Part shown: positions 1 through 64,000 of the stretch, one piece after another
How the letters are laid out: each line of letters starts with the position of its first letter
Position numbering within the stretch: the first letter of the stretch is position 1
Origin: Candidatus Binataceae bacterium
Lineage (GTDB): Bacteria; Desulfobacterota; Binatia; Binatales; Binataceae
NCBI GenBank assembly: GCA_035531675.1
Contig: DATKSL010000033.1
Location: 27,367-91,366 of the forward strand
DNA: 64,000 nt
Direction: 5' to 3'
The notes under the pieces: generated by a model
Seen by the model: only the letters and a program-made list of their open reading frames with translations
What the model was told of the DNA's origin: nothing
Databases searched by the model: none
Translations under genes and position numbers: made by a program

Positions 1-1821
1 GGTGACGGGATCGATATCGGCACGATCGCCGACGAACAGGTAGTCGAGGCTGAGCGTGACCTGGTCGGCCGGGAGCCAGAGCCCGTGGCCGATGTACTGC
101 AGCAGCCCGAAGGCCGATTTCTTCGGCACGCGCACCGGCTCGATGGTCGGCGAGACGGCGACGTGGGTTTCGTCGATCCAGGTGAAATTGCCGCTCAGGG
201 TCAAACCCGGCAACAGTCCCACGGTCGGGACGAATTCGACGCCCTGCACGTCGACCCGCTCGGCATTGGCGGCCTGTGAGAAGATCGGCGGCGGCAGCGG
301 CACCGCGACGATCAGGTTGTGCACGCGGCGCGAGAAGTAGGTCATCGTGATCGAGAAGTGCTCGCCGAAGGTCTTGGTCACGCCGCCGTCATACTCGCTG
401 GAAATTTCCGGGCTCAGGTTGGGATTGCCGAAGAACGGATAGAACAGCTCGTCGAAGGAGGGCGCTCGAAAGCCTTCGCTGTAGCTGCCGCGCAGGGTGA
501 GGCCGTAGCGCGCCAGCGGAATCGACACCGCCCACGACGAACTCTCCTCCTTGCCGAACTCGCTGTTGCCGTCGACGCGAAAACCGCCGGTGGCATTGAT
601 CAGGCCGTGCAGCAGCGAGGCCTCCTGCTCGACGTAGCCGGCGTACTCCTGGCGCCGGGAATGGAAGACGGTCGTCGATGTCGACCCGAAGCCGCTGAAC
701 TCGTCGAGCGAGCGCGCCCATCGATCCTTGAAATCGAAACCCACCAGCGTGCGCACGTGGCGGGTCCAGGAATAGTCCGCCTCCCAGGTGGTGCCGCGGA
801 TCTCATCGGGGATGCGGTCGATCTCGGTGAACGGGTCGGCCGGGAAGGACGGCGCGTTGATTCGCAGGTCGTCGCGCACGAAATAGCTGCTGATGTTGGT
901 CCGCAGCCGATCGCCGAAGCGATGGTCGACTTCGCCCTTGAAGAGCATGAACTCGTCGCGCTGATGGGCGGAGGGATCGATGGTTGGAATGAAGTTGGTG
1001 AGATTGGCGAGACTCACGTTGGAGCGGAAATAGCGGGCGAAGCCGCGCACCGCGGTATCGGCGGTCGGCTGGTAGTCGAGCCGCAAGGCGCCCGCCAGGT
1101 TGTCCGAACTGTCGTTGACCACGCGATAGCCGCTGGTCGAGTTGTACGAGAGCGAACCGGCATAGCCGAGCGCGCCGCTCGAGCCGCTGAGCGTCGCGAC
1201 CTGGCGCTCGGTCGCGCGATTGCCGCCCTCCGAGGTGAACGTAAATTGCGGCGCGCCGTGGCCCTGCTCGGTGAGCAGGTTGACCACCCCGCCGATCGCC
1301 TGCGAGCCGTAGAGCGCCCCGCCGGCCCCGCGCACCACCTCGACGCGGCTCAGCCCTTCGGTCGTGATATCGCTCAGATTGAAGCTGCCGGTCGCACCGC
1401 TGTTGACCTCGACCCCGTCGATCATGATGAGCGTCTGGGCCGCGGTCGCGCCGCGAATCGACACGTCGGTGACCGATCCCGGCGAGCCGCTCTGCGTCAC
1501 CTGGACGCCCGGCACCTCGCGCAGGACGTCGCCGGCGTCGTAGATCTTCTGACTCTGGATTTGTTGCGAATCGATGACCGAAACGGTCGTCCCGATCTCG
1601 CTCAGCGGCTGGCGTATCCGGGTCGCCGTGACCACTACCATCGGCAGAGTCTGAGCGCTCTGGCCGGAACTGTTTTTCGTCGCGCCAGGCGACGGTTGCG
1701 CAGTCGGAGTCGGAGTCGCCGAACTCGCTGCGGTTGCGGAACCGCTGTCGCAATCAGCCGCTCGGCCGCCGACCGTCAGCCATACCATCGCCACACAGAA
1801 CAGCACACCTGCTCGCTTCAT
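1..1821 (-). CDS. TonB-dependent outer membrane receptor, BtuB-like (5' end and start codon present; 3' end runs off the window)
   Basis: Not in the ORF track because it has no stop inside the window. Minus-strand translation from the ATG at 1821 (preceded by AGGGAGG) gives MKRAGVLFCVAMVWL... then a canonical TonB plug (VVVTATR...DVLREVPGVQVTQSGSPGSVTDVSIRGA...LIMIDGVEVN...GLSRVEVVRGAGGALYGSQAIGGVVNL). A cobalamin riboswitch lies in its 5' leader. Confidence 0.85.
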   Translation of the reverse strand, partial: MKRAGVLFCVAMVWLTVGGRAADCDSGSATAASSATPTPTAQPSPGATKNSSGQSAQTLPMVVVTATRIRQPLSEIGTTVSVIDSQQIQSQKIYDAGDVLREVPGVQVTQSGSPGSVTDVSIRGATAAQTLIMIDGVEVNSGATGSFNLSDITTEGLSRVEVVRGAGGALYGSQAIGGVVNLLTEQGHGAPQFTFTSEGGNRATERQVATLSGSSGALGYAGSLSYNSTSGYRVVNDSSDNLAGALRLDYQPTADTAVRGFARYFRSNVSLANLTNFIPTIDPSAHQRDEFMLFKGEVDHRFGDRLRTNISSYFVRDDLRINAPSFPADPFTEIDRIPDEIRGTTWEADYSWTRHVRTLVGFDFKDRWARSLDEFSGFGSTSTTVFHSRRQEYAGYVEQEASLLHGLINATGGFRVDGNSEFGKEESSSWAVSIPLARYGLTLRGSYSEGFRAPSFDELFYPFFGNPNLSPEISSEYDGGVTKTFGEHFSITMTYFSRRVHNLIVAVPLPPPIFSQAANAERVDVQGVEFVPTVGLLPGLTLSGNFTWIDETHVAVSPTIEPVRVPKKSAFGLLQYIGHGLWLPADQVTLSLDYLFVGDRADIDPVT

Positions 1822-1954
1822 AGCCTCCCTCGCGGTAGGCGCGAGCCTCACGCGAGCAGGTGGAATCAGGCGTGCAGGTCCGAGTTCCGATCCAGATCAG
1901 AGCTCAGGTGAACCAAGCCCGAAGCCGCCTTCCCCGCGGAAGGTCAACGCCAGT

Positions 1955-2095
1955 ATCACCCGGCCGGTCTCCTGGCTTGGGGGTGGTAACCTTGGGCCCG
2001 CCTTCCCGCTTGCGCAGTGGCCTATTGGACCCTCGTTCCCCCGTACAGTTGCGGGGCAGCGCCGGACTCTAACCGGCTTCCCGTACACCGAGTGT
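1955..2095 (-). promoter_or_regulatory. Cobalamin (AdoCbl) riboswitch in the leader of the TonB-dependent receptor
   Basis: Minus-strand sequence GGTGTACGGGAAGCCGGTTAGAGTCCGGCGCTGCCCCGCAACTGTACGG...ATAGGCCACTGCGCAAGCGGGAAGGCGGG...GCCAGGAGACCGGCC matches the cobalamin riboswitch core (GGGAA..GGTnAnAnTCCGnCGC..CCCGCnACTGTA), the B12 box (GCCACTG) and the 3' GCCAGGAnACCnGCC element. Confidence 0.8.
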
Positions 2096-2149
2096 GACCG
2101 AGATTTTTATTCCCGCGGTGGCGGCTGAGTCAAGAGCGATCAGAGGACG

Positions 2150-2192
2150 CGAGAGCAACCGCGTTTCACCGCATACCGGAAACGCGGTCGCT
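2150..2192 (-). terminator. Stable hairpin downstream of tpx (15-bp stem with one mismatch), probable terminator
   Basis: gagagcaaccgcgtttc accgcataccg gaaacgcggtcgctc. It sits between the tpx stop (2212) and the riboswitch 5' end. The downstream U-tract is weak. Confidence 0.4.
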
Positions 2193-2211
2193 CCCGCCCT
2201 GGCCAGCCTGA

Positions 2212-2733
2212 TCAGGCCGCGGCCTTGCGCGCGGCCGCGAGCGCCGCTTCGTAGTCGGGATGGTTGGCGATTTCCTTGACGTACTCGGCATGGACCACGT
2301 TGTCATTGCGATCGAGCACGAACACGGCGCGGGTCAGCAGATGCAGTTCCTTGATCAATGCGCCGTACTTCTGACCAAACTCGGCGCCGCGCCAGTCGCT
2401 GAGCGTGGTGACCTTGTCGACGCCCGCCGCGCCGCACCATCGCGCCTGCGCGAACGGCAAATCCATCGAGATCGTCAGAATCTGCACGTCGCCGGGCAGC
2501 TTGGCCGCCTCTTCGTTGAAACGCCGCGTCTCAGCGTCACAGACCGGGGTATCGATCGAGGGGATGCTCGCGATGATCTTGACCTTGCCCTTGAACTGGT
2601 CGAGTCCGACCGGTGCCATGCCCTTGCCGACGCTGCTGAAGCCGGGCGCCTTTTGTCCGGCTTTCAACTCCGGCCCGACCAGCGTCATCGGATTGCCGCG
2701 CATCGTAACTGCTGCCTTACGCTCTTCAGCCAT
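2212..2733 (-). CDS. tpx: Thiol peroxidase Tpx (atypical 2-Cys peroxiredoxin)
   Basis: 173 aa; SIPSIDTPVCDAETRRFN and LPFAQARWCGAAG motifs typical of Tpx; AAGGAG RBS 10 nt before the ATG. Confidence 0.9.
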   Translation of the reverse strand: MAEERKAAVTMRGNPMTLVGPELKAGQKAPGFSSVGKGMAPVGLDQFKGKVKIIASIPSIDTPVCDAETRRFNEEAAKLPGDVQILTISMDLPFAQARWCGAAGVDKVTTLSDWRGAEFGQKYGALIKELHLLTRAVFVLDRNDNVVHAEYVKEIANHPDYEAALAAARKAAA

Positions 2734-2890
2734 TGGATTTGCTTCTCCTTGGAATTGTTGGGTGAGAGACTGACTCTAGTCGCAAGCGGCGCCACGGTAA
2801 ACATTTCGCGCTGCTGACTTCCCGCGAGCCAGCGACTAAAATGGATGTTTGCCGCCTTTACGAACCATCGATAAAGCTGCAGGAAGTGAT

Positions 2891-3550
2891 ATGCGGGGCA
2901 CAGGACGGCGATCCTCATCGATACTCAACGGGTCCGGGACCGGCGATCGAGAACGGCGTAATTCCGGCAGCGGGCGCATCCGCCTGCCCGTCGGCAAGCC
3001 GCTGGTTGCGGTTTTTGGCAGCTCGGCGGCGCGCCCCGGCGACGGTCTCTACGAGCAGGGCTATCGGATGGGCGAACTGCTGGGCCATGCCGGTTTCAAC
3101 ATGATGACCGGCGGCTACACGGGGCTGATGGAGGCGGCGAGCCGCGGCGCTCATCAGGCCGGCGCCCACGTGGTCGGAGTCACGCTCGATCGTTTCGAGG
3201 GCAAGCCCAATAGCTACGTGATAGATGAAATTCCGACCGCGAGCTTTTGCGGCCGCTTCCGATGGTTGATCGGCCGGGCCGACGCCTATGTCGCGCTGCG
3301 CGGCGGGATGGGCACGCTGGCGGAAGTCAGCTTCGCCTGGCAGGAGCTGGCGGTCGGGATGATCGCGCCGCGTCCGCTGCTGCTGGTCGGGCCGGCGTGG
3401 CGCGCAATCGTCACGAGCTGGCTTGAGAACTGCACCACCGCAGCCGAAAAATACGCCGTCATGACATTGGTCGATAGCCCCGAAGAGGCCTGCGCCGCAC
3501 TGTCAGAGTTCTTCGCCGGCCATCCGGTTGCGCCGCGTGCGGCGCGCTGA
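2891..3550 (+). CDS. LOG family protein (cytokinin riboside 5'-monophosphate phosphoribohydrolase-like Rossmann protein)
   Basis: VAVFGSS...TGGYTGLMEAASRGA...GVT...RGGMGTLAEV motifs. ATG at 2891 has an AGGAAG RBS; the track ORF begins at a TTG at 2849. Confidence 0.7.
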   Translation: MRGTGRRSSSILNGSGTGDRERRNSGSGRIRLPVGKPLVAVFGSSAARPGDGLYEQGYRMGELLGHAGFNMMTGGYTGLMEAASRGAHQAGAHVVGVTLDRFEGKPNSYVIDEIPTASFCGRFRWLIGRADAYVALRGGMGTLAEVSFAWQELAVGMIAPRPLLLVGPAWRAIVTSWLENCTTAAEKYAVMTLVDSPEEACAALSEFFAGHPVAPRAAR

Positions 3551-3557
3551 ACCGGGG

Positions 3558-4451
3558 TCAACTCGACGCGAAGCGGGCGCGGCGCTCCGCCTCGATACGC
3601 TCGGCCTCCTCACGGCCCGGCTGGCGCGGCATGAATCCCGGCCGATAGTCGCGCTCCTCCCAGCCGTGGTCGGTGGAATCCCATACGTACGGCAGTTTGA
3701 CGATCGTGCCCGGCGCGTTGATCGATTCAAAGGCGCCGAGCGCATCACGGATGATCGCGCGCTGCAGCTCGGGATCGTCGGGCTTGCCGGTCTGATGGCC
3801 GAGTGGGAAATTCACGAACACCGCGCGCGGCGGCTTGACCGCCTGCGTGATATCGAGCGCCGAGGTCATCGTCAGGGTTGGAATCCCGGCTTCCTCGACC
3901 ACGCGTGCGATCAGTCCCACGGACTGATGGCATACGGGTCAGGCGGGAACCTGGTAGAACGCGTCGGCGTGCGCCGCCTTGAGTTCCGCGACGATAGTGG
4001 GCGCCAGCTCCTCGCGGACCTTGCGCGCCGAGTAGATGCCGCCCATGAAGCTGAAGGCCGGGTCGACCAGTTCGCCGATGATTCCCGCGCGCTCGAACTC
4101 GCGCAGCCGCTCGAGCGGAAAGACGCAATTGGGATCGCGCGCCGCGTCGGCGGTCGGGTAGCCGAAGTGCCAGATGGCAAGCTCGTCGCGCCGCGCGTGC
4201 TTCGGGATGCGCCGGTACGAGGCGTCCTCGCGATGGAAGCGGGGCTGATCGCGATAGAGAATGCCGCCCGAGCTCATCAGCGCCAGCCGGCATTGGGCGA
4301 GCGGGCGGGCCAGCGGCGTCCACGGGATGCCGTCGTTGACCACCCATCGATAGGGTTCGTACTGGCTGTAGAGTTCGCGCGTCCGCGGTATGTAGTCGAT
4401 AGGCATCTCGGCGTTGCTCCGTGCGGTTGAGCCTTCAAGCCTGGCCACCAA
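3558..4451 (-). CDS. Selenoprotein, glycine/betaine/sarcosine/D-proline reductase selenoprotein B (GrdB/PrdB)-like; in-frame TGA (Sec) at 3941..3939
   Basis: Track ORFs 3939..4451 and 3558..3920 are in the same frame and separated only by one TGA. Read-through gives ...AFYQVPA-U-PVCHQSVGLIARVVEEAGIPT..., i.e. a UxxC motif. A SECIS-like hairpin sits 10 nt downstream and a tRNA-Sec is at 19165..19260. Family assignment is from general sequence character (VVEEAGIP...) and is tentative. The start codon is uncertain (TTG/GTG at 4451/4448, or an internal ATG). Confidence 0.6.
3910..3928 (-). promoter_or_regulatory. SECIS-like hairpin downstream of the UGA codon
   Basis: mRNA 5'-AUCAGUCC GUG GGACUGAU-3' is a perfect 8-bp stem starting 10 nt after the UGA, with a G/U-containing apical loop as in bacterial SECIS elements. 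Confidence 0.5.
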
Positions 4452-4549
4452 GCTTTCCGGGGTCTCGATTCCGGGCCGCTGGCGTCAGCACCCGCGCGAT
4501 TGGACAATAGTATAAAGCTTCACATCTTGCACCTGCGCTGGAGCAAACG

Positions 4550-6346
4550 ATGGCACTACGAATCGAGGATTACGCACTGATTGGCAACACCCTGACGAGT
4601 GCCCTGGTGGGGCGTGACGGTTCGATCGACTGGCTATGCATGCCGCGTTTCGACTCGGGCGCCTGCTTTGCCGCGCTACTCGGGGGACCGCAGAACGGGC
4701 GCTGGCTGCTCGCACCGGACGGCGAAATTCTCGGCACTCGGCGATCCTATCGCGGCGACACGCTGATCCTCGAGACCGAATTTCGCACCGCCGATGGAGT
4801 GGTTGCGATTATCGATTTCATGCCGCTTGCCGAGCACGGCGAGCATGTCGATGTGGTCCGGATTGTCGAGGGTCGCCGCGGCGCCGTGCCGATGAAGATG
4901 GAACTCAGCCTGCGCTTCGACTACGGCAATGCCATCCCGTGGGTGGTGCGGCGCGATTACGGATTGCGCGCCATCGCGGGTCCCGACGCGGTCGTGCTGC
5001 GCACCCCGGCGCGGTTGCATGGCAAAGACTTCACCACCGTCGCCCACTTCACGGTCAGCGAGGGCCAGTCAATCCCTTTCACCATCACCTGGTACCGGTC
5101 GCATCTGCCGGAGCCCCCCGGCCGTCAGCCGCGTCGACTGCTGGATGAAACCGACCGCTACTGGACCGCCTGGTCGGCGCGCTGCTCCTACCATGGACCA
5201 TGGCGCGACATCGTGATGCGTTCGCTCATCACTCTCAAGGCGTTGACCTACGGGCCGACCGGCGGAATCGTGGCGGCGCCGACCACGGCGCTGCCCGAAC
5301 AGCTCGGCGGCGTGCGCAACTGGGATTACCGGTTCTGCTGGCTGCGCGACGCGACCTTCACACTCTATGCGCTGATGTCGTCGGGCTACACTGACGAAGC
5401 CCGCGCCTGGCGCGAGTGGCTGCTACGCTCAGTCGCCGGCCATCCGCAGGAACTTCAGATGCTCTATGGAATCGCCGGCGAGCGGCGGCTCACCGAGCTC
5501 GAATTGGATTGGCTCGACGGTTACGGGGGCAGCCGCCCGGTACGAATCGGCAATGCTGCGCACGCGCAGTTCCAGCTCGACGTGTGGGGTGAGGTGATGG
5601 ACGTGCTGCACCTCGAACGCCGGCACTCGATCGCGCATGGCGAAGAGACCTGGAACCTGCAGCTCGCGCTGATGGACTTTCTCGAAGGCGCCTGGGACAA
5701 GCCCGATAATGGAATCTGGGAGGTGCGCGGTCCGCTGCGTCATTTCACGCATTCGAAGGTGATGGCATGGGTGGCGTTCGATCGCGCCGTCAAGGCGGTC
5801 GAGATGTTCGGCCTGGAGGGTCCGGTCGAACGATGGCGCGGGCTGCGCGACCGGGTTCGCGCCGACGTGATGCAGTCGGGGTTCAGTCGCGAGCGCCAGG
5901 CCTTCGTTCAGTACTTCGGCGCCGACAGTCTCGATGCGTCGCTGCTGATGATGCCGCTGGTCGGATTCATTCCCGCCACCGACCCGCGCATGCTTTCGAC
6001 AGTTGCGGCGATCGAACGGGAGTTGACTCATGACGGCTTCGTCAAACGCTATGCGACCCAGGAAAGCGTCGAGCATCTGCCGCCCGGAGAGGGCGCGTTT
6101 CTGCCCTGCAGCTTCTGGCTGGCGGACAACCTGGCGCTGGCGGGCCACGAAACCAAGGCGCGCGCAATGTTCGAACGACTGCTCTCATTATGCAACGACG
6201 TCGGCTTGATTGCCGAAGAGTACGATCCCGAATTGAAACGTCTGCTGGGCAATTTCCCGCAAGCCTTCACGCACGTCTCGCTGATCAATTCAGCCTGCAA
6301 CCTGAGCCTCGCGCGCGGCCCGGCTCATCACCGCGCCGCCTCCTAG
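4550..6346 (+). CDS. Glycoside hydrolase family 15 (glucoamylase/trehalase-like)
   Basis: 598 aa; GH15-type N-terminal beta-sandwich plus (alpha/alpha)6 catalytic domain motifs (WDYRFCWLRDATF, NGIWEVRG, AEEYDP); GGAG RBS. Confidence 0.8.
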   Translation: MALRIEDYALIGNTLTSALVGRDGSIDWLCMPRFDSGACFAALLGGPQNGRWLLAPDGEILGTRRSYRGDTLILETEFRTADGVVAIIDFMPLAEHGEHVDVVRIVEGRRGAVPMKMELSLRFDYGNAIPWVVRRDYGLRAIAGPDAVVLRTPARLHGKDFTTVAHFTVSEGQSIPFTITWYRSHLPEPPGRQPRRLLDETDRYWTAWSARCSYHGPWRDIVMRSLITLKALTYGPTGGIVAAPTTALPEQLGGVRNWDYRFCWLRDATFTLYALMSSGYTDEARAWREWLLRSVAGHPQELQMLYGIAGERRLTELELDWLDGYGGSRPVRIGNAAHAQFQLDVWGEVMDVLHLERRHSIAHGEETWNLQLALMDFLEGAWDKPDNGIWEVRGPLRHFTHSKVMAWVAFDRAVKAVEMFGLEGPVERWRGLRDRVRADVMQSGFSRERQAFVQYFGADSLDASLLMMPLVGFIPATDPRMLSTVAAIERELTHDGFVKRYATQESVEHLPPGEGAFLPCSFWLADNLALAGHETKARAMFERLLSLCNDVGLIAEEYDPELKRLLGNFPQAFTHVSLINSACNLSLARGPAHHRAAS

Positions 6347-6390
6347 CCGGCGGCGTCGGCTGGGAGTTGCCGTCGAATCGCGCCCCGTTG

Positions 6391-6566
6391 CTAGGCCACC
6401 TTTTTGAAGCCATCCGCATGGCGGAAATCATCCACCCGGTTCGCACCCGGCGTCTGACGCGGAGCGCGCTCGACTGAGAGGCCTGACACATACCAATTAG
6501 CCAGCGCGAGCACTGCCAGAGCGCCGAACGCGATCATCGAAATCGGAAACGATGGTAAAAATGTCA
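6391..6566 (-). CDS. Small hydrophobic protein (58 aa), hypothetical
   Basis: The ATG at 6566 is preceded by GGAGGT at -6. Product MTFLPSFPISMIAFGALAVLALANWYV... has one TM helix. The track lists a longer 84-aa ORF starting upstream. Confidence 0.35.
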
Positions 6567-6774
6567 TGGCGTTACCTCCGTTAAGCCACTGGTAATCCGC
6601 AAGAGGGATGCCAGCAAAAAAGGTCGGCGAACTCGACCGCGTCACAAATTCCTAATCGGCAGAATGCGAAAGACCGACATTTTGCGAAGCATGGTGACGC
6701 TCGCGAAGCGGGCAGAACTGATAAATGGCAATCGGTAACCGGCCGGATTCAAGCTAGCGCCGGGTTGGCGCGCC

Positions 6775-6795
6775 CGTTGCAACCCCGTTGCAACG
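6775..6795. promoter_or_regulatory. Tandem palindrome GTTGCAAC-CCC-GTTGCAAC, candidate operator upstream of the LLM monooxygenase
   Basis: Two copies of the self-complementary octamer GTTGCAAC lie about 25-45 nt upstream of the 6819 start codon. Confidence 0.3.
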
Positions 6796-6818
6796 AGGAC
6801 GGCCAACGTGGATAAGAG

Positions 6819-8174
6819 GTGAACATGAGCGGCTCACGTCAATTGCGTCTTGGCGCTTTCATGCGACCGGTGAGTATCCATACCGGTGCGTGGCGCTACC
6901 CGGGCGCCTTTCCTGATGCGAACTTCAACTTCGGGCACCTGAAACGCTTCGCGCAGACGCTCGAGCGCGGACGCTTCGACGCGTTCTTCATGGCCGATCA
7001 TCTGGCGGTGCTGAATATGCCGATGGAGGCGCTCAAGCGCAGCGCCACCGTGACCTCGTTCGATCCGCTGACGCTGCTGCCGGCGCTGGCCGCGGTGACC
7101 GATCATCTCGGCCTGATCGCGACGGCCTCCACGACCTACAACGACCCCTATCATGTCGCCCGGAAATTCGCCTCGCTCGACTACATCAGCGGTGGCCGCG
7201 CCGGCTGGAACCTGGTCACCACTTCCAACCCTGATGCGGCGCGCAACTTCGGATTTGAAGAGCATCTCGAACACGCCGAGCGCTATCGGCGGGCACGCGA
7301 GTTTTTCGACGTCGTCACGGGGCTATGGGATAGCTGGGCGGATGATGCTTTCATCCGCGACGTCGAGGGCGGCGTCTTTTTCGATCCCGACAAGCTGCAC
7401 ATCCTGAATCATAAGGGGCCGTATTTCTCGGTCCGCGGACCGCTCAATATCGCCCGACCGATCCAGGGCTGGCCCGTGATCGTGCAGGCCGGAGCTTCCG
7501 AGGCCGGCCGTCAGATCGCGGCCGAAACGGCGGAGGCGGTCTTCACCGGCCTGGGGACGCTGGCCGAGGGCCAACGCTTTTACGCCGACGTGAAGGGGCG
7601 CATGGAGAAGCTCGGACGGCCGCGCGACCATCTGAAAATTTTGCCGGGTGCGTTCGTGGTGGTGGGAGAAACGCTCGCCGAGGCGCAAAAGAAACGGGCG
7701 CTGCTGGACAGCCTGGTCCATTATGAAAGCGGCATCGCTTCGCTGTCGATCGCGCTCGGCTGCGACGCATCGATCTTCGATCCCGACGGTCCCCTGCCCG
7801 AGATTCCCGAGAGCAACGCGAGCAAGAGCGGACGGGAGCGGATGGTCGAGATGGCGAAGCGCGAAAATCTGACCGTGCGGCAACTCGCGCAGCGCGTCGG
7901 CGGCTTTGCCGGGCTGGCGATGGTCGGCACGCCGGCCATGATCGCCGATCAGATGGAGGAGTGGCTGGTCACCGAGGGCTCCGACGGGTTCAACGTCATG
8001 TTCCCGTATCTGCCGGGCGGACTCGATGATTTCGTCGATCGCGTGGTGCCCGAATTGCAGCGCCGCGGCCTGTTCCGGCGCGAATACGAAGGGACCACGC
8101 TGCGCGAAAATCTTGGCCTGCCGCGCCCGGAGAACCGCTTCTTCTGTAATCGTCGAACCGCACGCACCGGATGA
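6819..8174 (+). CDS. LLM-class flavin-dependent monooxygenase, NtaA/SnaA/DszA (nitrilotriacetate monooxygenase component A) family
   Basis: 451 aa; NtaA-family motifs (FMADHL, GRAGWNLVTTSN, VQAGASEAG); AAGAGGTG RBS. Confidence 0.85.
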   Translation: MNMSGSRQLRLGAFMRPVSIHTGAWRYPGAFPDANFNFGHLKRFAQTLERGRFDAFFMADHLAVLNMPMEALKRSATVTSFDPLTLLPALAAVTDHLGLIATASTTYNDPYHVARKFASLDYISGGRAGWNLVTTSNPDAARNFGFEEHLEHAERYRRAREFFDVVTGLWDSWADDAFIRDVEGGVFFDPDKLHILNHKGPYFSVRGPLNIARPIQGWPVIVQAGASEAGRQIAAETAEAVFTGLGTLAEGQRFYADVKGRMEKLGRPRDHLKILPGAFVVVGETLAEAQKKRALLDSLVHYESGIASLSIALGCDASIFDPDGPLPEIPESNASKSGRERMVEMAKRENLTVRQLAQRVGGFAGLAMVGTPAMIADQMEEWLVTEGSDGFNVMFPYLPGGLDDFVDRVVPELQRRGLFRREYEGTTLRENLGLPRPENRFFCNRRTARTG

Positions 8175-8217
8175 CAAGCTCGACGCTACGGCCGCGCGCG
8201 GCCTGCGCCGACGCTGG

Positions 8218-9597
8218 TCAGCGGCGCGCGCGGACTTTCCGCGGCGCGCTGCTCATGTAGTCGAGCCAGGCGCGGAATTGATTACGAATCGGCAGCTCGC
8301 TGGTCCCCAGACCGGTGGTCGTTCCATCTGACCGAACATCGTCGTCCAGGTTGCGACCCAAATCGATCCACTCAGGACGTTTCGCCGCCAACCCTTCCTG
8401 CACCCGATTGTAGATCTCGACGTCGTCAGCCATCACCATCGCGGACGGCGAGTTCTGCACGTTCGCAAAGGTCAGCGCCCGCGAACTGTTCTCGGCGGGC
8501 GCTCCGAGCAATCGGAACTGATAGGCCTCGACCACAGTGCGATCGACGGCCAGCGGCCTGATAACCCGCATCTGCTGATAGGCGGCCTGGGTAGTGACGC
8601 TGGGATAGATGATCGTGTTGTGGCGATTGACGGACAGAATCTCTGCCGCGCGCTGCCGGCCGTGACTTTTCTCGAGCGCCGTCACATAGGACGGCGGGAA
8701 ATTGGCCGGGTTGAAGAATCCGCCGATAAAGCTATGTCCCCGCGGGTATACCGTCGAGCCGATTTTTTCCCAGGTTTCATACGATGAGCCGTTGCGCTCG
8801 ACCGCCGAGATTATTTCAGCGGCAAAAGAGCGGGCCAGCGACTGGTCGTCCTCGGCGAGCCGTGTGCGGGCCGCCTCCACCGTGGATTCATGGACTACCC
8901 GCGCATGCATCGCGTCCATCAGGTTTTCGAGGAACAGTTTCCAGTTGGCACGCATCAGCAATCGGAACGGGCGCCCGGCGAGCTCGATGCGGCCAGCCGG
9001 CGAGCGGTTGACCATGTCAGTCAGCGAACTGACCGTGCCGCCGAGAAATTCCTTGAGGCCGGGTCCGCCGCTGGCGAGCTTGCCGAAGACGAAGCCGCTG
9101 AAGCTGTCGATACATGGCAGCCGTTGCATCGAAAGCTCCGCGCTTGCGGCCCGCAACCGAGCCTGATCGTAGCCGCGTCGCAGTGGGACCGACAGCAGCG
9201 CGCCGTCGTGGCGGAAGGTCCAGCCGTGATACGGGCAACGAAGGAACGCGACATTGCCCCCAGGCAGCGCCGCAACCTTGTTCCCGCGATGACTGCAGCG
9301 GTTGTAGAGGGCATGCAGCGCGCCCTCGCGGTCCCGCGTCAACACCACCGGTTGATTACCGATGGTCGTGGTCAGAAAATCGCCGGGTTCGGGTAGCTGG
9401 CTCTCGTGGCCCAGAAAAACCCAGGCGCGGCCGAAGATGCGCTCCATCTCGAGCTCGAAGATCGCCGGATCGGTGTAGACGCTGCCATGCACCCGCTCGC
9501 GCTTGACCAATTTTCTGATCGCCGCAGCGCTATACTTGTTATGGTTCATATCGATCTTCAGGTTGCGATAATCCGGCTTCAGCGGCCCGTCGGCCAC
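8218..9597 (-). CDS. Rieske [2Fe-2S] ring-hydroxylating oxygenase alpha subunit
   Basis: CSHRGNKV...CPYHGW Rieske motif plus a catalytic domain. It lies 18 nt downstream of the hyuB-like gene on the same strand. Confidence 0.85.
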   Translation of the reverse strand: MADGPLKPDYRNLKIDMNHNKYSAAAIRKLVKRERVHGSVYTDPAIFELEMERIFGRAWVFLGHESQLPEPGDFLTTTIGNQPVVLTRDREGALHALYNRCSHRGNKVAALPGGNVAFLRCPYHGWTFRHDGALLSVPLRRGYDQARLRAASAELSMQRLPCIDSFSGFVFGKLASGGPGLKEFLGGTVSSLTDMVNRSPAGRIELAGRPFRLLMRANWKLFLENLMDAMHARVVHESTVEAARTRLAEDDQSLARSFAAEIISAVERNGSSYETWEKIGSTVYPRGHSFIGGFFNPANFPPSYVTALEKSHGRQRAAEILSVNRHNTIIYPSVTTQAAYQQMRVIRPLAVDRTVVEAYQFRLLGAPAENSSRALTFANVQNSPSAMVMADDVEIYNRVQEGLAAKRPEWIDLGRNLDDDVRSDGTTTGLGTSELPIRNQFRAWLDYMSSAPRKVRARR

Positions 9598-9614
9598 CGG
9601 CGACGTTTAGCCAA

Positions 9615-11765
9615 TCACCAGCCGGGAGGTTGCTCCACCCGATCATAGATCGGCGGCATATCATCCGATGCGACTTCGACCTCCAGCACCGTGGCGCATC
9701 TGGGACAGAAGAACTCGCGCAAGAAGAACTCGGTATCTTCGTTTCTGAGCGGTCCGGCGCCGGCCAGGGAGGATTTTCGTGTCGCCGCCTGGTCCTTCCA
9801 GTTGGTAACCGAAGAAGATAGCAATTTCCCGCACCAGGTACACTGAACCATCGTAACGTCATGCAGCCTGGTGACCTGCAGGTATTCGCCGAGACGGTAA
9901 CCGGTACGAGCGATTTCGCGACGCTCGGTCATCTCGCGCGGCACGGGATGGCCAACTCGCTGCTCTCGAATGGCCAGCCTGAGATTGCGCGTGGCTTCGA
10001 AATCGATCGCGTTCCGTTGCTCGTCAATGATTACGCCGTAAATATCGCGGGCCGGCACCTTCGTAACCAGTCCCATCTGCAAATCCTGCAGTACCAGCGC
10101 CGGCGCTCTCTCGAGCGGGTCTCCATAACCGCCCCCGCCGTCAGGGCGGAGGTAGAGGATGTCCTTGGCATGAACCTGGATCGTGCGGGCGCGCACATCC
10201 TCGCGCGACTCGCCGTGCGTCGAGGAAAAATCGCTCGGCAGTTCGGCCGAGTTGCCATTGACGATCAGCGTGCTTTCGGTGCTGCAACCCGGATAGCCAC
10301 CGAAGATACCCTGCCCGCCGAGGAAGCCTCGTCCCTTCCCGGGCGTAACGCCCGCGAAAAAACCATCGCCCTGGCCGCCGCGCGGTATGACGGCGATCTC
10401 ATGGCATGGCCCGCCGCGAAATTTACCCGGTCCACCTGAGTCCGGAACGACTCGTCGATAGAGGAACATTTTCGGGAAGGCCTGTTCTTCGAATTCGACG
10501 TTGGGAAATTTCTGCGCGATATTTACGATATGGCCGCCGGAGGCGGCGCCGTCCATGAACGACCGTGCCCCCTCCGCCATCCCGAACGGATCGCCACCCA
10601 TCGCGCCGACCTGCTCGCCCCAGCGATTCTGCCCGTAAGTGGAGTAGACCACCTGCGAGGCCATCCAGCAGGCCACCGCGCGGCGGCTGTATTTCTCGCT
10701 CGCGCCGACCATTTTCGAGAGCACGGCGACCGACAGCATATTGACGCTGTGCACGCACGCGATGGTGGCGAGCGATACCGGTGCGGGGCGTTGGCAGTTA
10801 ACCAGGCTGCCGACCGGGGCCTTGACTTCGAGACATCGGACGATGCCCTCGTTCCAGGTCAGGTCCCACGCCAGGATCGGGAACAACGGCGCTATCGACG
10901 CGCCTTTGGTTGACCAGTAGCAGCAGTTGATTCCGTACGGCGCCTGTTCATCGCTGCCCTCGAAATCGTAGCTCAGTTGGTCGCCGTCCTTGGATGCGGC
11001 TAGTTCCAGCCGATAGGTTTTGTCGGGCAGGTCGAGATACTGCCGAGCCTTCCAGGTCCCGTCCGGAAGCTCGCGCAAGCGCTGCCGCAGCAAAGTTTCC
11101 GATTGTTCGATAAGCAGCTTGCCGACGCTATCCACGCTCTCGACGCCGTAGTCAGTATACAACTGCTGAAGACGGAGTTTTGCGACATGGTCGGCGGCGA
11201 GTTGCGAACGCAGATCGAGACCCGTCATCTCGGGGTCCCGGATCATATTCATAAAGGTATCCAGAACATCCTTTCTGATCTTGCCGCGCTCGACGAGCTT
11301 CAAACCCTTGGTAGCGAAGCCTTCCTGAAAGCATTCACGCGCGTTGGCGCAGAACCCGCCGAAATCAATACCGCCGATGTCGGTTACGTGAACATAATTG
11401 ACTACCCAATTGACGAGTTTGCCTTCGAAATGCACCGGCGAAATCATATAGATGTCCGGCGCATGCATCGCGACTGTGTAGGGATCGTTGACCATGAAGA
11501 TGTCGTTCTCGAAAATTCCCGGATCGTCGGCGAAGCTCTGCACCACGTGCTTGACCGCCTGGGTGGCCGGGACTGTGTGATGGAGAAATCCCAACCCGCT
11601 CAGCAACATGGTGCCATCGGCACGATACAGCGCGACGAGCAGGTCGTGCCCTTCGGCGGTTACTGCGGTACCCGACGCGTTGCACAGCGTAATTATCGCT
11701 TCGTCGATAATTCTGAAGAGCTTGTGCCTGATGATCTCGAACGTGAACGGATCGACCTTACCCAT
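9615..11765 (-). CDS. Hydantoinase B/oxoprolinase (HyuB/acetone carboxylase alpha-like) family protein with a C-terminal 4-Cys zinc ribbon
   Basis: The N-terminus DPFTFEIIRHKL is typical of HyuB. The C-terminus CTWCGKLL...CPRCATVLEV is a zinc ribbon. ATG at 11765 has an AAGAGG RBS; the track ORF begins 15 codons upstream. Confidence 0.8.
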   Translation of the reverse strand: MGKVDPFTFEIIRHKLFRIIDEAIITLCNASGTAVTAEGHDLLVALYRADGTMLLSGLGFLHHTVPATQAVKHVVQSFADDPGIFENDIFMVNDPYTVAMHAPDIYMISPVHFEGKLVNWVVNYVHVTDIGGIDFGGFCANARECFQEGFATKGLKLVERGKIRKDVLDTFMNMIRDPEMTGLDLRSQLAADHVAKLRLQQLYTDYGVESVDSVGKLLIEQSETLLRQRLRELPDGTWKARQYLDLPDKTYRLELAASKDGDQLSYDFEGSDEQAPYGINCCYWSTKGASIAPLFPILAWDLTWNEGIVRCLEVKAPVGSLVNCQRPAPVSLATIACVHSVNMLSVAVLSKMVGASEKYSRRAVACWMASQVVYSTYGQNRWGEQVGAMGGDPFGMAEGARSFMDGAASGGHIVNIAQKFPNVEFEEQAFPKMFLYRRVVPDSGGPGKFRGGPCHEIAVIPRGGQGDGFFAGVTPGKGRGFLGGQGIFGGYPGCSTESTLIVNGNSAELPSDFSSTHGESREDVRARTIQVHAKDILYLRPDGGGGYGDPLERAPALVLQDLQMGLVTKVPARDIYGVIIDEQRNAIDFEATRNLRLAIREQRVGHPVPREMTERREIARTGYRLGEYLQVTRLHDVTMVQCTWCGKLLSSSVTNWKDQAATRKSSLAGAGPLRNEDTEFFLREFFCPRCATVLEVEVASDDMPPIYDRVEQPPGW

Positions 11766-11966
11766 CGGCTGCCTCTTGTGCCCCGGTTTTCGAGTGGCGG
11801 CCCGGATCAATTAGCAGAAAAGCGGTGAAGAATCAGACCCCTTGCGACTGAGCGCCCGGGGCTTGCAAGTTCGCCAGGGCGGGAGGCAAATAGATCGCGG
11901 CGCGTTGTCGCGGCAAATGCCTACGAATTGAGCTGCCCCTTATCCCCAATTGCGGAGGATCCAACG

Positions 11967-13334
11967 ATGGCCATCCAGTCGATCAATCCAGCCACCGGCG
12001 AGGTGCTGAAGAGTTATCAGGAAATGACGCCGGCGGCAGCGCAGGAGATCGTCGGCAAGACGCACCAGGCGTTTCTCGATTGGCGTCGGACCAGTTTTGA
12101 GCATCGTGCAGCCTTGATGCGCAAGGTGGCGGAGATGCTGCGTGCCAACGCCGGCGAGTATGCGCGCCTGATGGCGCAGGAGATGGGCAAGCCTCTGCGC
12201 GACGGTATCGGTGAGGCGCAAAAGTCCGCGCTGGGATGTGATTTCTACGCCGAGCACGCCGAACGGTTCCTGGCCCGCGAACCGGTAGCGACCGAGGCGC
12301 GCAAAAGCTTCGTCGCCTTTAATCCGCTCGGCGTCGTGCTGGCCGTGATGCCGTGGAACTTTCCGTTTTGGCAGGTGTTTCGTTTCGCTGCGCCGGCGTT
12401 GATGGCGGGCAACGGGGCGGTGCTAAAGCATTCCTCGAATGTGCCGGGTTGCGCGTTGCTGATCGAGGAGATCTTTCAAAGTGCCGGCTTTCCCGAGCAT
12501 CTGTTCCGCACGCTGCTGATTGGCAGCCGGCAGGTCGACGCCGTAATCGAGAATCCGCTGATTCGGGCGGTGACCCTGACCGGCAGCGGCCCGGCCGGCC
12601 GAGCGGTCGCGCGCAAGGCCGGGGAGATGCTCAAGAAGACGGTGCTCGAACTCGGTGGCAGCGATCCTTATCTGATACTCGAGGATGCCGACCTCGAGCT
12701 CGCGACCGCGGTGTGCACCAAGGGACGGCTGGTGAACTCCGGGCAGAGTTGTATCGCGGCCAAACGGTTTATCGTCGTCGACAAGGTTCTAAAGGAGTTC
12801 GAGTCGTTATTCGTCAAACGGATGAGCGCCGCCAAAATGGGCGATCCGCTGAGCGCCGAGACCGAGGTCGGACCGCAGGCTGGTCACGAACTGCGCGACT
12901 CGCTTCATCGCCAGGTCGAGGCCAGTATCGCCAAAGGGGCGCGCTGCCTGCTGGGCGGGACGATTCCCAACCATCCCGGCGCGTACTATCCGCCGACCGT
13001 GCTGACCAACGTCAGCAAGGGGATGCCCGCGTATGACGAGGAATTGTTCGGTCCGGTGGCCGCGATCATCCCGGTGCGGGACGAAGCGGAGGCGATCGCG
13101 ACCGCCAACGACTCGGTGTTCGGGCTCGGCGGGGCGGTGCTCACGCGCGACCTGGCGCGGGGCGAGCATATCGCGGCTGAGATGATCGAGAGCGGCTGCG
13201 TGTTCGTCAACGACGCGGTTCGATCAGACCCGCGGCTGCCGTTCGGCGGCGTCAAGGAGAGCGGTTACGGCCGCGAGCTTGCCGTCTATGGCATCAGGGA
13301 GTTCGTCAACATCAAGACCGTACTGATCGCCTGA
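11967..13334 (+). CDS. NAD(P)-dependent succinate-semialdehyde/aldehyde dehydrogenase
   Basis: ALDH motifs VLELGGSDP, catalytic C (GQSCIAAKRF) and glutamate box; GGAGG RBS before the ATG at 11967. Confidence 0.85.
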   Translation: MAIQSINPATGEVLKSYQEMTPAAAQEIVGKTHQAFLDWRRTSFEHRAALMRKVAEMLRANAGEYARLMAQEMGKPLRDGIGEAQKSALGCDFYAEHAERFLAREPVATEARKSFVAFNPLGVVLAVMPWNFPFWQVFRFAAPALMAGNGAVLKHSSNVPGCALLIEEIFQSAGFPEHLFRTLLIGSRQVDAVIENPLIRAVTLTGSGPAGRAVARKAGEMLKKTVLELGGSDPYLILEDADLELATAVCTKGRLVNSGQSCIAAKRFIVVDKVLKEFESLFVKRMSAAKMGDPLSAETEVGPQAGHELRDSLHRQVEASIAKGARCLLGGTIPNHPGAYYPPTVLTNVSKGMPAYDEELFGPVAAIIPVRDEAEAIATANDSVFGLGGAVLTRDLARGEHIAAEMIESGCVFVNDAVRSDPRLPFGGVKESGYGRELAVYGIREFVNIKTVLIA

Positions 13335-13355
13335 TCGAGGCGTGCACCTCGGCCG

Positions 13356-13679
13356 TTACCGTTCATGCATCAGGATCAGACGCTTGGGGTCGAAGCCGTC
13401 GATGACGGCGGGATTCTTGAACAGCTCGACGGCGTTAGCGACTTCCGCGAACCCGAGCGTCAGGTCCATCAAGCGCTGTTCGCGCTCAGGCATTTTGCCG
13501 AGCTCGAAGCGATCGAGATATTCGAGGATTTTCTCGGTCCGCGGCAGCATCGCCTGGTAGAACTTCGTAATCTCCTCCATCGAGCTGGCCAGCCGTTTGG
13601 CATTACGCGCGCGCTCGGTAGGCAGGCTCCATTCGATGAATGGTTCGAGGTCCGCGAACTCATCGGGCAACAGCGACAT
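13356..13679 (-). CDS. Hypothetical protein (107 aa), co-oriented and immediately downstream of a Rieske oxygenase
   Basis: Protein-like composition (MSLLPDEFADLEPFIEWSLPTERARNAKRLASSMEEITKFYQAML...). The 20-nt gap after the Rieske gene suggests an operon. No recognisable family. Confidence 0.45.
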   Translation of the reverse strand: MSLLPDEFADLEPFIEWSLPTERARNAKRLASSMEEITKFYQAMLPRTEKILEYLDRFELGKMPEREQRLMDLTLGFAEVANAVELFKNPAVIDGFDPKRLILMHER

Positions 13680-13699
13680 CGTGCTCTTCTCCTGGCGTC

Positions 13700-14926
13700 C
13701 TACTGGCTATCGGCCATGCGCGCGACATTGCGATAGAAGCTGCGCAGCAGCACCTCGTTGTCCTGCAGGACGTATTCCTTTAGCACCCCCGAGCTGACCC
13801 CCTCCCAGGTGCTTTCCAGCGTGCTCAGATCTTCCAGCCAGACATCGCGATTGAGCGCCTTCTGATACTCCCAGGTGAAGCGCTCCGACGGGGTGCGCGG
13901 CAGCGGCTGATACATGCGCGTCTCCTGGCGCGTCATGCCGAGCGCGGTCGGCCACATCTCGTGGGTGAAGTAGAAGCCGTTGAAAAGCCCCAGCCACAGG
14001 TTGGGGAAGATCAGGTAAACATCGAAGGCCCAGTTCTCAGTGCGGGTCGGATTGAGGCCGCGCGGGAATTTCTGGAAATCGGAAAAGCCGAAGAGCCGGC
14101 CCATGCTCCAGCGGTTTTCGACCCGCGCCGTGATATCGCGCACCGGCGTATGCCAGTTGCCGTAGCCCGGATAGGAGCCGCGCATATGAGGGCCGAACAG
14201 GCTGATTTCGAGCGGATGGCAGAACGGATTGTCGCCGCCGAGGTGAACGTCGCCGAGCGTGTGCCGATGGAGGAAGGCGACGTGATAGCCCTCGATCTGA
14301 GCGTCGACGGCGAGCTTCCAGTTGCAGCGCAGATCCTCCGCGTAGCCGAAGCTGAACGGGATGCTGAAGGGGTAGCCGGCGACCTCGTCGACCACCGGGC
14401 CCAGGTACTCGCGCAGCGTCTGGGGTGGATGCGGATCGAGGTTGATAAAGACGAAACCCTGCCAGATCTCGGTGGCGACCGGCACCAGTCCGTGGGCCGG
14501 CTTATCGAGATGGTCGAAGTTTTCCTCGTCGGGTACGCCCGTCAACCGGCCGGAAAAGTCATAGGACCAGCCGTGGAACTTGCAAGTCATCAACCGCGAT
14601 TCGCGCCGCCCACACTGCTCACGCGAGACTCGATTGCCGCGATGCGAGCAGACGTTGTGAAAGCCGCGCACCTGGCCATCCTTGCCGCGCATCAGCAGTA
14701 TCGAGGCGTTGCACACCGGCAGATCCCGCACCACGAAGTCGCCCGGACGCGGCAATTCCTCTTCGCGCGCCGCCTTGAGCCAGCAGCGCCGGAAAATGCG
14801 CTGGCGCTCGAGTTCGTGAAATTCCGGCGACATCAGCCGTGTAATCGCCAGCGGCCCCCGGTCGAGTTCCGGATGGGCTTCCGTCCAATGGGTGATGTGG
14901 CCAACGTCCATCGCACTCTCCGTCAT
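13700..14926 (-). CDS. Rieske [2Fe-2S] ring-hydroxylating oxygenase alpha subunit
   Basis: CSHRGNRV...CKFHGW motif; 408 aa. Confidence 0.85.
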   Translation of the reverse strand: MTESAMDVGHITHWTEAHPELDRGPLAITRLMSPEFHELERQRIFRRCWLKAAREEELPRPGDFVVRDLPVCNASILLMRGKDGQVRGFHNVCSHRGNRVSREQCGRRESRLMTCKFHGWSYDFSGRLTGVPDEENFDHLDKPAHGLVPVATEIWQGFVFINLDPHPPQTLREYLGPVVDEVAGYPFSIPFSFGYAEDLRCNWKLAVDAQIEGYHVAFLHRHTLGDVHLGGDNPFCHPLEISLFGPHMRGSYPGYGNWHTPVRDITARVENRWSMGRLFGFSDFQKFPRGLNPTRTENWAFDVYLIFPNLWLGLFNGFYFTHEMWPTALGMTRQETRMYQPLPRTPSERFTWEYQKALNRDVWLEDLSTLESTWEGVSSGVLKEYVLQDNEVLLRSFYRNVARMADSQ

Positions 14927-15322
14927 TGATACCGTCGCTCGCGGTCCAACTTATCGCGCTTCATGATTCGTTTTCGCGTCGTATGAGAATATCGTGCCCC
15001 CGCCCACGGTGTCGACACTGGAGTTCGGGACACCCCGGGGCTGACTCAGGTGACGAAGGTCAGCGCGCGCACGGTTGAATGGAGCCCATCGGCGCCGACC
15101 ACCAAATCGAAGCGACGCGGTGCGCCGTGCTCGAAGGTGACCTGCAGGCCGTCGCTACGCGGCTCGATACGCGTGACGCTGTCGTCTGGCGCTCAGACCC
15201 TGGCGCAGCCCCATCCGCCAGGCAATATCGAGATCAGGATGGATTTGTTCGCCACACTAAGAGCGTAGCAGCTATGGCCTGATGTTAACGCCTATCAGCG
15301 GATACCGATCGGAACTCAGGCC

Positions 15323-15853
15323 CTATTGCGGCTCGGCTTTTGGACCCGCGTCGATTTGGCTCGACACGTTGTGCTGCGTTCCTCGTGCGGCGGGCGGCAA
15401 GATCAAAGTGGGCCGCTGCTCCTGCGCCAAACGAATCTGCTCATGTTTTATCAGGTAGCGAAATGCGTAGTCGGGATCGCCACCAGCGGCGACCCATAAA
15501 GCGACATCCTCGAGGAACGGGTCGTGTTCCGCGCTAGCATCCCGGCGCAGTATACTAACTACCACGGCCCGCTGGCTCTTGATTTGTTCGCGTTTGACTC
15601 GGAGATCTTCAGTCCGAATGCGAACCAGTGCGGCGTTGGCCAGAGTCAATTGGACCTGCGCTGCGTCCATCTGGCGCTGTTCGCCAACGCCTTCGAATCC
15701 TGTAATTCCGGAGCCGATCGTGCCGGCCAAGCCGCTGGCGCTTTGCATCGCCACCTCACTCCCCAGCGTGCAGCCGGTGAAAGACAACGCAAAAAAGACT
15801 AAACAGAGAAGCCCGGGCCGGTTACGAAAGTGGCGCCGATTCACGAGTTGCAA
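15323..15853 (-). CDS. Hypothetical lipoprotein
   Basis: Signal peptide with lipobox LSFTGC; start codon is TTG. Confidence 0.5.
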   Translation of the reverse strand: MQLVNRRHFRNRPGLLCLVFFALSFTGCTLGSEVAMQSASGLAGTIGSGITGFEGVGEQRQMDAAQVQLTLANAALVRIRTEDLRVKREQIKSQRAVVVSILRRDASAEHDPFLEDVALWVAAGGDPDYAFRYLIKHEQIRLAQEQRPTLILPPAARGTQHNVSSQIDAGPKAEPQ

Positions 15854-16031
15854 CCCCTCCGAACCGCCGCCCTCAACGCGTGGTGCGATCGCCGGCTTTG
15901 GCCATAACCCTTAGACGAACAATCTTCCCCGATTGTTCAAGGACTCTTCTCGCTTCAAGTGTCAGGCCGCGTGACTACTATACCGGGCTTACAAGTGAGC
16001 ATCGCAGGCCCGAGAATTGTCCGGGGTTGAC

Positions 16032-17795
16032 CTATCCGCGTTTGACCTTTTGCGACTTAACGAGGCCTTCATCGATCACACTCGCGGCGTCCAGAGCTCC
16101 GGAGAGCTCAATCACTCGCTTATGAAATTTGCGCAGGCTTGGACGATGTCCGATGCTGATGATCGCAATCGGCAAGCGCACAAGCCGCGAATAGAGACGT
16201 TCTTCCGAGGCGATATCGAGAGCGCTGGTGGCTTCGTCGAGGATTGCAAAGCGCGGTCGGTTGAGCAGCAGGCGCGCGAACGCGAGCCGCTGCTGTTCGC
16301 CGCCGGAGAGTACTTCCGCCCAGTTAAGCTCGCTGTCGAGGCCGCCGAATTGCTCGGGCAGGTGGCCAAGATCGACTTGCCGCAAGATCTCCAATAGCGT
16401 TTGGTCGCTGGCGTCGTCGGCCCGCGGATACTGAATCTGCCGCCGAATTGAACCCAGAATCAGGTACGGCTTCTGCGGCATGAACATGATCTCGTCGGCA
16501 GGGGGACGTCGGATTCGTCCGCTACCGAAGGTCCACAGGCCGGCGGCCGCGCGCATCAGCGAAGTCTTGCCGGCGCCGGTCGGCCCGGTGAGCAGAAGTG
16601 CGCCGCCGTCGGTGACTTCCAGTGAGAGGTTGTGCTGTAGAACGCGCGAGCAATCGGGGGTTGCCAGAGTAACGTGCTCAAGGGCGATTCTGCCTTGGTC
16701 CTCCAGCACTTCGATCTGCTCCCCGCCAGCAGCGGACTCGCTGCCGGCGCTCTCGCAGCGCTCTTCAAATGCGGCCAGGCGGTTGACCACCGAAGCGTAA
16801 TCAGTGAGCTCCTGAAATTGATCGACGACCAACGACAGCGAAGACTGCAGGACGGAGAATGCGTACGCGGCCTGGGTGAACTCACCTAGTTCGAAGCGTC
16901 CAGAGAAGTAGGCGCCCGCCAGCACGAAATAGGGGACCAGTCCGGCGGCGTTATCGTAGGCGGCAGTGAGGAAGGTCAGATGACGTTGCCATAGGATAAG
17001 CAACTTGAAGTTGCTGACTACGCGGCTGAACCGCCCTCGCAATTGTTTTTCTTCGTCACGCGCGCCATCGTAAAGGGCGATCGCCTCGGCGTTGTCGCGC
17101 GCGTGTACGAGGGCGAAACGGTAGTCAGCTTCGAAGCGCTGCTGGTTGAAATTGATCACGACCAGAGGGCGGCCGATTACGACTGCCAGCCACGTGCCGA
17201 TTGACGCATAACCGATCATACATACGGCAAGCCCCGGTGAAATCGCCCATAGTATCCAGAAGAACGTTACGGCAGTTACAATCGCCTGCAGCACCGTCAT
17301 CGAGTAGTTAAGCGCACCGCTGGTGAAGCTGTCCACGTCCTCGCTGATTCGCTGATCGGGATTGTCTACCGTATGGTCGCGCATAATGTAGAAGAGCGCG
17401 TTATGCCGCAGCATCCGTTGCACGAATGATCCGGTCATCCAATCGCGCCAATCAATTCCCAGCAGCCCGGTGACATAGGGGTAGAGCGCCGCGATAGGCA
17501 CAAACAGGACGATCCAGAGGCCGAACAGCAGCATTAGATGGTAAAAGCGCGCGGCATCTTTTTCCTGCAGCGTGTTCATTACATCGCGCGACACATAGCT
17601 GAAGATCGCCTGCATCCCGACCGTGCCGAGATTCAACGCGGTTATGATGGTGATCAGCCTCAAGGCCCGCGGGCGCCTTTCCGAGCTCCAGTACGGGCGA
17701 ATCAATCGCGAAAGACGCTGCCAGAAAAGACCATCAAAGCGATCAGAAGTGACGCTGCGGTCGCCGATGTTTTGCGACACCGTGTTCGTGTTCAT
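16032..17795 (-). CDS. ABC transporter, fused permease/ATP-binding protein (ABCD/YddA-SbmA-like)
   Basis: N-terminal 6-TM domain plus NBD with Walker A GPTGAGKTS, signature LSGGEQQR and Walker B ILDEATSALD. Confidence 0.85.
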   Translation of the reverse strand: MNTNTVSQNIGDRSVTSDRFDGLFWQRLSRLIRPYWSSERRPRALRLITIITALNLGTVGMQAIFSYVSRDVMNTLQEKDAARFYHLMLLFGLWIVLFVPIAALYPYVTGLLGIDWRDWMTGSFVQRMLRHNALFYIMRDHTVDNPDQRISEDVDSFTSGALNYSMTVLQAIVTAVTFFWILWAISPGLAVCMIGYASIGTWLAVVIGRPLVVINFNQQRFEADYRFALVHARDNAEAIALYDGARDEEKQLRGRFSRVVSNFKLLILWQRHLTFLTAAYDNAAGLVPYFVLAGAYFSGRFELGEFTQAAYAFSVLQSSLSLVVDQFQELTDYASVVNRLAAFEERCESAGSESAAGGEQIEVLEDQGRIALEHVTLATPDCSRVLQHNLSLEVTDGGALLLTGPTGAGKTSLMRAAAGLWTFGSGRIRRPPADEIMFMPQKPYLILGSIRRQIQYPRADDASDQTLLEILRQVDLGHLPEQFGGLDSELNWAEVLSGGEQQRLAFARLLLNRPRFAILDEATSALDIASEERLYSRLVRLPIAIISIGHRPSLRKFHKRVIELSGALDAASVIDEGLVKSQKVKRG

Positions 17796-18059
17796 CGATA
17801 ATTAGACGTTGGCGACAACGAAACGTATTTTCGAATGTCGCCAGGTTTTTGCCGGCACCGGTCCCATCGTTGCACGACGGCCCGGGGCCGGGACTTAACT
17901 GGGTGCGCGACCCGTCAGCCCCATGGTTGAGCGGGCGACTCGGCTGGCAGGTTGGTTGGGAGAATTGAGATATGGCCGGCGGGCCAGGCGCGAGCAAACA
18001 CGATTGCCGACGGTCTATGACGCCCCAACTACTCTGCGGTCAAAGAAAAGTAAAAAGGC

Positions 18060-18914
18060 TCAGTGCAAAAGCACCAGACTTAGTACTCCAGCCAGAAAAC
18101 AATAGATCGCAAAAGGAGTAAGCGTCCTGCTTTCGAAGTACCTGATCAGGAACTTTACTGAAAAATAGGCGGCGACCGCTGCGCAGGCGGCGCCCATCAG
18201 CGCCGGCCCGATTACCATGCTGCTGCCAGAGGCAAACAACCCGGGCAGCTTGAGAACCGCGGCAGCACCGATAATGGGGGTCGCCAGGAGGAAAGAAAAT
18301 CGCAGCGCATCCTCGTGCGCCAGGCCGACCATCAACCCACCGGCGATAGTCGATCCGGTGCGTGAAAATCCCGGGAGCAATGCAAAAATCTGCATCAGCC
18401 CGACCTTGATCGACTGCCAGTACGACAGCTCGGCGGCGATTCGATGGTCGGCATCGGCCAGCCTGCCGCTATTTTTCGCTTTCCGCCGGAGAATTTCCGC
18501 CAGGTAAAGCATCCCGCCGTTCAGCATCAGAAAGCCGGCAACGTAGGCGGGCGATATGAACAGCTTCTCGACCTGCTTTTGAAATAGCAGTCCGACCAGT
18601 CCGGTCGGAACGGTGCCCACGATCAGCAGCCATCCCAGTTGTGCGTCGGCGTCCACGTTGAGGTTTCGTCGGCGCACGGATCTCGCGATGCCCGAGATGA
18701 TGCGCACCCAATCTTTCCAGTAAAAAAGAAACAGCACCGCGGCTGTGGCGAAATGGGTCGCGACGAGAAACGTCAGAAAGTAGTTCGCGTCGTGATTGAT
18801 ATTCCAACCGAACAGGCCGAGCAGGATGATGCTGTGGCCGAGGCTCGAAATCGGAAAGAGTTCCGAGATTCCCTGGACGAGACCCAAGATTGCCGCCTGG
18901 AAATAGGAGAGCAT
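18060..18914 (-). CDS. uppP: Undecaprenyl-diphosphate phosphatase
   Basis: GISELFPISSLGH and PGFSRTGSTI signature motifs; 284 aa polytopic. Confidence 0.9.
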   Translation of the reverse strand: MLSYFQAAILGLVQGISELFPISSLGHSIILLGLFGWNINHDANYFLTFLVATHFATAAVLFLFYWKDWVRIISGIARSVRRRNLNVDADAQLGWLLIVGTVPTGLVGLLFQKQVEKLFISPAYVAGFLMLNGGMLYLAEILRRKAKNSGRLADADHRIAAELSYWQSIKVGLMQIFALLPGFSRTGSTIAGGLMVGLAHEDALRFSFLLATPIIGAAAVLKLPGLFASGSSMVIGPALMGAACAAVAAYFSVKFLIRYFESRTLTPFAIYCFLAGVLSLVLLH

Positions 18915-19164
18915 GCGTGTTGTTGTTCCACCGAAGTGCGAATGTTCAAGCGAAAACGCAAAGTTGTTGACGTTCTAGAATACCTGCCGCGTTCGCCGGC
19001 GCCGCCCGCCGCGATTTCGCGATCGTGCGACCAAGCGCGGCGCGATACTAGCATCTTCACCCGTCTTTACCACGGTGTTCTCGTTCCTTGGCGCAACCGT
19101 GCCAATCCTTGAAGACCCGGGTTGCAGCGCCGACGCAGGATAAATGCTAATGAAATCGATGCTT

Positions 19165-19260
19165 GGAGGAGGAAGGGGCCCGGTGGCCCCACCGGTCTTC
19201 AAAACCGGCTTAGCGGGCATTGCGCTTGCTGGAAGGTTCGACTCCTTCCCCCCTCCGCCA
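19165..19260 (+). tRNA. selC: tRNA-Sec (selenocysteine tRNA, anticodon UCA)
   Basis: GGAGGAGG-AA-GGGGCC/CGGT/GGCCCC (6-bp D stem, 4-nt loop)-CCGGT/CTTCAAA/ACCGG (anticodon UCA)-long variable arm-GAAGG/TTCGACT/CCTTC-CCCCCTCC-G-CCA. The 8+5 acceptor/T geometry, long variable arm and D-arm match bacterial selC; the loops are identical to E. coli selC. Confidence 0.85.
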
Positions 19261-19514
19261 GCGAAGCGCTTGAGTCCCCCGAGGTTTCTCCGCCAGCCCC
19301 AGAGAGGTTAGGATCACTCCCACCATGATAAGTGGCCGCGCAACTACAACCGATGCACAGGTTGGCGTCGCTGGCGCGCTGTGCGCGAGATGCCGCCACG
19401 TGCTGGTCCGCAACCCGCATCAAGTTCGCGCTGGGCCGCCGCCGCGCGGAGAGCGACGCGCGACGAGCGCGGCCGATTCGTTTCGGAGCCACGTGAGCCA
19501 CTCGGAGGAGAGTT

Positions 19515-19766
19515 TCACGGCCACAGACGGGGTTTGCAGATGCTCGACGCGCCCAACAACAGAGCTGCAACGAACGCAAAAGAGGAGGCGTAGCTATTCC
19601 ATCGGGCGGAATATGTCACTGCGTCGATGAGTGCTCGGGGATTATCGACAAGGCCGGCCCAGTCGTTTTTCAACTCCGGAACCTTACCCTTCGCCGAAAT
19701 GAACCAAAATACAGCCGCGCCCAACGAGAAAAAGGCGGTTCCGTAATTCAAGATATTCATAATCAT
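19515..19766 (-). CDS. Small membrane protein, hypothetical (about 83 aa)
   Basis: MIMNILNYGTAFFSLGAAVFWFISAKG... has two hydrophobic helices and a GAGGGG RBS. The N-terminal part of the 162-aa track ORF looks like GC-rich non-coding translation. Confidence 0.35.
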   Translation of the reverse strand: MIMNILNYGTAFFSLGAAVFWFISAKGKVPELKNDWAGLVDNPRALIDAVTYSARWNSYASSFAFVAALLLGASSICKPRLWP

Positions 19767-19834
19767 AACAGCAAGACCCCTCGCGCTGCTCTGCCGCATC
19801 TGGGCAGGGTTTTCAAATTCTGGCTCCGCGCCGT

Positions 19835-20065
19835 TCACTTGTTTCGATAATCTGACAAGCGAAGCAGGAGCTTGGGCGGGATCGCGCCGATGTTCCCTTC
19901 GCGGTCGTAGACAACGTTGCCCGGCCCGCTTTTCTGCTCTTGCTCGCCGCGTGGCCAGCGGTAACGGCGCCGCGGTTGGCCCTCCTCGACCCTCGCCCAC
20001 CATGGTGAAAAAATCGGGTCACGCCTCACGCCTGTGGAATGCCGACGTCTCTTTTCAATCATCAT
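19835..20065 (-). CDS. Small basic protein (76 aa), hypothetical
   Basis: ATG with an AAGAGGG RBS in an unusually AT-rich stretch; MMIEKRRRHSTGVRRDPIFSPWW...; no family recognised. Confidence 0.25.
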   Translation of the reverse strand: MMIEKRRRHSTGVRRDPIFSPWWARVEEGQPRRRYRWPRGEQEQKSGPGNVVYDREGNIGAIPPKLLLRLSDYRNK

Positions 20066-20310
20066 AGGAGCCCTCTTAAATAGGAAATCTTGTCAACTCC
20101 GATCCCGAAATCAACCCTCCGTGAAGCTCGTGCATGGCTTAAGTGGCAAGCAAAAACAGTTTTTCTAATCGTTTCCCTGTACTACGGGAAATCGTTTCCC
20201 AACCGTTTGAGAAGAATTAGAATTTTTCATGTCATCCAACGGGGACGAACAAAGGAACACGGGAGCGGGTGGTAGCCCGGAGCTTGGAAGACGAAGCCCT
20301 CTCCGCCGCT

Positions 20311-21798
20311 TTAGCGCTTTGAAACGGCGAAGGCGGCGGCAGAGCTGCCGGCGTTGCGACCGAACACCGCGCCCGACATCAACCCCGTCCCGCCCGGGTA
20401 ATTGAAATAGAACAGACCGCCGATCAGCTCGCCCGCCGCATAGAGCCCGGGGATGCCATCGCCTTCGGTATCGATCACCTGGCCATCGTGCGAGATCCGC
20501 AGTCCGCCGAAGGTGAAGGTGATCCCGGCCGTGACCGCAAAGGCCGTGAAGGGCGGCGTGTCGATCGGATTCGCCCAGTTGCTCTTGGGAACCGCCAGCC
20601 CTTGCGTGGCGCGGCCATCCTTGATGCTGGGATTGAACGGAATCGCGGTATTCACCGCGCGGTTGTAGTTGCGGATTTCGGCCAGCGCCGCGTCAGCGTC
20701 GACGTCGTCGAGCTTATGCACCAGCTCTTCGAGGGTCTGGGCGCTGACCCTGGTCACCTGCCGGATCCGATACTCATCGCGCAGCAGATGGGTGGCCTTG
20801 GCGTCGAATATCTGCCAGGCAAACTGGGCGGGTTGATCGAGGATCACGCGGCCATATTTCGCGTAGGTGTAGTTGCGGAAGTCGGCGCCTTCGTCGACGA
20901 AGCGTTTGCCGTTGGCGTTGATCATGATCCCGAACGGGTAGCTGTGCTTCTGAAAACCGTCGCCGACCGCGAGGTCGCCGACCGCGGGAGCGTTGCGATC
21001 CCAGGCCACCGCGTGGCATCCCGACCAGTTACCGTAGGGCATCGCGCCCGCTTCCAGAGCCATCTTGATACCGTCGCCGGTGTTGAAGCGGGTGCCGCGC
21101 ACCTTGGCCAGGTCCCAGTTCGGACCCAGGTAGCGGGTGCGCCATTCGGTGTTGGCCTCGAAGCCGCCGCTGGCGAGCACCACCGCGCGGGCGCGGATCG
21201 CGGCGCTGCGGCCGTCGCGCCGCAGGTTGACGCCATGGACGCCATCGTCGTCGCGCAGCAGTGAGACGGCGCGGCTGTTGTACCGCACCTCGATACTGTC
21301 GTTCGCGGCGATCGCGTGCAGCGTCTGAATCAGGCCGGGCCCGCCGCCCGAAGCCTCGACCGTCAGGCCGCCCCAGAACTTGAATTTACCGCCGACCTTG
21401 AAGGCTTGCCGCCCGTACATCGGGACGAAGCGCACGCCCCGCGACCGCATCCATCGCAGCGTTGCGTGACTGCGGCGGACCAGGATTTCGACCAGCTCGG
21501 GATCAGCGCGATATTGCGTGACGCGCCCCATATCCTCGAAGAACTGATCCTCGGTATAGGTCCCGAAATCGGTGTCGCGCTTTTCCTCGTCTGAAAGATC
21601 GGGCATCAGCTCGAGCAGATCGTCGAGCGTGGCGTAGGCGACGCGAAAGGCGCCGGCGGTGAATGCCGAGTTGCCCCCGCGTTCGGCCAACGGGGCGCGC
21701 TCCAGCACCGCCACGCTCGCGCCGCGTTCGCGGGCGGCCAGCGCCGCGCACATCCCGGCGTTTCCGGCGCCGACGATCAGAACGTCAAATTCTTCCAT
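20311..21798 (-). CDS. FAD-binding dehydrogenase, TcuA (tricarballylate dehydrogenase)/fumarate-reductase-flavoprotein-like
   Basis: DVLIVGAGNAGMCAALAA dinucleotide fold, RGGNS motif, C-terminal GLYAAGE. Confidence 0.75.
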   Translation of the reverse strand: MEEFDVLIVGAGNAGMCAALAARERGASVAVLERAPLAERGGNSAFTAGAFRVAYATLDDLLELMPDLSDEEKRDTDFGTYTEDQFFEDMGRVTQYRADPELVEILVRRSHATLRWMRSRGVRFVPMYGRQAFKVGGKFKFWGGLTVEASGGGPGLIQTLHAIAANDSIEVRYNSRAVSLLRDDDGVHGVNLRRDGRSAAIRARAVVLASGGFEANTEWRTRYLGPNWDLAKVRGTRFNTGDGIKMALEAGAMPYGNWSGCHAVAWDRNAPAVGDLAVGDGFQKHSYPFGIMINANGKRFVDEGADFRNYTYAKYGRVILDQPAQFAWQIFDAKATHLLRDEYRIRQVTRVSAQTLEELVHKLDDVDADAALAEIRNYNRAVNTAIPFNPSIKDGRATQGLAVPKSNWANPIDTPPFTAFAVTAGITFTFGGLRISHDGQVIDTEGDGIPGLYAAGELIGGLFYFNYPGGTGLMSGAVFGRNAGSSAAAFAVSKR

Positions 21799-21937
21799 CG
21801 GCCGTCCGCTGCCGGCGTTGCGAAAGATCCGTGCACTTCAACCTTCTTGACACAAGGCGGTACGGCGATCCACGACTATAGGACGCCTGGGTAGAAGGAG
21901 GGTGGATTCCGTCCCGTCCCCGGCCAAGGAGAAGCTT

Positions 21938-22627
21938 ATGGGTGTAGCCAATGGCGTTCATCATCTCGCGATCTGTACGCGCGACATCAAGGCGCAGATC
22001 GAGTTCTACACGCAGGTGGTCGGGGCGGAGCTGGAGGCGCTGTACTGGATGCACGGCGTTCAGAACACCTTCCACGGCTTCCTGAAGCTCAGCGACAGCT
22101 CGTCGATCGCGTTTGTGCAGGCGCCGGAAATCAACGAGATTCAGCCGGTCAAGGGGCTCTCGCACGCCGCCTCACACGCCGGACCGGTGGCGGCCGGCAC
22201 GATGCAGCACGTGGCGCTCAATGTCGATACCGAGGCCGACCTGCTCGCGATTCGCGACCGGGTGCGCGCCCATGGCTACTGGATCATGGGTCCGCTCGAT
22301 CACGGCTTCTGCAAATCGATCTATATGGCCGCGCCCGAGGGGATCATGCTGGAGTTCTCGACCTCGGAAGGCCATCCGATCGACGGCGAAGCGTGGATCG
22401 ATCCCGAGGTCGTAAAGCTGGCGGGGATTAGTGCCGACGATCTCGCACGCTATAAGAAGCCGCCGCGCTTCGAGTCGCAGGGCGGCACGGTGCCGAATCC
22501 CGATCATCGGTCGAAGCCGGTGCCCGAATTTCCGCCGGGTCTCGACAGGGTTTTTACGATGAGTGACGCTGAGGTCACCGCCAAGCTGAGCGAGTCGACG
22601 CCGCCGGTCAAGGTCAGCCGCCGCTAA
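21938..22627 (+). CDS. VOC family protein (glyoxalase/extradiol dioxygenase fold)
   Basis: VHHLAICTRDI...; AAGGAG RBS before the ATG at 21938. Confidence 0.7.
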   Translation: MGVANGVHHLAICTRDIKAQIEFYTQVVGAELEALYWMHGVQNTFHGFLKLSDSSSIAFVQAPEINEIQPVKGLSHAASHAGPVAAGTMQHVALNVDTEADLLAIRDRVRAHGYWIMGPLDHGFCKSIYMAAPEGIMLEFSTSEGHPIDGEAWIDPEVVKLAGISADDLARYKKPPRFESQGGTVPNPDHRSKPVPEFPPGLDRVFTMSDAEVTAKLSESTPPVKVSRR

Positions 22628-22644
22628 TCGCGCGCGGCTCGAAG

Positions 22645-23100
22645 ATGGCAAATCGCCGGCCCACGCTTTACCGGTTCGACGCGATGCCGCGGCAGACCGT
22701 GCTCGGCGGCCGGCTGGAGCGGACCGCGCTGCGCAGCGACGGCGCGATCGTCACGCTCAACTGGTTCCGGCCCGGCTCGTCCAGAGTCGAGCCGCATAAC
22801 CATCCGTTCGACCAGCTGAGCTTCATCTTCGAAGGCACGCTGATCTTCGAGATCGACGGCGAGCAGATCGAGGCCGGCCCCGGCAGCGCCCTGCGGATAC
22901 CGTCGGGTGCGATGCATACCGCGTGGCCCAAGGGCGATCAGGTGGTGCTCAATGTCGACGTGTTCGCGCCGATTCGATCCGACTACCTGTTCCTGACCGC
23001 TCATCAGGACGACGAATTTGCCGACCGCAGCGCCGGGCCGGCGCCGACCACTGGCTTCGCCGGCGCGGCCGACGATGGCAAGCAAGGCGGCAAGCGCTAA
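22645..23100 (+). CDS. Cupin domain protein
   Basis: HNHPFDQLSFIFEGTL...G..IPSGAMH cupin motifs. Confidence 0.65.
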   Translation: MANRRPTLYRFDAMPRQTVLGGRLERTALRSDGAIVTLNWFRPGSSRVEPHNHPFDQLSFIFEGTLIFEIDGEQIEAGPGSALRIPSGAMHTAWPKGDQVVLNVDVFAPIRSDYLFLTAHQDDEFADRSAGPAPTTGFAGAADDGKQGGKR

Positions 23101-23111
23101 GCCGGATACCG

Positions 23112-24797
23112 CTAGCGGCCGGCGCGCAGCGAACTCTCGCGCAGCCCGCTCAGCGTCGCGCGGGTGGTGAGCGCTTCGGGATCGAGCTGGATCTCGATCA
23201 GTGCGGCGCGCCCGGATCTCAACGATCGCTCGAAGGCATCGGCAAACTCGCCGGTGCGCTTGACGGTCTCGCCGTGCAGACCGTAGGCGCGCGCCAGCGC
23301 CGCGAAATCCGGATTGACCAGGTCGCTGGCGATTACACGCGTTGGATATTCGCGCTCCTGATGCATCCGAATCGTGCCGTACATGCGGTTGTTGATCACC
23401 AAGAAGATCGGCGCCACGCGGTACTGATGCGCGGTCGCGATCTCCTGCCCATTCATGAGGAAGCAGCCATCGCCCGAAAACGAGAGCACGCGGCGATCGG
23501 GATAGACCAGCGCCGCGGCGACTCCCGACGGAACCCCGTAGCCCATCGAGCCGTTGGTCGGAGCGAGCTGTGTGCCGAGCTCGCGGAAGCGCCAGAAGCG
23601 ATGTACCCAGCCGGTGAAGTTGCCGCCGCCGTTGGTGACGATCGTGTCGGGCGGCATCTGGTCGCGCAGGCTGGCGACGATTTCCGCGAGCTGGACCTCG
23701 CCGGGATTCTTCAGCGGCTCGCCATAGGCCAGGTAATCCTGATGGGCGCGCGCGATCTGCTCCTCCCACGCTGAAGCATCGACCGGTTTCATCGCTTTGG
23801 CGGCGGCCGCGAATTGGGGCATCCCGGCGACGATCGGCAACGCGGCCTGATAGACGCGCCCGAGTTCTTCGGAGCCGGCGTGAACGTGTACCAGCTTTTG
23901 CCGGGGACGCGGCACCTTGAACAGCTCGTAGCCCCCGGTGGTCGCCTCGCCCAGCCGCGGCCCGACCGCGAGCACCAGGTCAGCATTCTCGAACATCGCG
24001 AGCAGCTTCGGATTGGGTGCGATGCCGAGATCGCCGGCATAGCAGGGATGCAGATTATCGAAATGGTCCTGGCATCGGATCGAGGTCGCGGTCGCCAGCC
24101 GATTGGCCGCGGCGAAGTCGCCGATATCGCGCACCGCCTGCGGAGTCCAGGTCGAGCCGCCGAGGAGCATCATCGGATGCCGTGCCGCCGCCAGCAGCTC
24201 GCGCAGCCGCGCCATCTGATCGGCGCCGGGGCTGGCCTGGACGGCCTGGTAGGGAGCTGCGTCGGCCGTCGCGACCCGATCGCACAGCATGTCTTCGGGC
24301 AGCACCAGCGCCACCGGGCCGGGACGTCCCGAGCAGGCCAGCGTGAAAGCATGCGCCACGAACTCCGGGATGCGGGAGGCGTCGTCGATCTGGGCGACCC
24401 ATTTGGTGAAGGGACCGTACATGTGCCGGAAATCGATCTCCTGGAACGCCTCGCGCTCGGCGAAAGCGCGCGGCACCTGGCCGATGAAGATCACCAGCGG
24501 GGTCGAATCCTGATAGGCGGTATGCAGGCCGATACTGGCATTGGTCGCGCCGGGCCCGCGCGTCACGAAGCAGACCCCCGGCCGTCCGGTGAGCTTGCCG
24601 TAGGCCTCGGCCATGTAAGCGGCGCCGCCTTCCTGCCGACATACGATCAGCCGCAGCCGTTCGCGGACGTCGTACATGGCGTCGAGCGCGGCGAGATAAC
24701 TCTCGCCCGGCACGCAGAAAGCGGTGTCGACGCCATGAATCATGAGCTGATCGATCAGTACCTGGCCGCCGGTGCGGGTCTTTGCGAGCTCGCTCAT
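23112..24797 (-). CDS. Thiamine pyrophosphate-dependent enzyme (acetolactate synthase large subunit-like)
   Basis: 561 aa; TPP-binding GDGCFLMNGQE...N and N-terminal Pyr domain. Confidence 0.8.
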   Translation of the reverse strand: MSELAKTRTGGQVLIDQLMIHGVDTAFCVPGESYLAALDAMYDVRERLRLIVCRQEGGAAYMAEAYGKLTGRPGVCFVTRGPGATNASIGLHTAYQDSTPLVIFIGQVPRAFAEREAFQEIDFRHMYGPFTKWVAQIDDASRIPEFVAHAFTLACSGRPGPVALVLPEDMLCDRVATADAAPYQAVQASPGADQMARLRELLAAARHPMMLLGGSTWTPQAVRDIGDFAAANRLATATSIRCQDHFDNLHPCYAGDLGIAPNPKLLAMFENADLVLAVGPRLGEATTGGYELFKVPRPRQKLVHVHAGSEELGRVYQAALPIVAGMPQFAAAAKAMKPVDASAWEEQIARAHQDYLAYGEPLKNPGEVQLAEIVASLRDQMPPDTIVTNGGGNFTGWVHRFWRFRELGTQLAPTNGSMGYGVPSGVAAALVYPDRRVLSFSGDGCFLMNGQEIATAHQYRVAPIFLVINNRMYGTIRMHQEREYPTRVIASDLVNPDFAALARAYGLHGETVKRTGEFADAFERSLRSGRAALIEIQLDPEALTTRATLSGLRESSLRAGR

Positions 24798-24888
24798 AGC
24801 GCTTCATGCTCTCCTGTTCCGGATGCGAAACTGAGCCTATACTATCGCGTAATCCTCAGAATCTAAGCGATCCAGGGAGGCTCCGACG

Positions 24889-25821
24889 GTGGCAACCGGC
24901 AATATCCCATGCGGCATCGGCATTCCGCAGAATTTCGCCAATTCCCGACTCGATCTGAAGCTGATTCACGACTTCGCGCCGCGCGCCGAAGCACTCGGCT
25001 ACGACAGCCTGTGGGTGCAGGAGCAGATTATCACCGACGCTCCGCTGCTCGAGCCGGTGACGCTGATGACTTACGTCGCGGCGTTGACCACCAAGGTACG
25101 CATCGGCTCCTCGGTGTTGCTGATCGTGATTCGCAACCCGGTGCAGCTCGCCAAGAGCCTGGCCACGCTCGATCAGCTCAGCCAGGGACGGCTGATCGCC
25201 GGCGTCGCGATCGGCGGCCCGCACGTGCCGGAAAAAGTCTTCGGCGTCGGCGGCGGCAAACGCTCGCGCCGCTTCATCGAGGCGCTCGCAGTCATCAAGG
25301 CCTTATGGACCCAGCCGAAAGCCACCTTCAAGGGCGAGTACTGGAATTTCGAGAACATCCCGATGGAGCCCAAGCCGCTCCAGAAGCCGCATCCGCCGCT
25401 ATGGTTCGGGGCCCGCACCGAAATTGGCTTGAAACGCGCGGTGCGCCTTGGCGACGGCTGGATGGGCCCGGGCTCGACCTCGACCGCCGATTTCGCCGAC
25501 CATGTTCAGATCGTGCGGCGGCAGTTGGAGGCGACCAAACGCGATCCGGCGAACTTCCCGATCTCCAAGCGTGTCTACCTAGCGGTCGACGAGAATCGGG
25601 ATCGCGCCGAGCGCCGGCTGCGCGAGTGGTTCCAGATGCGCTACAAGAACGCCGCGATGGGCTCGCAGGTCTCGATTTGGGGCGGCAAGGCGGAGGTTAC
25701 CGACAAACTGCGCGAGCTGGTGCGCGCCGGCGCCCAGCATCTGCTGCTCAACCCGGTGTTCGAAGAAATGGAGCACGCCGAGCTGCTGGCCGGCGAGGTA
25801 ATGCCGCACCTGCAGGGCTGA
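24889..25821 (+). CDS. LLM-class (luciferase-like) flavin/F420-dependent oxidoreductase
   Basis: 310 aa TIM-barrel LLM motifs; GTG start with a GGGAGG RBS. Confidence 0.8.
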   Translation: MATGNIPCGIGIPQNFANSRLDLKLIHDFAPRAEALGYDSLWVQEQIITDAPLLEPVTLMTYVAALTTKVRIGSSVLLIVIRNPVQLAKSLATLDQLSQGRLIAGVAIGGPHVPEKVFGVGGGKRSRRFIEALAVIKALWTQPKATFKGEYWNFENIPMEPKPLQKPHPPLWFGARTEIGLKRAVRLGDGWMGPGSTSTADFADHVQIVRRQLEATKRDPANFPISKRVYLAVDENRDRAERRLREWFQMRYKNAAMGSQVSIWGGKAEVTDKLRELVRAGAQHLLLNPVFEEMEHAELLAGEVMPHLQG

Positions 25822-25839
25822 GCGGGGTCTGCGCGGCGA

Positions 25840-26958
25840 TCAGTCGCGCCAGACGCGGCGCGCGGTCTCGACTACCAGGCGGAGCTTCGCGATCTCGTCG
25901 TCGAGGCTGACCAGGTTGCCCTCGACGGTGCTCGAAAATCCGCATTGCGGGCTGAGCGCGAGCTGATCGAGCGGCACGAAGCGGGCGGCCTGGTCGATCC
26001 GGCGCGCGAGCTCGTCGACCGTCTCGAGTGCGCGGGTCTTCGAGCTGACCAGTCCCAGCACCACGGTTTTGCCCCGCGGCACGAAGCGCAGCGGCGAGAA
26101 ATCGCCCGAGCGCGGGTCGTCGTATTCCAGGAAATAGCCGTCGACGTTGATCTGGTTGAACAGGATCTCGGCCACCGGCTCGTAGCCGCCCTCGGCGACC
26201 CAGGCGCTCTGGAAGTTGCCGCGGCACAGATGCATGCAGATCGTCATGGCGGGCGGACGGGTCGCGATCGCGGCGTTGATCAAATGCGCATAGGTGGCGG
26301 GCAGGGTCTCCGGATTCTCGCCAATCAAGCGTACCTGATCGCGCAATTTCGGATCGCACAGGTAGGCCAGGTTGACCTCGTCGATCTGCAGATAGGTGCA
26401 TCCGGCCTGCGCGAGGTCGGCCACCTCTTCCGCGTAGATACGGCCGAGGTCGGCGTAAAAGCCGGCGAGCTCCGGATAGGCCCTCTCGTCGATCGCGCGG
26501 CGCCCGCCGCGGAAATGCATCGTGCTCGGCGACGGGATAGTGACCTTCGGCGTGACTTGCGCAATCGACTTCAGGAAATTGAAATCCTCGCGCATGATCG
26601 CGCTGGGCCGGGCGAGCTTACCCGTCACCCGGATCCCGGGCGGCATCACCTCGATGTCGCCCTCGGCGCGATGAAACTTCGCCTTGACGCTGGGCGGCAC
26701 CACGGTGACGTTCTGGAAGCGTTCGAGGAAATCGAGATGCCACCAGGTGCGGCGGAATTCGCCGTCGGTGACGGCCTGGAAGCCGAGCTCTTGCTGGAGC
26801 TTGACGGCCTCGCGGATGCATCGGTCTTCGACTTCGCGCAGCTCGGCGGCCGTCATCCGTTCCTGTTTGCGGGCTTCGCGGGCGGCCAGCAGCTCCGGCG
26901 GACGCAGCAGGCTGCCCACGTGATCGGCGCGAAATGGTGGCGTCGTCTTAAGCGGCAT
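25840..26958 (-). CDS. Cobalamin-independent methionine synthase (MetE C-terminal domain)-like family protein
   Basis: N-terminus RADHVGSLLRP, HLCRGN, C-terminal LSPQCGF (UROD/MetE-like fold). Confidence 0.75.
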   Translation of the reverse strand: MPLKTTPPFRADHVGSLLRPPELLAAREARKQERMTAAELREVEDRCIREAVKLQQELGFQAVTDGEFRRTWWHLDFLERFQNVTVVPPSVKAKFHRAEGDIEVMPPGIRVTGKLARPSAIMREDFNFLKSIAQVTPKVTIPSPSTMHFRGGRRAIDERAYPELAGFYADLGRIYAEEVADLAQAGCTYLQIDEVNLAYLCDPKLRDQVRLIGENPETLPATYAHLINAAIATRPPAMTICMHLCRGNFQSAWVAEGGYEPVAEILFNQINVDGYFLEYDDPRSGDFSPLRFVPRGKTVVLGLVSSKTRALETVDELARRIDQAARFVPLDQLALSPQCGFSSTVEGNLVSLDDEIAKLRLVVETARRVWRD

Positions 26959-27035
26959 GATCGAACTCGGCGGAAGAGGCTAGCGCCGGGACGCGTGGAA
27001 CGTCCCGGCGATGTTAGCGTTTCAAAAACAACTGC

Positions 27036-27425
27036 TTACTTTTCGGTACGCAGCTCGATCGTGTTGCCGTCGGGATCGTGCACCCACATCTGACGGCCCG
27101 CGACCACCTTGATACCGGCGTCCTCGGGCATCACCACGTGGATGCCATTAGCGCGCAGGGTCTTGAGCGCTTCGTCGAAATCTTCGACCTCGATCGCGAT
27201 ATGCGGACCGACCGGGTCAGGCTCACCCGGAGGGACGACCTCGCCCTCCTTGCTCTGAATCACGTGAATCGCGGTATTGCCGGCGCCGAACCAGTAGCCG
27301 CCCTGCGGAAAATTGGGCCGATTGGTCATCACCTGCAGACCCAGCACGCCTTCGTAAAACTTCCGGGTCTTTTCCGGATCCTTAATCCTCAAGGCCGAAT
27401 GATTCACGGCATGTGGCTTAATCAT
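27036..27425 (-). CDS. VOC family protein (glyoxalase)
   Basis: 129 aa; HSALRIKDPEKTRKFYEGVLG...HIAIEV. Confidence 0.7.
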   Translation of the reverse strand: MIKPHAVNHSALRIKDPEKTRKFYEGVLGLQVMTNRPNFPQGGYWFGAGNTAIHVIQSKEGEVVPPGEPDPVGPHIAIEVEDFDEALKTLRANGIHVVMPEDAGIKVVAGRQMWVHDPDGNTIELRTEK

Positions 27426-27455
27426 AATCGCTCTCCTCCGCTTGAAGCTCGAAGC

Positions 27456-28670
27456 TTACCGCGATCGCTCAGTATTGCCAACGCTCGCGGGCCGGCTCTC
27501 GGTCGCCTGCTGGTTCATCACCTTCTTCCATTGACGCCAGATGCCGCGCTGCGAGACCTCATCGCGCAGGTCGCCGACGATTCCGAGGGCCGGGTCGGCG
27601 CGTTCGCGATGCTTCCCGCGCGAGAACAGAATCCACGGCTCGGTCGTCGCGGCGAAGCCGGCCTGCACGCGCTCGAAAACCTCGGTATCGTCGGGGCTGC
27701 CGCCGCCTGCCGAGCCGAAGAAGCCCTCGTGCTCGCGCAAGCGCAAATAACTCGCTTGCTCGGAAGCGCCCTTGACCAGGGTCGGGATGATAGTCACCTC
27801 GGTGTGATCGACGCCGACCGGCTGAATCATCCGCATCTGGATTCCCACCAGCGCCAGGTTCGGGAAGATAAACAGGATAACCGCGCCCGCCTGCGAGACC
27901 GGCACGGCTTGCGTCAGGGTCACGTGGCCACCGCCCAAATCACCGGTCGCGCCCTGGAACTTCTCGACGGGATTCGCGGCGCCGGGCCCGAGATCCTTCT
28001 CCACCGCCAGCATCACCGATTGATGGACGAACGGCGGATGATAGCCGTCGAGCGAGTTTTCGACCTGCAGCTTCCAGTTTCCGCGGTAGCGGTACTTGTG
28101 CAGCCCGATCGACGCATCCAGTTCGCCGCCCCGGGAAACCTGTGCGATCCAGCGATCGAGCAACCCGCGCCCGCGTCCCAGATGCTCGTCGAACGTGATT
28201 CCGGCCGGGCTCACACTGCCGAAGATGAAGCCGTGATGTTCGCCGATGCGCGGCACTTTGACCAGCCCGTATTCCTCGCGCCGGAATTGTTCGTCGTAGC
28301 CATCCGGATACGGTACTCCGGCGAGCGTGCCGTCGAGCTTGTAGGTCCAGCCATGATAGGCGCATCGAAAGCTGCGCGCGTTGCCGCGCTCTTCGCTGCA
28401 GACGGTGGCGCCGCGATGGCGGCAGCGGTTGAGCAGCAGGTTCACCTGCCCGGCCTGATCGCGCACCATGATGACCGGCTGCCGGCCGATCCGCTTGAGC
28501 CGGAAGTCGCCGGGGTTGGGCACTTCGCTGGCGTGGCCGACGAAGACCCATCCGCGATGGAAGATACGCTCCAGTTCGTCGTCGAAGATTTCCGGATCGG
28601 TGTAAAGGCGCGAATGGACTCGATCCGGCTTGATTAGCGTGTCGTAATCTCTGGCCGATTTCTTTTTCAT
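27456..28670 (-). CDS. Rieske [2Fe-2S] ring-hydroxylating oxygenase alpha subunit
   Basis: CRHRGATV...CAYHGW. The start at 28670 (MKKKSARDYDTLIKPDRVHSRLYTDPEIF) aligns with the N-terminus of the paralog at 58743. Confidence 0.85.
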   Translation of the reverse strand: MKKKSARDYDTLIKPDRVHSRLYTDPEIFDDELERIFHRGWVFVGHASEVPNPGDFRLKRIGRQPVIMVRDQAGQVNLLLNRCRHRGATVCSEERGNARSFRCAYHGWTYKLDGTLAGVPYPDGYDEQFRREEYGLVKVPRIGEHHGFIFGSVSPAGITFDEHLGRGRGLLDRWIAQVSRGGELDASIGLHKYRYRGNWKLQVENSLDGYHPPFVHQSVMLAVEKDLGPGAANPVEKFQGATGDLGGGHVTLTQAVPVSQAGAVILFIFPNLALVGIQMRMIQPVGVDHTEVTIIPTLVKGASEQASYLRLREHEGFFGSAGGGSPDDTEVFERVQAGFAATTEPWILFSRGKHRERADPALGIVGDLRDEVSQRGIWRQWKKVMNQQATESRPASVGNTERSR

Positions 28671-28818
28671 CTTTTCCGCTGGATGCCCGAAATCGTTACG
28701 CGCCGCTCTCATCCCTTATATCAAGAAAGCGCGCGAACGTTTATGATCCACGGCTCTTTATCCGGCAGGTAAGCCTTACCGGGTCGCGAGGCAAACCAAG
28801 CTCCGCTGAGCCATTCGG

Positions 28819-29367
28819 ATGGGCGGGCGCTGGAGTGGGAGGATGAATTTGTCCAGCAAATCGAGTCCGGGTTGGCCGGGAGTACCAGGCCATCGAACCA
28901 CGAAATCATGGTTTCTTCGGGGCTGGCGAGTGACCGTTGCAGCGCTCGCGCTCGCCCTGTCGACCATCGCGACGCCGGGCCCTGCGGCATACGCGGCCGG
29001 CGCGGACGTGATTCGAGTCTCCGTGGTCGGGTTGCACAGCGATTCGGGGCGGGTCGTTTGTACGCTGTTTGATTCGCCGACGGGATTCCCGCGCGACGAT
29101 AGCAAGGCGCAGACCATCTCTGTCCCGATCGTCCATCACACCGGCACCTGCGATTTTCCGGTCTCGACGCGTGGGCGCTATGCGACGGTCGTTTTCCACG
29201 ACGAAAACGGCGATGGCAAGTTCAACACCAACTGGCTGGGGCTGCCGAAGGAAGGCTACGGATTTTCCAACGACGTCTCGATCTCCTGGCGTCCGCCGAA
29301 CTTCGACGAGGCGGCCTTCAACTTCGGCGGCGGCACGCAAAGCGTCACGATACACATCAGATACTGA
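28819..29367 (+). CDS. DUF2141 family secreted protein
   Basis: FHDENGDGKFNTNWLGLPKEGYGFSN signature; signal peptide. The exact start is uncertain. Confidence 0.6.
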   Translation: MGGRWSGRMNLSSKSSPGWPGVPGHRTTKSWFLRGWRVTVAALALALSTIATPGPAAYAAGADVIRVSVVGLHSDSGRVVCTLFDSPTGFPRDDSKAQTISVPIVHHTGTCDFPVSTRGRYATVVFHDENGDGKFNTNWLGLPKEGYGFSNDVSISWRPPNFDEAAFNFGGGTQSVTIHIRY

Positions 29368-29454
29368 ACGGAACCGCGACCGCGAACTACCTTCGATATG
29401 CGAACCGAGGGTATCGCGTATGACACTTCTACCAGCGGCGCCCGCGCTCGCGAT

Positions 29455-30531
29455 TCAAGGCTGCGGATGCTGCTGGGTCAGGCAGTGGACGGTGCCGAGT
29501 CCCCAAACCAGATCGATCGCGGGAACGCCAACCACCTGACGACCAGGAAAAAGCTTCCCCAATATTTCCTGGGCTTGTAGGTCGGCGGGGCAATCGAAGT
29601 GCGGCATTACGACCGCGCCATTGGCGATATAGAAATTCGCATATGATGCCGGCAGCCGCGTCCCGTCGTGATAGAGCGCCGGCGGCATCGGCAGCGTCGC
29701 GATTTTGAAGGCGCGGCCCTCGCGATCGCGCATCGCCTCGAGCCGTCGCAGGTTGTCGGCCAGCGGCCGGTAGTTATCGTCCGCCGGATCCGGTTCGACG
29801 ACCGTGACGATCGTGTCGGCGCTCACGAAGCGCGCCAGATCGTCGACGTGCCCGTCGGTATCGTCGCCGGCGATTCCTTCACCCAGCCACAGCACTTTCT
29901 CCGCGCCGAGATAGGTCGTCAGGTAGTCCTCGATCGCGACGCGCGTCAGGCCGGGATTACGATTCGGATTCAGCAGGCACTGCTCGGTCGTAAGCACGAG
30001 GCCGGCGCCGTTGACGTCGATCGAGCCGCCTTCCATCACGATTCCCGGCTCGATCACCTCGAAACCGAAGCGCAGGCCGAGCTCGCGCGGCACCACGTCG
30101 TCGAGCGTCCAGGGGCCGTATTTTTCGCCCCACGAGTTGAAGCGCCAGTCCAGCGCGATCTGGACGGGCCCCGCGCCGGCGCCGCGCCGGTTGATAAAGA
30201 TTGGGCCGTGATCGCGAATCCAGGAGTCGTTGGTCGCGACCGGCACGAACTGCAGCCGCTCGGCCGCGGCGGCGACGCCCGATTTCCCGAGCTCGGCCAC
30301 CACCATCGCCTGTGCCGCGGCCTGCGCCGCCGCATCCTGCACCAGGATTCGCACCGGCTCGAAGCGCGCGATCGCGGCGGCGAGCCGCGCGAAAGCCGGC
30401 GGGATACGTTCGAAGGTGCCGGGCCAGGTATCGCGGTTATGCGGCCATACCAGGTAGGTCGCCAGATGCGGCGCCCATTCCGCCGGCATCCGGTAGCCCT
30501 TCGTCAACTCGCGATGTCGAATCGGGATCAC
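29455..30531 (-). CDS. aguA: Agmatine deiminase
   Basis: GYRMPAEWAPH N-terminus, catalytic C near the C-terminus (GTVHCLTQQ). Confidence 0.85.
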   Translation of the reverse strand: MIPIRHRELTKGYRMPAEWAPHLATYLVWPHNRDTWPGTFERIPPAFARLAAAIARFEPVRILVQDAAAQAAAQAMVVAELGKSGVAAAAERLQFVPVATNDSWIRDHGPIFINRRGAGAGPVQIALDWRFNSWGEKYGPWTLDDVVPRELGLRFGFEVIEPGIVMEGGSIDVNGAGLVLTTEQCLLNPNRNPGLTRVAIEDYLTTYLGAEKVLWLGEGIAGDDTDGHVDDLARFVSADTIVTVVEPDPADDNYRPLADNLRRLEAMRDREGRAFKIATLPMPPALYHDGTRLPASYANFYIANGAVVMPHFDCPADLQAQEILGKLFPGRQVVGVPAIDLVWGLGTVHCLTQQHPQP

Positions 30532-30537
30532 GGCCGG

Positions 30538-31419
30538 CTAGAGCCGGAAGCGACGCGTCAGATCCTGGTAGGCGTCGATTCGCCGGTCGCGCAGGAACGG
30601 CCAGTTGCGCCGGGTCGTCTCGATTTCCGCCAGGTCGCATTCGACCACCATCGTCTCCTCGGCGTTATGGCTGGCGCGCGCGATCACCGCGCCGAACGGA
30701 TCGGCGACGAACGAGCCGCCCCAGAAGTCGAGTCCATCCTCGACTCCGACCCGGTTGACCGCCGCGACGAAAATTCCGTTGGCGATCGCATGGCCGCGCT
30801 GCACGGTCTCCCAGGCGTCATATTGGCGCCGGCGCACGCTCTCGATCTCCTGGAGATCCCAGCCGATCGCGGTCGGGTAGAAGATCATCCGCGCGCCGGC
30901 CAGCGCCACCAGCCGCGCCGCCTCGGGAAACCATTGATCCCAGCAGATCAGCGCGCCGATTCTGCCGCGCGCGGTCGGATGGGCCGTGAAATCGAGATCG
31001 CCGGGGGTGAAATAGAACTTTTCGTAGTAGCGCGGGTCGTCGGGGATATGCATCTTGCGGTAGCGGCCCGCCAGCCGGCCGTCGGCGTCAAGGATGACGG
31101 CGGTATTGTGATAGACACCCTCGGCGCGCCGCTCGAAGATCGAGCCGACCACCACCACCCTGGCTTTGCGAGCGATCGCCGCCAGCCGCTCGGTGGTCGG
31201 TCCCGGCACCGGCTCGGCGAGATCGAACGAGTGCGGGTCTTCGGTCTGGCAGAAGTAGCGCGAGCGAAACAGCTCGGGCAGGCATACGATCGTGGCGCCG
31301 CGCGCGGCGGCGTCCTCGATCGCGGCGACCGCGCGCGCCAGGTTGTCGTCGAGGCTCGGCCCACAGCTCATCTGGACCAGCCCGATCGAAATCCGATTGC
31401 CGTTGACGTCCATCGACAA
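30538..31419 (-). CDS. aguB: N-carbamoylputrescine amidase (CN-hydrolase)
   Basis: CN-hydrolase E-K-C triad context (ALICWDQWFPE); 6 nt upstream of aguA. Confidence 0.85.
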   Translation of the reverse strand: MSMDVNGNRISIGLVQMSCGPSLDDNLARAVAAIEDAAARGATIVCLPELFRSRYFCQTEDPHSFDLAEPVPGPTTERLAAIARKARVVVVGSIFERRAEGVYHNTAVILDADGRLAGRYRKMHIPDDPRYYEKFYFTPGDLDFTAHPTARGRIGALICWDQWFPEAARLVALAGARMIFYPTAIGWDLQEIESVRRRQYDAWETVQRGHAIANGIFVAAVNRVGVEDGLDFWGGSFVADPFGAVIARASHNAEETMVVECDLAEIETTRRNWPFLRDRRIDAYQDLTRRFRL

Positions 31420-31485
31420 GAACGCCGGCGGAACAATCCCGAAGGATTATCCGCCGGCGCAGTTTAGCGAGTTCGATGCGCTTGG

Positions 31486-32424
31486 CTACTCGCCGACAAT
31501 CCGGTTCTCGAGCACGCCAATCTTGGCGACTTCGCAGCGCACCACGTCACCCGGCTTCATGAAGAGCTGCGGGTTGCGGAACAGGCCGACGCCGCTCGGG
31601 GTGCCGGTCGAGACCACGTCGCCGGGTTCGATCGTCACGCATTCCGAGATGTAGTTGACCAGGTAGTTGACGTCGAAAATGAGCTGCTTGGTGTTCGAAT
31701 GCTGCACCCGCTCGCCGTTGAGGAAGCAGGAGATATCGAGCACGTGCGGGTCGGGAATTTCGTCCTTGAGCACCAGGTAGGGGCCCATCGGCGCGCCGTT
31801 CTCGAAGTTCTTGCCCATCGTCCACTGGCCGCGGCGCTGATAGTCGCGGACGCTGACGTCGTTGACGATCGTATAGCCGGCGACGTACTCGAGCGCCTTC
31901 TCTTTCGGTACGTGGCGGCCGCGTTTGCCGATTACGAACGCCATCTCGGACTCGTAATCGAGCTGCTTGGAGACCTTCGGATACTCGATCCCGTCGTCCG
32001 GATTGGTGACGCAGACCGCGCCCTTCATAAAGAAGGTCGGGTATTCGGGAATCTGGTTGCCGGATTCCTGGGCGTGGTCGCGGTAGTTGAGCCCGACCAT
32101 CAGCAGCTTGCGCGGCTGCGGAATAGGCGCCAGCAGCTTGACCGAATCGGCCGGGTAGGCGAGCGATTGTTCCTCGGCCGCACGCGCGCCGAGCTTGGCC
32201 ACGTAGGCCAGCGCCTCCTTGGCGGCGCCAATGGCGCGTTCGCCGCTGTCGAGGAAGCCGATGATATCGGACGGTACGATGGCGGCCGAGAGCTCGTCGG
32301 CGCGGGTCTCACCGCGCTCGCGCAGCATCATGCGATAGGCGGCATGCAGGTCGATCATCTGACCGTCGACCGGAGAACCGAGCAAAGGCGCCTGTTGTCT
32401 GAAGCGGAAAGTTGCAAGTCGCAC
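31486..32424 (-). CDS. Fumarylacetoacetate hydrolase (FAH) family protein
   Basis: FAH fold motifs (GLNYRDHAQE, YESEMAFVIG, GDVVSTGTPSGVG). Confidence 0.8.
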   Translation of the reverse strand: MRLATFRFRQQAPLLGSPVDGQMIDLHAAYRMMLRERGETRADELSAAIVPSDIIGFLDSGERAIGAAKEALAYVAKLGARAAEEQSLAYPADSVKLLAPIPQPRKLLMVGLNYRDHAQESGNQIPEYPTFFMKGAVCVTNPDDGIEYPKVSKQLDYESEMAFVIGKRGRHVPKEKALEYVAGYTIVNDVSVRDYQRRGQWTMGKNFENGAPMGPYLVLKDEIPDPHVLDISCFLNGERVQHSNTKQLIFDVNYLVNYISECVTIEPGDVVSTGTPSGVGLFRNPQLFMKPGDVVRCEVAKIGVLENRIVGE

Positions 32425-32559
32425 TGATTCTCACCTCCAGGGTGATTTTCGCCGGTCGCGGGCCGGATAGGCCGCGCCGCACGCGGAATTTAGATTTGCC
32501 TGATCGTCACGCACCGCGCGCAGTTTGTCAACGCGCGGCGCCCGCCCCGTATTCCTCGG

Positions 32560-33702
32560 CTACCAGAGCTTCTGCGACGCGATCCTGGCGCCTTCCGCCA
32601 GCGACTGCAGCTTCAACCATGCCACGTCGGCATCGACCCCCGACGATCCGACGAAGGTGGCGAAGCCGCAATCGGTGCCCGCGATGACGTTCTCCTTGCC
32701 GACGATCCGGGCGAACCGTTCGATACGCTGTGCCACCAGCCGCGGATGCTCGACATGATTGGTCGCCGTGTCGATCATCCCGGGTATCATTGCTTTGTCG
32801 GCCGGCAGCTTGAGCTGCTGCCAGACCTCCCATTCATGCTCATGGCGCGGGTTGGCGCCTTCGAAATAGATGAAGCCGGCGTTGGCCTTGAGCACCGGCG
32901 CGATGATCTCGCGCAGTTCGACATCCTTATGATGGGGGCCGACATAATTCCCCCAACACAGGTGCAGGCGCATTTTATCGGCCGGGAGGCCGCGGATAGC
33001 GTGATTCAACGCCTCGATCGCGAGCGGTACGTACTTGCTCATGTCGAGCGGTCCCTTGCCGTCGGTGAAGGCATGGGCGCGCATCGCCAGGTCCGGCGAA
33101 TCGAGCTGCAGATTGAAGCCGGCCTCGATAATCGCCTGGTACTCGAACCGCAGCGCTTCGCCGGCGGCCTCGAGGTAATCCTCGAGCGACCGGTAGTGGC
33201 GGTTTGGGAAATTGAAGGCTACTTGCCCGGGCGTGACCGCGCAGATGAACGCCTCGTCGGGGCTTTTGCCGGCCAGCGCGGCCTTGAGGTTTTCGATATC
33301 GGCCTTGACCGCGTTGCGATCGTTCACCGCGATCGGCCCGATGACCATAGGCATGATGATGTGCTGGCCGCCTTCGTCGCCGAAGTGCTTGGCCGCGACG
33401 CTGGGAAATTCCGCCAGGTCGGTGGCCATGAACTGGGCGCGTTCGGTGCCGAAGCCGGTGAAGCGCTGGATGATATAGTTGCTGAAGCCCGGCTTGCTCA
33501 TCTCGCCGTCGCTGACGATGTCGATCCCGGCGGCGCGTTGCTTGCGCACCATCTCGGCGACCGCCTCGCGGACGCGCGCTTTCAGCCGGGCGGCGTCGAC
33601 CGGCTTGCCGTCGAGCTTGTCGTACATCATATGGGCCAGGTCGTCGGGCCGCGGCAGGCTGCCGCCATGGGTGGTGAGGATACGGTCGATGCTGCGCTGC
33701 AT
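32560..33702 (-). CDS. Cobalamin-independent methionine synthase II (MetE-like) family protein
   Basis: LTTHGGSLPRP N-terminus, HLCWGN, C-terminal TDCGFA. Paralog of 25840..26958. Confidence 0.75.
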   Translation of the reverse strand: MQRSIDRILTTHGGSLPRPDDLAHMMYDKLDGKPVDAARLKARVREAVAEMVRKQRAAGIDIVSDGEMSKPGFSNYIIQRFTGFGTERAQFMATDLAEFPSVAAKHFGDEGGQHIIMPMVIGPIAVNDRNAVKADIENLKAALAGKSPDEAFICAVTPGQVAFNFPNRHYRSLEDYLEAAGEALRFEYQAIIEAGFNLQLDSPDLAMRAHAFTDGKGPLDMSKYVPLAIEALNHAIRGLPADKMRLHLCWGNYVGPHHKDVELREIIAPVLKANAGFIYFEGANPRHEHEWEVWQQLKLPADKAMIPGMIDTATNHVEHPRLVAQRIERFARIVGKENVIAGTDCGFATFVGSSGVDADVAWLKLQSLAEGARIASQKLW

Positions 33703-33961
33703 GGTCGGTCTCCTGCGAAGTCGGTCTGCCTGAATCAGGGCGCTCTTTTACACCCTAAAGACTCATGTTAAGTTTCAAACCTGGACGGATTCGCTCAAAG
33801 AGCTGAGATTTTTGATAGGTGAGGATCGCACGGTCAGGCTCGCAATGGCGGCCCCGGTCATTTCCGTCGGCTTGGAGTAATCACGTTTTTCGCGACTATC
33901 GCAACTTGCCTCCTCTAACACGTCCGGAAGTTCCGGCGCAATTTGCTCACCCCCGACACGT

Positions 33962-35800
33962 TTGAACATCTTAGGTATCTCCGCCTACTACCATGACAGC
34001 GCCGCGGCGCTGGTCAGCGACGGCGAGATAATTGCCGCCGCGCAGGAGGAGCGCTTCTCGCGCCGCAAGCACGATGCGCGCTTCCCGCGCCATGCTATCG
34101 ATTACTGTCTCAAGGCGGGCGGCGTCGCGCTCGGCGATCTCGAAAGCATCGTCTTTTACGACAAGCCGCTGCTGAAATTCGAGCGCCTGCTCGAAACCTA
34201 TCTCGGTTATGCGCCGCGCGGCCTGGCCTCGTTTATCACCGCGATGCCGGTGTGGCTCAGCGAGAAGCTCAACCTCAAGTCGCTGCTCAAGCGCGAGCTC
34301 GCGGCGATCGACGGCCGCCGCCCCGCCGAACTTCCGCCGATCCGCTTCACCGAGCATCACCAGGCCCATGCGGCCTCGGCTTTCTTCCCGAGTCCCTTCG
34401 CCAGGGCCGGCGTGCTGTGCCTCGACGGGGTCGGTGAATGGGCGACCACTTCGGTATGGCTGGGCGAGGGCAATCAGCTTACCCCCGCCTGGGAGATCGA
34501 CTTCCCGCATTCGCTCGGGATGCTCTACTCGGCGTTTACCTACTACACCGGCTTCAAGGTCAACTCGGGCGAGTACAAGGTGATGGGGCTGGCGCCGTAT
34601 GGCGAAGCGCGCTTCACCGATCTGATCCTCGATGAGCTCATCGACCTCAAGTCCGACGGCACCTTCCGGCTCGACATGGAATTCTTCAACTACGCGACCG
34701 GGCTGACGATGACCAACGGCCGCTTCGATCGCCTGTTTGGCGGACCGCCGCGCAAGCCCGAAAGCCTGCTGACGCAGCGCGAGATGGATCTCGCCGCCTC
34801 GGTGCAGAAGGTCACTGAGGAGGTGATGCTGCGGCTGGCGCGCACGGTGAATCGAGAGCTGGGCGTCGAGTACCTGTGCATGGCCGGGGGCGTGGCGCTC
34901 AACTGCGTCGCCAACGGGCGCATCCTGCGCGAGGGCCCGTTCCGCGACATCTGGATTCAGCCGGCCGCCGGCGACGCCGGCGGCGCCGTGGGCGCGGCGC
35001 TCGCCACCTGGCATCAGTATCATGGCAAACCGCGCGCGGCGCGCGAGGGCGACGCGATGCGCGGCGCATACCTCGGACCGTCGTTCGCGGCCGACGAGAT
35101 CGAGGCGGCGCTGGATGCGGCCGGCGCGCGCTACGAGAAGCTCGACGAGGCCGCGATGCTGGCGCGGGTGGCCGCGCTGCTGGCGGACAAGAACGTGGTC
35201 GGATGGTTCCAGGGGCGGATGGAGTTCGGGCCGCGCGCGCTCGGCGCGCGATCGATTATCGGCGATCCGCGCAGCCCCCGCATGCAATCGGTCATGAACC
35301 TCAAGATCAAATACCGCGAATCGTTCCGCCCGTTCGCACCGGCGGTGCTTGCCGAGCGGGTCGCGGACTGGTTCGAGCTCGATCGCCCGAGCCCCTATAT
35401 GCTGATCGTCGCCGGCGTGCGGCCCGAGCTGCGCCGCCCGCTAAGCCCCGAGCAGGAGCGGCTGTTCGGAATCGAGCGCCTCAACCTGCCGCGCTCGACG
35501 ATTCCCGCCGTCACCCATGTCGACTACTCAGCCCGCATCCAGACGATCCATCGCGAGACCAACCCGCGCTTCCATCGCCTGCTCGAGAACTTTGCGGCTC
35601 TCACCGGCTGCCCGCTGCTGGTCAACACCTCGTTCAATGTGCGCGGCGAGCCGATCGTATGCACGCCGGCCGACGCCTACCGCTGTTTCATGCGCACCGA
35701 GATGGACTACCTGGTAATCGAGGATTTTCTGCTGGCCAAATCCGCCCAGCCGAAGATCGAGCGCGACGACGCCTGGCAAAAGGAATTCGAGCTTGACTGA
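33962..35800 (+). CDS. Carbamoyltransferase, NodU/CmcH family
   Basis: (M)NILGISAYYHDSAAALV..., HHQAHAASAF, VMGLAPYGE. Apparent TTG start. Confidence 0.85.
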   Translation: MNILGISAYYHDSAAALVSDGEIIAAAQEERFSRRKHDARFPRHAIDYCLKAGGVALGDLESIVFYDKPLLKFERLLETYLGYAPRGLASFITAMPVWLSEKLNLKSLLKRELAAIDGRRPAELPPIRFTEHHQAHAASAFFPSPFARAGVLCLDGVGEWATTSVWLGEGNQLTPAWEIDFPHSLGMLYSAFTYYTGFKVNSGEYKVMGLAPYGEARFTDLILDELIDLKSDGTFRLDMEFFNYATGLTMTNGRFDRLFGGPPRKPESLLTQREMDLAASVQKVTEEVMLRLARTVNRELGVEYLCMAGGVALNCVANGRILREGPFRDIWIQPAAGDAGGAVGAALATWHQYHGKPRAAREGDAMRGAYLGPSFAADEIEAALDAAGARYEKLDEAAMLARVAALLADKNVVGWFQGRMEFGPRALGARSIIGDPRSPRMQSVMNLKIKYRESFRPFAPAVLAERVADWFELDRPSPYMLIVAGVRPELRRPLSPEQERLFGIERLNLPRSTIPAVTHVDYSARIQTIHRETNPRFHRLLENFAALTGCPLLVNTSFNVRGEPIVCTPADAYRCFMRTEMDYLVIEDFLLAKSAQPKIERDDAWQKEFELD

Positions 35801-36203
35801 GGATACCGCCAAACCCGTCTCACGTAAGGAGTTGCGCGACTTCGGCCTGATCGTCGGGGGCTTGCTCGCCGCGCTCTTCGGGCTCGGCCTGCCGTTGCTG
35901 AAGCATCGCGCCGTCCCGCTGTGGCCGTGGATCGTGGGCGTCGTGCTGGTGACGGCGGCGCTGGCTTTTCCGTCGGCGCTGCGCGGACCTCATTTTCTGT
36001 GGACGAAATTCGGCCTGGTGCTCGGCTGGATCAATCAACGCATCGTGCTGACGATAGTCTTCTATATTATTCTATTGCCTACCGGCCTGATCATGCGGGC
36101 GCTGGGGCGCGACCCGATGGCACGCGGCTTCGAGCCTGACCGCGAGAGCTATCGCGTCGCCAGCCGCCAGACGCCCGCAAGTTCGATGGACCGGCCGTTC
36201 TGA
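35793..36203 (+). CDS. Small membrane protein, possibly SxtJ-like partner of the carbamoyltransferase
   Basis: Overlaps the carbamoyltransferase stop by 8 nt. 136 aa with 2-3 TM helices. The SxtJ-like assignment is inference from this gene-pair arrangement. Confidence 0.45.
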   Translation: MTEDTAKPVSRKELRDFGLIVGGLLAALFGLGLPLLKHRAVPLWPWIVGVVLVTAALAFPSALRGPHFLWTKFGLVLGWINQRIVLTIVFYIILLPTGLIMRALGRDPMARGFEPDRESYRVASRQTPASSMDRPF

Positions 36204-36211
36204 TTTCGCGC

Positions 36212-36288
36212 GCGCCCGTAGCTCAACTGGACAGAGCATCGGACTTCGGATCCGAGGGTTGGGGGTTCGAATCCCTCCGGGCGCGCCA
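36212..36288 (+). tRNA. tRNA-Arg (anticodon TCG)
   Basis: GCGCCCG-TA-GCTC/AACTGGACA/GAGC-A-TCGGA/CTTCGGA/TCCGA-GGGTT-GGGGG/TTCGAAT/CCCTC-CGGGCGC-G-CCA. Confidence 0.9.
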
Positions 36289-36375
36289 AGTCCCGACGCG
36301 GGTTTCTGGCATTTCCGGGGCTTCCGGAGGGTCGTCTGACTCCCCGCTCTGACTCCCGGAAATTTTCCGAGAGCG
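36289..36375 (+). repeat. Repeat copy R1 (about 90 nt) directly downstream of tRNA-Arg
   Basis: GTCCCGACGC...TTTC..GGC..TTTCCGG...CGTCTGACnCCCCGCTCTGACnCnCCGGAAAT shared with copies at 41256..41340 and 43904..43985. Confidence 0.7.
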
Positions 36376-36488
36376 GTCGGCTAGCCGCCCGCCATCCCCC
36401 AGGAGCGTGACGCTCCGTGACGACCGGTGACAGTTAAGCCAAACTGGGCATGCCAATCGCTCGCTAAATCGGGACTGAGGGTTCAAAT

Positions 36489-37589
36489 TCATCTCGCTCC
36501 GCCGCCGAGTCTGCTCTCAGCGCCAGGGTCAGCGTGGTAATGGTCCTGCAGCGTCCGGCCTGGCGGATACACCTTGACGCTAACCCCGCCGGTAAGAGTG
36601 GCCTGGTTCGTCACGTAGATATATCCCCGCGAATCCAAAGCGATCCCTCGCGCATAGGCGAGACCGGTTCGGGGCCAATCAGCGATAACCGCACTTGGAC
36701 TCAAATTGCCTGAGCCCTTCAGTGGGTAAGCGGTGATGCTGTTGCCATAGAATGGATTGTGGATGTCGCCATTGTAGTTGGAAACGAAGATTCCGGCCGC
36801 GCTGGTGCTGCCGCTCGACGGCGGCACCACTAGCTTCACCGTCGTCGGCCAATGCGGCACCTTGATGTGCGCGTGGACGAGTCCAACCGCACCAGTAAAC
36901 CGCACCGTTCTGATTATTGAGAGCACTGGCACATATCGATCGCGCAGCGGCGGAGTATCAAAGGCCGACTGTATCGAACAGTCGCGCGGTGCGAGAATTT
37001 GGACGCCCCAATGAGCTGCAGCGCGTCCATGAGAGATGCATACAAAAGCCTCGGCCCCGGTCAACCGCAGAGGTTTGCACGAGCGGTCAAAGTCCGGGGG
37101 TATGGTAAAAATGGTATTAGCGTTGCTCGACGCACTTCCGTGGTTGACCAGGAACCGGAGCCAGAGTGTTCCGTTGGCGTCAAGCAAATCCACTATTGCG
37201 TCTGCGGCCGGCAGGCCGACACGCCGCGGATCGCGTTCCCGCACGTGCAGACCTGCGGGATATTCGGCGGGGTATTCGAAGGACAAGCCGGTCGCGGCGT
37301 TGCGATATCTCTTCCAGGCGCGAGGCTTGGCATGGACCACCGATGGGCCCAAGAGGACCGCGCTCAGCAAGATTAGAACCGCGAGCACCTCAAGAACGGC
37401 AATCACGAAGCCGTGCTGCGCGTCGAGGAGCAAAGCATTGGCCTCGGGCTGAGTTCCGTTAAGGTCTCGCCACTTGTCGGGGTTGCCGGGCGCCAAATCG
37501 CTTACTCTCCAATCTTCACCGCTCGGAACTCGCCGGTCTGTTCGTTCAGGGCTGTCAGCTGCATCACCCAGCCATCTTTCGGATAGCAT
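36489..37589 (-). CDS. Hypothetical membrane-anchored protein with NHL/beta-propeller-like repeats near the C-terminus
   Basis: 366 aa; one TM segment; GIALDSRGYIYVTNQ-type motif. The N-terminal start and possible 3' truncation are uncertain. Confidence 0.4.
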   Translation of the reverse strand: MLSERWLGDAADSPERTDRRVPSGEDWRVSDLAPGNPDKWRDLNGTQPEANALLLDAQHGFVIAVLEVLAVLILLSAVLLGPSVVHAKPRAWKRYRNAATGLSFEYPAEYPAGLHVRERDPRRVGLPAADAIVDLLDANGTLWLRFLVNHGSASSNANTIFTIPPDFDRSCKPLRLTGAEAFVCISHGRAAAHWGVQILAPRDCSIQSAFDTPPLRDRYVPVLSIIRTVRFTGAVGLVHAHIKVPHWPTTVKLVVPPSSGSTSAAGIFVSNYNGDIHNPFYGNSITAYPLKGSGNLSPSAVIADWPRTGLAYARGIALDSRGYIYVTNQATLTGGVSVKVYPPGRTLQDHYHADPGAESRLGGGAR

Positions 37590-37677
37590 TCTTCGATATC
37601 ACGAAGCCTCGCGAGTATGTCTTTCGCAACCGTAATGACGACGCGAAACTTCCCGTCACAGTGACGACGCGCCGCAA

Positions 37678-38718
37678 TTACATCGCGGCCGCGCGCAGCA
37701 CCGGGATGGTGCCGGCGCCGAAGTCGCGATACCAATGTTTCTGCTCTTCCGGCGCTGTCCCGCGGCCGAAAATCGCGGCAAAGTGGCCGGCTCCGGAGCT
37801 GCGACACTGCGTTACGATCTGCTCGGCGACGGCGGCCGGCGTGCCGGCGATAAACTCCTCGTCGCCGATCGAAAATGCGTGCGCCGTCGGCGAGTCGAGC
37901 AGCGCGGGACGCTCGGGCGTGTCGACGCGCGGATCGACCTCCAGAAACTTGCGGAACTCGCGCCGCTGCGTCGCCATGATCGACTCGGCCTCGCGGTCGC
38001 TATCAAGCATCGTCACCACGCGGCGCAGGCAAATGTCTTCCGCTCCCACCTTGCGCCCGGCCTTGTCGGCTTCGTCGCGATAGGCGTCGAAAATCTCGAT
38101 CACCTTGCTCTGCGGATGGAAGCCCGTGCAGATCTTGGCGCCGCGGCGCGCCGCCTTGCGCGCCGACGCGGTGCTCACTACGGTCACCCATTTCGGCGGG
38201 GAGGGCTGCTGCAGCGGGCGTGGCGTCAGGCGCAAGTTGTCGAAATTCCAGAACCTGCCGTGATGCGAAATCACAGGACTGACGAGCGCCTTATCGACGA
38301 TCTCGAGCGCCTCGTCGTTGCGGGCGCGGGCTTCTTCCACGCCCAGCCCGACCTGCGCCATTTCCTGCGGGATACCGGCGGCGGTACCGATCTCGAGCCG
38401 CCCGCCGGTGAGATGGTCAAGCATGCCGATTTCCTCGACCAACTCCCACGGCGAATGATACGGCGGCACCACGCCCATCACGCCGAGCCGGATCTTTTTG
38501 GTGCGCAGCGCGACGTTGGCGATCAGCAGGTTGGGCGCGGGCGAATAACTGAGGCCGAAATGATGCTCGCTGAAAAAGATGCCTTCGAAGCCGGCAGGCT
38601 CAGCACTCGCCCAGAGATCGAGATAGGCGTTGAAATACCGTTGCGAAGCGTCCGGATCGAAGTGCTGCACCAGCGCGTGCGGCGAGCCAAAAAATTCAAA
38701 GATCCACGGTTTGATCAT
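37678..38718 (-). CDS. LLM-class flavin-dependent oxidoreductase
   Basis: 346 aa; luciferase-like TIM-barrel motifs. Confidence 0.75.
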   Translation of the reverse strand: MIKPWIFEFFGSPHALVQHFDPDASQRYFNAYLDLWASAEPAGFEGIFFSEHHFGLSYSPAPNLLIANVALRTKKIRLGVMGVVPPYHSPWELVEEIGMLDHLTGGRLEIGTAAGIPQEMAQVGLGVEEARARNDEALEIVDKALVSPVISHHGRFWNFDNLRLTPRPLQQPSPPKWVTVVSTASARKAARRGAKICTGFHPQSKVIEIFDAYRDEADKAGRKVGAEDICLRRVVTMLDSDREAESIMATQRREFRKFLEVDPRVDTPERPALLDSPTAHAFSIGDEEFIAGTPAAVAEQIVTQCRSSGAGHFAAIFGRGTAPEEQKHWYRDFGAGTIPVLRAAAM

Positions 38719-39069
38719 CCGTCACTCCCAGCGATTTTGCCTCTTTTGCGGTCATTCCGGCGCGCGGCTGCCGTGCGAGGAATCCCGATCTGTTACCCTC
38801 TGGTCCTCGTGAGTCCAATCGATAATACCTGCGACCATTTATGACATAACTTCCAGAACCTGTTGCAATAAGCGAAACAAGCCGGTTCTGGGATTTATCC
38901 AGGATGAAGCGCAATTATCACCTGCTCTATAACCCCGAGAAAGACATCGCTGCCCGGGACCCGAAGGTCCCGCCACGCAGCTCATGTTCCCACGCGGGGT
39001 TACGGTTGTTTTGAGTTCAAGGGGCGGCTACCTTCGCACAATGATCCAAGGATCCCGGGAGGGCCAGCC

Positions 39070-39351
39070 ATGCTCGTTCTGATCGCAAAAATAACGGTGA
39101 AGAGCGGCCGCGAACAGGAATTCGAGCGAATCGTCCGAGCTGCCGTACCGCAGGTTCGGGCAGAGCCGGATAATCACGCTTACATCTTTCACCGCTCGCC
39201 GGACAATCCGCGAATGTTCATGTTTTACGAGCAGTACACGGACCAGGCGGCGCTCGATACCCATCGGACACACCTGAAGGAAATGGGCATCGACCTTGCC
39301 TCCTTCCTGGAAGGCGGTATCGTCCGCGAGTTTTACGATCTGTTGGCCTGA
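39070..39351 (+). CDS. Antibiotic biosynthesis monooxygenase (ABM) domain protein (quinol monooxygenase-like)
   Basis: 93 aa ferredoxin-like ABM fold (MLVLIAKITVKSGREQEFE...FMFYEQYTDQAALDTHRTH). Confidence 0.7.
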   Translation: MLVLIAKITVKSGREQEFERIVRAAVPQVRAEPDNHAYIFHRSPDNPRMFMFYEQYTDQAALDTHRTHLKEMGIDLASFLEGGIVREFYDLLA

Positions 39352-40056
39352 CGATTTTAACGGCGAACAAGATCTACGAGGGACCATAAACTGGCGGCAG
39401 GATAGCGGCGTGCCTCGCGGTTGTGTATGCCGCCTTCACCCCCGACCAGTTCGATTTCGTGCTACAGACCCAGCTGCACGTCGAAAGATCATGAGCAACG
39501 CGTTCCGATCGATGATACCGCCCTCATGCGGCAGGATCGTGCGGCACGGGGACGCATTCCGGTACATCCCAGGCCGCTAGCGCAGCGCGGAGGGAGTCAG
39601 GCGGCGGGCAGCCTGCCGCCGAATCGACTCAGGCCGCCTCCCGCTCCCAGCAGGGCAGCTAGTCCGACGATGGACGAGTAACGCGTCCAGCAGTCAGCGT
39701 CAGAAATGGTCGGAAACGTTGCGTGGCCTTCAGCGATTCGCCACATCAATCGCGGAGCATGACGTTGCCCGACTGCAGCGCCATCAACTCGTTTGCTTCA
39801 GGGTATTTCGCCGAAACCGCAGGATACCAGAGATGACTCCCTTGAAGGGCGGCCGCACATGCGCCAGGTATCTTGTTCGCGAAACATGTGCGACCGGGTC
39901 TGATGGCAGCTTGATTCTGCCCTGTGTTACCCATACGCTTCGGTCAACCAATCGTGGTCAGACGCGCGCTTCGGATTCCGCGACGCGACCTCCCGCACCA
40001 ATCAGAGCCCATCATTCGGCGTTACCAGACCAGAATCCAATGGCTCTAGAAATGGA

Positions 40057-41055
40057 GTGTTTGTGTCTTCTTTTAAACGATTTCGGTTGCCGGTGATGCG
40101 TGGGTCGGTCCGCCAACAAACACATCGTCAACCAACGAATTCAGCCATCTCGCGACAAGCTGAGGTTGGCGCGTCAAACGTGGGCGCTGTGACGAGCCCG
40201 GCGATTCAACAATCCGCTGGCGGAGTGGCGGTCCATGGATCGGAGTGGCCGTGGTGGCGCACCACCAGGCATGACGCCATCGTGCTGCCGTGGGTGATTC
40301 TCATCCACGCGACGGCCCTGGTCGGCCTGATCCTGTTTCCGCTGCCCGGATGGCATGTTTTGCTTGGTGCGCTCGCACTCGCCTGGATCGGCGGAATCGG
40401 CACGACGGTCTGCTATCATCGCGCCATCGCTCATCGCGCGGTGCGGCTGAATCCCGCCGTGCGAGCAGTGCTGATCTTCTTTGCGATGTTCAATGGCGCG
40501 GGATCGCCCATCACGTGGGCGGCCAGCCACCGGGTACATCACGCTCACGCTGACACTGCGGGAGATGTTTCAAGCCCAGCATTACATGGATTCTGGTGGG
40601 GTCACTTGCGATGGCTATGGCAAGCCGAGGCGCCTCCGGTCGCGCGACTTTGCCCCGACCTCGATCGTTTTTCATATCGAATCTGGCGGCCCATGCAGCC
40701 GGCCATCCTTGCCCTGTCTTTCTTCGGCGGATTGTATTTCGGCCTTGCGGCCTTCTTCTGGCTTGGTGCGATCCGCTTGGTTTTCTCGCTCCACGCGGTG
40801 TGCTTCGTCAACAGCGTGTGCCACAGCGAACCCGGTACTCCGATTGGCGAGGACTCGAGCCGTAATGTGCGTTGGCTCGCCCTGATGCACTTCTTTCAGG
40901 GCGAGAATTGGCACCGCAACCATCACGCTCGTCCGGCCTTGGCGCGGTTGGGGCGGGCGTGGCACCAGCCAGACGTGGGCTATGTCGTGATTTGTATGCT
41001 GGAAAGCATCGGGCTGGCCAGTGACGTGCGGCGCGCACGTAACTTCGCGTCGTAG
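40057..41055 (+). CDS. Membrane fatty-acid (acyl-CoA/acyl-lipid delta-9-type) desaturase
   Basis: Three histidine boxes HRAIAHR, HRVHHAH, NHHARP with TM helices. The true start is probably downstream of the first track Met. Confidence 0.75.
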   Translation: MFVSSFKRFRLPVMRGSVRQQTHRQPTNSAISRQAEVGASNVGAVTSPAIQQSAGGVAVHGSEWPWWRTTRHDAIVLPWVILIHATALVGLILFPLPGWHVLLGALALAWIGGIGTTVCYHRAIAHRAVRLNPAVRAVLIFFAMFNGAGSPITWAASHRVHHAHADTAGDVSSPALHGFWWGHLRWLWQAEAPPVARLCPDLDRFSYRIWRPMQPAILALSFFGGLYFGLAAFFWLGAIRLVFSLHAVCFVNSVCHSEPGTPIGEDSSRNVRWLALMHFFQGENWHRNHHARPALARLGRAWHQPDVGYVVICMLESIGLASDVRRARNFAS

Positions 41056-41204
41056 CAATCGCCGGTCAGGAGCAATGAGAGACAACAGGTAGAAATCGAC
41101 GGCTGGTCTCTCAAGCTCCGAGTGCGCCGTTACTTTTTGCTCCTTTCCGCCGCAGTACTGCCGCCGGGTCGCCCGCCGGATATCCCGTGCCGCCTTTTCT
41201 TGGA

Positions 41205-41340
41205 GTGGCCTTCGGAGCCGAGGGTTGGGAGATCGAAATCCTTCCGGGCGCACCCGTCCCGACGCCAGTTTCCCGCCTTTTCGGCCGCTCGCTAGTGCCG
41301 TCTGACGCCCCGCTCTGACGCTCCGGAAATTCCGGGAAGC
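41205..41340 (+). repeat. Degenerate tRNA-Arg 3' fragment (anticodon loop to 3' end, about 50 nt) followed by repeat copy R2
   Basis: ggccttcggagccgagggttgggagatcgaaatccttccgggcgcacc parallels the tRNA-Arg segment ggacttcggatccgagggttgggggttcgaatccctccgggcgcgcc, then cgtcccgacgc...cgtctgacgccccgctctgacgctccggaaat. Confidence 0.7.
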
Positions 41341-41753
41341 GAGCGACCGCGACTTGGCCGATCTGCAAGCCCGCGTACCGCACAAGCTCATCCATCAATG
41401 ACCGTTAAGCGCTCGGCCGGCTGGGGATCTGATGCGCCGCGGCCCGCCCGGGATGTCGGCCTTCCTCAAGCTGACCTCTCAGTCAGAAGCTCTCAGAGCC
41501 TGCGTCCCGGTAATCGCCACGGGCACCGTCCGGAGCGGCCAGTCCCTGGATCGGTCGGGAAAAGTCCCGCCTCGGAACAGTGGTACGCCTCGAGGAGCGG
41601 CCCGCCAGCCGAGACGAAAAAAAGGTGAAAGGGCATTGATTGGCATCTGGCCGATTGATAAATTCCGCTTAATTCAGCTAGTGATAAGTTTTTATTGCCT
41701 ATGGTGGGTGCCGTCGTTTTCGACGGCCCATAGCAATATCGAGGGGGGCCGAA

Positions 41754-43771
41754 ATGTCGAGAAAATATGGTCTGCGGTTGGGGATGCTGGACCTGGTGCT
41801 CGCCCTGGTAATCGTTTTGGGGGGATGTGGCTCGGGGGGCGGCGGCGGGAAATACGTACCGCCAGCACCGGCCGGGGTCAGGCTGACCTCGATCACGATC
41901 GACCCGAACAATCCCGCAATCGCCGCTGGCACTAGCGTGCAATTGCAGGCCACCGGAAATTACTCCAATGGTACGACCAGGAATTTGACGGACACGGTTA
42001 CCTGGACGTCGAATGACGGGACCATTGCGCAAGTCAGCAGTTCCCTTCCAACCAAAGGCTTGACGACGGGGAGAGTACCGGTTCCACGTTGATAAACGCG
42101 ACGCTGGGATCGATCCAGGGGTCGACGACCATCGTCGTTACACCCGCCACGTTGGCTTCGATTAACGTCGATCCCCCCAACCACTCTCTCGCCAAAGGCA
42201 CCACGCTTCAATTTACCGCGACCGGAAATTTCACCGACGGCACCACCCAGACGCTGACCACGACCGCAACGTGGATGTCCGCCGACGCAACGATCGCCGC
42301 GGTCAGCGATATGGCTGGCAGCAAGGGTCTGGTGAGCGGCGTCGATCTGGGAACCGTCAGCATCACCGCGACGCAGTCCGCAATCAGCGGATCGGCCAAC
42401 GTTACCGTGACGCCCCCGACGCTCGATTCAATCACTGTAGAGCCAGTAAATCCGTCAATCGCGAAGGGCACTGAAATTCAATTGATGGCCACCGGGAATT
42501 TCTCGGACGGCACCACGCAGGACTTGACGGATGCCGCCACCTGGACCTCCGCCGCCAGCACCGTGGCTGCGGTCGGCGACACCGCGGGCAGCAAAGGGCT
42601 GGTGAGCGGATTAACGGTCGGCAGTGCTGCGATCACCGCATCCTTCGGGGCCGTCGATGGCTCCTCGACCGTAACCGTCACCTCTGCCCGATTGACCCAT
42701 ATCACCGTGGATCCGGCCTCCTCGAGCATCGCCAAGGGCACTTCCGTCGAGTTGAAAGCGAGCGGCGACTTCACAGATGGGACCACGCAGGACATTACGG
42801 ATCAGGTTGGCTGGACCTCGTCAAACAATTCGATTGCGGAAGTCAGTAACGCCGCCGGTACGCAGGGACTGGTCTCCGGAAACGACCTCGGCAGCGCGAC
42901 CATCGAGGCGACCCTCGAAGGTATTCATGGATTCGCATCGGTGACCGTAACCTCGGCGGTGCTGACGTCGATTACCGTGACGCCGGCGGATCCCACGATC
43001 TCCGAAGGAACCAACATCCAATTGATGGCGACGGGTCACTTCTCCGACTCCAGCACTGAAGATCTAACGGACGAAGCCGGATGGATCTCGGCGGACAACA
43101 CCATAGCCGACGTCAGCAATTCCCCCGGCACGAAAGCCCTGGTCACGGGAATCGGCATGGGCGTTGCGGCCGTCACGGCGACCTTTGACGGCGTGCAAGG
43201 TTCCACCAATGTAACCGTGACTGCGGCGACCCTGGTATCGATTACCGTCACCCCCGCCACGCCCTCGATCGCGAAGGGCACGACGGTACAATTGACGGCT
43301 ACCGGTCTGTTCTCCGACGCGACTACCCATGACCTGACCGACGAAGTTGGCTGGACTTCCGCCAACGCCGCCGTTGCTCAGGTCGACAGTTCGCCCGGCT
43401 ACGAAGGACTGGTCACTGGAACCGGCGTAGGCAGCACTGCCATTACCGCCACGCTCAACGGTGTCCAAGGCTCAACTACGGTGACCGTGACTGCCGCGAC
43501 GCTGCTGTTCATTACCATCACCCCGTCGAATCCGACGATGATGGATGGGACGATGCTGCAGCTCACGGCAATCGGCCACTACTCTGACTCAACCACTCAG
43601 GACGTCACCTCATCGGCGGATTGGATATCATCAGACACCCGCGTCGCCCACGTTATCACCAGTTCTGCGCATACCAACGGGCGGGTGATTGCGCGCCGCG
43701 CCGGGACGACAACCATCACTGCCGTGGTTGGCGACCTGCAGGGATCGACGGTTGTAACAGTGACGCCATGA
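41754..43771 (+). CDS. Surface lipoprotein with 7 tandem bacterial Ig-like (Big_2) domains; reading frame broken by a frameshift in a G4 tract near 42068..42071
   Basis: Lipobox LGGC after the signal peptide. The repeat unit ...LxSIxVxPxxxSIAKGTxxQLxATGxFSDGTTQDLTDxxxWTS...GLVSG... continues across the track ORF boundary (41754..42092 and 42089..43771) only with a -1 shift: ...TKGLTTG / ESTGSTLINATL. Either one missing G (5 Gs expected) or a genuine slip. Confidence 0.6.
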
Positions 43772-43852
43772 GGCAAATTTCGCAGGACTGCAACCTACGA
43801 TAGCGTGGCGCGGGACATCGGACTGCGGACCTGAGTGTAGTATCTGCGGGAA

Positions 43853-43888
43853 AACGAGGCCGGTATTCTTCCGGCCTCGTCCCTTTTC
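43853..43888 (+). terminator. Rho-independent terminator after the Big_2 gene
   Basis: cgaggccgg tattctt ccggcctcg followed by tcccttttctg. Confidence 0.6.
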
Positions 43889-43890
43889 TG

Positions 43891-43985
43891 CTCCGGGCGC
43901 GCCCCCGTGCCACACGGATTTCCCGCCTTTTCGGCCGCTCGCTAACGCCGTCTGACCTCCCTCGCTGACTCCCCGGAAATGCTCG
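43891..43985 (+). repeat. Short tRNA-Arg 3'-end fragment (ctccgggcgcgcc) followed by repeat copy R3
   Basis: 13-nt identity to the tRNA-Arg 3' end, then tttcccgccttttcggccgctcgctaacgccgtctgacctccctcgctgactccccggaaat. Confidence 0.6.
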
Positions 43986-44049
43986 GCGGCGGCGAGCGTC
44001 GGACCTGACAACAAGGCGGGCTGCTCGTCGCGTACCTCGCGAGGAATCT

Positions 44050-44565
44050 GTGTCGTCCCGTCAAATGGATCGAGCAGCGCAATTCTTTGAGCCGCCGAAT
44101 TTTTGCGCGCCGTTCGGCACCCACGCTGCGGTGGTCGAGGTTGATACCGAAACCGGAAGCGTTAACTTCCGGCGCTACGTTGCCGTCTATGACTGCGGAA
44201 CCGTGATCAATCCGCTGATCGTGGAGGGTCAGGTACACGGCGGCACCTCACAGGGCATCGGCCAGGCGCTCTACGAGGCTGTCCATTACGATGAGACCGG
44301 TCAGTTGCTGAGCGGTAGCCTGATGGACTACGCGGTACCCAAGGCGACGATGCTCTCGCACTTCGAAATCGCGAATACCGTCACGCCGACGCCGATCAAT
44401 CCGCTCGGCGCGAAAGGCATCGGCGAATCCGGATGCATCGCCGGCAGCGCCTGCGTGCTGAACGCCGTGCTTGATGCGCTGTCGCCGCTGGGTGTGCGCA
44501 GCCTCGAGATGCCGCTCAAGCCCGCGCGCATCTGGCGCGCCATCCACGAGGCGAAGCAGCGCTAA
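44050..44565 (+). pseudogene. 3' remnant (C-terminal about 170 aa) of a xanthine dehydrogenase/CoxL-family molybdopterin-binding subunit
   Basis: FGTHAAVVEVDTETGSVNFRRYVAVYDCGTVINPLIVEGQVHGGTSQGIGQALYE...PINPLGAKGIGESG...NAVLDAL is the conserved C-terminal domain of roughly 750-aa CoxL-type proteins. No N-terminal 600 aa upstream; the remnant starts right after repeat R3. Confidence 0.65.
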
Positions 44566-44873
44566 CGGCGACCCGCCGGGGTCTGCAGGCCGGCCGCCAC
44601 CCTGACCGCGCTGATTGGCTCTCCAGTTGGTCCTGATGCGCCCTCACGTTAAAGTCGATACGTTGGTCGTGCGGTATGGGATCAATCCGTCTGGCGGTTA
44701 CCAGGCACATCATCATTAGATAAGAGACGGGCAATCCCAACCTGAGTGATTAGAAGCTTTTGCGATCGCCGTGGAGCGGCGCATGGCCTCACGGCCTGAC
44801 TACTTGACTCGCTTCCGCCGCGACGTAGAATATCGCGTGAAGACGGGTTAAGAAGCGATAAATTGGGGCGGGC

Positions 44874-45140
44874 ATGAAGCGAACGACGATAGTGGGATGG
44901 GTGGCGCTAATCCTGATGGCACTGTTGGTGGTGCAACCCGTCACCGCACACGCCTACGTCGGTCCTACCGCCGGGTTGAGCCTCTTTAGCGCAGCGGTTG
45001 GCCTGCTGGTCGCTATATTCTCCGCCTTCGCAATTATTCTTCTGTGGCCGATACGTATGTTGCTCAAGTGGATCAGGGGCGCCAAAAGCACTGCGATTGA
45101 GACGGCCGAGCCTCCTCAATCCGGCGCGCCGGTGAGCTGA
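44874..45140 (+). CDS. Small membrane/secreted protein, hypothetical
   Basis: Signal peptide plus one TM helix; in the lower-GC block. Confidence 0.4.
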   Translation: MKRTTIVGWVALILMALLVVQPVTAHAYVGPTAGLSLFSAAVGLLVAIFSAFAIILLWPIRMLLKWIRGAKSTAIETAEPPQSGAPVS

Positions 45141-45194
45141 CCGCGCACACCACATCCTCTGGCTTTGTGATTGGACGCGCATGAGGCCGCGACG

Positions 45195-45959
45195 ATGGGG
45201 CTGTTCGATGTGCCGGCGCCGCTGTTTGCCTTAGTAGGTGCGTGGCTGAATCCACTGCTGCCGGACTCGGCGAGAATCGCGCTGTGGGGAGGAGTGGTCG
45301 GCGGGCTCGCAACTACTATCTACTGGCTGCTCTCACCGCAGCAGCGCATCGTCGAAATTCGCGCCAGGGCGCGTGTAGTAAGAAATGCCTTGCTTCGCTA
45401 CGACGGTGAATTCCGCGGCGTCCTGACCTTGACCGGCGAGTCGCTGGCGCTCTCTCTAAAGGAACTATCGCTGGTGATCGGGCCTGCTCTTGCCGCTTCA
45501 ATCCCGGCCCTTTGTCTGATCGCCTATCTGGGAAACAGTTACGATTACTATCTGCCATCGGCGGGTACGATGGTGTCGGTGCGCGTGAAACCGGCCGACG
45601 CCGCAGTCCACTGGTCCCCGCCTTCGGTCCTCGATCCCGAGGGTGGAGTATTCAGGATTCAATGGCCGCAATCCGGCCATGCAATCCAACTTATGTCCTC
45701 GCGCGGTGGAACGCTGGCGAGCTTTCCATTGCGCAAGCCGATCCCGAACATACAAAAGTTCGTCTGGTGGAATTTCCTGTTCGGAAATCCGGCCGGCTAT
45801 GTTCCCGCCTCGGCTGAGGTGTCGTCGATCGAACTGAAACTGACGCCCAGAGAGTTTCTATCCGTCGGTCCTGGATGGCTGCGCGGATGGGAAACGATCT
45901 TTTTCTTCTTCGCCAGCATCACGGCGCTTACTTTCCGAAAGCTATTGGTGGTGCAGTGA
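45195..45959 (+). CDS. Integral membrane protein, hypothetical
   Basis: Multiple hydrophobic helices; GAGG RBS before the ATG at 45195. Confidence 0.45.
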   Translation: MGLFDVPAPLFALVGAWLNPLLPDSARIALWGGVVGGLATTIYWLLSPQQRIVEIRARARVVRNALLRYDGEFRGVLTLTGESLALSLKELSLVIGPALAASIPALCLIAYLGNSYDYYLPSAGTMVSVRVKPADAAVHWSPPSVLDPEGGVFRIQWPQSGHAIQLMSSRGGTLASFPLRKPIPNIQKFVWWNFLFGNPAGYVPASAEVSSIELKLTPREFLSVGPGWLRGWETIFFFFASITALTFRKLLVVQ

Positions 45960-45962
45960 GCG

Positions 45963-47087
45963 ATGGCGACCGAGATTTCCTCGCCGTCACTCAGAAACGA
46001 AGCATTTTACGTTTCGAGCTGGATTCATCGTCTCGGCGGCTTGATCGCCAACCATCCGAAGCTCTCGATTCGTCTCGGCAACCTCGAATCGAGCTATCTC
46101 AGCGACCAGCTTGCGCCGATCCGAATCGATCGCCCGATCTACATAACCGGCCTGGCCCGCGCCGGCACCACTATCCTGCTGGATATCGTGGCCTCCTGCG
46201 ACGGTATCGCGACTCATCGATATCGCGATTTTCCGCCGATCTTCACGCCCTTTGCCTGGAACTGGTGGTTGGAACATATTCCGCTCAAGGAATCGCCACC
46301 GACCGAGCGCGCCCACTCCGATGGAATATTCGTCACGCCTGAAAGCCCTGAGGCGATGGAGGAGATGCTGTGGATGGCTTTTTTCCCGCAGCTTCACAAT
46401 CCCGCGCAGAGCAACGTCCTCGATGCCTCGGTCGCCAACCAAGCGTTCGAAACTTTCTACCGCGATCATCTCAAGAAGCTGATTCTCACCCGCCATGGAC
46501 GACGTTACGCTTCAAAAGACAATTATCACATCACTCGACTCGAATATCTGCACAAACTGTTTCCCGACGTCCGCTTTGTAATTCCGATCCGTCATCCTGC
46601 GGCCCATATCGCCTCGCTGATAAAGGAGCATCGCCTGTTTATCGAGGCTCATCGGCGTCACCCGCGCGCGCTGACCCACTTCCAGCGCGTCGGACATTTC
46701 GAATTCGGCGCTGACCTCAGGCCAATCAACGTCGGCGATACTGCCAGAGTCTGCGAGATTCAGGCCCTGTGGAATAGCGGCGACGAGGTGCGGGGTTGGG
46801 CGCGCTATTGGGCAATGATCTACGGCTTTGCCATCGATCGGCTCGACGCGAACCCGGCTCTACGCGGCGCATCGCTCGTGATGCGCTTCGAGGAGCTGTG
46901 CGCTAACCCGCAATCGGCGCTGACCCGTTTGTGCGAGCACTGCGGCCTGGACGGCGCTGACGCTATCGCACGACATGCCGAACGCCTGCACACCCCGACT
47001 TATTATCAGGCCAAGTTCTCTGCAGGTGAGCTCGCGAGCATCGACGAGGAAACCAGATCAGTAAGACAGCGCTTCGGATACGAGTGA
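45963..47087 (+). CDS. Sulfotransferase family protein
   Basis: 5'-PSB-like GLARAGTTIL loop and 3'-PB RHP...S region; 374 aa; about 52% GC. Confidence 0.65.
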   Translation: MATEISSPSLRNEAFYVSSWIHRLGGLIANHPKLSIRLGNLESSYLSDQLAPIRIDRPIYITGLARAGTTILLDIVASCDGIATHRYRDFPPIFTPFAWNWWLEHIPLKESPPTERAHSDGIFVTPESPEAMEEMLWMAFFPQLHNPAQSNVLDASVANQAFETFYRDHLKKLILTRHGRRYASKDNYHITRLEYLHKLFPDVRFVIPIRHPAAHIASLIKEHRLFIEAHRRHPRALTHFQRVGHFEFGADLRPINVGDTARVCEIQALWNSGDEVRGWARYWAMIYGFAIDRLDANPALRGASLVMRFEELCANPQSALTRLCEHCGLDGADAIARHAERLHTPTYYQAKFSAGELASIDEETRSVRQRFGYE

Positions 47088-47114
47088 CTATCCGTCGAGC
47101 CGGAGATAGAGTCA

Positions 47115-48434
47115 ATGGCACGAACACCAAATTGGTTTGGCCACTTGAACCGAACAGCCCTGTTTCTGGTATTCGGCTTCTTCTGCGTACTGTTCGGTTT
47201 CCTTGCCACCATTACCGGGATGTTCCCCGCCCCCTTTTTCCGTGCCGCACTCCTTGAGCTCTCCGGACGCGGTGCGGTCGGTTTATTTCAATCCGACCTC
47301 TATGTTCCAGCCGACTCCGCAAAGGCAGGAATCACCCGTTACGATCCGCAACGAGCCTACAACGGCTATACGATTTTCACCTCAGCCCACACTCAAGGCG
47401 CATTTCTGATCGATATGAAAGGAAAGGTGGTCCACAAATGGGCGCTACCTTATTCGAAGGTATGGAACAGAGATGCCGCGGTAACAAAGCCCCCTACCAC
47501 AGGTGTCTTTTGGGACAAAGCCTACCTCTATCCCAACGGGGACGTGCTCGCCATTTACAGCTGTTTGGGACAGCGGCTTTACGGCTGCGGGCTTGTGAAA
47601 ATGGATCAGTACTCGCATCCGCAGTGGACCTATCTTAAGCATGTGCATCACGACGTTACGGTCGGAGCGGATGGCAAGATTTACACGCTTACCCAAAGAT
47701 CCAGAGCGCAGGTGCCTCCAGCAGCCGGCGACATCGCGCTGCCCACCATCGACGACTCTGTGGTCGTGCTGTCGCCTCAAGGAAAGGTACTCAAAGAGGT
47801 CTCGGTGCTGGATGCGCTTGCCGGGTCAAAGTACCACGGCATCCTCGCCCTTCAGCGATATATGGGTGAGGAAGGTTACGATCAGGATCCCCTCCATGTT
47901 AATAGCGTTACACCGATGCCGGCGAGTTTTCGCAAGACATTTCCCTTCGCCGGACCGGATACGGTACTCATTTCAAGCCGGGATCTCGATACTATCGCAT
48001 TACTTGACCTGGATTCCGGGAAAATAGTCTGGCTGCTTCATGGACCGTTTGCCCGGCAACACGATGCAGAATTCCTTGCCAACGGAGATTTGATGGTTTT
48101 CGACGATCTCGGAGATACTTCGAACGGGAGGTATAGCCGTGTTCTGGAATTCCAACCGGATCCATTCAAGATTGTATGGCAGTTTCCGGGCGACAGCGGA
48201 GAAAAGCTTGACAGCGAAATTCTCGGCTCGGTTCAGAAGCTCCCCAACGGCAACGTGCTGATTACAGACGGCGACAAGGGGCGAATTCTCGAAGTTACGC
48301 CGGAAAAGAAAGTTGTATGGGAATACAACAATGCTTTTCGGCAGGGAGATAAGAAGGAGTACGTACCGATAATCCGCTGGGCGCGTCGCTTCGCCCCCGA
48401 TCGACTACATTTTAAGTTGGACCAGGATGGTTGA
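47115..48434 (+). CDS. Membrane-anchored beta-propeller protein, arylsulfotransferase (ASST)-like
   Basis: N-terminal TM, then propeller-like repeats with HD..V..DG.IY / NGN.L..D motifs reminiscent of ASST. The family call is tentative. Confidence 0.4.
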   Translation: MARTPNWFGHLNRTALFLVFGFFCVLFGFLATITGMFPAPFFRAALLELSGRGAVGLFQSDLYVPADSAKAGITRYDPQRAYNGYTIFTSAHTQGAFLIDMKGKVVHKWALPYSKVWNRDAAVTKPPTTGVFWDKAYLYPNGDVLAIYSCLGQRLYGCGLVKMDQYSHPQWTYLKHVHHDVTVGADGKIYTLTQRSRAQVPPAAGDIALPTIDDSVVVLSPQGKVLKEVSVLDALAGSKYHGILALQRYMGEEGYDQDPLHVNSVTPMPASFRKTFPFAGPDTVLISSRDLDTIALLDLDSGKIVWLLHGPFARQHDAEFLANGDLMVFDDLGDTSNGRYSRVLEFQPDPFKIVWQFPGDSGEKLDSEILGSVQKLPNGNVLITDGDKGRILEVTPEKKVVWEYNNAFRQGDKKEYVPIIRWARRFAPDRLHFKLDQDG

Positions 48435-48707
48435 TCCTGCCTACGTTCGGTCAATGAAGAGGACCATGCGCCGCCTAGTAGAGCCGCATGCCACTGCCGT
48501 CGCGGCGAGTTCGCAATCGAAGTGTTGTCGGCGTTCAACCAGTTCAACCTGAACTCATAGAAACGCGGTGCTTTTCCCGCACCAACGCCCCGCGGAAGAC
48601 TTGCAGAAGAAGCCCGCCCGGCCTATACGGAAGCAGTGATCGAGACTGACGGCGGCAATCGCGGTACAATGCCGCCAGCGATTCGACCAACGAGGAGTCA
48701 GGCCATT

Positions 48708-49286
48708 ATGTCGCGCATACGTCCCGCCAAATTTGTCCATGTGGTTTACCGTACCCGGCGCTTCGAGCAGATGGTCCAGTGGTACCGGGCGGTGTTCGAC
48801 GCCAAGGTGCAGTTTCAGAACCCGGTGCTGGCCTTTCTCACCTATGATGACGAGCATCATCGGATTGCACTGATCAACATGGCAGAGGCGCAACCGCAAG
48901 GGACCGAGAGCGATCGGCGCGGGGTGATCGGCGTCGATCACGTCGCCTACACCTATGCATCGGTCAACGACCTGTTCGAAAATTACGCGCAATTGAAGGA
49001 GCAGGGCATCCTGCCCTACTGGTGTATCCACCACGGCGTGACGCTCTCGATGTACTACGCCGATCCCGATGGCAACCAGATGGAGTTTCAGGTCGATGCT
49101 TTCGGCTCGGCCGAAGAGGCCAACGCATATATGCGTGGTCCGCACTACGGCACGAATCCGATCGGCGTCGAATACGACCCGGACGAAATTCTGGCCCGGC
49201 TGCGCTCCGGGACGCCAGGGTCTGACTTCCTGATGCGCCAGAGCGATCTACCGATAGCGCCACTTCGCGGGTCAATCGGATCCTGA
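48708..49286 (+). CDS. VOC family protein (extradiol dioxygenase/glyoxalase fold)
   Basis: FVHVVYRT...HHRIAL...VDHVAY; GAGGAG RBS before the ATG at 48708. Confidence 0.65.
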   Translation: MSRIRPAKFVHVVYRTRRFEQMVQWYRAVFDAKVQFQNPVLAFLTYDDEHHRIALINMAEAQPQGTESDRRGVIGVDHVAYTYASVNDLFENYAQLKEQGILPYWCIHHGVTLSMYYADPDGNQMEFQVDAFGSAEEANAYMRGPHYGTNPIGVEYDPDEILARLRSGTPGSDFLMRQSDLPIAPLRGSIGS

Positions 49287-49654
49287 GCGTCGCCACGGGG
49301 GAACCGTGAAGCCGGCGCCACGGTCAGCGATATTTCTGTGGTGAGCCGCACCGTAGCGATCCGATGAATAAAATCGTGATTCCTACGATCGAGCAAATCG
49401 CCTCGATGTCGATCGAACGCTGCCAACATGAACGGATACGGCTGAGAAACGAAATCTCATTCGCGCGCGGTAACACGCTTTGGGGCGGGCCATCGGCGGA
49501 AGAGAAGATTGCCGCGTAAGCGCGGGGTCCCTCCACTTCATTCCTTTTGAGCCAGCAGCCTGCTCTCTTGTTACCACCTTTTTCAGTCTCAGTGCTAAAG
49601 TGGCGAACTTGGTCAGCTAGCGGTGCGCACAGAGCAGAGATAAGGGGTGCCGTG

Positions 49655-50848
49655 ATGGGATCAGCGCAGCAGATCAGGCGCAAGCCCGGCCGTCCCGGGA
49701 AAGAATACGCTCCGTACCTGGAAGCGGCCTGGGGATTCAAGAACCATTGGTACCCGGCGCTGTTCAGCGACGAGCTGCCGGAAGGCTCGCTGCGCGGCGT
49801 TATGATCGCCGGTCACGAGATTGCGCTGCGCCGGGCCAAAGGCAAGGTCTACGCGCTGGCGGATCAATGCGCGCATCGGGGCGTGAAGATTTCCGCCCGT
49901 CAGATGTGTCTCAACGACGAGCATCTGACCTGCTGGTACCACGGCTTCTGTTACGGTCTCGAGGACGGCGTGCTGAAGACCATTGTCGGCTCGCCGAAGG
50001 ATCCGATAATCGGCAAGGTCAGGATTCGCACCTACCCGCTGGAGGAGCGCAGCGGGATCATCTTCGTCTTCGTCGGCGACCCGGATTATCGGCCGCTCCC
50101 GTCGCTCAGTGCGGACCTGCCAATTCCGATCACGGACGATCCGAATCCTACGCCCCATCTGCTCGAAGAGGGGCTCTTCGTGCGCGGCATCCACGCGCTG
50201 GCAAGATCCAACTGGCGGCTGGGAGCGGAGAATGCATTCGATCCCGGTCACGTGCTCATTCACTGGGATAACGCGATCGTCGCCGCGACCGATTCATTCA
50301 TCCCGCTGGGCTTTCACCCGACGTCGCCGGAGGCGGTGAAGATCATCGATCTGCCCGACGGCCCGAAAGGGATAATGAATATGTACAATACCGGCGCTTA
50401 CGAATTAGTCACTGAGAATCTGGTCGCCGGCATAAAGTCGCGCGGCAGCAATCATCATTACCTCCGCACCTCGTTCTATCTGCCGGGATGCCTGCTGGTC
50501 GAGCATTGGCCATTGACCGGGTTGGCAATTTACGGCTGGTACGTTCCGACCGACGATCAGCATCACGAATACTGGGACGTTGTAATCGGCCGCTACAACA
50601 GCGAAGCGGAGCGCAAAAACCTGGATTTCAAGTACGAGAAAATGTTCAAGCCGCTGCACTTCGAGGACTTCTACAGCAATGACATTTTCGCGCGCGAGGC
50701 GATGCAACGCTACTACGCTCGGCAGGACGGGTGGAGCCGTGAACAGCTTTGCGAGCTCGACTCGGGAATCGTTACCTGGCGAAAACTCGCCTCACGCTAT
50801 AACCGCGGTATCCAGGCGCCGCCCGATTGGGCCGCCCCGCGCGACTAG
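49655..50848 (+). CDS. Rieske [2Fe-2S] domain oxygenase
   Basis: CAHRGVKIS...CWYHGF; AAGGGGTG RBS before the ATG at 49655. Confidence 0.8.
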   Translation: MGSAQQIRRKPGRPGKEYAPYLEAAWGFKNHWYPALFSDELPEGSLRGVMIAGHEIALRRAKGKVYALADQCAHRGVKISARQMCLNDEHLTCWYHGFCYGLEDGVLKTIVGSPKDPIIGKVRIRTYPLEERSGIIFVFVGDPDYRPLPSLSADLPIPITDDPNPTPHLLEEGLFVRGIHALARSNWRLGAENAFDPGHVLIHWDNAIVAATDSFIPLGFHPTSPEAVKIIDLPDGPKGIMNMYNTGAYELVTENLVAGIKSRGSNHHYLRTSFYLPGCLLVEHWPLTGLAIYGWYVPTDDQHHEYWDVVIGRYNSEAERKNLDFKYEKMFKPLHFEDFYSNDIFAREAMQRYYARQDGWSREQLCELDSGIVTWRKLASRYNRGIQAPPDWAAPRD

Positions 50849-50886
50849 ACGAGATGTCCTTGCCAGGCGGGCGGGGCGGTAAAGCA

Positions 50887-52230
50887 ATGGCCGGCACCAC
50901 CAGGCAGATTCCGTTCACGGCGGACCAGGAGCGATGGTACGCAGCCGCGTGGGAGCGCTTCAACCTCGATCGTCTCAAGACGCTGCTCATCGAGCTGGTC
51001 AATATTCACAGCCCGACCGGTGCCGAGCGCGAGGCGGCCGAGTTCCTGGCGAGCTATCTCAAGGCCCACCTTGGCGGGCGCGCGGTCTATCAGCCGGTCA
51101 GCGATCTTACCGGCAACTGTTTCGGCGAGGTTCGCGGCGCCACAGGCGCGACGGGAGCGCGACTGATGCTTTATGCGCCGCTCGATACTCATCTCGACGC
51201 CGATCCGGAAACCGACGTGCCGTGGGTAGGTTCCGCGTTGCGCCCCGATATGGTGCCCCGGGCATCCGTCGAGGGGGATTTCATCATCGGCCTCGGCGCT
51301 TCCAATCCGAAGAGCATGGTGGCGACGCTGACCGAAGTGGCGACCGCGCTCTACGAAAGCGGCATCCCGCTCATCGGCGCATTGCAGCCGGCCTTCGCCG
51401 GCGGAGGAATGTCGGTAAATTCGCCGCGCCGGCGGCATTACGGGTTAGGCGATGGCGTGTATCATCTGATCTCGCGCGGCGTCGGCCCGGATTTCGCAAT
51501 CATCATGAAGCCAATCTGGGCGGTCTACTCAGAAGAGCCCGGGCTCTGCTGGTTTCGAATATCGGTCCGCGGCACACTGGCCTACGCCGGCTCGCCGCGC
51601 ACAGTGGTGGGCGATCGCAGCTCGATTCTTCCCGCCGCCGTTCTGATCCCCGAGATCGATCAGTGGATACGTGAATACACCGCCCGCAATGCCGCGAATA
51701 CGCTTTCGCCGGAAGGAAAGATTACTGCGCTGCGGGCCGGTTGGCCCGATCGCTTCGCTTACTCATCGGCGACTACCGAGATTTACGTCGACGTTCGCTG
51801 TACGCCCGCGATGACGCTGGGCGAGGTGAACGCACAGTTCTCGGCCGGGATGGAGACGATTCGCCGGCGCCATCCGGAGGTCGAGTTCGATTGGGAGATG
51901 ATTGCGGCGCTGCCCGGCGGCGCGACCGACCCGGACAACTGGATAATCCAATCCTGCCGCAGAGGCTGGGAATGCGTCGAAGCGCGACCGCATGGCGATC
52001 CGCCGCGGATGGGTGGCAGAACAGACGGCTCGCTAATTCGCCGACTTGGCATCCCGACCGCGCGTATCGGCTTCCCGTGGCCCGCTGCAAACACGCCGGA
52101 GCCGTATACGCAGGGCATGGGCGGGATGGGCGTCGCCTGCCTTCCCGACCTGGTCACATGCGCAAAGGCGATTATGTACGCGGTTATCGACACACTTAGC
52201 AGAACGCGCACGGAACTCGGACTTCGGTGA
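50887..52230 (+). CDS. M20 family metallopeptidase / amidohydrolase (ArgE/DapE/CPG2-like)
   Basis: LIELVNIHSPTGAEREAAEFL N-terminal motif and metal-binding regions. Confidence 0.6.
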   Translation: MAGTTRQIPFTADQERWYAAAWERFNLDRLKTLLIELVNIHSPTGAEREAAEFLASYLKAHLGGRAVYQPVSDLTGNCFGEVRGATGATGARLMLYAPLDTHLDADPETDVPWVGSALRPDMVPRASVEGDFIIGLGASNPKSMVATLTEVATALYESGIPLIGALQPAFAGGGMSVNSPRRRHYGLGDGVYHLISRGVGPDFAIIMKPIWAVYSEEPGLCWFRISVRGTLAYAGSPRTVVGDRSSILPAAVLIPEIDQWIREYTARNAANTLSPEGKITALRAGWPDRFAYSSATTEIYVDVRCTPAMTLGEVNAQFSAGMETIRRRHPEVEFDWEMIAALPGGATDPDNWIIQSCRRGWECVEARPHGDPPRMGGRTDGSLIRRLGIPTARIGFPWPAANTPEPYTQGMGGMGVACLPDLVTCAKAIMYAVIDTLSRTRTELGLR

Positions 52231-52335
52231 CGCTCATCGGCGAAGTGCACTTGGCGAGTGACTATATAGATCAACATCGTGTAACGGATAACGGAGTTCT
52301 TATAACTAGCCTGTCAATTGTAATGGGAGACGATA

Positions 52336-52956
52336 ATGGTGCGGTTTGACATCGACGCATCGCGGATGGCGCTGCTGGTGCACGATATGCAGAACGCCTT
52401 CGTCGGCCATATTCCAGCGTTCCCCGCGCAATGTCGTTCGATCATCCCCAACCTGCAGCGGCTGATCGCCGCCTTTCGGGCCACGGCGCGGCCGGTGATC
52501 TACAGTCAGGTCACCATGCGGCGCGACTTTCTCGACTGGCGCCTGGTCACCGCGGTTTTCCCGCGCGAGGCGCTCGACGAGCTGGCCGAAGGCAGCCCCG
52601 GTATCGGGATCTGCCCTGAGCTGGCGCCCGCGGCGGGTGATATCGTGATTCGGAAAAGCGCCTACAGCCCGTTTCAAAACACCAGCCTCGAGAACCTGCT
52701 GCGCGGCTTCGACGTGGACGGGCTGGTGGTGGCGGGCGTGACCACCAACGTCGGCTGCGATTCGACCATCCGCGACGCGTTCTACCGCGGCATCAAGACC
52801 CTGCTGGTCACCGACGCCAGCGGCACCGACGGTATCGATGAGACGCCGTGGGGTCCGATCTCGGCCGAGCAGATGCATCGAGCGACCTGCGCCACGCTCG
52901 GTCAATATTTCACCGAACTCGTTACCACCGAGCAGGTGCTCGCCAGGTTGCGGTAA
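52336..52956 (+). CDS. Isochorismatase-family cysteine hydrolase
   Basis: ALLVHDMQNAF...VAGVTTNVGCDSTIRDA (catalytic Cys). Confidence 0.75.
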   Translation: MVRFDIDASRMALLVHDMQNAFVGHIPAFPAQCRSIIPNLQRLIAAFRATARPVIYSQVTMRRDFLDWRLVTAVFPREALDELAEGSPGIGICPELAPAAGDIVIRKSAYSPFQNTSLENLLRGFDVDGLVVAGVTTNVGCDSTIRDAFYRGIKTLLVTDASGTDGIDETPWGPISAEQMHRATCATLGQYFTELVTTEQVLARLR

Positions 52957-52996
52957 GGCGCAGGCGGACGTTGGCGCAGAGAGGAGAGCAGGACGA

Positions 52997-53395
52997 ATGA
53001 ATTCGGATGAGCGGAAGGCGGCGGCGATCAGGTTTTTCGAAAATCTCAATCATCCCGATCCGGCGGTGTTCGAGGATCTAATCGCGGAAGATTTCAAGTT
53101 CGAAATCGTCTCCGGGCTGACCGAGTTTCCGCCGATTCATGGACGGCGGAATTTTGCGGCAACCGAATGTGCGACCCTGAAGCGGCTGTTTCCGTCCGGA
53201 CTCAAGCTCAAGATAGAAAGGGTGATTTGCGACGGACCGCACGTGGCGGTGCTTGCCGAAGCCGACACCGTCGCCGCGAATGGCAGGAAGTATCATCAGC
53301 GCTACAACTTCTACCTGCGTTTCGAGGGCGATCAAATCGTGGAGGGTCGCGAGTACAACGATACCAACCTGGTACGCGAAGTCTTTCTCAGCTAG
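52997..53395 (+). CDS. NTF2-like/SnoaL-like (ketosteroid isomerase-like) protein
   Basis: 132 aa; GAGGAGAG RBS before the ATG at 52997; alpha+beta cone fold pattern. Confidence 0.5.
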   Translation: MNSDERKAAAIRFFENLNHPDPAVFEDLIAEDFKFEIVSGLTEFPPIHGRRNFAATECATLKRLFPSGLKLKIERVICDGPHVAVLAEADTVAANGRKYHQRYNFYLRFEGDQIVEGREYNDTNLVREVFLS

Positions 53396-53592
53396 CCCAC
53401 CTTCGCAAAGCGAGGCGGACGACTCGATCGATCGGGCCGCCCGCCGTTACCTCGACGAACGGTTTCCGGCACGGTCACATCCGTGCAGCGCACCAGCCCG
53501 GGTTGAAAGTCACGCGCCGATTCCAGGCCGTTGCTGGAGATCGCCGCAGCCTGAGACATCCCCGGCGAAGAAAAGGCAAACATCGATTTTCT

Positions 53593-53619
53593 GTAAACGA
53601 AAGGCCGCGTGGCTACGTC
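53593..53619 (+). promoter_or_regulatory. ECF-type promoter motif GTAAAC-N17-CGTC upstream of the G/Y-rich secreted protein gene
   Basis: Same -35/-10 architecture (AAC...CGT) and spacing as the motif upstream of the ECF sigma gene at 54394..54420. Confidence 0.45.
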
Positions 53620-53685
53620 GAAAGGGCAACAACCGAACGGAACTTAGGGTTGTGCGACTTTCGCAGCATAAAGGAGATTTGCATC

Positions 53686-54183
53686 ATGAGGTCAAAGATA
53701 ACCGCGGCGCTCGCTTTCGCGGGATTGCTGATGGTCGCGATTCCGCTCACCGCCTCGGCCAATGATCAGGCGACCTGCACGCACACGCCGGGCTGGGGAT
53801 ACGCCAAGCCGAAGATGTACCGCAACTGGCGGCAACTGCACTGCGGCGGCAGGTACGGCTACAACCGGAATTCCTTGCAGAATTACCTCGGGGGCGGATT
53901 GTTGCCGTTCGCACCCGCGTATAACCAGGCGGCTCCCGGCTACGGCTACGGCAACGGCTACGGCTACGGCCACGGCCAGTATGCACCGGCCTATAACCAG
54001 TACGGGCCCTACGCCAATCGCGACGACGATGACGACAATGGTGGCGGCAATGGATGGGGTGCGCAGCGCGGAGGCAACTGGAATGGCGGCGGATGGTACA
54101 ACCATCCGGGGCACTTTCATGGCGGCAACTACCGGCATGGACGCCATTCCGGTCGCGGCGGCTGGCATCACGACGACCGCTAA
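53686..54183 (+). CDS. Secreted low-complexity Gly/Tyr/Asn/Asp/His-rich protein
   Basis: AAGGAG RBS and signal peptide (MRSKITAALAFAGLLMVAIPLTASA), then GYGYGNGYGYGHGQY...DDDDDNGGGNGWG...HGGNYRHGRHSGRGGWHHDDR. Confidence 0.6.
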   Translation: MRSKITAALAFAGLLMVAIPLTASANDQATCTHTPGWGYAKPKMYRNWRQLHCGGRYGYNRNSLQNYLGGGLLPFAPAYNQAAPGYGYGNGYGYGHGQYAPAYNQYGPYANRDDDDDNGGGNGWGAQRGGNWNGGGWYNHPGHFHGGNYRHGRHSGRGGWHHDDR

Positions 54184-54222
54184 AGCAGTCGACTAAGCGG
54201 CGCGCGTAATCAGGCGCTTATT

Positions 54223-54261
54223 GCAACCCGGATGCGTACCATCGGTACGCGTCCGGGTTGC
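54223..54261 (+). terminator. Long hairpin (18-bp stem, 1 mismatch) after the G/Y-rich protein gene, probable terminator
   Basis: gcaacccggatgcgtacc atc ggtacgcgtccgggttgc followed by tcgctggttcttcgg. Confidence 0.4.
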
Positions 54262-54393
54262 TCGCTGGTTCTTCGGATACGACGAATATCCGCGCTTTCC
54301 AACAGTCGGTACAATACGGCGCGCTTGCCGTCGCCGATTCGCCCGAGCGCAGCGGCACCTGACTCTGATTCTGCCGCCGATATCCGCGGCCAT

Positions 54394-54420
54394 GTAAACG
54401 ATTTATGCTCGGGTTTCGTC
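54394..54420 (+). promoter_or_regulatory. ECF-type promoter motif GTAAAC-N17-CGTC upstream of the ECF sigma factor gene (autoregulatory candidate)
   Basis: gtaaac gatttatgctcgggttt cgtc, about 63 nt before the 54483 start. Confidence 0.45.
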
Positions 54421-54482
54421 CAAAGCGTTGTGGAGCTAACATGCCCAAAACGGCCGGAAGCCAGTCGGCGATGCCCGCGTGA

Positions 54483-55100
54483 GTGCCGGGCGATGGCGCT
54501 CCCGGACCGAATACGCCGGGTGGATCATTTCAGGTGGGGCCTTCCGATGAGGATCTGTGCGCAAGAATTGCCGAGCGCGATGCCCAGGCGTTCGATCTCA
54601 TCGTCGAACGGCACCAGGCGCGGACCTACCGGCTGGCCTGCTCGATACTCGGGAATGAAGCCGATGCCCGGGATGTCTCGCAGGACGCCTTCATCCGGCT
54701 CTACGAGGCGGCGCACAGTTTCGACCGCCGGGCGCGCTTTTCGACCTGGTTTTATCGGATTCTGGTCAACCTTTGCATCGACCATCAGCGGCGCAATCGA
54801 TGGTGGCGAAAGGTCGTGCCGCTCGCGACGCCTGACGATGACCCCGATGCGATCCAGCTCGATCCGCCGTCGACCGAGCCCGGGCCGCTCGATGAGGCGC
54901 TGCGGCGGCAATCCGTCGAGCAGCTCAACCGGGCCCTGGGCGGGCTCTCGGCGCATCAGCGAACGGCGGTGTTATTACAGGCACAACAGGGTTTTACAAG
55001 TAAGGAGATCGCGGCCGTGCTCAATTGTTCGGAGAGCACCGCACGCGTCCATTTGCATCGCGCGATTACGCATCTGCGCAAGGTGATGAAGGACGAATGA
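54483..55100 (+). CDS. RNA polymerase sigma-70 factor, ECF subfamily
   Basis: Region 2 (ARDVSQDAFIRLYE, FSTWFYRILVNLCIDHQRR) and region 4 (ESTARVHLHRAITHLRK). Confidence 0.85.
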   Translation: MPGDGAPGPNTPGGSFQVGPSDEDLCARIAERDAQAFDLIVERHQARTYRLACSILGNEADARDVSQDAFIRLYEAAHSFDRRARFSTWFYRILVNLCIDHQRRNRWWRKVVPLATPDDDPDAIQLDPPSTEPGPLDEALRRQSVEQLNRALGGLSAHQRTAVLLQAQQGFTSKEIAAVLNCSESTARVHLHRAITHLRKVMKDE

Positions 55101-55103
55101 CCG

Positions 55104-55619
55104 ATGTGGCGCGCGCATCCTGATACCGCTTTGATCCCGTACCTCCACGGCGAGCTCGCCGCCGAGGAGGGCGTCGCCCTGCGGGCGCATCTGGAGGGCT
55201 GCGCGCGATGCCGCGAGGATCTGGCGGCGGCCGAATCGGTGATCCGGGAGGTCGCGCATCGCGTCGAGCAGATTCCCGAACCGGACTGGACGGTTTATCA
55301 GTATCAGTTACGGCGCAAGCTCAATGCCCGGCGCGGCGAGCAGGTCCGCCGATGGCGCCCGGGGCTGGCCTGGGCATCGCTGGCGGCCGCTGCCGTCGCC
55401 ACCAGCGCTATCGTCCTGGCGTTCGCCCTTTCGCCGGGACCGCGCCCGCCGGCGGTCGATCAGCTTGAGGTCGAGGGGGCCCTGGCCGACGCCGACATCG
55501 GCTTGCTGCGCGACTATCCGGTCGTCGCGCATCTCGATTTGCTGGAAAACTACGACGTGATTGAGAATCTCGATCAACTCACGCCGCCGAGCCGCCCGCA
55601 TGCAGTTTCCGGGTCGTAG
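55104..55619 (+). CDS. Anti-sigma factor (zf-HC2 zinc-finger, single TM)
   Basis: HLEGCARCRE HxxxCxxC motif, TM helix (AWASLAAAAVATSAIVLAFAL); 4 nt after the sigma gene. Confidence 0.75.
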   Translation: MWRAHPDTALIPYLHGELAAEEGVALRAHLEGCARCREDLAAAESVIREVAHRVEQIPEPDWTVYQYQLRRKLNARRGEQVRRWRPGLAWASLAAAAVATSAIVLAFALSPGPRPPAVDQLEVEGALADADIGLLRDYPVVAHLDLLENYDVIENLDQLTPPSRPHAVSGS

Positions 55620-55992
55620 CATCATCGCGGGTACCATCGTGCTGGCCGCGCTGACTTTCACAGGCATCCGGCGGGTGCAGGCGCAAGGCCAGCAGCCGGA
55701 CCTGAACATGCTGCTGAACCTCGACCTCTTCTCCTCGTCCGCCGATGCCGACCAGGCCCAGCCTCCGGCGCCGGGCGGCTCGATGCTCGACCAAATTCAG
55801 GCGCTCCGGCAGATGGGCTATCTGCATGGCAATGGTGAGGACGCGCCGCCGCCGCCGCCACCGGGCTACAGCGGCGAGGGGCCGCCTTATCCGCTCAGCG
55901 GCGAGGCCGGTCCCTTTCCGCCGCTCAATAACGCACCGGATGTTAATACGCTGATGCCGTGGCTTTACGACTTCCTCGGGGGCGGCCGATGA
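55600..55992 (+). CDS. Secreted proline-rich protein, hypothetical
   Basis: Signal peptide ending AQA, poly-Pro tract; overlaps the anti-sigma stop. Confidence 0.45.
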   Translation: MQFPGRSIIAGTIVLAALTFTGIRRVQAQGQQPDLNMLLNLDLFSSSADADQAQPPAPGGSMLDQIQALRQMGYLHGNGEDAPPPPPPGYSGEGPPYPLSGEAGPFPPLNNAPDVNTLMPWLYDFLGGGR

Positions 55993-56522
55993 TCCGCGTA
56001 TCGCGATGGGGGGCAACGGCGCTGGTCGTCGCCACGCTGCTAGTCGGCGCGATTGCGTCTCCGGCGCGAGCCCAGCAGCCGATGAATGGCGCCGAGCGGG
56101 CGCTAATCGCACAGCATCGCGATCAATGGGCGCGGTTGACCCCGGACCAGCGCCAACGGGTGCTCGATAATTATCGTCTATGGCAGCGGATGACGCCGGC
56201 CGCGCGCCATACTGCGCAGCAGAATTATCAGCAGTTTCGCCGCCTCCCCCCGGGCGAGCGCGAGCAGGTGCTGCAGGGGCTGCATCGATGGCGCGCGCTG
56301 CCGCCCGCCGAGCGTCAGAATCTGCGCCAGGCCTACGGGCGCTTCAACCGTCTACCGCCGGCGCGCCGCCAGTGGATGGTCCAGCGCTACCAGCATTTCC
56401 AGCATCTGCCCCCCGCCCAGCGCCAGCATGTGCTCGAGAACTATCGCCGCTGGCGCCACATGTCTCAGCAGCAGCGCGAAGAGCTGCGCAGGCGCTTCGG
56501 AAAAAGGCATCACCAGCACTAG
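55989..56522 (+). CDS. DUF3106-like periplasmic repeat protein
   Basis: Signal peptide, then five repeats of W/Y-R-xL-PPaeRqxvlq. Confidence 0.5.
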   Translation: MIRVSRWGATALVVATLLVGAIASPARAQQPMNGAERALIAQHRDQWARLTPDQRQRVLDNYRLWQRMTPAARHTAQQNYQQFRRLPPGEREQVLQGLHRWRALPPAERQNLRQAYGRFNRLPPARRQWMVQRYQHFQHLPPAQRQHVLENYRRWRHMSQQQREELRRRFGKRHHQH

Positions 56523-56638
56523 CCGTCGCGTCCGGCCCGTCGTCAGCCGGCGCGCGCGCCCTTTCTTATTTCCGCGCGACGCTTGTATGATCCTCTCGCG
56601 CTGGATCCCGGGGTCGGATCACGCAAAGGAAATCCGCG

Positions 56639-58327
56639 ATGGCCTACGACCTGTTGATTCGCAATGCGAAAATCTGCGACGGCTCGGGCGCGCCGCTTTA
56701 CGACGGAGCGGTCGCAACCGCGGGCGGCAAGATCGTCGCGGCCGGTAAAATCGACGGCCGCGCGCGGCGTGAGATCGACGCCCAGGGCAGGATCGTCGCG
56801 CCCGGATTTATCGATATCCATACCCATTACGACGCCCAGATTTCGTGGGATCCGCTGCTGACCAGTTCGTGCTGGCACGGCATCACGACTGTGCTGATGG
56901 GCAATTGCGGGGTCGGCGTCGCGCCGTGCAAGCCGGAGGCGCGCGGGATGCTGGCGTGGGACCTGGTGAACGTCGAGGCGATGCCCTACGACGTGCTGCT
57001 CGGCGGCGTGTCGTGGGAGTGGGAGACGTTTCCCGAATATATGGCGGCGGTGACCGGCAAGGGCGTCGGTCTGAACGTCGGTTTCCTGGTGCCGCTTTCG
57101 GCGCTGCGCACCTACGTGATGGGCGAGCAGGCCAGCGAGCGGGCCGCGTCGGGCGACGAGATCGGACGGATGTGCGCGCTGCTGCGCGAGGCGATGGTCG
57201 CGGGCGCCTACGGTTTTTCGCTGAGCCTGTTCGAGCTGCATAACGGTTACCAGGGCCGGCCGCTGGCGAGCCGCCTGGCCAGTCTCGAAGAGCTGACCGC
57301 GCTCAGCCGCGTGATGCGCGAGCTCGACCAGGGCATCATCGAGGTCAACGTGCCGCGCACCGGCGGCGTGATGCTGACGGACGAGGCCTTCGACCTGCTG
57401 GTGATGCTCGCGCGCGAGAGCCGGCGGCCGGTGACGTGGCTCGCGCTGCTCGATTTCCCCGGCATGCCGGCCGAGATTCATCAGCAGGTGATGGCGCGCT
57501 TCGCGCCGTTTCTTCAGAGCGGCCTCAAGATTATGCCGCAGACCACGCCGCGTCCGCTGAAGGTCTTCACCACGCTGCGCGATCCGTTCGTGTTCGGCAG
57601 CTTCCGATGCTGGCGGGGGGCCTTCAATCGCAGCGTCGCAGAGCAGATGGCGCTGTACCGATCGCCGTCGTTTCGCGACGAATTCCGCGCCGATCTCAAA
57701 CAAGGCGGCGGCGCAGCGTTTCGCGGCCACTGGGATACGGTCGAGATCGCGGGCGTGGCGCATGCGGAAAATCGCCCGCTGATCGGCCGCACCGTCGAGC
57801 AAATCGCCGCCGCACGGGCGCAGGATCCGATCGACGCCTTGCTCGATCTCGCCGTCAGCGAGGAGCTCGCCACCGGCTTCACGGTCTCGGTCGCGAACGT
57901 CGACCCGGCGCGTGTCCAGACCCTGGTGACGATGCCGAACGTGCTGCTCGGACTCTCCGACGGCGGCGCGCACGTCAACCAGTTCTGCGACGCCGGGCTG
58001 CCCAGCTACGTGCTGCATGAATGGGTGCGAAAGCGCGGCGTGATGACGATCGAGCAGGCGGTGCGACGGCTCACCTCCGAGCCGGCCGACTTCATGGGAT
58101 TGCGCAACAAGGGTCGCATCGCCGCGGGCCTCGACGCCGACCTGGTGCTGTTCGATCCCGACGCGATTCGCCCCTGCGTCACCGAGCAGCTCGACGATCT
58201 GCCGGGCGGCAAGCCGCGGCTAATCGAACGTGCCGAGGGTATCGCGCTGAGCGTCGTCAATGGCGAAATTCTGTTCGAAAACAACGTCTACCAGGGCGGC
58301 CTTCCCGGGCGACTGGTGAAGTCCTGA
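56639..58327 (+). CDS. N-acyl-D-amino-acid deacylase (D-aminoacylase) family amidohydrolase
   Basis: APGFIDIHTHYD metal-binding motif, GITTV; 562 aa. Confidence 0.8.
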   Translation: MAYDLLIRNAKICDGSGAPLYDGAVATAGGKIVAAGKIDGRARREIDAQGRIVAPGFIDIHTHYDAQISWDPLLTSSCWHGITTVLMGNCGVGVAPCKPEARGMLAWDLVNVEAMPYDVLLGGVSWEWETFPEYMAAVTGKGVGLNVGFLVPLSALRTYVMGEQASERAASGDEIGRMCALLREAMVAGAYGFSLSLFELHNGYQGRPLASRLASLEELTALSRVMRELDQGIIEVNVPRTGGVMLTDEAFDLLVMLARESRRPVTWLALLDFPGMPAEIHQQVMARFAPFLQSGLKIMPQTTPRPLKVFTTLRDPFVFGSFRCWRGAFNRSVAEQMALYRSPSFRDEFRADLKQGGGAAFRGHWDTVEIAGVAHAENRPLIGRTVEQIAAARAQDPIDALLDLAVSEELATGFTVSVANVDPARVQTLVTMPNVLLGLSDGGAHVNQFCDAGLPSYVLHEWVRKRGVMTIEQAVRRLTSEPADFMGLRNKGRIAAGLDADLVLFDPDAIRPCVTEQLDDLPGGKPRLIERAEGIALSVVNGEILFENNVYQGGLPGRLVKS

Positions 58328-58366
58328 AGAATCAACCGACCGTCGAATTATAGCGAGGTGATATCG

Positions 58367-58720
58367 ATGCGACTTTTTCGTCTCTACAGCGGCCAGGATG
58401 GGCAATCGCATATCGAGGAGATCGCGCTGCCGTTCGCGGCGGCGGACGAGCATGCCGAGCGCACGCCGATGCAGCCGGCCACCGGCGTGATGTTCAGCCG
58501 GATGGCGCCGGGGAGCTTCATGGATTGGCATAACGCGCCGCGCCGCCAATACGTGATTACGCTCTCGGGTGCGGTTGAGATCGGTCTGGGCGACGGCTCC
58601 GTGCATCGCATCGAAGCCGGCAACGGCATCCTGGCTGAAGATTTGACGGGTAAGGGCCATACCACGCGCGCGGTGGGTAACCAGCCGCGAGTCTCGGTCG
58701 CGATTCCGATCAAGGATTAG
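58367..58720 (+). CDS. Cupin domain protein
   Basis: About 117 aa; WHNAPRRQYVITLSG...G...HR cupin motifs. Confidence 0.55.
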   Translation: MRLFRLYSGQDGQSHIEEIALPFAAADEHAERTPMQPATGVMFSRMAPGSFMDWHNAPRRQYVITLSGAVEIGLGDGSVHRIEAGNGILAEDLTGKGHTTRAVGNQPRVSVAIPIKD

Positions 58721-58742
58721 CGCGCGCCGGAGGTCATCGACC

Positions 58743-60044
58743 ATGGCGGCCGCAGAGATCAGCTACGACGAGCTCATCAAAGAGGATCAGGTTCATAGCC
58801 GGCTCTACTACGACCAGGCGATTTTCCAGGAGGAGATGGACAAGATCTTCTCCCGCAACTGGGTCTATGTAGGACATGAAAGCGAAGTCGCCGAGCGCGG
58901 CGAGTTCGTTGGCCGCTGGATCGGGCTGCAGCCGGTAATCCTGGTGCGCGACCGCGAGCGCCGCCTCCATCTGCTGCTCAACCGCTGCCGCCATCGCTCT
59001 AACACCGTCTGTCAGCTCGAGCGCGGCGTCGCCGCCGGCGGGTTTCGATGCGCCTACCATGGCTGGACGTACGCGGCCAGCGGCGATCTGATCGGGATGC
59101 CGTATCCGGGCGGCTATGCGCCGGGCGACTTCCGCAAGGAGGAGCACGGCCTGCTGGAAGTGGCGATGGAGAGTTACCACGGCTTCCTCTTCGGCCATCT
59201 CAATCCCGACGGTCGGAGCCTGCTGGAGCATCTCGGCGCGGCGCGCGTGCTGCTGGACCAGGTGATCAATCTGGCGCCGGACGGCGAGGTCGAGCTGCGT
59301 GCTGGGATACTCAAGCATAAGTATCGCGCCAACTGGAAAATGACGATGGAGAACGTGGTCGACGCGTATCATCCGCCGATTCTCCATCAGTCGGCCTTCC
59401 ATCTTGATTCCGGCAAGAGCTTCAATTGGGATTCGATTTACGGGCCCGAGGGCAACGCGCGCATCCGCGACCTCGGCGACGGTCACGGTCAGATCGACTT
59501 CAGCGCGCAGAATCGCAAGAGCGGATTTTTCTTCCAGGGTCTGCGCGGGGACATTCCGGCGGCGGCGCAGAGCGCCTACGTCGAGGGTCTGGTGCGACGG
59601 CTCGGCAGCGAGCGGGCGGCGCAGGCGATCGGCGACAGCGATCCGCATTTCTCGATCTTCCCCAACTTCAACTATCTGCCGCCCGGCCAGGTCAGATTGA
59701 TTCGGCCGGTGAGCGTCGATGAAACGCATATCTACTATTTCCCGGCGTTGCTCAAAGGCGCGCCCGACGAGTTGAATCGCGAGCGTATCCGGCGCAACGG
59801 CTACATGCATGGGCCGGCCGGGCTGGTCGCGCCCGACGATATCGACGTTTACGAGCGCAACCAGGAAGCATTCAAGGCGCGCCAGGATGAATGGCTGATC
59901 CTGCGGCGCGGGCTGCGCTCGCAACGGCGTGAAGAAGGCGGCGCTATGGTCGGGCTGGCGTACGAAGAGACCACGCAGCGCGGACTGTGGGGACATTACC
60001 GTCGCGTGATGAAGCAGCCGTCGTCCACGGTCGAAGAGCGTTGA
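58743..60044 (+). CDS. Rieske ring-hydroxylating dioxygenase alpha subunit
   Basis: CRHRSNTV...CAYHGWTY; followed by a beta subunit gene. Confidence 0.85.
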   Translation: MAAAEISYDELIKEDQVHSRLYYDQAIFQEEMDKIFSRNWVYVGHESEVAERGEFVGRWIGLQPVILVRDRERRLHLLLNRCRHRSNTVCQLERGVAAGGFRCAYHGWTYAASGDLIGMPYPGGYAPGDFRKEEHGLLEVAMESYHGFLFGHLNPDGRSLLEHLGAARVLLDQVINLAPDGEVELRAGILKHKYRANWKMTMENVVDAYHPPILHQSAFHLDSGKSFNWDSIYGPEGNARIRDLGDGHGQIDFSAQNRKSGFFFQGLRGDIPAAAQSAYVEGLVRRLGSERAAQAIGDSDPHFSIFPNFNYLPPGQVRLIRPVSVDETHIYYFPALLKGAPDELNRERIRRNGYMHGPAGLVAPDDIDVYERNQEAFKARQDEWLILRRGLRSQRREEGGAMVGLAYEETTQRGLWGHYRRVMKQPSSTVEER

Positions 60045-60046
60045 TC

Positions 60047-60517
60047 ATGGACGACTTCCGTGAGGTCGAGCAGTTCATCTATCGCGAAGCGCGGCTGATG
60101 GACGAGCATCGCTACGAGGAATGGCTGGCGCTGTGGACCGAGGACGCGGTTTACTGGGTGCCGTGCGGTCGCGACGACGCCGACCCTGAGCGACAGGTAT
60201 CGATCGTATACGATCGATGGCCGCAACTCGCCAATCGCATCCAGCGGCTCAAAACCGGCAAGGCCTTCGCCGAGGATCCGCCCTCGCGCTTGTGCCGCGT
60301 CGTCTCGAACATCGAGATGGAGCAGGCGCGGGGCGGCGAAATCGTCGCGCATTCGAGCTTCGTGCTGGGCGACCTACGCAAGCATCAGGAGGTGCACTGG
60401 TACGGTCGCACGCAGCATCGCTTGCGCCGGATCGACGGCGCTCTCAGGATCGCGTACAAGAAAGTGACGCTGCTCAACAACGACGAGCCGCTGCCGAATC
60501 TCGCCTTTCTTATCTGA
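60047..60517 (+). CDS. Ring-hydroxylating dioxygenase beta subunit (NTF2-like)
   Basis: MDDFREVEQFIYREARLMDEHRYEEWLALWTEDAVYWVP is typical of the beta-subunit N-terminus; ATG overlaps the alpha stop. Confidence 0.8.
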   Translation: MDDFREVEQFIYREARLMDEHRYEEWLALWTEDAVYWVPCGRDDADPERQVSIVYDRWPQLANRIQRLKTGKAFAEDPPSRLCRVVSNIEMEQARGGEIVAHSSFVLGDLRKHQEVHWYGRTQHRLRRIDGALRIAYKKVTLLNNDEPLPNLAFLI

Positions 60518-60629
60518 GGCAGCTTTCGCTTTTCGTCCGCTCCCGCACTTGATAAGTTCCACCATACCCGGGCGTGCGATCATCCGGGACGGTTGAGCGC
60601 GGGCGCGCCGCGAGAAGGAGATTTCCCAC

Positions 60630-61748
60630 ATGCAGGTTGGCACCTCGATCCTTTTCCAGAATCCGTTCAATGAACGGGCGGACGCTGACGTCTATCGCCA
60701 TGAGCTCAAGCTCGGCGACCTCGCCGAACCGCTCGGCTTCGAGTCGCTGTGGAGCGTTGAGCATCATTTCGACGACTACACGATGTGCCCCGACGTGCTG
60801 CAATTCCTCTCCTATTTCGCCGGCCGCACACGGCATCTGAAGCTCGGCTCGATGGTGGTGGTGCTGCCGTGGCACGATCCGATTCGGGTTGCCGAGCAGG
60901 TCTCGGTGCTCGATCACTACTCCAACGGACGCGTGATTCTGGGGCTGGGGCGAGGCCTGGCGCGGCTCGAGTTCGAAGGCTTCCGCATCCCGCTCGACGA
61001 GTCGCGCGAGCGCTTCGTCGAGTCCGCGACCATGATACTCGAAGGGCTCGAGCGCGGATTTATCGAGTTCGACGGCCGCCACATCAAGCAGCCGCGCCGC
61101 GACATCCGGCCCAAGCCGCTCAAATCGTTCAAGGGCCGCACCTATGCGGCCGCGGTATCGCCCGAGTCCTCGCGCATCATGGCCCAGCTTGGCATCGGGA
61201 TTCTGATCATCCCGCAGAAGCCGTGGGAGGCCGTCGCCAAAGAACTGGCGGACTATCGCGCGATCTATCAGCAGGTCAACGGCGGCGAGCCGCTCCCGAC
61301 GATTACCGCCGGATGGGTGTTCTGCGATCGCAACGCCGACCGCGCGCACGAGATGGCGCTGCGCTACATCGGCGGCTACTGGCACACCGCGCTGCGTCAT
61401 TATGAAATGACCGCCGATCACTTCGGACAGGCCAAGGGCTACGAGTTCTACCGGGAGATTTCGCAGCAGCTGGCCAAGTCGGGCGCGGACGCGGCGGCGG
61501 AGTACTTTCTGGGTCTTCAGGTCTGGGGCACGCCGGAGCAGTGCCTGGAGAAGATCGACCGCATCCGCCGGCGCGTCAACTCCGATCACTTCACTGGCGT
61601 CTTCAGCTACGCCGGGATGCCGTACGACGAAGCCGACCGCAACATGCGCTTGTTTGCGGCCGAGGTAATGCCCGAGCTCAAGAAGCTGGCGCCGCTGACG
61701 GGCGCAGAGCGGCCGGGCGTGACGCCGTACGGCGGAGCGCCCGCGTAA
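60630..61748 (+). CDS. LLM-class flavin-dependent oxidoreductase
   Basis: 372 aa luciferase-like. Confidence 0.8.
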   Translation: MQVGTSILFQNPFNERADADVYRHELKLGDLAEPLGFESLWSVEHHFDDYTMCPDVLQFLSYFAGRTRHLKLGSMVVVLPWHDPIRVAEQVSVLDHYSNGRVILGLGRGLARLEFEGFRIPLDESRERFVESATMILEGLERGFIEFDGRHIKQPRRDIRPKPLKSFKGRTYAAAVSPESSRIMAQLGIGILIIPQKPWEAVAKELADYRAIYQQVNGGEPLPTITAGWVFCDRNADRAHEMALRYIGGYWHTALRHYEMTADHFGQAKGYEFYREISQQLAKSGADAAAEYFLGLQVWGTPEQCLEKIDRIRRRVNSDHFTGVFSYAGMPYDEADRNMRLFAAEVMPELKKLAPLTGAERPGVTPYGGAPA

Positions 61749-61770
61749 ACCAGGCCGCGCGAGGAGCAGC

Positions 61771-63096
61771 ATGGAACGCTCCCGGCTGGCGGGCCTGGTG
61801 GTCGAGAATTCGCGTGAGTGCAGCTTTCGCGTCCATCGCGATGCGTACGTGTCGCGCGAACTGCTGGAACTCGAATGGCAGCGGATCTTCGATCGCTCGT
61901 GGCTTTATGTGGGGCACGAGTCCGAAGTTCCGGCGCGCGGCGATTTCCGCACCCGCGACGTCGGCGGGCGGCCGCTCATCCTGTGCCGCGACAGCGCCGG
62001 CGAGCTGCGCGTTCTGATCAATAGCTGCACCCATCGCGGCGCCCAGGTATGCCGCGAGCGGCAGGGCAACGCGCGCAGCTTTCAATGCTTCTACCATGCA
62101 TGGACCTACAACAATGCCGGCGAGCTGGTCGGCGTGCCCGACGCCGCGGGTTACGCGCCGGATTTCCGCAAGCAGGAGTTCGGTCTCAAGCCGCCGCCGC
62201 GAGTAGTCAATTACCGTGGCATGGTGTTCGTCAGCTTTAACCCGGCGATCGAGGAATTCACTGACTATCTCGCCGGGGCCCGCGATTACCTGGATATTAT
62301 ACTCGATCTCTCGGAGACCGGCATCGAAGTGGTCGGCGGTGAGCATCAATACTCAATCCGCGCCAACTGGAAGATGCAGATCGAGAACACCGTCGATGAT
62401 TACCATGTCGCGCCGCTGCACAGCACCTATCTCAAATACCTCGAACAGATAAACGGGGTCGCGGGACCGGGGCTAATCGGACGCGCCTTCGACCTCGGCA
62501 ACGGTCATTCGGTGATGGAGCGGCCGTTGCCGGGCAGCCGGCCGATCGCGCGCTGGGAGCCGCGGCTCGGCGAGCAGGTCAGACGCGAGCTCGAGGCCGT
62601 GCATCGGCGGCTGGTCGAGCGATTCGGTGAACAGCGCGCGGACCAGATGGCGATGCTCGATCGCAACCTCGTCATCTATCCGAACCTCATGATTCTCGAT
62701 ATCTGGGGCACCGCGCTGCGCATCTGCTGGCCGCTCGCGCCTGACGAGATGCAGGTCACGGTATGGACTTTTGGGCCGCGCGGCGAGGATGCGAGCTGGC
62801 GTCGATATCGGCACGACAACCTGGTCAGCTTTCTCGGCCCGGGCGGGTTGGGCACGGTCGACGATATCGAGGCGATGGAGTCGTGTCAGCGCGGGTTCCG
62901 CGCGGCAAACGAAGTGTCATGGTGTCAGTTCTCGCGCGGCATGAACCGTCCCGCGCTGGTTACCGACGAGGAGACTTTGCGGGCCTTTTGGCGGCGATGG
63001 CACCGGCAGATCACGGGCAGCGACCGGCGGCGGGTTCGACGGACGCGGCCGTCGGCGCGCGCCACGGTCGCCGTCGATTCCGAAATCCGGCACTGA
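61771..63096 (+). CDS. Rieske ring-hydroxylating oxygenase alpha subunit
   Basis: CTHRGAQV...CFYHAWTY. Confidence 0.85.
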   Translation: MERSRLAGLVVENSRECSFRVHRDAYVSRELLELEWQRIFDRSWLYVGHESEVPARGDFRTRDVGGRPLILCRDSAGELRVLINSCTHRGAQVCRERQGNARSFQCFYHAWTYNNAGELVGVPDAAGYAPDFRKQEFGLKPPPRVVNYRGMVFVSFNPAIEEFTDYLAGARDYLDIILDLSETGIEVVGGEHQYSIRANWKMQIENTVDDYHVAPLHSTYLKYLEQINGVAGPGLIGRAFDLGNGHSVMERPLPGSRPIARWEPRLGEQVRRELEAVHRRLVERFGEQRADQMAMLDRNLVIYPNLMILDIWGTALRICWPLAPDEMQVTVWTFGPRGEDASWRRYRHDNLVSFLGPGGLGTVDDIEAMESCQRGFRAANEVSWCQFSRGMNRPALVTDEETLRAFWRRWHRQITGSDRRRVRRTRPSARATVAVDSEIRH

Positions 63097-63213
63097 GCAG
63101 ATTCCGATGGTCATGCTGGTGCGCGCGACGATTGGGGTCGCTCGCACGCTCCTGCCACGATATGCATCGCGATGCGCGTGGCGGATTTCACGATCCGTAA
63201 CGGGGTGATGTGA

Positions 63214-63549
63214 ATGCGAGTGCGTATCACCGAATATCTGGACGCCGACCTCGACACTGAAACCTGGGTTTGTAATCGATGCCAGGCCGGCCTCGGCGCG
63301 CTTAGCCGTTCCTACAAGGAAGGGTGCCTGGTGCGGGAACGGGATCCCAGGGAAATACATATGCCGGTCGGAACGGATCGCGAATTCAACTTCAGCTTCG
63401 ATCCGGACTGGATTCGCATCGTTGAATTTTACTGTCCGGGATGCGGTACGATGGTTGAGAATGAGTATCTGCCGCCCGGCCATCCGCTGACCTGGGATAT
63501 CGAACTAGACATCGAGGATCTGAAGCGCAAGCGGGAGTCCGGCCGATGA
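63214..63549 (+). CDS. Acetone carboxylase gamma subunit (AcxC)-like small zinc-ribbon protein
   Basis: 111 aa; CNRC...CPGC; EFYCPGCGTMVENEYLPPGHP is reminiscent of the hydantoinase/acetone-carboxylase gamma family; directly upstream of a hyuA-like gene. Confidence 0.5.
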   Translation: MRVRITEYLDADLDTETWVCNRCQAGLGALSRSYKEGCLVRERDPREIHMPVGTDREFNFSFDPDWIRIVEFYCPGCGTMVENEYLPPGHPLTWDIELDIEDLKRKRESGR

Positions 63550-64000
63550 GAATCGCGCTCGGGATCGACGTCGGCGGCACCTTTACCGACGTGGTGTTGT
63601 TGCGCGACAACCAGATTGTTACCGCCAAGGCGGAGACTACGCATTATGATCTGAAGCTCGGGGTGTTCAACGCGATCCGTCTGGCCGCTGAGCAGATCGA
63701 TACGGAACTGGAAGCGCTGCTTGCCGAGACCGCGGCCGTCGTTTACTCGACCACGGTTGGCACCAATGCGTTGATCGAGCGGCGCGGGACGCGGCTCGGC
63801 CTCATTACCACCCACGGCTTCGAAGATGCCATCATGGTGGGGCGTTCGGCGAATTGGGCCGACGGGCTGCCGCCGCAGGCAAAGTACGATCGCGGCCGTG
63901 GGCGCCGGCCAACCCCGATTATCCCGCGCGAAAACATCGTCGGCGCGCTCGAGCGAATCGACAATCTCGGCCAGGTGCTGATGCCGCTCAACGAAGCCCA
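63545..64000 (+). CDS. Hydantoinase A/oxoprolinase (HyuA/acetone carboxylase beta-like), 3'-partial at window end
   Basis: Not in the track because it has no stop. MRIALGIDVGGTFTDVVLL...VYSTTVGTNALIERRG is the HyuA N-terminal ATPase fold; ATG overlaps the preceding stop. Confidence 0.8.

Follow-up and report, generated by a model that had tools for sequence, protein, structure and literature searches.

A predicted selenoprotein gene of the GrdB/PrdB superfamily in Candidatus Binataceae, with a conserved in-frame UGA and a SECIS-like hairpin

On the minus strand of a 64,000-nucleotide stretch of Candidatus Binataceae DNA (this whole stretch is called the window here), two neighboring open reading frames form a single gene, predicted to encode a 282-residue selenoprotein of the GrdB/PrdB superfamily in which an in-frame UGA codon specifies selenocysteine (Sec; Table 1). 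This reading, one Sec-decoding gene of the superfamily, is given a probability of approximately 0.85; the role proposed for the protein below is considerably less certain. The UGA and the hairpin that follows it are conserved far beyond chance.

Table 1. Coordinates of the selenoprotein gene, its decoding elements and its neighbors in the window.
Feature	Position	Strand	Basis
Predicted selenoprotein gene, 282 residues, Sec at residue 156	3558..4406	minus	translation, homologue N-termini, HMM matches
In-frame UGA, read as selenocysteine (U156), first residue of U-P-V-C	3939..3941	minus	conserved TGA in relatives
Cys159 codon, presumed resolving cysteine of UxxC	3930..3932	minus	Cys in 72/72 Binataceae-type sequences
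Putative SECIS core: 8-bp stem 3928..3921 : 3917..3910, loop GUG 3920..3918	3910..3928	minus	fold, covariation
tRNA-Sec (selC), anticodon UCA, UGA decoder	19165..19260	plus	ARAGORN; Rfam RF01852, 69.3 bits (gathering score 47)
Thiol peroxidase (Tpx) gene	2212..2733	minus	NF001808, 210.7 bits (cut-off 123); PF08534
LOG/SLOG gene	2849..3550	plus	flanks the selenoprotein gene; convergent
GH15 glycoside hydrolase gene	4550..6346	plus	flanks the selenoprotein gene; divergent

The initial annotation, made from the ORF list and its translations, had described two ORFs in the same frame (3939..4451 and 3558..3920) divided by a single TGA, and this arrangement is present as described; when the minus strand of 3400..4600 was translated, the frame ran unbroken from the ATG at 4406 to the TGA at 3558 with the sole exception of the TGA at 3941..3939. 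Read-through yields the product ...ADAFYQVPA-U-PVCHQSVGLIARVVEEAGIPT..., which contains the claimed UxxC motif in the form U-P-V-C. The frame and the TGA of the earlier description stand, but its upstream start, a TTG at 4451, does not; homologues open with the N-terminus MPIDYIPRT, and the true start is therefore placed at the ATG at 4406. The GTG that had been taken as the start of the downstream ORF is the loop of the hairpin. Residues 1-282 were matched by tblastn, across the TGA, in 72 loci. Automated pipelines had been expected to mis-call such a gene, and they do: nearly all homologues retrieved from databases are 155-aa stubs that end at the UGA, named “D-proline reductase PrdB” or “GrdB family protein”; the corresponding JGI name is “D-proline reductase (dithiol) PrdB,” and NCBI lists the Binataceae fragments as [quoted passage not shown]

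The 72 related loci recovered in a scan of genomes come nearly all from metagenome-assembled genomes of Candidatus Binataceae/Binatia. In 71 of them the homologous codon is TGA, followed in frame by PVCHQSVGLIAR; the 72nd is a Desulfobacterales homologue, 46% identical, with Thr at the Sec position. A scan of metagenomes with the N-terminal alignment as query added 79 further loci, all 79 with TGA, so that the TGA-bearing loci (150/150) represent separate assemblies at protein identities of ~55-90%. The family is much larger, comprising 1,638 clusters at 50% identity (E <= 1e-3). Among the best 150 of these 1,638 clusters, the residue at the Sec position is Cys in 68 and Trp in three, the sequence ends exactly at U in 36, Ser, Gly, Thr, Asp, Arg or other residues occur in ~25, and the site is uncovered in 18; the three Trp entries are interpreted as TGA codons translated as Trp by the gene caller. 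Homologues thus carry the Sec codon or, where they are full-length, mostly Cys at this site, and Cys159 is likewise present in most representatives among these best 150 clusters. Since some members carry Thr, Ser, Gly or Arg, not every protein of this family is able to use UxxC redox chemistry.

The perfect 8-bp hairpin reported 10 nt after the UGA was confirmed; it reads AUCAGUCC-GUG-GGACUGAU, with AUCAGUCC as the 5′ arm and GGACUGAU as the 3′ arm, the spacer between UGA and stem spans 3938..3929, and the G-U-N loop begins 18 nt past the UGA. For the surrounding 71 nt, the folding energy is -36.7 kcal/mol (z = -4.08); none of 200 shuffled versions was as stable. Conservation in orthologous loci, the absence of which had been named as an argument against the selenoprotein reading, is visible at synonymous sites: across 72 distinct sequences the stem codons for His (CAT), Gln (CAG), Ser (TCC) and Leu (CTG) show zero third-position variation, and the Gly codon of the stem is GGA in 70 of the 72, the two GGG variants retaining a G-U pair; for the Val codon of the loop and the nearby invariant Pro, Val, Ile, Arg and Leu codons, third-position entropy is 0.9-2.0 bits. 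Distant Sec homologues have an 8-bp stem at the same position and a G-U-N loop, built from other letters; the stem arms are ACCAGUCC/GGGCUGGU in locus L076, ACCAGGCC/GGCCUGGU in L079, and ACCAGACC/GGUCUGGU in L093, L128 and others. Among 33 distinct sequences, 98.5% of the alignment cells of the stem are paired, a value that falls to 9-40% when the partner is slid by 1-3 nt; compensatory double changes occur at two of the eight pairs (13 cells), and 0/500 shuffles reach the observed values. The swaps in the distant Sec homologues replace U-A by C-G at pair 2, and U-A by A-U or G-C at pair 6.

As an RNA element, the hairpin occurs together with the UGA and is lost where the UGA is absent. For these 19 nt, the folding energy is -9.7 to -13.8 kcal/mol in Sec forms, and -0.5 to -2.7 kcal/mol in homologues with Thr (L072, L073) or Cys (L074, L077) in place of Sec; in L073 the encoded peptide HQSVGLI is identical, but GGC-CUC codons abolish the stem. 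A 3-bp lower extension of the stem (Cys codon : Ala codon) was considered and rejected; its outer pair is open in half of the sequences, and the remaining two pairs are dictated by codons. Bacterial SECIS elements are described as stem-loops that directly follow the UGA and have a G in their small apical loop (PMC1088965), and the geometry of the window hairpin, with its 10-nt spacer and small, G-first apical loop, matches this description.

Selection on the coding sequence extends beyond the UGA. Between the window gene and 71 relatives, median dN/dS is 0.156 over the 84 codons that precede the UGA and 0.14 over the 84 that follow it; as these values are nearly equal, translation and purifying selection appear to act on the downstream half just as on the upstream one. 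The rival reading of a pseudogene or sequencing error, in which a nonsense mutation has split an ancestral Cys gene into halves that are not one protein, would agree with the way gene callers treat the locus and with the 155-aa fragments that fill the databases. This explanation is rejected, with an almost negligible probability, on account of the constrained downstream frame, the same TGA recurring in all 150 assemblies despite protein identities down to ~55%, a hairpin with synonymous-site constraint and covariation, and the tRNA-Sec gene in the window.

The tRNA-Sec gene that the initial annotation placed in the vicinity was found by both ARAGORN and Rfam (Table 1); a tRNA-Sec gene is also located close to the ortholog in L024. 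Genes for SelA, SelB and SelD were not detected among the ~57 ORFs of the 64-kb window in a scan with NCBIfam or Pfam models. In the bacterial Sec pathway, SelB carrying Sec-tRNA(Sec) is recruited by the SECIS hairpin, and Sec is inserted at the UGA. By analogy with this established pathway, a ribosome translating the Binataceae gene would meet the UGA at codon 156, the downstream 8-bp hairpin would act as a bacterial SECIS element, and SelB with Sec-tRNA(Sec) would recognize it and place Sec at this codon.

The assignment to the GrdB/PrdB family, originally proposed from the apparent fold, is borne out by profile searches. The Pfam model GRDB (PF07355) matches with 43.5 bits against a cut-off of 22 (E 3.4e-11), and the best NCBIfam match is D_pro_red_PrdB (TIGR04483) with 168.7 bits (E 1.3e-49), covering model positions 20-234 of 238. 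This score does not reach the equivalog cut-off of 300 bits for TIGR04483, and the scores for TIGR01918 (57.4 bits vs. a cut-off of 65.45) and TIGR01917 (51.2 vs. 602) are also below their cut-offs; the protein is therefore regarded as a PrdB-sized member of the superfamily and not as an equivalog of the characterized reductase subunits. With the selenoprotein B subunits GrdB, GrdF and GrdH of the glycine, sarcosine and betaine reductases (PF07355, TIGR01917/01918), the window protein shares only the C-terminal half of the models (~210-425; ~209-422 for TIGR01917/01918), Sec site included; unlike these proteins of ~430 residues, it has no N-terminal half of ~200 residues, and unlike the GrdB systems, its gene has no grdA, grdE, grdC or trxB neighbors.

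A structural view of the motif was taken from the full-length Cys homologue P0002, which is 57% identical to the window protein (alignment A1). In its AlphaFold2 model (pLDDT 86), the motif is located between a strand (148-152) and a helix (156-171); by this homology U156-P-V-C159 would sit where a strand ends and a helix starts, within a Rossmann-like alpha/beta domain. A C-terminal extension of ~40 residues is largely unstructured in the model. The thioredoxin-fold UxxC selenoproteins (Sec-Trx, Prx-like, DsbA-like) are alike in having the UxxC center at a strand-to-helix junction, and they are likewise linked with peroxiredoxin-type genes.

Clostridial PrdB (Clostridium sticklandii/C. difficile; Kabisch et al., 1999, to the extent cited in PMC13188914) shows homology to the window protein over nearly its full length and is of similar size. 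Both have Sec in a UxxC motif, and the chemistry is presumed to be the same by analogy, with selenolate attack and formation of a selenenylsulfide. Unlike clostridial PrdB, the window protein scores below the equivalog cut-off, has no PrdA, PrdC or racemase genes nearby, carries the C-terminal extension, has Tpx, MAPEG, GST and LLM genes as neighbors in its clade, and belongs to a host that looks aerobic. A PrdB-type UxxC family is also known from environmental surveys: in the Sargasso Sea it was the third most abundant selenoprotein family, with 42 genes (Zhang et al., 2005, PMC1088965), and in the GOS data PrdB was among the top families, with 235 Sec and 110 Cys sequences assigned to pfam07355 (Zhang and Gladyshev, 2008, PMC2398784). 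Reviews file this family under D-proline reductase (PMC9312934, PMC13188914). Likened by description and not by direct alignment, the window protein most probably belongs to the same “PrdB, UxxC” family; it shares with it pfam07355, Sec in UxxC, a bacterial SECIS with a small, G-containing loop, and the occurrence of both Sec and Cys forms. The Sargasso and GOS sequences were obtained from oxic environmental samples, and the host of the window gene looks like an aerobic soil bacterium. In contrast to the survey papers, which give neither a host nor a gene neighborhood for the family, the loci analyzed here provide Candidatus Binataceae as host and a recurrent gene order. Literature searches (PrdB-like, Binat* selenocysteine, PrdA in metagenomes) found nothing on the function of orphan PrdB proteins, and no function was found assigned to the PrdB-type UxxC family outside the clostridial enzyme.

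The usual gene order in the clade, on one strand and with short gaps, is [LLM oxidoreductase]-[GST]-selenoprotein-[MAPEG]-Tpx. By targeted tblastn of these named neighbors, Tpx was found downstream on the same strand in 80 and MAPEG in 52 of the 99 loci with enough downstream sequence; among the 94 loci with enough upstream sequence, a same-strand GST gene lies upstream in 32 and a same-strand LLM gene directly upstream in 33. These loci belong mostly to one clade (Binatia), and the counts are therefore not independent. This cluster is interrupted in the window. The GH15 and LOG genes flank the selenoprotein gene as originally noted; GH15 diverges upstream, and the LOG gene, whose stop codon is 7 nt from that of the selenoprotein gene, intervenes on the opposite strand before Tpx, which follows on the same strand as the selenoprotein gene at a distance of 825 nt. 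With the opposite-strand LOG gene in between, co-transcription with Tpx is unlikely in the window; the arrangement with GH15, LOG and Tpx is shared by L001 and L002. A scan of 2000..4800 for promoters and terminators gave no informative signal. The initial view of a stand-alone gene holds insofar as grd and prd neighbors are missing, but the gene is not free of context, as Tpx is a conserved same-strand neighbor across the clade.

Outside this clade, an LLM gene also abuts the selenoprotein gene in distant lineages (L086; L128/L130/L152), with differing LLM subfamilies: in L086 the stop codon of a MupA-like LLM gene overlaps the selenoprotein start, and in L128 the upstream LLM is F420-dependent (TIGR03564). 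The gene for the Cys form in Dongia sedimenti has a flavin reductase gene on one side and GST genes on the other, and other distant contexts are mixed (acyl-CoA dehydrogenase, enoyl-CoA hydratase, thiolase, sulfite reductase, CoA ligase). In nine diverse neighborhoods annotated at the Pfam or ORF level (L065, L072-L081), genes for PrdA/GrdE (PF09338), PrdC, GrdA and thioredoxin reductase were not found; proline racemase was found neither there nor in the 64-kb window, and no prd or grd genes were detected among the ~57 window ORFs in the NCBIfam or Pfam scan. Rieske oxygenases and LLM oxidoreductases are numerous among these ORFs and point to an aerobic way of life. The 599-aa ORF at 29668..31467 appears to be an antisense artefact.

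As no pyruvoyl partner (PrdA/GrdE) was seen in the contexts examined, the protein does not appear to be a subunit of a canonical D-proline or glycine reductase. Tentatively, and at somewhat less than even odds, it may be a stand-alone selenol/thiol oxidoreductase that, jointly with Tpx, MAPEG and GST, protects an aerobic soil host against peroxides or electrophiles (glutathione-linked defense); the recurrent same-strand LLM-GST-Sec-MAPEG-Tpx order suggests thiol/peroxide or electrophile defense, and Tpx would be a candidate functional partner of the selenoprotein. In analogy to PrdB and GrdB (PMC13188914), the selenolate of U156 would be the attacking nucleophile, Cys159 would resolve the adduct, and the selenenylsulfide formed in this step would be re-reduced by a thiol system.

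Two other functions have to be weighed against this oxidoreductase role. The protein could be a true PrdB of a Stickland-type reductase for D-proline or another amino acid, in which case the genes for PrdA and the accessory proteins would lie at another genomic site; TIGR04483 is its best NCBIfam match and is covered almost in full, the JGI names of its homologues point to the same enzyme, and PrdB has the same UxxC motif in the table of PMC13188914. Yet the match falls far short of the equivalog cut-off, prd genes usually lie together (as in the prdB-prdC operon, PMC13188914), and neither the nine neighborhoods nor the window contain PF09338/PrdA, PrdC or proline racemase; the conserved neighbors are Tpx, MAPEG, GST and LLM genes, and a host rich in Rieske and LLM oxygenases fits an aerobe. 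A true PrdB is thus highly improbable. Alternatively, the role of the selenoprotein could be tied to the upstream LLM-class flavin/F420 oxidoreductase, in reductive C-X cleavage or as a catabolic redox partner, and the Tpx, GST and MAPEG genes would be neighbors through descent only. The directly adjacent, same-strand LLM genes, with the distant lineages L086 and L128 among their loci, the flavin reductase gene beside the Dongia Cys form, and the precedent of reductive C-N cleavage in the Grd/Prd enzymes are in keeping with such a link. However, these genomes are extremely rich in LLM genes (the window alone has at least four), so that chance adjacency is likely; the window gene itself has no LLM gene directly upstream, and no common substrate can be deduced from the different contexts. 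A function bound to the LLM enzyme ranks as the leading alternative for the role of the protein, but is considered unlikely.

The selenol/thiol oxidoreductase reading could extend to the family. In aerobic bacteria of soil and sea, the orphan PrdB-like selenoproteins might form a distinct enzyme class that has lost the pyruvoyl partner of the Stickland reductases and whose UxxC center serves a Tpx/MAPEG/GST (LLM) defense module as its selenium-dependent reductant or partner; as examples, they may act as a Tpx reductase, or as a reductase of glutathione conjugates or lipid hydroperoxides. This generalization is speculative and rather doubtful; if true, the Grd/Prd superfamily would gain a second function, one compatible with oxygen, and a selenoprotein family that ranks among the most abundant in the environment would have a role.

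Metagenomes from soil and ocean have yielded this family before, and the Candidatus Binataceae gene adds a further member. The missing pyruvoyl partner in combination with the conserved Tpx/MAPEG/GST/LLM neighborhood seems to be undescribed, and provides a lead. The locus also offers a clean example of SECIS constraint that is visible purely as frozen synonymous sites, and is gone in the Cys and Thr homologues. Public databases annotate this gene and its relatives wrongly; as a consequence, metabolic reconstructions of Binatia and other soil bacteria may ascribe Stickland proline reduction to them in error, or may overlook a need for selenium. For a protein family that is abundant in the ocean (PMC2398784), the LLM-GST-Sec-MAPEG-Tpx arrangement yields a concrete, testable hypothesis.

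Immediately adjoining the selenoprotein gene, with 7 nt between the two stop codons, lies a LOG/SLOG-cluster4 gene that separates it from the thiol peroxidase gene (Tpx). The LOG gene interrupts an adjacency of selenoprotein gene, optional MAPEG gene and Tpx that is conserved elsewhere; a LOG gene directly between selenoprotein gene and Tpx was found only in the window and in its two closest relatives (L001 and L002). On the far side of Tpx, the gene order continues with a cobalamin riboswitch and, directly downstream, a TonB-dependent vitamin B12 receptor gene that is incomplete, since it extends past the start of the window; together they are a classic B12-regulated uptake unit.

Features of the window and of related Binatia loci
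Feature	Location	Strand	Remarks
TonB-dependent vitamin B12 receptor gene	window 1..1851	-	TIGR01779, E 3e-62
Cobalamin riboswitch	window 1945..2107	-	RF00174, 109 bits
LOG/SLOG-cluster4 gene	window 2849..3550	+	opposite strand, between selenoprotein gene and Tpx
Rieske-type oxygenase alpha-subunit genes	window 8218..9597, 13700..14926, 27456..28712, 58743..60044, 61771..63096		
LLM oxidoreductase genes	window 6819..8174, 24889..25821, 37678..38718, 60630..61748		
tRNA-Sec gene	L024 1089..1184	-	second Binatia genome
Collagen-like Gly-X-Y repeat protein gene	L013 6730..7638	-	
Collagen-like Gly-X-Y repeat protein gene	L055 4521..5561	-	

The window contains at least five genes for alpha subunits of Rieske-type ring-hydroxylating oxygenases and four for luciferase-like (LLM) oxidoreductases, a gene set that agrees with an aerobic, xenobiotic- or aromatic-degrading lifestyle; with so many of these genes present, adjacency of an LLM gene to any given gene easily arises by chance. 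At about 20 Binatia loci, the region upstream of the selenoprotein gene encodes collagen-like proteins with Gly-X-Y repeats (GPQGPKGMQGPQGPTG...), whose N-terminus resembles a signal peptide. The tRNA-Sec gene is located 15 kb from the selenoprotein gene in the window, and approximately 7 kb from its ortholog in L024; this loose linkage between selC and the selenoprotein gene may be coincidental. Farther along the window, GC content falls to 0.57-0.61 between positions 42000 and 49300, versus about 0.62-0.67 in the remainder; this stretch, where ORFs 42089..43771, 45171..45959, 45963..47087 and 47115..48434 had no NCBIfam match, may represent acquired DNA.

Homologs departing from the U/C-x-x-C motif include P0105, P0124 (L073), P0125, P0291, L072 and other family representatives. 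In some full-length homologs, Sec/Cys is replaced by Thr, Arg, Ser, Gly, Asp or Glu while the second Cys is kept (for example, TPVCHQ and RPVCHQ); others show the reverse pattern, with the first Cys kept and the second gone (for example, CPLDHQ). Since one of the two motif positions is substituted in these homologs, the family includes members that are incapable of forming a U/C-x-x-C couple. A further residue, 'W', occupies the Sec position in the database proteins P0141, P0212 and P0303 (for example, LLVPVWPVCHQSVG); we suspect that gene calling under an incorrect genetic code turned the TGA codon into Trp. If so, TGA read as Trp would constitute a second type of mis-annotation in this family, alongside truncation.

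Follow-up and report, generated by a model that had tools for sequence, protein, structure and literature searches.

A predicted selenocysteine tRNA gene, selC, and a PrdB-like gene with a conserved in-frame UGA in a Candidatus Binataceae bacterium

The gene at 19165-19260 of the DNA analysed here is almost certainly selC of a Candidatus Binataceae bacterium (Ca. Binatota), predicted to encode a canonical bacterial tRNA-Sec. Judged from its sequence, it is a real, functional and conventional textbook gene of an already known kind. Together with a PrdB-like gene in the same window (by which we mean the whole stretch of DNA analysed, 64,000 nucleotides in length), it points to a Candidatus Binataceae genome that decodes UGA as selenocysteine (Sec) at specific sites. 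The selC finding matters mainly for annotation; tRNA-Sec biology itself gains nothing new from it. The features discussed below are collected in Table 1.

Table 1. Positions of the features discussed, numbered from the first nucleotide of the window, and the evidence for each.
Feature	Position	Strand	Basis
tRNA-Sec gene (selC), 96 nt	19165..19260	+	ARAGORN, RF01852, covariation-supported cloverleaf
Anticodon UCA of selC	19199-19201	+	tca at tRNA position 35 (ARAGORN)
A6 of the acceptor, opposite C at 19251	19170..19170	+	lineage-specific A·C mismatch, or bulged A in a 7+6 register
PrdB-like (GrdB/PrdB family) predicted selenoprotein gene, 282 codons	3558..4406	-	Pfam GRDB 3.4e-11; TIGR04483 168.7 bits
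In-frame UGA, codon 156, motif VPA-U-PVC (UxxC)	3941..3939	-	readthrough translation
UGA with SECIS-like hairpin	3896..3941	-	folding energy; conservation in 5 loci
uppP (undecaprenyl-diphosphate phosphatase)	18060..18914	-	Pfam BacA 1.8e-71; NCBI name of identical protein
tcuA (FAD-dependent tricarballylate dehydrogenase)	20311..21798	-	Pfam FAD_binding_2; NF006130; NCBI name
Cobalamin riboswitch	1945-2107	-	RF00174, 109 bits
Open frame, 632 codons, running off the window start	1-1896	-	plug-domain motifs by eye, TonB-dependent receptor-like
tRNA-Arg(TCG)	36212-36288	+	ARAGORN
366-aa ORF after tRNA-Arg	36489-37589	-	no Pfam or NCBIfam match

The preliminary description of this DNA, made from its letters and open reading frames, had proposed a 96-nt tRNA-Sec with anticodon UCA at this position, rather than a tRNA-Ser or tRNA-Leu, and had named ARAGORN and the Rfam family RF01852 as ways of checking the proposal. 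Both bear it out. ARAGORN, run on the window, returned a tRNA-SeC with anticodon tca at exactly the same coordinates, and an Rfam scan run at gathering thresholds matched RF01852 (tRNA-Sec) to 19165..19256 over the full model (1-91) with 69.3 bits (E 4.4e-12) against a gathering score of 47. Because clan overlaps are awarded to the best match, RF01852 beats the generic tRNA model RF00005 here. The UCA anticodon is complementary to UGA and sits within the loop CUUCAAA; the full sequence of the gene (19165-19260, plus strand) is GGAGGAGGAAGGGGCCCGGTGGCCCCACCGGTCTTCAAAACCGGCTTAGCGGGCATTGCGCTTGCTGGAAGGTTCGACTCCTTCCCCCCTCCGCCA. The gene had also been called unannotated, which is true of an ORF-based approach but not of tRNA finders, which detect it at default thresholds. 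(Note that the second and only other tRNA that ARAGORN found in the window is the tRNA-Arg.) A scan around selC for a sigma-70-like promoter and a terminator, which was not calibrated for the host phylum, found no such promoter and no clear terminator.

Read as a cloverleaf, the gene carries all of the hallmarks of a bacterial tRNA-Sec set out by Itoh et al. 2013 (PMC3711452), namely acceptor and T stems that form a helix of 8+5, a D stem of 6 bp closed by a 4-nt loop, an anticodon stem of 6 bp that begins at 26:44 and has 43a bulged out, an extra arm whose stem is 6-9 bp long, and G48 as linker. In particular, the eight acceptor positions (GGAGGAGG/CCCCCUCC; read off the letters and verified with a script) comprise seven standard pairs and an A6·C, and with the 5-bp T stem (GAAGG/CCUUC, around the T loop UUCGACU) they make up the 13-bp acceptor/T helix as 8+5. 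An AA linker leads to the D stem of 6 bp (GGGGCC/GGCCCC) with its 4-nt loop (CGGU), and the anticodon stem (CCGGU/ACCGG) is extended by an A26:U44 pair with a bulged C43a. In the extra arm, two G·U and five Watson-Crick pairs form a 7-bp stem that carries a 5-nt loop; the linker G follows, and the 3' end consists of the discriminator G (G73) and an encoded CCA, that is, an encoded GCCA end. The preliminary description had anticipated both the D stem of 6 bp with its loop of 4 nt and the long variable arm, and the covariation described below backs them. We considered A26·C as a second A·C mismatch and rejected it: covariation pairs A26 with U44, and as the window has A:U at 26:44, the apparent mismatch is the bulged C43a.

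Relatives of this tRNA were gathered by a pattern scan for the anticodon arm and T loop with one genome per species, which yielded at least 120 loci; those listed come from Acidobacteriota, Chloroflexota, Actinomycetota, Poribacteria and proteobacteria-labelled MAGs. From the matches listed we aligned 109 distinct tRNA-Sec sequences with the same anticodon arm, 91 of them in register. Across the 109, standard pairs fill 93.6% of the cells of the 8/5 cloverleaf. Shuffling lowers this share to 79.3%, and sliding the partners by 1-3 columns brings it to 58.6% or less. Changes on both sides are seen in 15 of the 24 pairs, and the observed covariation score was reached by none of 500 shuffles. The D stem (93.7% of cells paired) shows double changes in five of its six pairs, and the 26:44 pair, with 43a skipped, occurs as CG (59), AU (6), UG (6) and UA (2). 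Two observations bear on the register of the acceptor. The eighth acceptor pair covaries (GC in 30 sequences, AU in 19, CG in 5 and UA in 2), and the linker before the T stem is a G in 90 of the 91 in-register sequences, whatever base is opposite; together they speak for 8/5 rather than 7/6 across the family. The closest relatives among the matches listed (L029, L011, L009, L014 and L027) are 95-82% identical to the window gene, L029 being the one at 95%. Compensatory changes fall in the D, T and extra-arm stems across these five, those in the extra arm being visible in the alignment against L029 and L011.

The host is an uncultured soil bacterium, and the window derives from a Candidatus Binataceae MAG. 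UppP and four other window proteins carry the NCBI label '[Candidatus Binataceae bacterium]', a family of the phylum Ca. Binatota; the same UppP sequence, with no residue changed, is encoded on contig DATLSN010000149.1 of MAG GCA_035534115.1 and on four further metagenome contigs. The selC gene is likewise 100% identical in four other metagenome contigs, with identical flanks wherever those contigs extend. Its position between uppP and a TcuA-like dehydrogenase, already noted from the ORFs, is confirmed by the domain matches (BacA 1.8e-71 for uppP; the NCBIfam equivalog NF006130 for tcuA, with 594 bits against a cutoff of 369): uppP is divergent from selC across an intergenic gap of 250 bp, and tcuA is convergent with it, 1051 bp downstream. 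The statement that selC is not next to selA or selB also stands, as the approximately 50 ORFs of the 64-kb window that we scanned against Pfam include no SelA, SelB or SelD domain. A tblastn search of the neighbouring proteins against 120 tRNA-Sec loci of other genomes gave no conserved neighbourhood. The window does not belong to a known plasmid: in PLSDB, the 4.5 kb around the tRNA gave one short match, to tcuA of Deinococcus. Our search of the literature found nothing relevant on selenocysteine in Binatota.

In E. coli, selC serves as an attachment site for integrated mobile elements. That the gene studied here has done the same is, in our estimate, improbable, although two independent assemblies break at it: one ENA contig (L003) ends exactly at the 3' CCA of the tRNA (L003:1-96), and one Logan contig (L005:1-278) ends 28 nt inside the tRNA. 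Such breaks could reflect strain-variable downstream sequence or an assembly artefact. Further encouragement might be drawn from a relative, L066, which has a large serine recombinase (Resolvase and Recombinase domains; L066:5741-6634, minus strand) about 2.4 kb from its tRNA-Sec (L066:3268-3361), so that a mobile element may lie next to selC in that genome. Against this, the window holds no second copy of the tRNA 3' end with up to three mismatches allowed, and its ORFs downstream of selC include no integrase or PHROG match (the small ones have no PHROG or Pfam match). Moreover, the downstream sequence is identical in the three contigs that pass the tRNA (L001, L002 and L004), and the base composition around selC is unremarkable. 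We therefore rejected an island at selC in the window, there being no 3'-end repeat and no integrase or phage-like ORF downstream.

A scan of the whole window for in-frame TGA codons returned three candidates, only one of which (3941..3939, minus strand) lies inside a single gene, with coding sequence before and after it. The other two were rejected as ordinary gene ends with a neighbouring gene in the same frame. The predicted Sec-containing peptide of the PrdB-like protein is YQVPA-U-PVCHQSVGLIAR. UxxC is the motif that Zhang et al. 2005 (PMC1088965) report for PrdB selenoproteins, a family found in abundance among aerobic marine bacteria. The match to TIGR04483 (PrdB) spans the Sec site, and as its 168.7 bits fall below the 300-bit equivalog cutoff, we class the gene as a PrdB-like member of the GrdB/PrdB superfamily rather than as PrdB itself. 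A protein search returned more than 100 homolog clusters of 155-156 aa that cover only the first 55% of the query, lengths that are expected if each was cut at the same UGA; several of these homologs carry Binataceae or Binatus names. At the Sec column, one full-length homolog (P0002) has Cys and another has Thr.

Four homologous loci (L126-L129) likewise have TGA at codon 156, with the next ORF in the same frame. The C-terminal 126 residues encoded there are 68-75% identical to those of the window, as compared with 75-80% for the N-terminal part, which argues for selection at the protein level downstream of the UGA. A hairpin that starts 11 nt after the UGA (-28.6 kcal/mol, z -3.2) has an upper stem (AUCAGUCC/GGACUGAU, loop GUG) that is invariant in the five loci, synonymous positions included, while the third codon positions flanking it vary. 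With its conserved TGA and hairpin, the PrdB-like gene thus appears to be a host gene with a SECIS-dependent in-frame UGA. TGA is nevertheless the commonest stop in the window, where it still ends 20 of 40 genes, and the recoding would therefore be site-specific and not a change of the genetic code. The UGA at 3941, which had been put forward as a plausible Sec codon, is credible as such in the light of the conserved TGA, the hairpin, the in-frame C-terminal half and the Cys homolog; its strand and the identity of its gene are additions to that earlier proposal.

Public gene calls split this predicted selenoprotein into a GRDB fragment of 155-156 aa and a 'hypothetical' ORF of approximately 100-115 aa. 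One Binataceae selenoprotein family is in this way systematically mis-annotated, in over 100 clusters. Since the Binataceae genome evidently decodes UGA as Sec, 3558-4406 (minus strand) should be annotated as one selenoprotein of 282 residues. In the homologous loci, the PrdB-like gene has as conserved neighbours genes for a luciferase-like monooxygenase, a GST, a MAPEG protein and a peroxiredoxin. (Near the tRNA-Sec of L073, an ORF for a truncated molybdopterin oxidoreductase was considered as a possible FdhA-type selenoprotein and rejected, the frame after its TGA not being coding-like.)

The A6·C of the acceptor qualifies the 8-bp acceptor and 5-bp T stem of the preliminary description: the 8/5 geometry is there and is backed by covariation, but one of the eight acceptor positions is a mismatch, and the minimum free energy fold is a different one. 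Specifically, the minimum free energy fold of the isolated RNA prefers a slipped register, because the G-rich and C-rich strands can slide; with the CCA tail present, it slips onto the tail. Computed without the tail, a 7+6 register with a bulged A6 has an energy of -49.5 kcal/mol, as against -46.6 kcal/mol for 8/5 with A·C, and is thus 2.9 kcal/mol more stable in the window lineage. Both registers keep 13 stacked acceptor/T pairs, the property that sets tRNA-Sec apart. On these modelled energies, the window lineage may adopt either 8/5 with A·C or 7+6 with a bulged A6.

Among the 91 in-register sequences listed, A6·C is present in six, namely the window gene and its five closest relatives, and the other 85 have a standard pair at the sixth acceptor position. 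In L066, which is slightly more distant, a compensating A5-U accompanies A6-U. A single non-standard acceptor pair occurs in 41 of the 91, and being so common in the set it marks A6·C as a minor lineage trait and not a defect. It is conceivable, but on balance unlikely, that the A6·C67 mismatch or bulged A6 is a lineage-specific functional element of tRNA-Sec in a Binatia-like lineage; what suggests it is that A6·C67 is kept in all six lineage sequences while other stems co-vary. If true, it could tune the discrimination between SelB and EF-Tu, or SelA binding.

The same mismatch might be taken as the mark of a dead tRNA, that is, of a decaying, non-functional relic in a genome that has lost Sec decoding, as might the lack of Sec machinery genes in the window. 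We regard this as highly improbable and already largely refuted. The A·C is kept in six distinct sequences that have diverged by up to 18% and carry compensatory changes in other stems, which indicates purifying selection and not decay; the frequency of single non-standard acceptor pairs among the in-register genes also speaks against a defect; and in five loci the PrdB-like gene has retained the UGA, the hairpin and the in-frame C-terminal half, which would call for Sec decoding, or at least UGA decoding, to be active.

Mukai and colleagues are said to have described, in 2017, tRNAs of uncultured bacteria that resemble tRNA-Sec but have an altered function, and the host lineage is uncultured. 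Even so, there is very little likelihood that the tRNA has another identity, for instance as a suppressor of UGA in general under a reassigned code, or as a tRNA of the allo-tRNA or selC* type that carries Cys or Ser. The anticodon is UCA, and the geometry is 8/5 with 13 bp (not 8/4 or 9/3). A single readthrough-type TGA occurs in a window in which TGA is the commonest stop (20 of 40 genes), which argues against global reassignment. The one recoded site belongs to an already known selenoprotein family, has the UxxC motif and is matched by Cys in a homolog.

The bacterial Sec pathway is established and proceeds through steps that involve SerRS, SelA, SelD and SelB. If the window tRNA, as a conventional tRNA-Sec, follows this pathway, SerRS would charge it with serine, recognising the long extra arm and G73; SelA would turn the Ser-tRNA-Sec into Sec-tRNA-Sec with selenophosphate from SelD; and SelB would recognise the 13-bp acceptor/T helix and deliver the tRNA to UGA codons that have a SECIS hairpin downstream. 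By analogy, we infer aminoacylation, SelA conversion and SelB delivery for this tRNA, with selA, selB and selD located outside the 64-kb window.

Several other features of the window deserve mention in their own right. The cobalamin riboswitch lies directly upstream of the 632-codon frame, and homologous loci have a Plug/TonB_dep_Rec gene or cobT/cobS at the same position; the frame at 1-1896 (minus strand) is probably a btuB-like gene under B12 control. The region from approximately 38000 to 50000, which has a lower G+C (0.57-0.61) and includes a six-fold Big_2 repeat protein, two sulfotransferases and, at 44050-44565, a fragment that matches only the C-terminal end of the MoCoBD_2 domain, may be acquired or rearranged DNA. 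A search of the window for a repeat of the tRNA-Arg 3' end found none. The window is also unusually dense in oxygenases, with at least seven Rieske ring-hydroxylating alpha subunits and five luciferase-like monooxygenases, alongside a hydantoinase B/oxoprolinase-family gene and an amidohydrolase.

Comparison with known systems places the PrdB-like gene beside the PrdB-like UxxC selenoproteins (PMC1088965; TIGR04483/TIGR01918), with which it shares the UxxC motif, the GRDB match and a Cys homolog. Unlike PrdB, it has no PrdA or other reductase-complex genes adjacent to it.

For the tRNA, the comparison was with an E. coli selC sequence that agrees at 100% identity with the tRNA-Sec annotated in 5425 of 5426 complete E. 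coli genomes. Overall identity between the two genes is 61%, and blastn of the window tRNA against E. coli genomes returned nothing but a chance match to a tRNA-Tyr 3' end. The two nonetheless share the UCA anticodon within the loop CUUCAAA and the T-arm core AGGTTCGACTCCT, in agreement with the earlier claim that the anticodon loop and this T-loop stretch are identical to those of E. coli selC. With bacterial tRNA-Sec more widely (RF01852, E. coli and A. aeolicus), the window tRNA shares the 8+5 helix of 13 bp, the 6-bp D stem with a 4-nt loop, the 7-bp extra-arm stem followed by the linker G, and the G73 discriminator, and with the Aquifex aeolicus tRNA-Sec (crystal structure, PMC3711452) it shares the 26:44 pair with a bulged 43a. 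It also departs from them: the E. coli acceptor consists of eight Watson-Crick pairs, whereas that of the window has the A6·C mismatch; the AD linker is AA and not UU; and selC adjoins neither selA nor selB. The nearest counterparts among the matches listed are in MAGs labelled 'delta proteobacterium' (L029, L011, L009/L073, L014 and L027). Their neighbourhoods differ from that of the window, none having uppP, tcuA or the ABC transporter nearby, and their tRNAs differ in the T stem (GAAGG/CCUUC in the window versus GGAGG/CCUCC), in the D stem (L027) and in the extra arm, all of these differences being compensatory. At 82-95% identity, they have the same anticodon arm and the same acceptor as the window tRNA, A6·C included.

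Follow-up and report, generated by a model that had tools for sequence, protein, structure and literature searches.

Layout of the tRNA-Arg(TCG) locus

The tRNA-Arg(TCG) locus of Candidatus Binataceae, an uncultured soil bacterium, contains three leftover attachment-site (att) type repeats, R1 to R3, arranged in the order tRNA–R1, fragment–R2 and fragment–R3, the fragments being derived from the tRNA gene. For this genome the evidence consists of 64 kb of DNA, the whole stretch that was analysed, which is called the window below. The features of the locus, in window positions, are as follows.

36212..36288, + strand: intact tRNA-Arg(TCG), the integration target (ARAGORN; Rfam RF00005 tRNA model, 70 bits)
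36289..36400, + strand: R1, P'-arm-like, of the putative innermost (latest) element (nhmmer E 5e-27)
36291-36308, + strand: short hairpin and T-run inside R1
36335-36360, + strand: R1 tandem 13-nt arm-type repeat, TCTGACTCCCCGC/TCTGACTCCCGGA, first TGAC at +49 from the tRNA end
36489-37589, − strand: gene for a hypothetical protein of 335/366 aa (no Pfam match)
36498..36512, + strand: second attachment-site core, CCGCCGCCGAGTCT, empty here (contig L002 diverges after 36512, L011 after 36498)
37678-38718, − strand: LLM-family oxidoreductase gene (Pfam PF00296)
39070-39351, + strand: ABM monooxygenase gene (Pfam)
39428-39484 and 39519-39786, + strand: remnants of a Lactamase_B gene, beta-lactamase fold (Pfam; comparison with relative L104)
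40057/40180-41055, + strand: fatty-acid desaturase gene (Pfam)
41203..41254, + strand: tRNA fragment 2, anticodon arm to 3' end (agrees with tRNA positions 26-77 at 42 of 53 aligned positions)
41255..41366, + strand: R2, P'-arm-like, of the middle element (nhmmer E 3e-28)
41301-41326, + strand: R2 tandem repeat, TCTGACGCCCCGC/TCTGACGCTCCGG, first TGAC at +49
41754..43771, + strand: Big_2 lipoprotein gene with seven repeats, frameshifted (Pfam Big_2; ORFs 41754-42092 and 42089-43771 in different frames)
43816..43903, + strand: tRNA fragment 3, overall extent
43816-43838, + strand: anticodon-arm piece of fragment 3 (19/23 match; anticodon T changed to G)
43854-43890, + strand: Big_2 terminator
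43891-43903, + strand: acceptor 3' strand of fragment 3 (13/13 identical)
43904..44015, + strand: R3, P'-arm-like, of the putative outermost (oldest) element (nhmmer E 4e-27)
43951-43976, + strand: R3 tandem repeat, TCTGACCTCCCTC/GCTGACTCCCCGG, first TGAC at +50
44050..44565, + strand: C-terminal part (171 codons) of a gene for a coxL-type molybdopterin enzyme, beginning 35 nt beyond R3 (Pfam MoCoBD_2, covering just 194-280 of its 283 profile positions)
44874..52230, + strand: candidate cargo of an outermost module, namely two sulfotransferases, a glyoxalase, a Rieske oxygenase and hypothetical genes (GC3; precomputed Pfam)

ARAGORN and Rfam agree with the preliminary description of this locus on the intact tRNA gene, which is the attB side of the current attL. 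The same tRNA-Arg(TCG) sequence is found without a mismatch in relative L107 (100%, 79/79 nt), and an intact copy lies at the equivalent place in relative L104.

The three repeat copies reported earlier were recovered by a profile built from them and run against the window. This search gives exactly three matches (E ∼1e-27 each), all in one orientation and each directly after tRNA-derived sequence. Over the first 90 nt the pairwise identity of R1 to R3 is 67–76%. The invariant core of R, CGTCTGACNNCCCNCNCTGAC, has three matches where 0.03 are expected; the 21-nt core and the arm-type repeats do not vary among the copies, while the remainder of R has diverged by 24–33%. The motif TGAC-N8/9-TGAC occurs six times in the 64 kb when both strands are counted, and half of these occurrences are the R copies. 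Between positions 35500 and 45500 the tRNA is the sole Rfam match and no family fits R. Scans with the R core (17 specified bases) yielded 37 stretches from a genome collection and 52 from a metagenome collection, in all of which the R model matches the core region only, as chance would give, and 1.3 Mb of retrieved loci contain no R beyond contigs of the same locus. Among the collections and loci scanned, R is found solely in this population. Dispersal of R, which the preliminary description had named as an observation that would speak against it, is thus seen neither in the window nor in the two public collections nor in the 1.3 Mb of loci.

Displaced tRNA fragments and integrase-bearing relatives

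Fragments 2 and 3 both begin at the anticodon arm, at approximately tRNA position 26-28, and each retains four of the five anticodon-stem pairs. In fragment 2, the degenerate copy that had been noticed before R2 and that extends over 41203-41254, the anticodon-stem dyad is preserved via a compensatory change from A-T to C-G. For the third copy, only the 13-nt 3' end at 43891..43903 had been described. This piece is indeed present, but it is not the whole remnant, as the anticodon-arm piece at 43816-43838 is also retained; the T-arm in between is replaced by a 52-nt segment that holds the Big_2 terminator. ARAGORN calls neither fragment, both being too degenerate, and no P-arm features in the form of arm-type repeats are recognisable to their left. 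Relative L105 has just nucleotides 1-40 of the tRNA; the gene breaks off at the 3' edge of its anticodon loop, near the point from which the fragments resemble the tRNA. The putative point at which integrases of this clade cross over is placed from L105 and the fragments, the far ends (attR) of the elements in the integrase-bearing relatives lying outside the captured sequence.

None of the tested ORFs of the window matches an integrase, transposase or excisionase; the larger ones were scanned with Pfam, precomputed Pfam calls cover 25.8-55 kb, and the L107 integrase was compared by phmmer with every ORF of at least 50 aa. The earlier remark that integrase and excisionase are missing therefore holds within these 64 kb. 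In relatives L107, L115 and L118, tyrosine integrases that are 67–85% identical to each other are encoded directly 3' of an identical tRNA-Arg(TCG), on the opposite strand, and those of L107 and L115 adjoin HTH_17 and primase-type genes. In all three, the spacer between tRNA and integrase contains a 12-nt TTGAC/TCTGAC repeat in tandem, which lies some 48 nt beyond the end of the tRNA. The first TGAC is located at +48, +49 and +48 in L107, L115 and L118, compared with +49, +49 and +50 in R1 to R3. The units of the tandem repeat match within an element (8–11 of 12–13 positions) and differ between elements, and nhmmer finds no significant alignment of R to any of the three spacers. An integrase homolog (53%) at a tRNA-Leu(TAG) has a spacer that retains TCTGACAGCCAC/TTTGACAGCCAT, and L144 has a TGAC-type tandem motif that agrees in its period of 12 and has an offset of +64.

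Since R1 to R3 share this position-specific tandem TGAC repeat with the spacers of L107, L115 and L118, we identify R as the putative integrase-proximal arm (P') of the attachment site of this element family. The link between R and the integrase rests on architecture, as R is confined to this population in what was scanned. The TGAC tandem repeats would be the sequences that bind the integrase. Arm-binding tyrosine integrases of the lambda/L5 type have arm-type sites in attP. Like these, the repeats form a direct tandem pair that lies between the core and the integrase gene, its distance from the core being fixed, and their sequence co-varies within the element. Unlike in the lambda/L5 type, the TCTGAC/TTGAC motif with its 12-13-nt period and the specificity for tRNA-Arg(TCG) are known here from sequence comparison only.

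Cargo, decay and a polymorphic insertion

The R copies and tRNA fragments delimit modules A and B as described previously, but module A is not a single unit. In relative L104 (94.5% identical), about 80 nt separate the tRNA from the ABM gene, which is accompanied by an intact Lactamase_B gene; the whole of 36309-38982 is missing (blastn), and the indel is not marked by a duplication. Rather than one clean cassette, module A is a mosaic. The ABM segment is common to L104 at about 95–96.9% identity and, because it is shared at 96.9%, was probably present before the two lineages separated. Four relatives with carbamoyltransferases 84–97% identical have wholly different DNA beyond SxtJ/tRNA, and the locus is hypervariable, with different sequence downstream of the tRNA in each relative. 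Conserved synteny, the other observation that would have counted against the preliminary description, is thus not what the relatives show beside tRNA-Arg for modules A and B.

Both modules encode metabolic or surface proteins only and are without integration and transfer genes, as in cis-mobilisable elements of the CIME type. Pfam retrieves the LLM, ABM and desaturase proteins that had been named for module A, while the protein called 'NHL-like' has no match at E ≤ 0.001. The seven Big_2 repeats and the terminator of module B are found as reported, but the repeats are split over two ORFs, six in the long and one in the short, by a frameshift near the GGGG run 42068-42071. The identical split is present in three independent assemblies and the gene is probably a pseudogene. 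An AT-rich promoter had been proposed for it; the consensus scan gives no sigma-70-like promoter in 36100-44700. The coxL-type gene after R3 is 5'-truncated, as was recognised from the start, and marks a deletion that probably removed the integrase of the outermost element. Together with the Big_2 frameshift and the Lactamase_B remnants it makes up the signs of decay at the locus.

Most genes between 36.4 and 52.2 kb have a GC3 of 0.64–0.75, compared with 0.80–0.86 in most core genes, the exceptions being the LLM gene (0.81) and the coxL fragment (0.78). For the genes in 44874..52230 the value is 0.66–0.75 against 0.80–0.86 in most flanking core genes, and no counterpart of these genes is found in the flanks of the relatives. 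As the region of low GC3 extends past R3 to about 52 kb, a third, outermost module beyond R3 is likely.

The co-occurring MAG GCA_035534115.1 contains an insertion of at least 1.45 kb at 36498-36512, with flanks that are 99.99% identical. The B-B', B-P', P-B' and P-P' junctions were all recovered, and in contig L114 both ends of the insertion are contiguous, which corresponds to an attP-type junction. The P arm of the insertion carries five GGTTGACA repeats and an anticodon-arm mimic, CATCGGACTGCG, identical to that of fragment 3. At the visible end, no integrase is found between a CGNR-like gene and the att site. A related element is thus polymorphic in the same population at a site only 210 nt from the tRNA, and this insertion is evidence of live mobility at the tRNA-Arg locus.

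Serial insertion and competing readings

In our view the locus likely consists of at least three integrative elements, now decayed and arranged in tandem, which were inserted serially into the anticodon-arm region of tRNA-Arg(TCG). The serial site-specific integration first suggested for this tRNA gene is strengthened by the integrase elements of the relatives, the common TGAC repeat and the cut in L105. A tyrosine integrase of the Phage_int_SAM_3 plus Phage_integrase type would recombine the attP of the element with the tRNA gene. The element would supply its own copy of the tRNA part that begins with the anticodon arm and includes the 3' end. Behind this copy would come a P' arm, with tandem arm-type repeats for integrase binding (TCTGAC...TCTGAC) some 48 nt beyond the end of the tRNA, and normally, just past this arm, the integrase gene. 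At each insertion the copy of the newcomer would restore the tRNA, while the previous tRNA 3' part and its P' arm would be displaced outward, which would generate the order tRNA–R1, fragment–R2, fragment–R3. The newest element would then be that of R1 and the oldest that of R3, and we infer an insertion order from R3 to R1. Later deletions would have taken the integrase genes expected after each R, together with adjoining DNA, leaving the metabolic and surface-protein cargo to decay in part.

Decayed scars of elements at tRNA genes are a well-known and ordinary pattern. In Streptococcus, CIMEs and the tandem accretion of ICESt1/ICESt3-type elements have been described (Pavlovic et al. 2004; Bellanger et al. 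2011; reviewed in PMC5704250). The array resembles CIMEs (PMC5704250) in its site-specific integration, the loss of integration and transfer genes and the retention of att-derived repeats. It differs from the Streptococcus cases in its target, the anticodon arm of tRNA-Arg(TCG), and its phylum, Binatota; only P'-derived att halves are recognisable, a helper element and mobilisation are hypothetical here, and with cargo that is partly pseudogenised the array looks more decayed than functional CIMEs.

Islander catalogues islands in tRNA and tmRNA genes, including tandem arrays and those with an anticodon-centred ('A') attP (PMC4383910, which cites the sublocation classes of Williams 2002). Class A accounts for 2083 of 3919 islands, and arrays of at least three islands are rare, with four cases in 2168 whole genomes (PMC4383910). 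As in Islander islands, an intact tRNA and displaced 3' fragments mark the ends, all on the + strand and thus in direct orientation, and in both fragments the duplicated segment runs from the anticodon stem-loop through the 3' end as in class A. Islander requires each tandem member to have its own tyrosine integrase gene (PMC4383910), whereas no tested ORF of the window matches Phage_integrase; because no member has such a gene, the array would be filtered out. It is a fossil version of the Islander tandem pattern. PMC9897764 deals with the pieces of tRNA genes that integrative elements leave behind in prokaryotes, and with the resulting mis-annotation. Those pieces are, as here, partial non-functional tRNA copies beside foreign DNA; ours are not called by ARAGORN, so that the mis-annotation treated there does not arise.

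A much less probable reading is that the modules bounded by R remain mobile as cassettes of the CIME kind that lack an integrase, with an integrase encoded elsewhere in the genome, or on a co-resident or visiting element of the same family, excising or moving A and B, alone or together, via the TGAC repeats and the anticodon-arm cores. The invariance of the arm-type repeats and 21-nt core within otherwise diverged R copies, the preserved anticodon stems in both fragments and the nearby polymorphic element, itself without an integrase at its visible end, are what this reading would lead one to expect, and from other bacteria both CIMEs and their mobilisation through accretion have been documented (PMC5704250). 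However, every recovered contig of the population that spans A and B has one and the same arrangement and no module-loss junction is seen. The lack of visible P-arm repeats left of fragments 2 and 3, the replaced T-arm of fragment 3 and the decaying cargo also speak against it, and the ABM segment shared with a relative argues for long residence.

That the array arose because a segment with the tRNA-Arg region was duplicated locally and the tRNA paralogs then became pseudogenes, R being a conserved downstream element (a terminator, a promoter or a small RNA) unconnected with mobile elements, is very improbable. The hairpin and T-run at the start of R could terminate the tRNA transcript and RNAalifold folds R at -21 kcal/mol, but the covariation term of this consensus fold is unfavourable (+0.99) and R fits no Rfam family. 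Moreover, the fragments both start at the anticodon arm and are not whole-gene copies, unrelated cargo of foreign GC3 lies between the copies, and in L107, L115 and L118 integrase elements with an equally positioned tandem repeat follow the same tRNA. We give the least credence of all to R being a dispersed REP- or MITE-like family clustered here by chance: R has partial internal dyad symmetry and its model a weak minus-strand self-match (E 0.06), but the uniform orientation of just three copies behind tRNA-derived sequence, the chance nature of all 37 genome and 52 metagenome stretches and the absence of R from the 1.3 Mb of loci outside same-locus contigs argue against it.

For the serially inserted array, the loss of the integrase genes probably occurred through deletion and the modules are most likely fixed remnants; between fixed remnants and cassettes mobilised in trans, the evidence leans towards remnants. 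If the cassettes were mobile after all, the tRNA-Arg locus would be a multi-cassette exchange platform, of which the insertion at 36498-36512 would be a live example.

The tRNA-Arg(TCG) gene and its repeat copies

An intact tRNA-Arg(TCG) gene and three copies of a repeat R of about 110 nt (R1–R3) are found where the preliminary description had placed them, and ARAGORN, Rfam, alignment and profile searches agree on this. Module A extends from the tRNA and R1 to R2 and module B from R2 to R3.

Features of the array (window coordinates)
36212–36288, intact tRNA-Arg(TCG) (ARAGORN; Rfam tRNA model, 70 bits)
36289–36400, R1 (repeat finding and alignment)
41203–41254, tRNA fragment 2, before R2, from tRNA position 26 to its 3' end (identity at 42 of 53 aligned positions)
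41255–41366, R2 (repeat finding and alignment)
43816–43838, tRNA fragment 3, anticodon-arm piece (19 of 23 identical)
43891–43903, tRNA fragment 3, acceptor strand, before R3 (13 nt, exact)
43904–44015, R3 (repeat finding and alignment)

A profile of R1–R3 recovers each copy at E of about 1e-27 with zero other matches in the 64 kb window, and the invariant core CGTCTGACNNCCCNCNCTGAC is matched three times against 0.03 expected. Beyond approximately 36400, 41366 and 44015 no significant similarity between the copies was found (best local score 24, compared with a mean of 18.9 and a maximum of 26 for shuffles). The 13 nt acceptor strand had already been recognized before R3, while the anticodon-arm piece had been overlooked; the place of the T-arm is taken by a 52 nt segment carrying the terminator of the Big_2 gene. 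As fragment 2 starts at position 26 and fragment 3 retains an anticodon-arm piece, both fragments begin at the anticodon arm. The stem dyad of fragment 2 is preserved through a compensatory change from A-T to C-G.

Related loci and the probable P' arm

The window is 99.98–100% identical to metagenome contigs, and its carbamoyltransferase is assigned to Candidatus Binataceae in source databases. Relatives were chosen via the genomic context of carbamoyltransferase homologs.

Relatives' loci (carbamoyltransferase identity to the window in parentheses)
L104 (97% amino acid; flanks 94.5% nucleotide): tRNA-Arg intact, same hairpin for 20 nt; ABM gene about 80 nt after the tRNA, 96.9% identical to window 38983–39428, then an intact Lactamase_B gene and an amidohydrolase
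L105, GCA_035504735.1 (92%): Cu-oxidase gene precedes the tRNA; tRNA-Arg(TCG) at 14032–14071 consists of nucleotides 1–40 only, severed at the 3' edge of the anticodon loop, with unrelated DNA after it
L107, ERZ25039587 contig_145828 (89%): intact tRNA, then directly a tyrosine integrase on the opposite strand; beyond it a 238-amino-acid protein, HTH_17 and an 876-amino-acid DUF3854 protein
L108 (84%): MazE/PemK toxin–antitoxin pair; no tRNA within reach

The preliminary description had set conservation of the modules among relatives against its own reading. Instead, the DNA past SxtJ and the tRNA is dissimilar in each relative examined, which identifies the locus as a hypervariable integration hot spot. 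Window segment 36309–38982 is missing from L104; it is an indel between the two and has no duplication of its own. R was not detected in L104 (nhmmer, nothing at E < 1), and its TGACG...TGACG at +27/+38, a candidate for a shortened R, is aligned to R by MAFFT only via a 30 nt gap. The cut tRNA of L105 is either an insertion without restoration of the tRNA or an assembly join. The acetone-carboxylase/hydantoinase cluster adjoins Meth_synt_2 in L107 (5730–6507) and in the window (63214–63994) is inverted, 27 kb downstream from the tRNA, which suggests a rearrangement across the island region.

Integrases 67% (locus L115, Ga0070737_10000189) and 85% (locus L118) identical to that of L107 also lie directly 3' of tRNA-Arg(TCG); among the IMG/VR viral contigs the L107 integrase has relatives at 30–39% identity only. 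The tRNA and downstream DNA were aligned and offsets were measured, and a tandem direct repeat is seen at a nearly equal distance from the tRNA end in all integrase-linked spacers and all R copies.

Tandem units, offset of the first TGAC from the tRNA end and period
L107: ATTGACCACCAC / TCTGACCACTAC, +48, 12 nt
L118: GTTGACCACTAG / TTTGACCACTAC, +48, 12 nt
L115: TTTGACAGCCAT / TCTGACAGCCAA, +49, 12 nt
R1: TCTGACTCCCCGC / TCTGACTCCCGGA, +49, 13 nt
R2: TCTGACGCCCCGC / TCTGACGCTCCGG, +49, 13 nt
R3: TCTGACCTCCCTC / GCTGACTCCCCGG, +50, 13 nt
Integrase clade, putative arm-type tandem repeats: TTGACCAC and TCTGACTCCC

On both strands of the window TGAC-N8/9-TGAC occurs six times, three of these being the R copies, and a chance match within a 3 nt offset window is estimated post hoc at about 1e-4 per independent lineage. 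A 53% identical integrase homolog is located at a tRNA-Leu(TAG) gene (locus L144), with TCTGACAGCCAC/TTTGACAGCCAT between tRNA and integrase. Since it is also kept at this different tRNA, the tandem TCTGAC/TTGAC repeat looks like a hallmark of the family. Within L144 10001–12100 the tandem TGACAGCC repeat is kept, and the tRNA is flanked on its opposite side by another Phage_integrase gene, which is truncated.

Lambda-type integrases bind arm-type sites, and by analogy the position, the tandem form and the matching of units within an element fit putative arm-type integrase-binding sites. As R shares this repeat with the integrase-linked spacers at the same offset, it is best read, from sequence comparison, as the P' arm (the integrase-proximal arm) of the attachment site used by these elements. 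In intact elements the integrase gene is next to the P' arm, but none of the three R copies is followed by one. That no integrase is left agrees with three kinds of search in the 64 kb window: none of the larger ORFs tested against Pfam matched an integrase, transposase or excisionase, none of these was found in the precomputed Pfam annotation of 25.8–55 kb, and phmmer with the L107 integrase gave zero matches among all window ORFs of at least 50 amino acids.

A polymorphic insertion in the same population

MAG GCA_035534115.1, a co-occurring strain of the same population with flanks 99.99% identical to the window, has an insertion of at least 1.45 kb at 36498–36512. In contig L002 (10721–11368) the tRNA and R1 run into 648 nt of novel sequence, and in contig L011 (4495–5298) module A runs into 804 nt. 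The common core of the junctions is CCGCC(A/G)CCGAGTCT. At the right end, corresponding to the P arm, TGTCAACC is repeated three times and GGTTGACAG twice (five GGTTGACA repeats); next comes an anticodon-arm mimic, the stem-loop TCGGA-CTGCGTCA-TCCG. This mimic holds the 12-mer CATCGGACTGCG, which is also present in fragment 3. A separate Logan contig (L114, 1150–1480) joins the two ends as in attP, at 90% identity for the right one and 75% for the left one. Taken together with the junctions in the window, all four combinations of empty-site halves and arms (B-B', B-P', P-B' and P-P') are seen, as for a site-specific insertion.

No integrase is visible at the sequenced ends of the insertion. 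Its end gene encodes a CGNR-like zinc-finger protein with a C-terminal region akin to the proteins upstream of the L107, L115 and L144 integrases. Each of these three elements encodes, directly upstream of its integrase gene, a protein of 190–280 amino acids that has a basic tail and, C-terminally, a CGNR-like zinc finger. This protein may serve the element family as a conserved accessory or regulatory factor.

Genes for the CGNR-like protein
L107, 15372–16088
L115, 9321–10004
L144, 9250–9999
L011, 4664–5245
L114, 260–1090

A candidate for an extra tRNA 3'-half scar, S1 (36471–36512, GAGGGTTCAAAT...), was rejected, its alignment score being reached in 87 of 500 shuffles. The heptamer GTTCAAA is rare (two sites in 64 kb) and reappears near att-type junctions of L002, L105 and L114. 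The G(G/A)GTTCAAA sites (window 36471–36512, L002 10888–10928, L105 around 14140 and L114 around 1455) resemble the variable loop fused to the T-loop in a tRNA-Arg variant with TTCAAAT.

Proposed build-up and decay of the array

The interpretation of the array as scars of serial site-specific integration is supported, with corrections. Every integration at the anticodon arm would rebuild the tRNA from the 3' part of the newcomer together with its P' arm, and would shift the older 3' part and P' arm further away from the tRNA. The resulting order would be tRNA–R1 (newest), fragment–R2 and fragment–R3 (oldest), with deletions having removed the integrase genes after each R. The cargo starts shortly after R1 and R2, and the coxL-type gene, correctly described as truncated (only its C-terminal 171 codons are present), is cut 35 nt past R3; both fit integrase-removing deletions.

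Most cargo assignments hold (LLM, ABM, desaturase, Big_2 and the coxL-type piece); the 'NHL-like' ORF has no Pfam match. The Big_2 surface lipoprotein is present, but its gene (41754–43771) is broken into ORFs of 112 and 560 amino acids by a 1 nt frameshift beside a GGGG run near 42068–42092. The Big_2 domain carries on in the second frame and the split is identical in three independent assemblies; this reflects either a true pseudogene or a site that is slippery or phase-variable. Remnants of a Lactamase_B (metallo-β-lactamase-fold) gene at 39428–39484 and 39519–39786 correspond to an intact gene in L104 (12884–13747). Module A is a mosaic, and its ABM/Lactamase_B part, which L104 also has, is probably older than the divergence of the two lineages. 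The desaturase (40057–41055) is only 120 amino acids long in one same-population assembly (L009, 7664–8026), and several contigs stop at 40407–40456 inside the gene, so that it may be polymorphic or exist as a frameshifted variant.

GC3 is 0.64–0.75 for most genes at 36.4–52.2 kb, compared with 0.80–0.86 for most core genes, and a third, outer module probably extends to about 52 kb. An exact 11-mer of the tRNA anticodon stem and loop (TCGGACTTCGG) lies at 52217–52227, at the end of ORF 50827–52230, where GC3 steps from 0.75 to 0.84. It could mark the outer end of the island; it was not accepted as such, as about two such 11-mers per window are expected by chance and no tRNA 3' half follows. 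Elsewhere the window contains a tRNA-Sec (19165–19260) and a GRDB ORF (glycine/sarcosine/betaine reductase selenoprotein B; 3939–4451).

That the modules are instead integrase-less cassettes mobilized in trans is unlikely: in its favour are conserved arm repeats and stem dyads and a related polymorphic element close by, yet every population contig spanning modules A and B has the same arrangement, P-arm repeats are not visible to the left of fragments 2 and 3 and the cargo is decaying. It is highly improbable that the R copies reflect segmental duplication or a functional RNA, given the common start of the fragments and the homologous architecture linked to integrases; R as a structured RNA was rejected since RNAalifold gave no covariation support, and the tRNA is the sole Rfam match in 35500–45500. 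R as a dispersed repeat is the least credible explanation, there being three copies in the window and none in the scans or in 1.3 Mb of fetched loci except on contigs of the same locus. The scans, with the 17 specified bases of CGTCTGACNNCCCNCNCTGAC against 185,579 species-representative genomes and the JGI metagenome collection, returned 37 and 52 stretches, respectively, all matching the R profile in the core region only and hence chance matches; the source species' own R copies were absent from the returns of both collections. The dispersal that the preliminary description had held to count against attachment sites was therefore not found.

Serial integration followed by decay resembles the cis-mobilizable elements and decayed islands that arise by integration, decay and accretion (PMC5704250). 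The array shares anticodon-centred attP sites and tandem arrangement with the tRNA-gene islands of Islander (PMC4383910), it displays the tRNA fragments of such islands and it falls into the anticodon-centred class of attachment sites, while the window lacks an integrase for each island. Islander demands an integrase in each array member and so would drop this array; arrays of at least three islands were found only four times among 2168 genomes (PMC4383910).

That decayed islands can lie in tandem at tRNA genes is well established, and current understanding is not overturned. For annotation, the approximately 16 kb after tRNA-Arg (36.3 to about 52 kb) are best treated as horizontally acquired and partly decayed, and not as core metabolism of this Binataceae lineage. 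For Binatota, a phylum that has received little study, the comparison also outlines an integrase clade at the sequence level: it targets tRNA-Arg(TCG), has a tandem TCTGAC/TTGAC P'-arm signature about 48 nt from the tRNA end and carries a conserved gene for a CGNR-like zinc-finger protein just before the integrase gene. This target specificity and the P'-arm signature are useful by-products, the latter being usable to flag integrase-less remnants dropped by Islander-type tools.

Follow-up and report, generated by a model that had tools for sequence, protein, structure and literature searches.

SigW of Bacillus subtilis reads TGAAAC-N16-CGTA and SigX reads tGtAAC-N17-CGaC; RpoE of Escherichia coli uses a -10 element of the TCTGA type, unlike the -10 element described below. 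SigW-RsiW and SigX share with the locus presented here a two-domain sigma factor, a co-transcribed single-pass anti-sigma factor with an HxxxCxxC motif, and an autoregulated promoter of the form xAAC-N16/17-CGTx. The rpoE-rseA-rseB-rseC operon of E. coli is likewise an autoregulated ECF operon, in which the genes for the sigma factor and a membrane anti-sigma factor are followed by periplasmic or envelope accessory genes. Binataceae are abundant in soil and uncultured, and to our knowledge no regulatory biology has been described for them. ECF sigma factors usually autoregulate and depend on promoters close to the consensus, with spacers of 16-18 nt (PMC7826278, PMC7776599); in published classifications, their promoters have been assigned by conservation upstream of sigma orthologues (PMC7826278). 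The locus lies in a 64-kb stretch of Candidatus Binataceae DNA (the window, the whole stretch analysed), and we consider it highly likely to be an autoregulated ECF sigma/anti-sigma switch of the canonical type, controlling a small regulon of secreted proteins. The architecture is of the kind expected for an ECF system; it is well conserved but ordinary, and current understanding is unchallenged by it.

The sigma gene (54534..55100, + strand, GTG start) encodes an ECF (group 4) protein of 188 aa, having sigma-2 and sigma-4 domains only and falling in the ~170-200 aa range of the group (Sigma70_r2, 69.3 bits; Sigma70_r4_2, 52.4 bits, both over the Pfam cut-off; TIGR02937 sigma70-ECF, 112.7 bits, cut-off 42.9). 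Translation probably begins at GTG 54534 and not at the GTG of the longest open reading frame (54483), because orthologues and gene calls begin at the MGPSDE/MEPSDE position; in locus L001, no earlier start is possible. The closest solved sigma factors are SigW, SigE, AlgU, and RpoE, with B. subtilis SigW nearest by sequence (5wuq, E = 7e-18) and E. coli RpoE also related (1or7, E = 5e-15). Assignment to a named ECF equivalog (RpoE, SigW, SigM, SigE, SigY, and others) was rejected, all scores lying below the NCBIfam equivalog cut-offs: RpoE, 86 vs 236 bits; SigW, 91-98 vs 209-243 bits; and the top match, PRK05602, 135 vs 208 bits.

Three nucleotides after the sigma gene follows the anti-sigma gene (55104..55619, + strand). 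Its product is a ZAS-type protein, with an N-terminal zf-HC2 domain (H28-x3-C32-x2-C35; 33.4 bits vs a Pfam cut-off of 22.2; AHLEGCARC read directly) that carries the HxxxCxxC motif and is encoded next to the sigma factor. There is one hydrophobic stretch, residues 91-109, where mean hydropathy peaks at 2.16, corresponding to a single TM helix at ~88-110, and a periplasmic tail of ~60 aa with a conserved LDLLENYDVIENLD, the tail being conserved in 69 orthologues. The predicted topology is that of a membrane anchor with an extracytoplasmic sensing part. RsiW was the sole anti-sigma match, and a weak one. Differences from SigW-RsiW are the low identity, an unrelated periplasmic part of the anti-sigma factor, two extra periplasmic genes in the operon, and unrelated regulon proteins; RseA of E. 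coli differs in not being a zf-HC2 protein.

The first of the two extra genes (55600..55992, + strand) encodes a periplasmic, Pro-rich protein of 130 aa, and the second (55989..56522, + strand) a very basic DUF3106 protein of 177 aa (pI 11.9); both products carry a signal peptide. Coupling is tight, the anti-sigma and Pro-rich genes overlapping by 20 nt and the Pro-rich and DUF3106 genes by an ATGA. Orthologues of the Pro-rich protein, which matches no Pfam family, were found in 56 loci, with PDLxMLLNLDLF and SMLDQIxxLxxMGYL conserved. Membership of the last protein in DUF3106 (PF11304) is clear (137.9 bits vs a gathering score of 24.3; E = 2e-40). The gene order given in the original prediction, namely ECF sigma factor, zf-HC2 anti-sigma factor, Pro-rich protein, and DUF3106-like protein, is confirmed; its count of five DUF3106 repeats is not, as six repeats of 18 residues, joined by LPP turns, are accompanied by a seventh helix. 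The AlphaFold model of the DUF3106 protein is all-helical (pLDDT 84.6) and matched no fold in the PDB. A Spy/CpxP-type chaperone was considered and rejected, similarity in sequence or fold to Spy, CpxP, or ZraP being absent. The Pro-rich and DUF3106 proteins are also unrelated to RseB and RseC. A literature search found neither a published function for DUF3106 nor a paper connecting it with ECF sigma factors, and folding of the DNA after the DUF3106 gene gave no convincing terminator.

A pattern search of both strands of the window returned exactly two matches to GTAAAC-N17-CGTC, both on the + strand, intergenic, and 5' of + strand genes; 0.07 were expected by chance, and none of 100 shuffled windows had two or more. 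Predicted promoter P1 (53593..53619) has GTAAAC at 53593-53598 and CGTC at 53616-53619; predicted promoter P2 (54394..54420) has GTAAAC at 54394-54399 and CGTC at 54417-54420. These are the positions at which the repeated motif had been placed. The -35 and -10 blocks are TGTAAACGAA and CGTCGAAAG in P1 and TGTAAACGAT and TTTCGTCCAAAG in P2, with the 17-nt spacer of each counted from GTAAAC to CGTC; the two sites also agree beyond the motif itself, in TGTAAACGA on the -35 side and in CGTCnAAAG on the -10 side. Sites with one mismatch numbered five vs 2.7 expected, not above chance. With a weight matrix derived from 146 sites in loci related to the window, P2 scored 34.9 bits and P1 28.3 bits; the top score among 20 shuffled windows was 20.4 bits, and the third-ranked site of the window (14.1 bits, at 12789) lies inside this null range. 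A distance of about 65 nt to both start codons had been proposed, which holds for P1 (66 nt to the ATG at 53686) but not for P2, which lies 113 nt from the probable sigma start at GTG 54534 and 62 nt from the longest-ORF GTG at 54483. P2 has the make-up of an ECF promoter, with an AAC-type -35, a CGT-type -10, a spacer within 16-18 nt, and a position 5' of the sigma factor's own gene. A literature search returned no ECF paper using GTAAAC in a promoter sense.

Conservation of the motif was followed through related loci. In 64/64 Binataceae loci, it precedes the orthologous ECF sigma gene by less than 260 nt, and 145 of the 147 sites have a spacer of 17 nt; 510 kb of related loci held only two further copies, and 67 kb around 10 loci carrying only distant ECF paralogues held none. 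The element is bipartite and non-palindromic, and always points to the downstream gene, 55-115 nt from its start codon. P2 is invariant in the alignment of the window with L081 and L002; for P1, the window, L081, L002, and L082 share identical -35 and -10 blocks and diverge in spacer and flanks. GTAAAC...CGTC is also kept upstream of the unit of sigma orthologues from Rokubacteria/Methylomirabilota (52-55% identity). A metagenome scan with TGTAAACGAA-N15-CGTCNAA returned 120 stretches, mostly chance matches in low-GC contigs, and was rejected as a definition of the regulon. Eight of these stretches are Rokubacteria-type modules with a sigma orthologue and/or a charged-repeat gene; others hold an ECF sigma factor only 31% identical to that of the window (L092; preceded by TGTAAACGAA-N15-CGTCCAA) and a Met/His-rich secreted protein of unclear origin (L108).

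The gene downstream of P1 (53686..54183, + strand) is preceded by a strong ribosome-binding site, AAGGAG, 9 nt before the ATG, and encodes a secreted protein of 165 aa rich in Gly, Tyr, Asn, His, Trp, Asp, and Arg, with a Sec signal peptide ending in ASA. As described in the original prediction, it carries repeats (GYGYGNGYGYGHG), an Asp5 run (DDDDD), and a His-rich tail. It belongs to no Pfam or NCBIfam family, and the family is very rare: four homologues were found among 5.8 billion proteins, and a search of 1.84 billion gave seven cluster representatives, of which P0022 is weak (E 1.8e-4) and apparently unrelated. A conserved N-terminal motif with two Cys is followed by a variable low-complexity tail. 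Among homologues 50-90% identical, the signal peptide, the two Cys, and a PGWGY motif are invariant, indels in the tail are in frame, and the enrichment in His, Asp, and Trp is conserved in composition, not in sequence. The metal-binding role suggested in the original prediction is speculative; assignment to a known family of periplasmic His-rich metal-binding proteins was considered, and the Pfam and NCBIfam comparisons gave no match to one. AlphaFold gave no confident model (pLDDT 40; alignment of only five sequences), and the protein is probably disordered; the literature search gave no report of ECF control over disordered, His-rich proteins of the periplasm. The motif is retained wherever DNA upstream of a homologue is readable. 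In L081, L087, and L002, it precedes the ATG by 60-80 nt; it has one mismatch, in the -35, in L086, and is also kept in L082-L085, where the homologue adjoins genes for an enoyl-CoA hydratase and an ABC transporter and no sigma gene is nearby.

Directly 3' of the Gly/Tyr-rich gene, a perfect 18-bp GC-rich hairpin (54223..54261, + strand) was found by RNA folding; the fold of 54184-54290 has -55.2 kcal/mol (z = -5.9), and 0/200 shuffles were as stable. It is likely a terminator separating this unit from the sigma operon. A scan for consensus terminators called none in 53300-56700, the hairpin having been missed for lack of a long T run. On the other side of P1, a 29-codon fragment of another regulon gene (53458..53544, - strand; tblastn, 86% identity over 29 aa, E = 3e-13) is left as a relic. 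Its intact counterpart in most Binataceae encodes a ~390-aa secreted protein, lies after the operon, and has its own motif copy; L081 has a longer, frameshifted relic of the same gene. Related modules of Binataceae and Rokubacteria (L001-L071, L121, L152, L184, and others) have the identical four-gene operon layout, motif, and spacer. Most differ from the window in a back-to-back divergent motif copy, which would drive a gene for either a small lipoprotein or an MHB-like helical repeat protein rich in His, and often in a third copy after the operon, which would drive the gene of the ~390-aa protein. In the lineage of the window, the divergent and post-operon genes were lost, with relics left, and the rare Gly/Tyr-rich gene is present instead; in Rokubacteria, the slot holding this gene is occupied by that of a secreted charged-repeat protein. 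The module had been proposed to be self-contained, which was not borne out, as there is an unlinked target (L082), related genomes have three promoters at the locus, and the view taken here spans 64 kb.

The adjacent sigma factor very probably uses GTAAAC-N17-CGTC as its promoter, for both the sigma operon and the Gly/Tyr/His-rich gene. That this sigma factor reads the motif is suggested by its placement, because ECF sigma factors usually autoregulate (PMC7826278, PMC7776599), and phylogenetic footprinting strongly supports the proposed double use of the promoter, for autoregulation of the operon and for an extra secreted target. In the proposed mechanism, the co-transcribed single-pass anti-sigma factor (55104-55619) would hold the sigma factor (54534-55100) at the inner membrane. 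An envelope signal would inactivate the anti-sigma factor, most likely by regulated proteolysis starting in its conserved tail on the periplasmic side; this proteolytic release of the sigma factor is predicted from the analogous RseA of E. coli and RsiW of B. subtilis. The released sigma factor would guide RNA polymerase to tGTAAACGA-N15-CGTCnAA promoters, with putative transcription start sites at P1 and P2. P2 would boost expression of the sigma factor, the anti-sigma factor, and the Pro-rich and DUF3106 proteins, so that positive feedback comes with a negative loop built in; P1 would drive the separate monocistronic Gly/Tyr/His-rich unit, closed by the 18-bp hairpin. The proteins produced in response would belong to the periplasm or envelope.

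Three other explanations were weighed. The motif may be a real ECF promoter read by a different sigma factor encoded elsewhere, the adjacent sigma gene being a target in a cascade or by cross-regulation. About half of ECF sigma factors have been reported not to autoregulate (PMC7776599), and the same motif before the 31%-identical ECF sigma factor of L092 indicates a specificity not unique to one orthologue group; the motif nevertheless tracks the sigma orthologue in all 64 loci and in two phyla and is absent near the 10 paralogues, the very pattern behind the assignment of autoregulatory promoters in published classifications, which makes this explanation very unlikely. A conventional repressor or activator binding site, for which the shortness of the conserved blocks might speak, is scarcely credible given a bipartite, non-palindromic element with a near-constant 17-nt spacer, the AAC/CGT signature of ECF promoters, and an unvarying orientation towards the downstream gene, 55-115 nt from its start codon; a sigma-70-like promoter was, moreover, not found in 53300-56700.

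P1 could also be a chance or relic site, and the Gly/Tyr-rich ORF a low-complexity artefact instead of a regulated gene. The protein is without a family, extremely rare, and without a confident structure, and the gene relics in the flanking DNA indicate a rearranged region. Against this stand the invariant signal peptide, Cys pair, and PGWGY motif, the frame-preserving indels of the tail, the ribosome-binding site, and retention of the motif before homologues in four sequence contexts while spacer and flanks diverge; with the probability of two exact chance matches below 1%, we regard an artefact as highly improbable.

With the motif taken as the promoter of the adjacent sigma factor, a precise promoter and a core regulon become available, in testable form, for a Binataceae ECF sigma factor. 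A wider reading, which we hold to be rather doubtful, is that the sigma operon stays fixed as a hub beside a slot for exchangeable cassettes, into which different lineages of Binataceae and Rokubacteria would have inserted unrelated genes for secreted low-complexity or repeat proteins, each with a promoter copy; the cassettes may include the MHB-like His-rich protein, the small lipoprotein, a triple-domain Cys protein, a charged DRRD-repeat protein, and, in the window, the Gly/Tyr/His/Trp/Asp-rich protein. If so, the Gly/Tyr/His-rich family would be a young, fast-evolving periplasmic protectant, which could act as a metal sponge or as a hydrophilin-like desiccation or osmotic shield, and the conserved DUF3106 and Pro-rich proteins would modulate the anti-sigma tail in the periplasm.

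Two orphan families are tied by this locus to an envelope-directed response, namely DUF3106 and the very rare Gly/Tyr/His-rich secreted family. DUF3106 is encoded beside ECF sigma genes in several phyla. In four loci from other phyla (L208-L210, L212), the sigma factors are of other clades and GTAAAC-N17-CGTC was not seen upstream; their DUF3106 proteins, 24-30% identical to that of the window, are encoded last in units that begin with the ECF sigma gene, with one or two small unannotated proteins in between.

GTAAAC at 53593-53598 with CGTC at 53616-53619 (P1, in front of a Gly/Tyr-rich gene) and GTAAAC at 54394-54399 with CGTC at 54417-54420 (P2, in front of the sigma operon) were read directly from the sequence, each with a 17-nt spacer, as the original prediction had it. 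They are the only two matches to the ECF-type pattern GTAAAC-N17-CGTC found by pattern search on both strands of the 64-kb window (chance expectation, 0.07; two or more matches in 0 of 100 dinucleotide-preserving shuffles); allowing one mismatch added three sites, no excess over chance. Both are intergenic and directed at plus-strand genes, and their likeness extends beyond the motif, one end sharing TGTAAACGA and the other CGTCnAAAG. P2 and P1 alone were picked out in the window by a weight matrix built from 146 related-locus sites (34.9 and 28.3 bits; next-best site, 14.1 bits; null maximum, 20.4 bits). The module region yielded no sigma-70-like promoter.

The ECF sigma factor (54534-55100) carries Sigma70_r2 and r4_2 domains and scores 112.7 bits against TIGR02937 (cut-off 42.9), with none of the named ECF equivalogs above cut-off. 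GTG 54534 appears better placed as its start than the longest-ORF GTG 54483, because orthologues begin MEPSDEEL or MGPSDEDL, a gene caller took the 188-aa form in the related locus L081, and L001 (91% identity) has no open frame further upstream. The predicted promoter-to-start distance of about 65 nt thus holds for P1 (66 nt to the ATG) and fails for P2, which lies some 113 nt ahead of the sigma start. The anti-sigma factor (55104-55619; zf-HC2, AHLEGCARC = HxxxCxxC; one hydrophobic helix; tail of about 60 aa), the Pro-rich protein (55600-55992; signal peptide) and the DUF3106 protein (55989-56522; E = 2e-40; signal peptide; pI 11.9) follow after a 3-nt gap, a 20-nt overlap and an ATGA overlap, respectively. 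Zinc finger aside, the most conserved stretches of the anti-sigma and Pro-rich proteins among 56-69 orthologues are the periplasmic LDLLENYDVIE(H/N)LD and PDLxMLLNLDLF, which, speculatively, may hint at an interaction or mimicry motif. An LLxNxD-hydrophobic pattern is common to the anti-sigma periplasmic tail (LDLLENYDVIENLD) and the mature Pro-rich N-terminus (DLNMLLNLDLF).

When the sigma protein was searched against species-representative genomes, 80 loci came back, led by Candidatus Binataceae (91% and 88% identity); footprinting used 64 Binataceae-type loci for which 250 nt or more of upstream DNA was available. All 64 have the exact motif no more than 260 nt from the sigma start, in the orientation of sigma; a second copy stands back to back on the opposite strand in 58, and a third lies 3' of the operon in 25. 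Of 147 sites, 145 have the 17-nt spacer. Consensus sequences were cgtGTAAACGAAt…gTTTCGTCaAA for the sigma promoter, tGTAAACGaA…CGTCCAA for the divergent promoter and cTGTAAACGAcC…GCGTCTTA for the downstream promoter. Only two other occurrences were found across 510 kb, one of them the Gly/Tyr gene promoter of locus L002. GTAAAC…CGTC also precedes the unit in Rokubacteria and Methylomirabilota sigma orthologues (52-55% identity), and the four-gene operon is kept throughout the compared loci. ECF sigmas usually autoregulate, protein conservation accompanies promoter conservation, and published ECF classifications assign promoters by the same logic (PMC7826278). ECF promoters are expected to be near consensus and to have spacers of 16-18 nt (PMC7776599).

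The Gly/Tyr-rich gene (53686-54183) encodes, as predicted, a secreted Gly/Tyr/Asn/His-rich protein, here of 165 aa. It carries a Sec signal peptide (…PLTASA|NDQ), two Cys, GYGYGNGYGYGHG and DDDDD, and the tail is His-rich. Neither Pfam nor NCBIfam places it in a family; four homologues were found in 5.8 billion proteins, and a profile searched against 1.84 billion cluster representatives matched seven, of which one (P0022) is weak and seems unrelated. Common to the family are the signal peptide and a D-x-A-T-C-x-H-x-P-G-W-G-Y…C block; the tails vary freely, Gly/Tyr/Asn/His/Trp/Asp/Arg making up 51-84% of mature residues, and indels preserve the reading frame. AlphaFold gave no confident fold (pLDDT 40), which is consistent with disorder, weakly so given the five-sequence alignment; metal binding is plausible from composition. 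Directly 3' of the gene lies a perfect 18-bp hairpin (54223-54261; fold of 54184-54290, -55.2 kcal/mol, z = -5.9), which would account for the need of a separate promoter for the sigma operon.

The best-supported reading, and a very probable one, is a canonical autoregulated ECF sigma switch with a zinc-binding anti-sigma (ZAS) partner. The sigma promoter would be tGTAAACGA-N15-CGTCnAA and would drive, in this genome segment, the sigma operon plus a single additional target, a Gly/Tyr/His-rich protein that is secreted and probably disordered; sigma would be set free by regulated proteolysis. That another sigma reads the motif is much less likely; ten loci whose ECF sigmas are all distant paralogues (31-36% identity; 67 kb) hold zero copies. 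Much less likely, too, is a repressor site.

It is likewise much less likely that P1 is a chance match or a relic. Upstream DNA of Gly/Tyr-rich genes was readable in six contexts: the motif is exact in the window and its close relatives L081 and L087; exact with a diverged spacer in L002 (64% identity); GTAAACGG-N15-GCGTCTAA, 77 nt before the ATG, in L082-L085 (protein match P0003, 60% identity); and GTAAGC-N17-CGTC in L086 (P0004, 53% identity). The P0003 gene has an unknown ORF on one side, enoyl-CoA hydratase and ABC transporter genes on the other, and no sigma nearby. In the upstream alignment TGTAAACG and CGTC-x-A are invariant, spacer and flanks diverging. The promoter travels with the gene, and no other evidence speaks as strongly for its membership of the regulon. 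This kind of system is already well known; what the locus adds is, for an uncultured phylum, a promoter and core regulon that are sharply defined, and it places two orphan protein families in a regulatory setting.

In most Binataceae a divergent gene fills the slot upstream of sigma and encodes a small lipoprotein or a secreted His-rich helical repeat protein (GRFDNGYLDEHPEV…; 33 bits, above the 27.4-bit cut-off of Pfam MHB, mycobacterial haemophore; L004 3263-3861, minus strand, with equivalent positions in about 47 loci), and a secreted three-domain protein of about 390 aa is often encoded 3' of the operon, each gene with its own motif copy. The window lineage has lost both genes. A 29-codon relic of the 390-aa gene (53458-53544, minus strand; 86% identity to the protein's middle) shows that the locus was rearranged; L081 retains a longer, frameshifted one (4218-4652, minus strand). 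The divergent promoter is degenerate in the window (about 54300-54345) and the aligned stretch of L081; in L002 it is intact just upstream of the sigma promoter (2383-2409, minus strand), with no gene behind it, and aims into the Gly/Tyr gene 3' end. In L001 an RND pump gene occupies the slot, without a partner gene. These losses and relics mean that the target set at this locus turns over, operon and promoter staying fixed.

DUF3106 proteins 24-30% identical to that of the window stand last in ECF sigma units on unrelated contigs of other phyla (L208-L210, L212), with the sigma and one or two small proteins lacking annotation ahead of them, so DUF3106 seems to recur as an ECF accessory; the GTAAAC motif is absent from these units. 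The confident model (pLDDT 84.6) has about seven 15-residue helices with LPP turns between. The PDB gave no match by sequence or Foldseek, leaving a Spy/CpxP-like assignment unsupported, and no convincing terminator was found 3' of the gene.

Several further observations were made. In Rokubacteria/Methylomirabilota-labelled contigs (L061-L063, L068, L121, L139, L142, L152, L184) the motif stands before a gene for a secreted repeat protein of high charge (DRRDIRQDRRDL…); this gene adjoins the sigma orthologue upstream and is apparently first in the unit. In L092 (1356-1975) an ECF sigma just 31% identical has the same TGTAAACGAA-N15-CGTCCAA in front, and on a separate high-GC contig (L108, about 386-417, minus strand) the pattern lies ahead of a gene for a secreted protein rich in Met and His (MNMGDEDNPAAMDMMMSSEHMEHD…). 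Some ECF sigmas (ECF56) bear SnoaL_2 domains as extensions; a SnoaL_2-domain gene without a motif copy (52991-53395, plus strand) adjoins the module upstream, syntenic in L081 and L002, with nothing tying it to the module. Elsewhere the window holds a cobalamin riboswitch (1945-2107, minus strand; Rfam RF00174, 109 bits), a tRNA-Arg (TCG; 36212-36288, plus strand) and a tRNA-Sec (anticodon TCA; 19165-19260, plus strand), the last implying that the organism uses selenocysteine.
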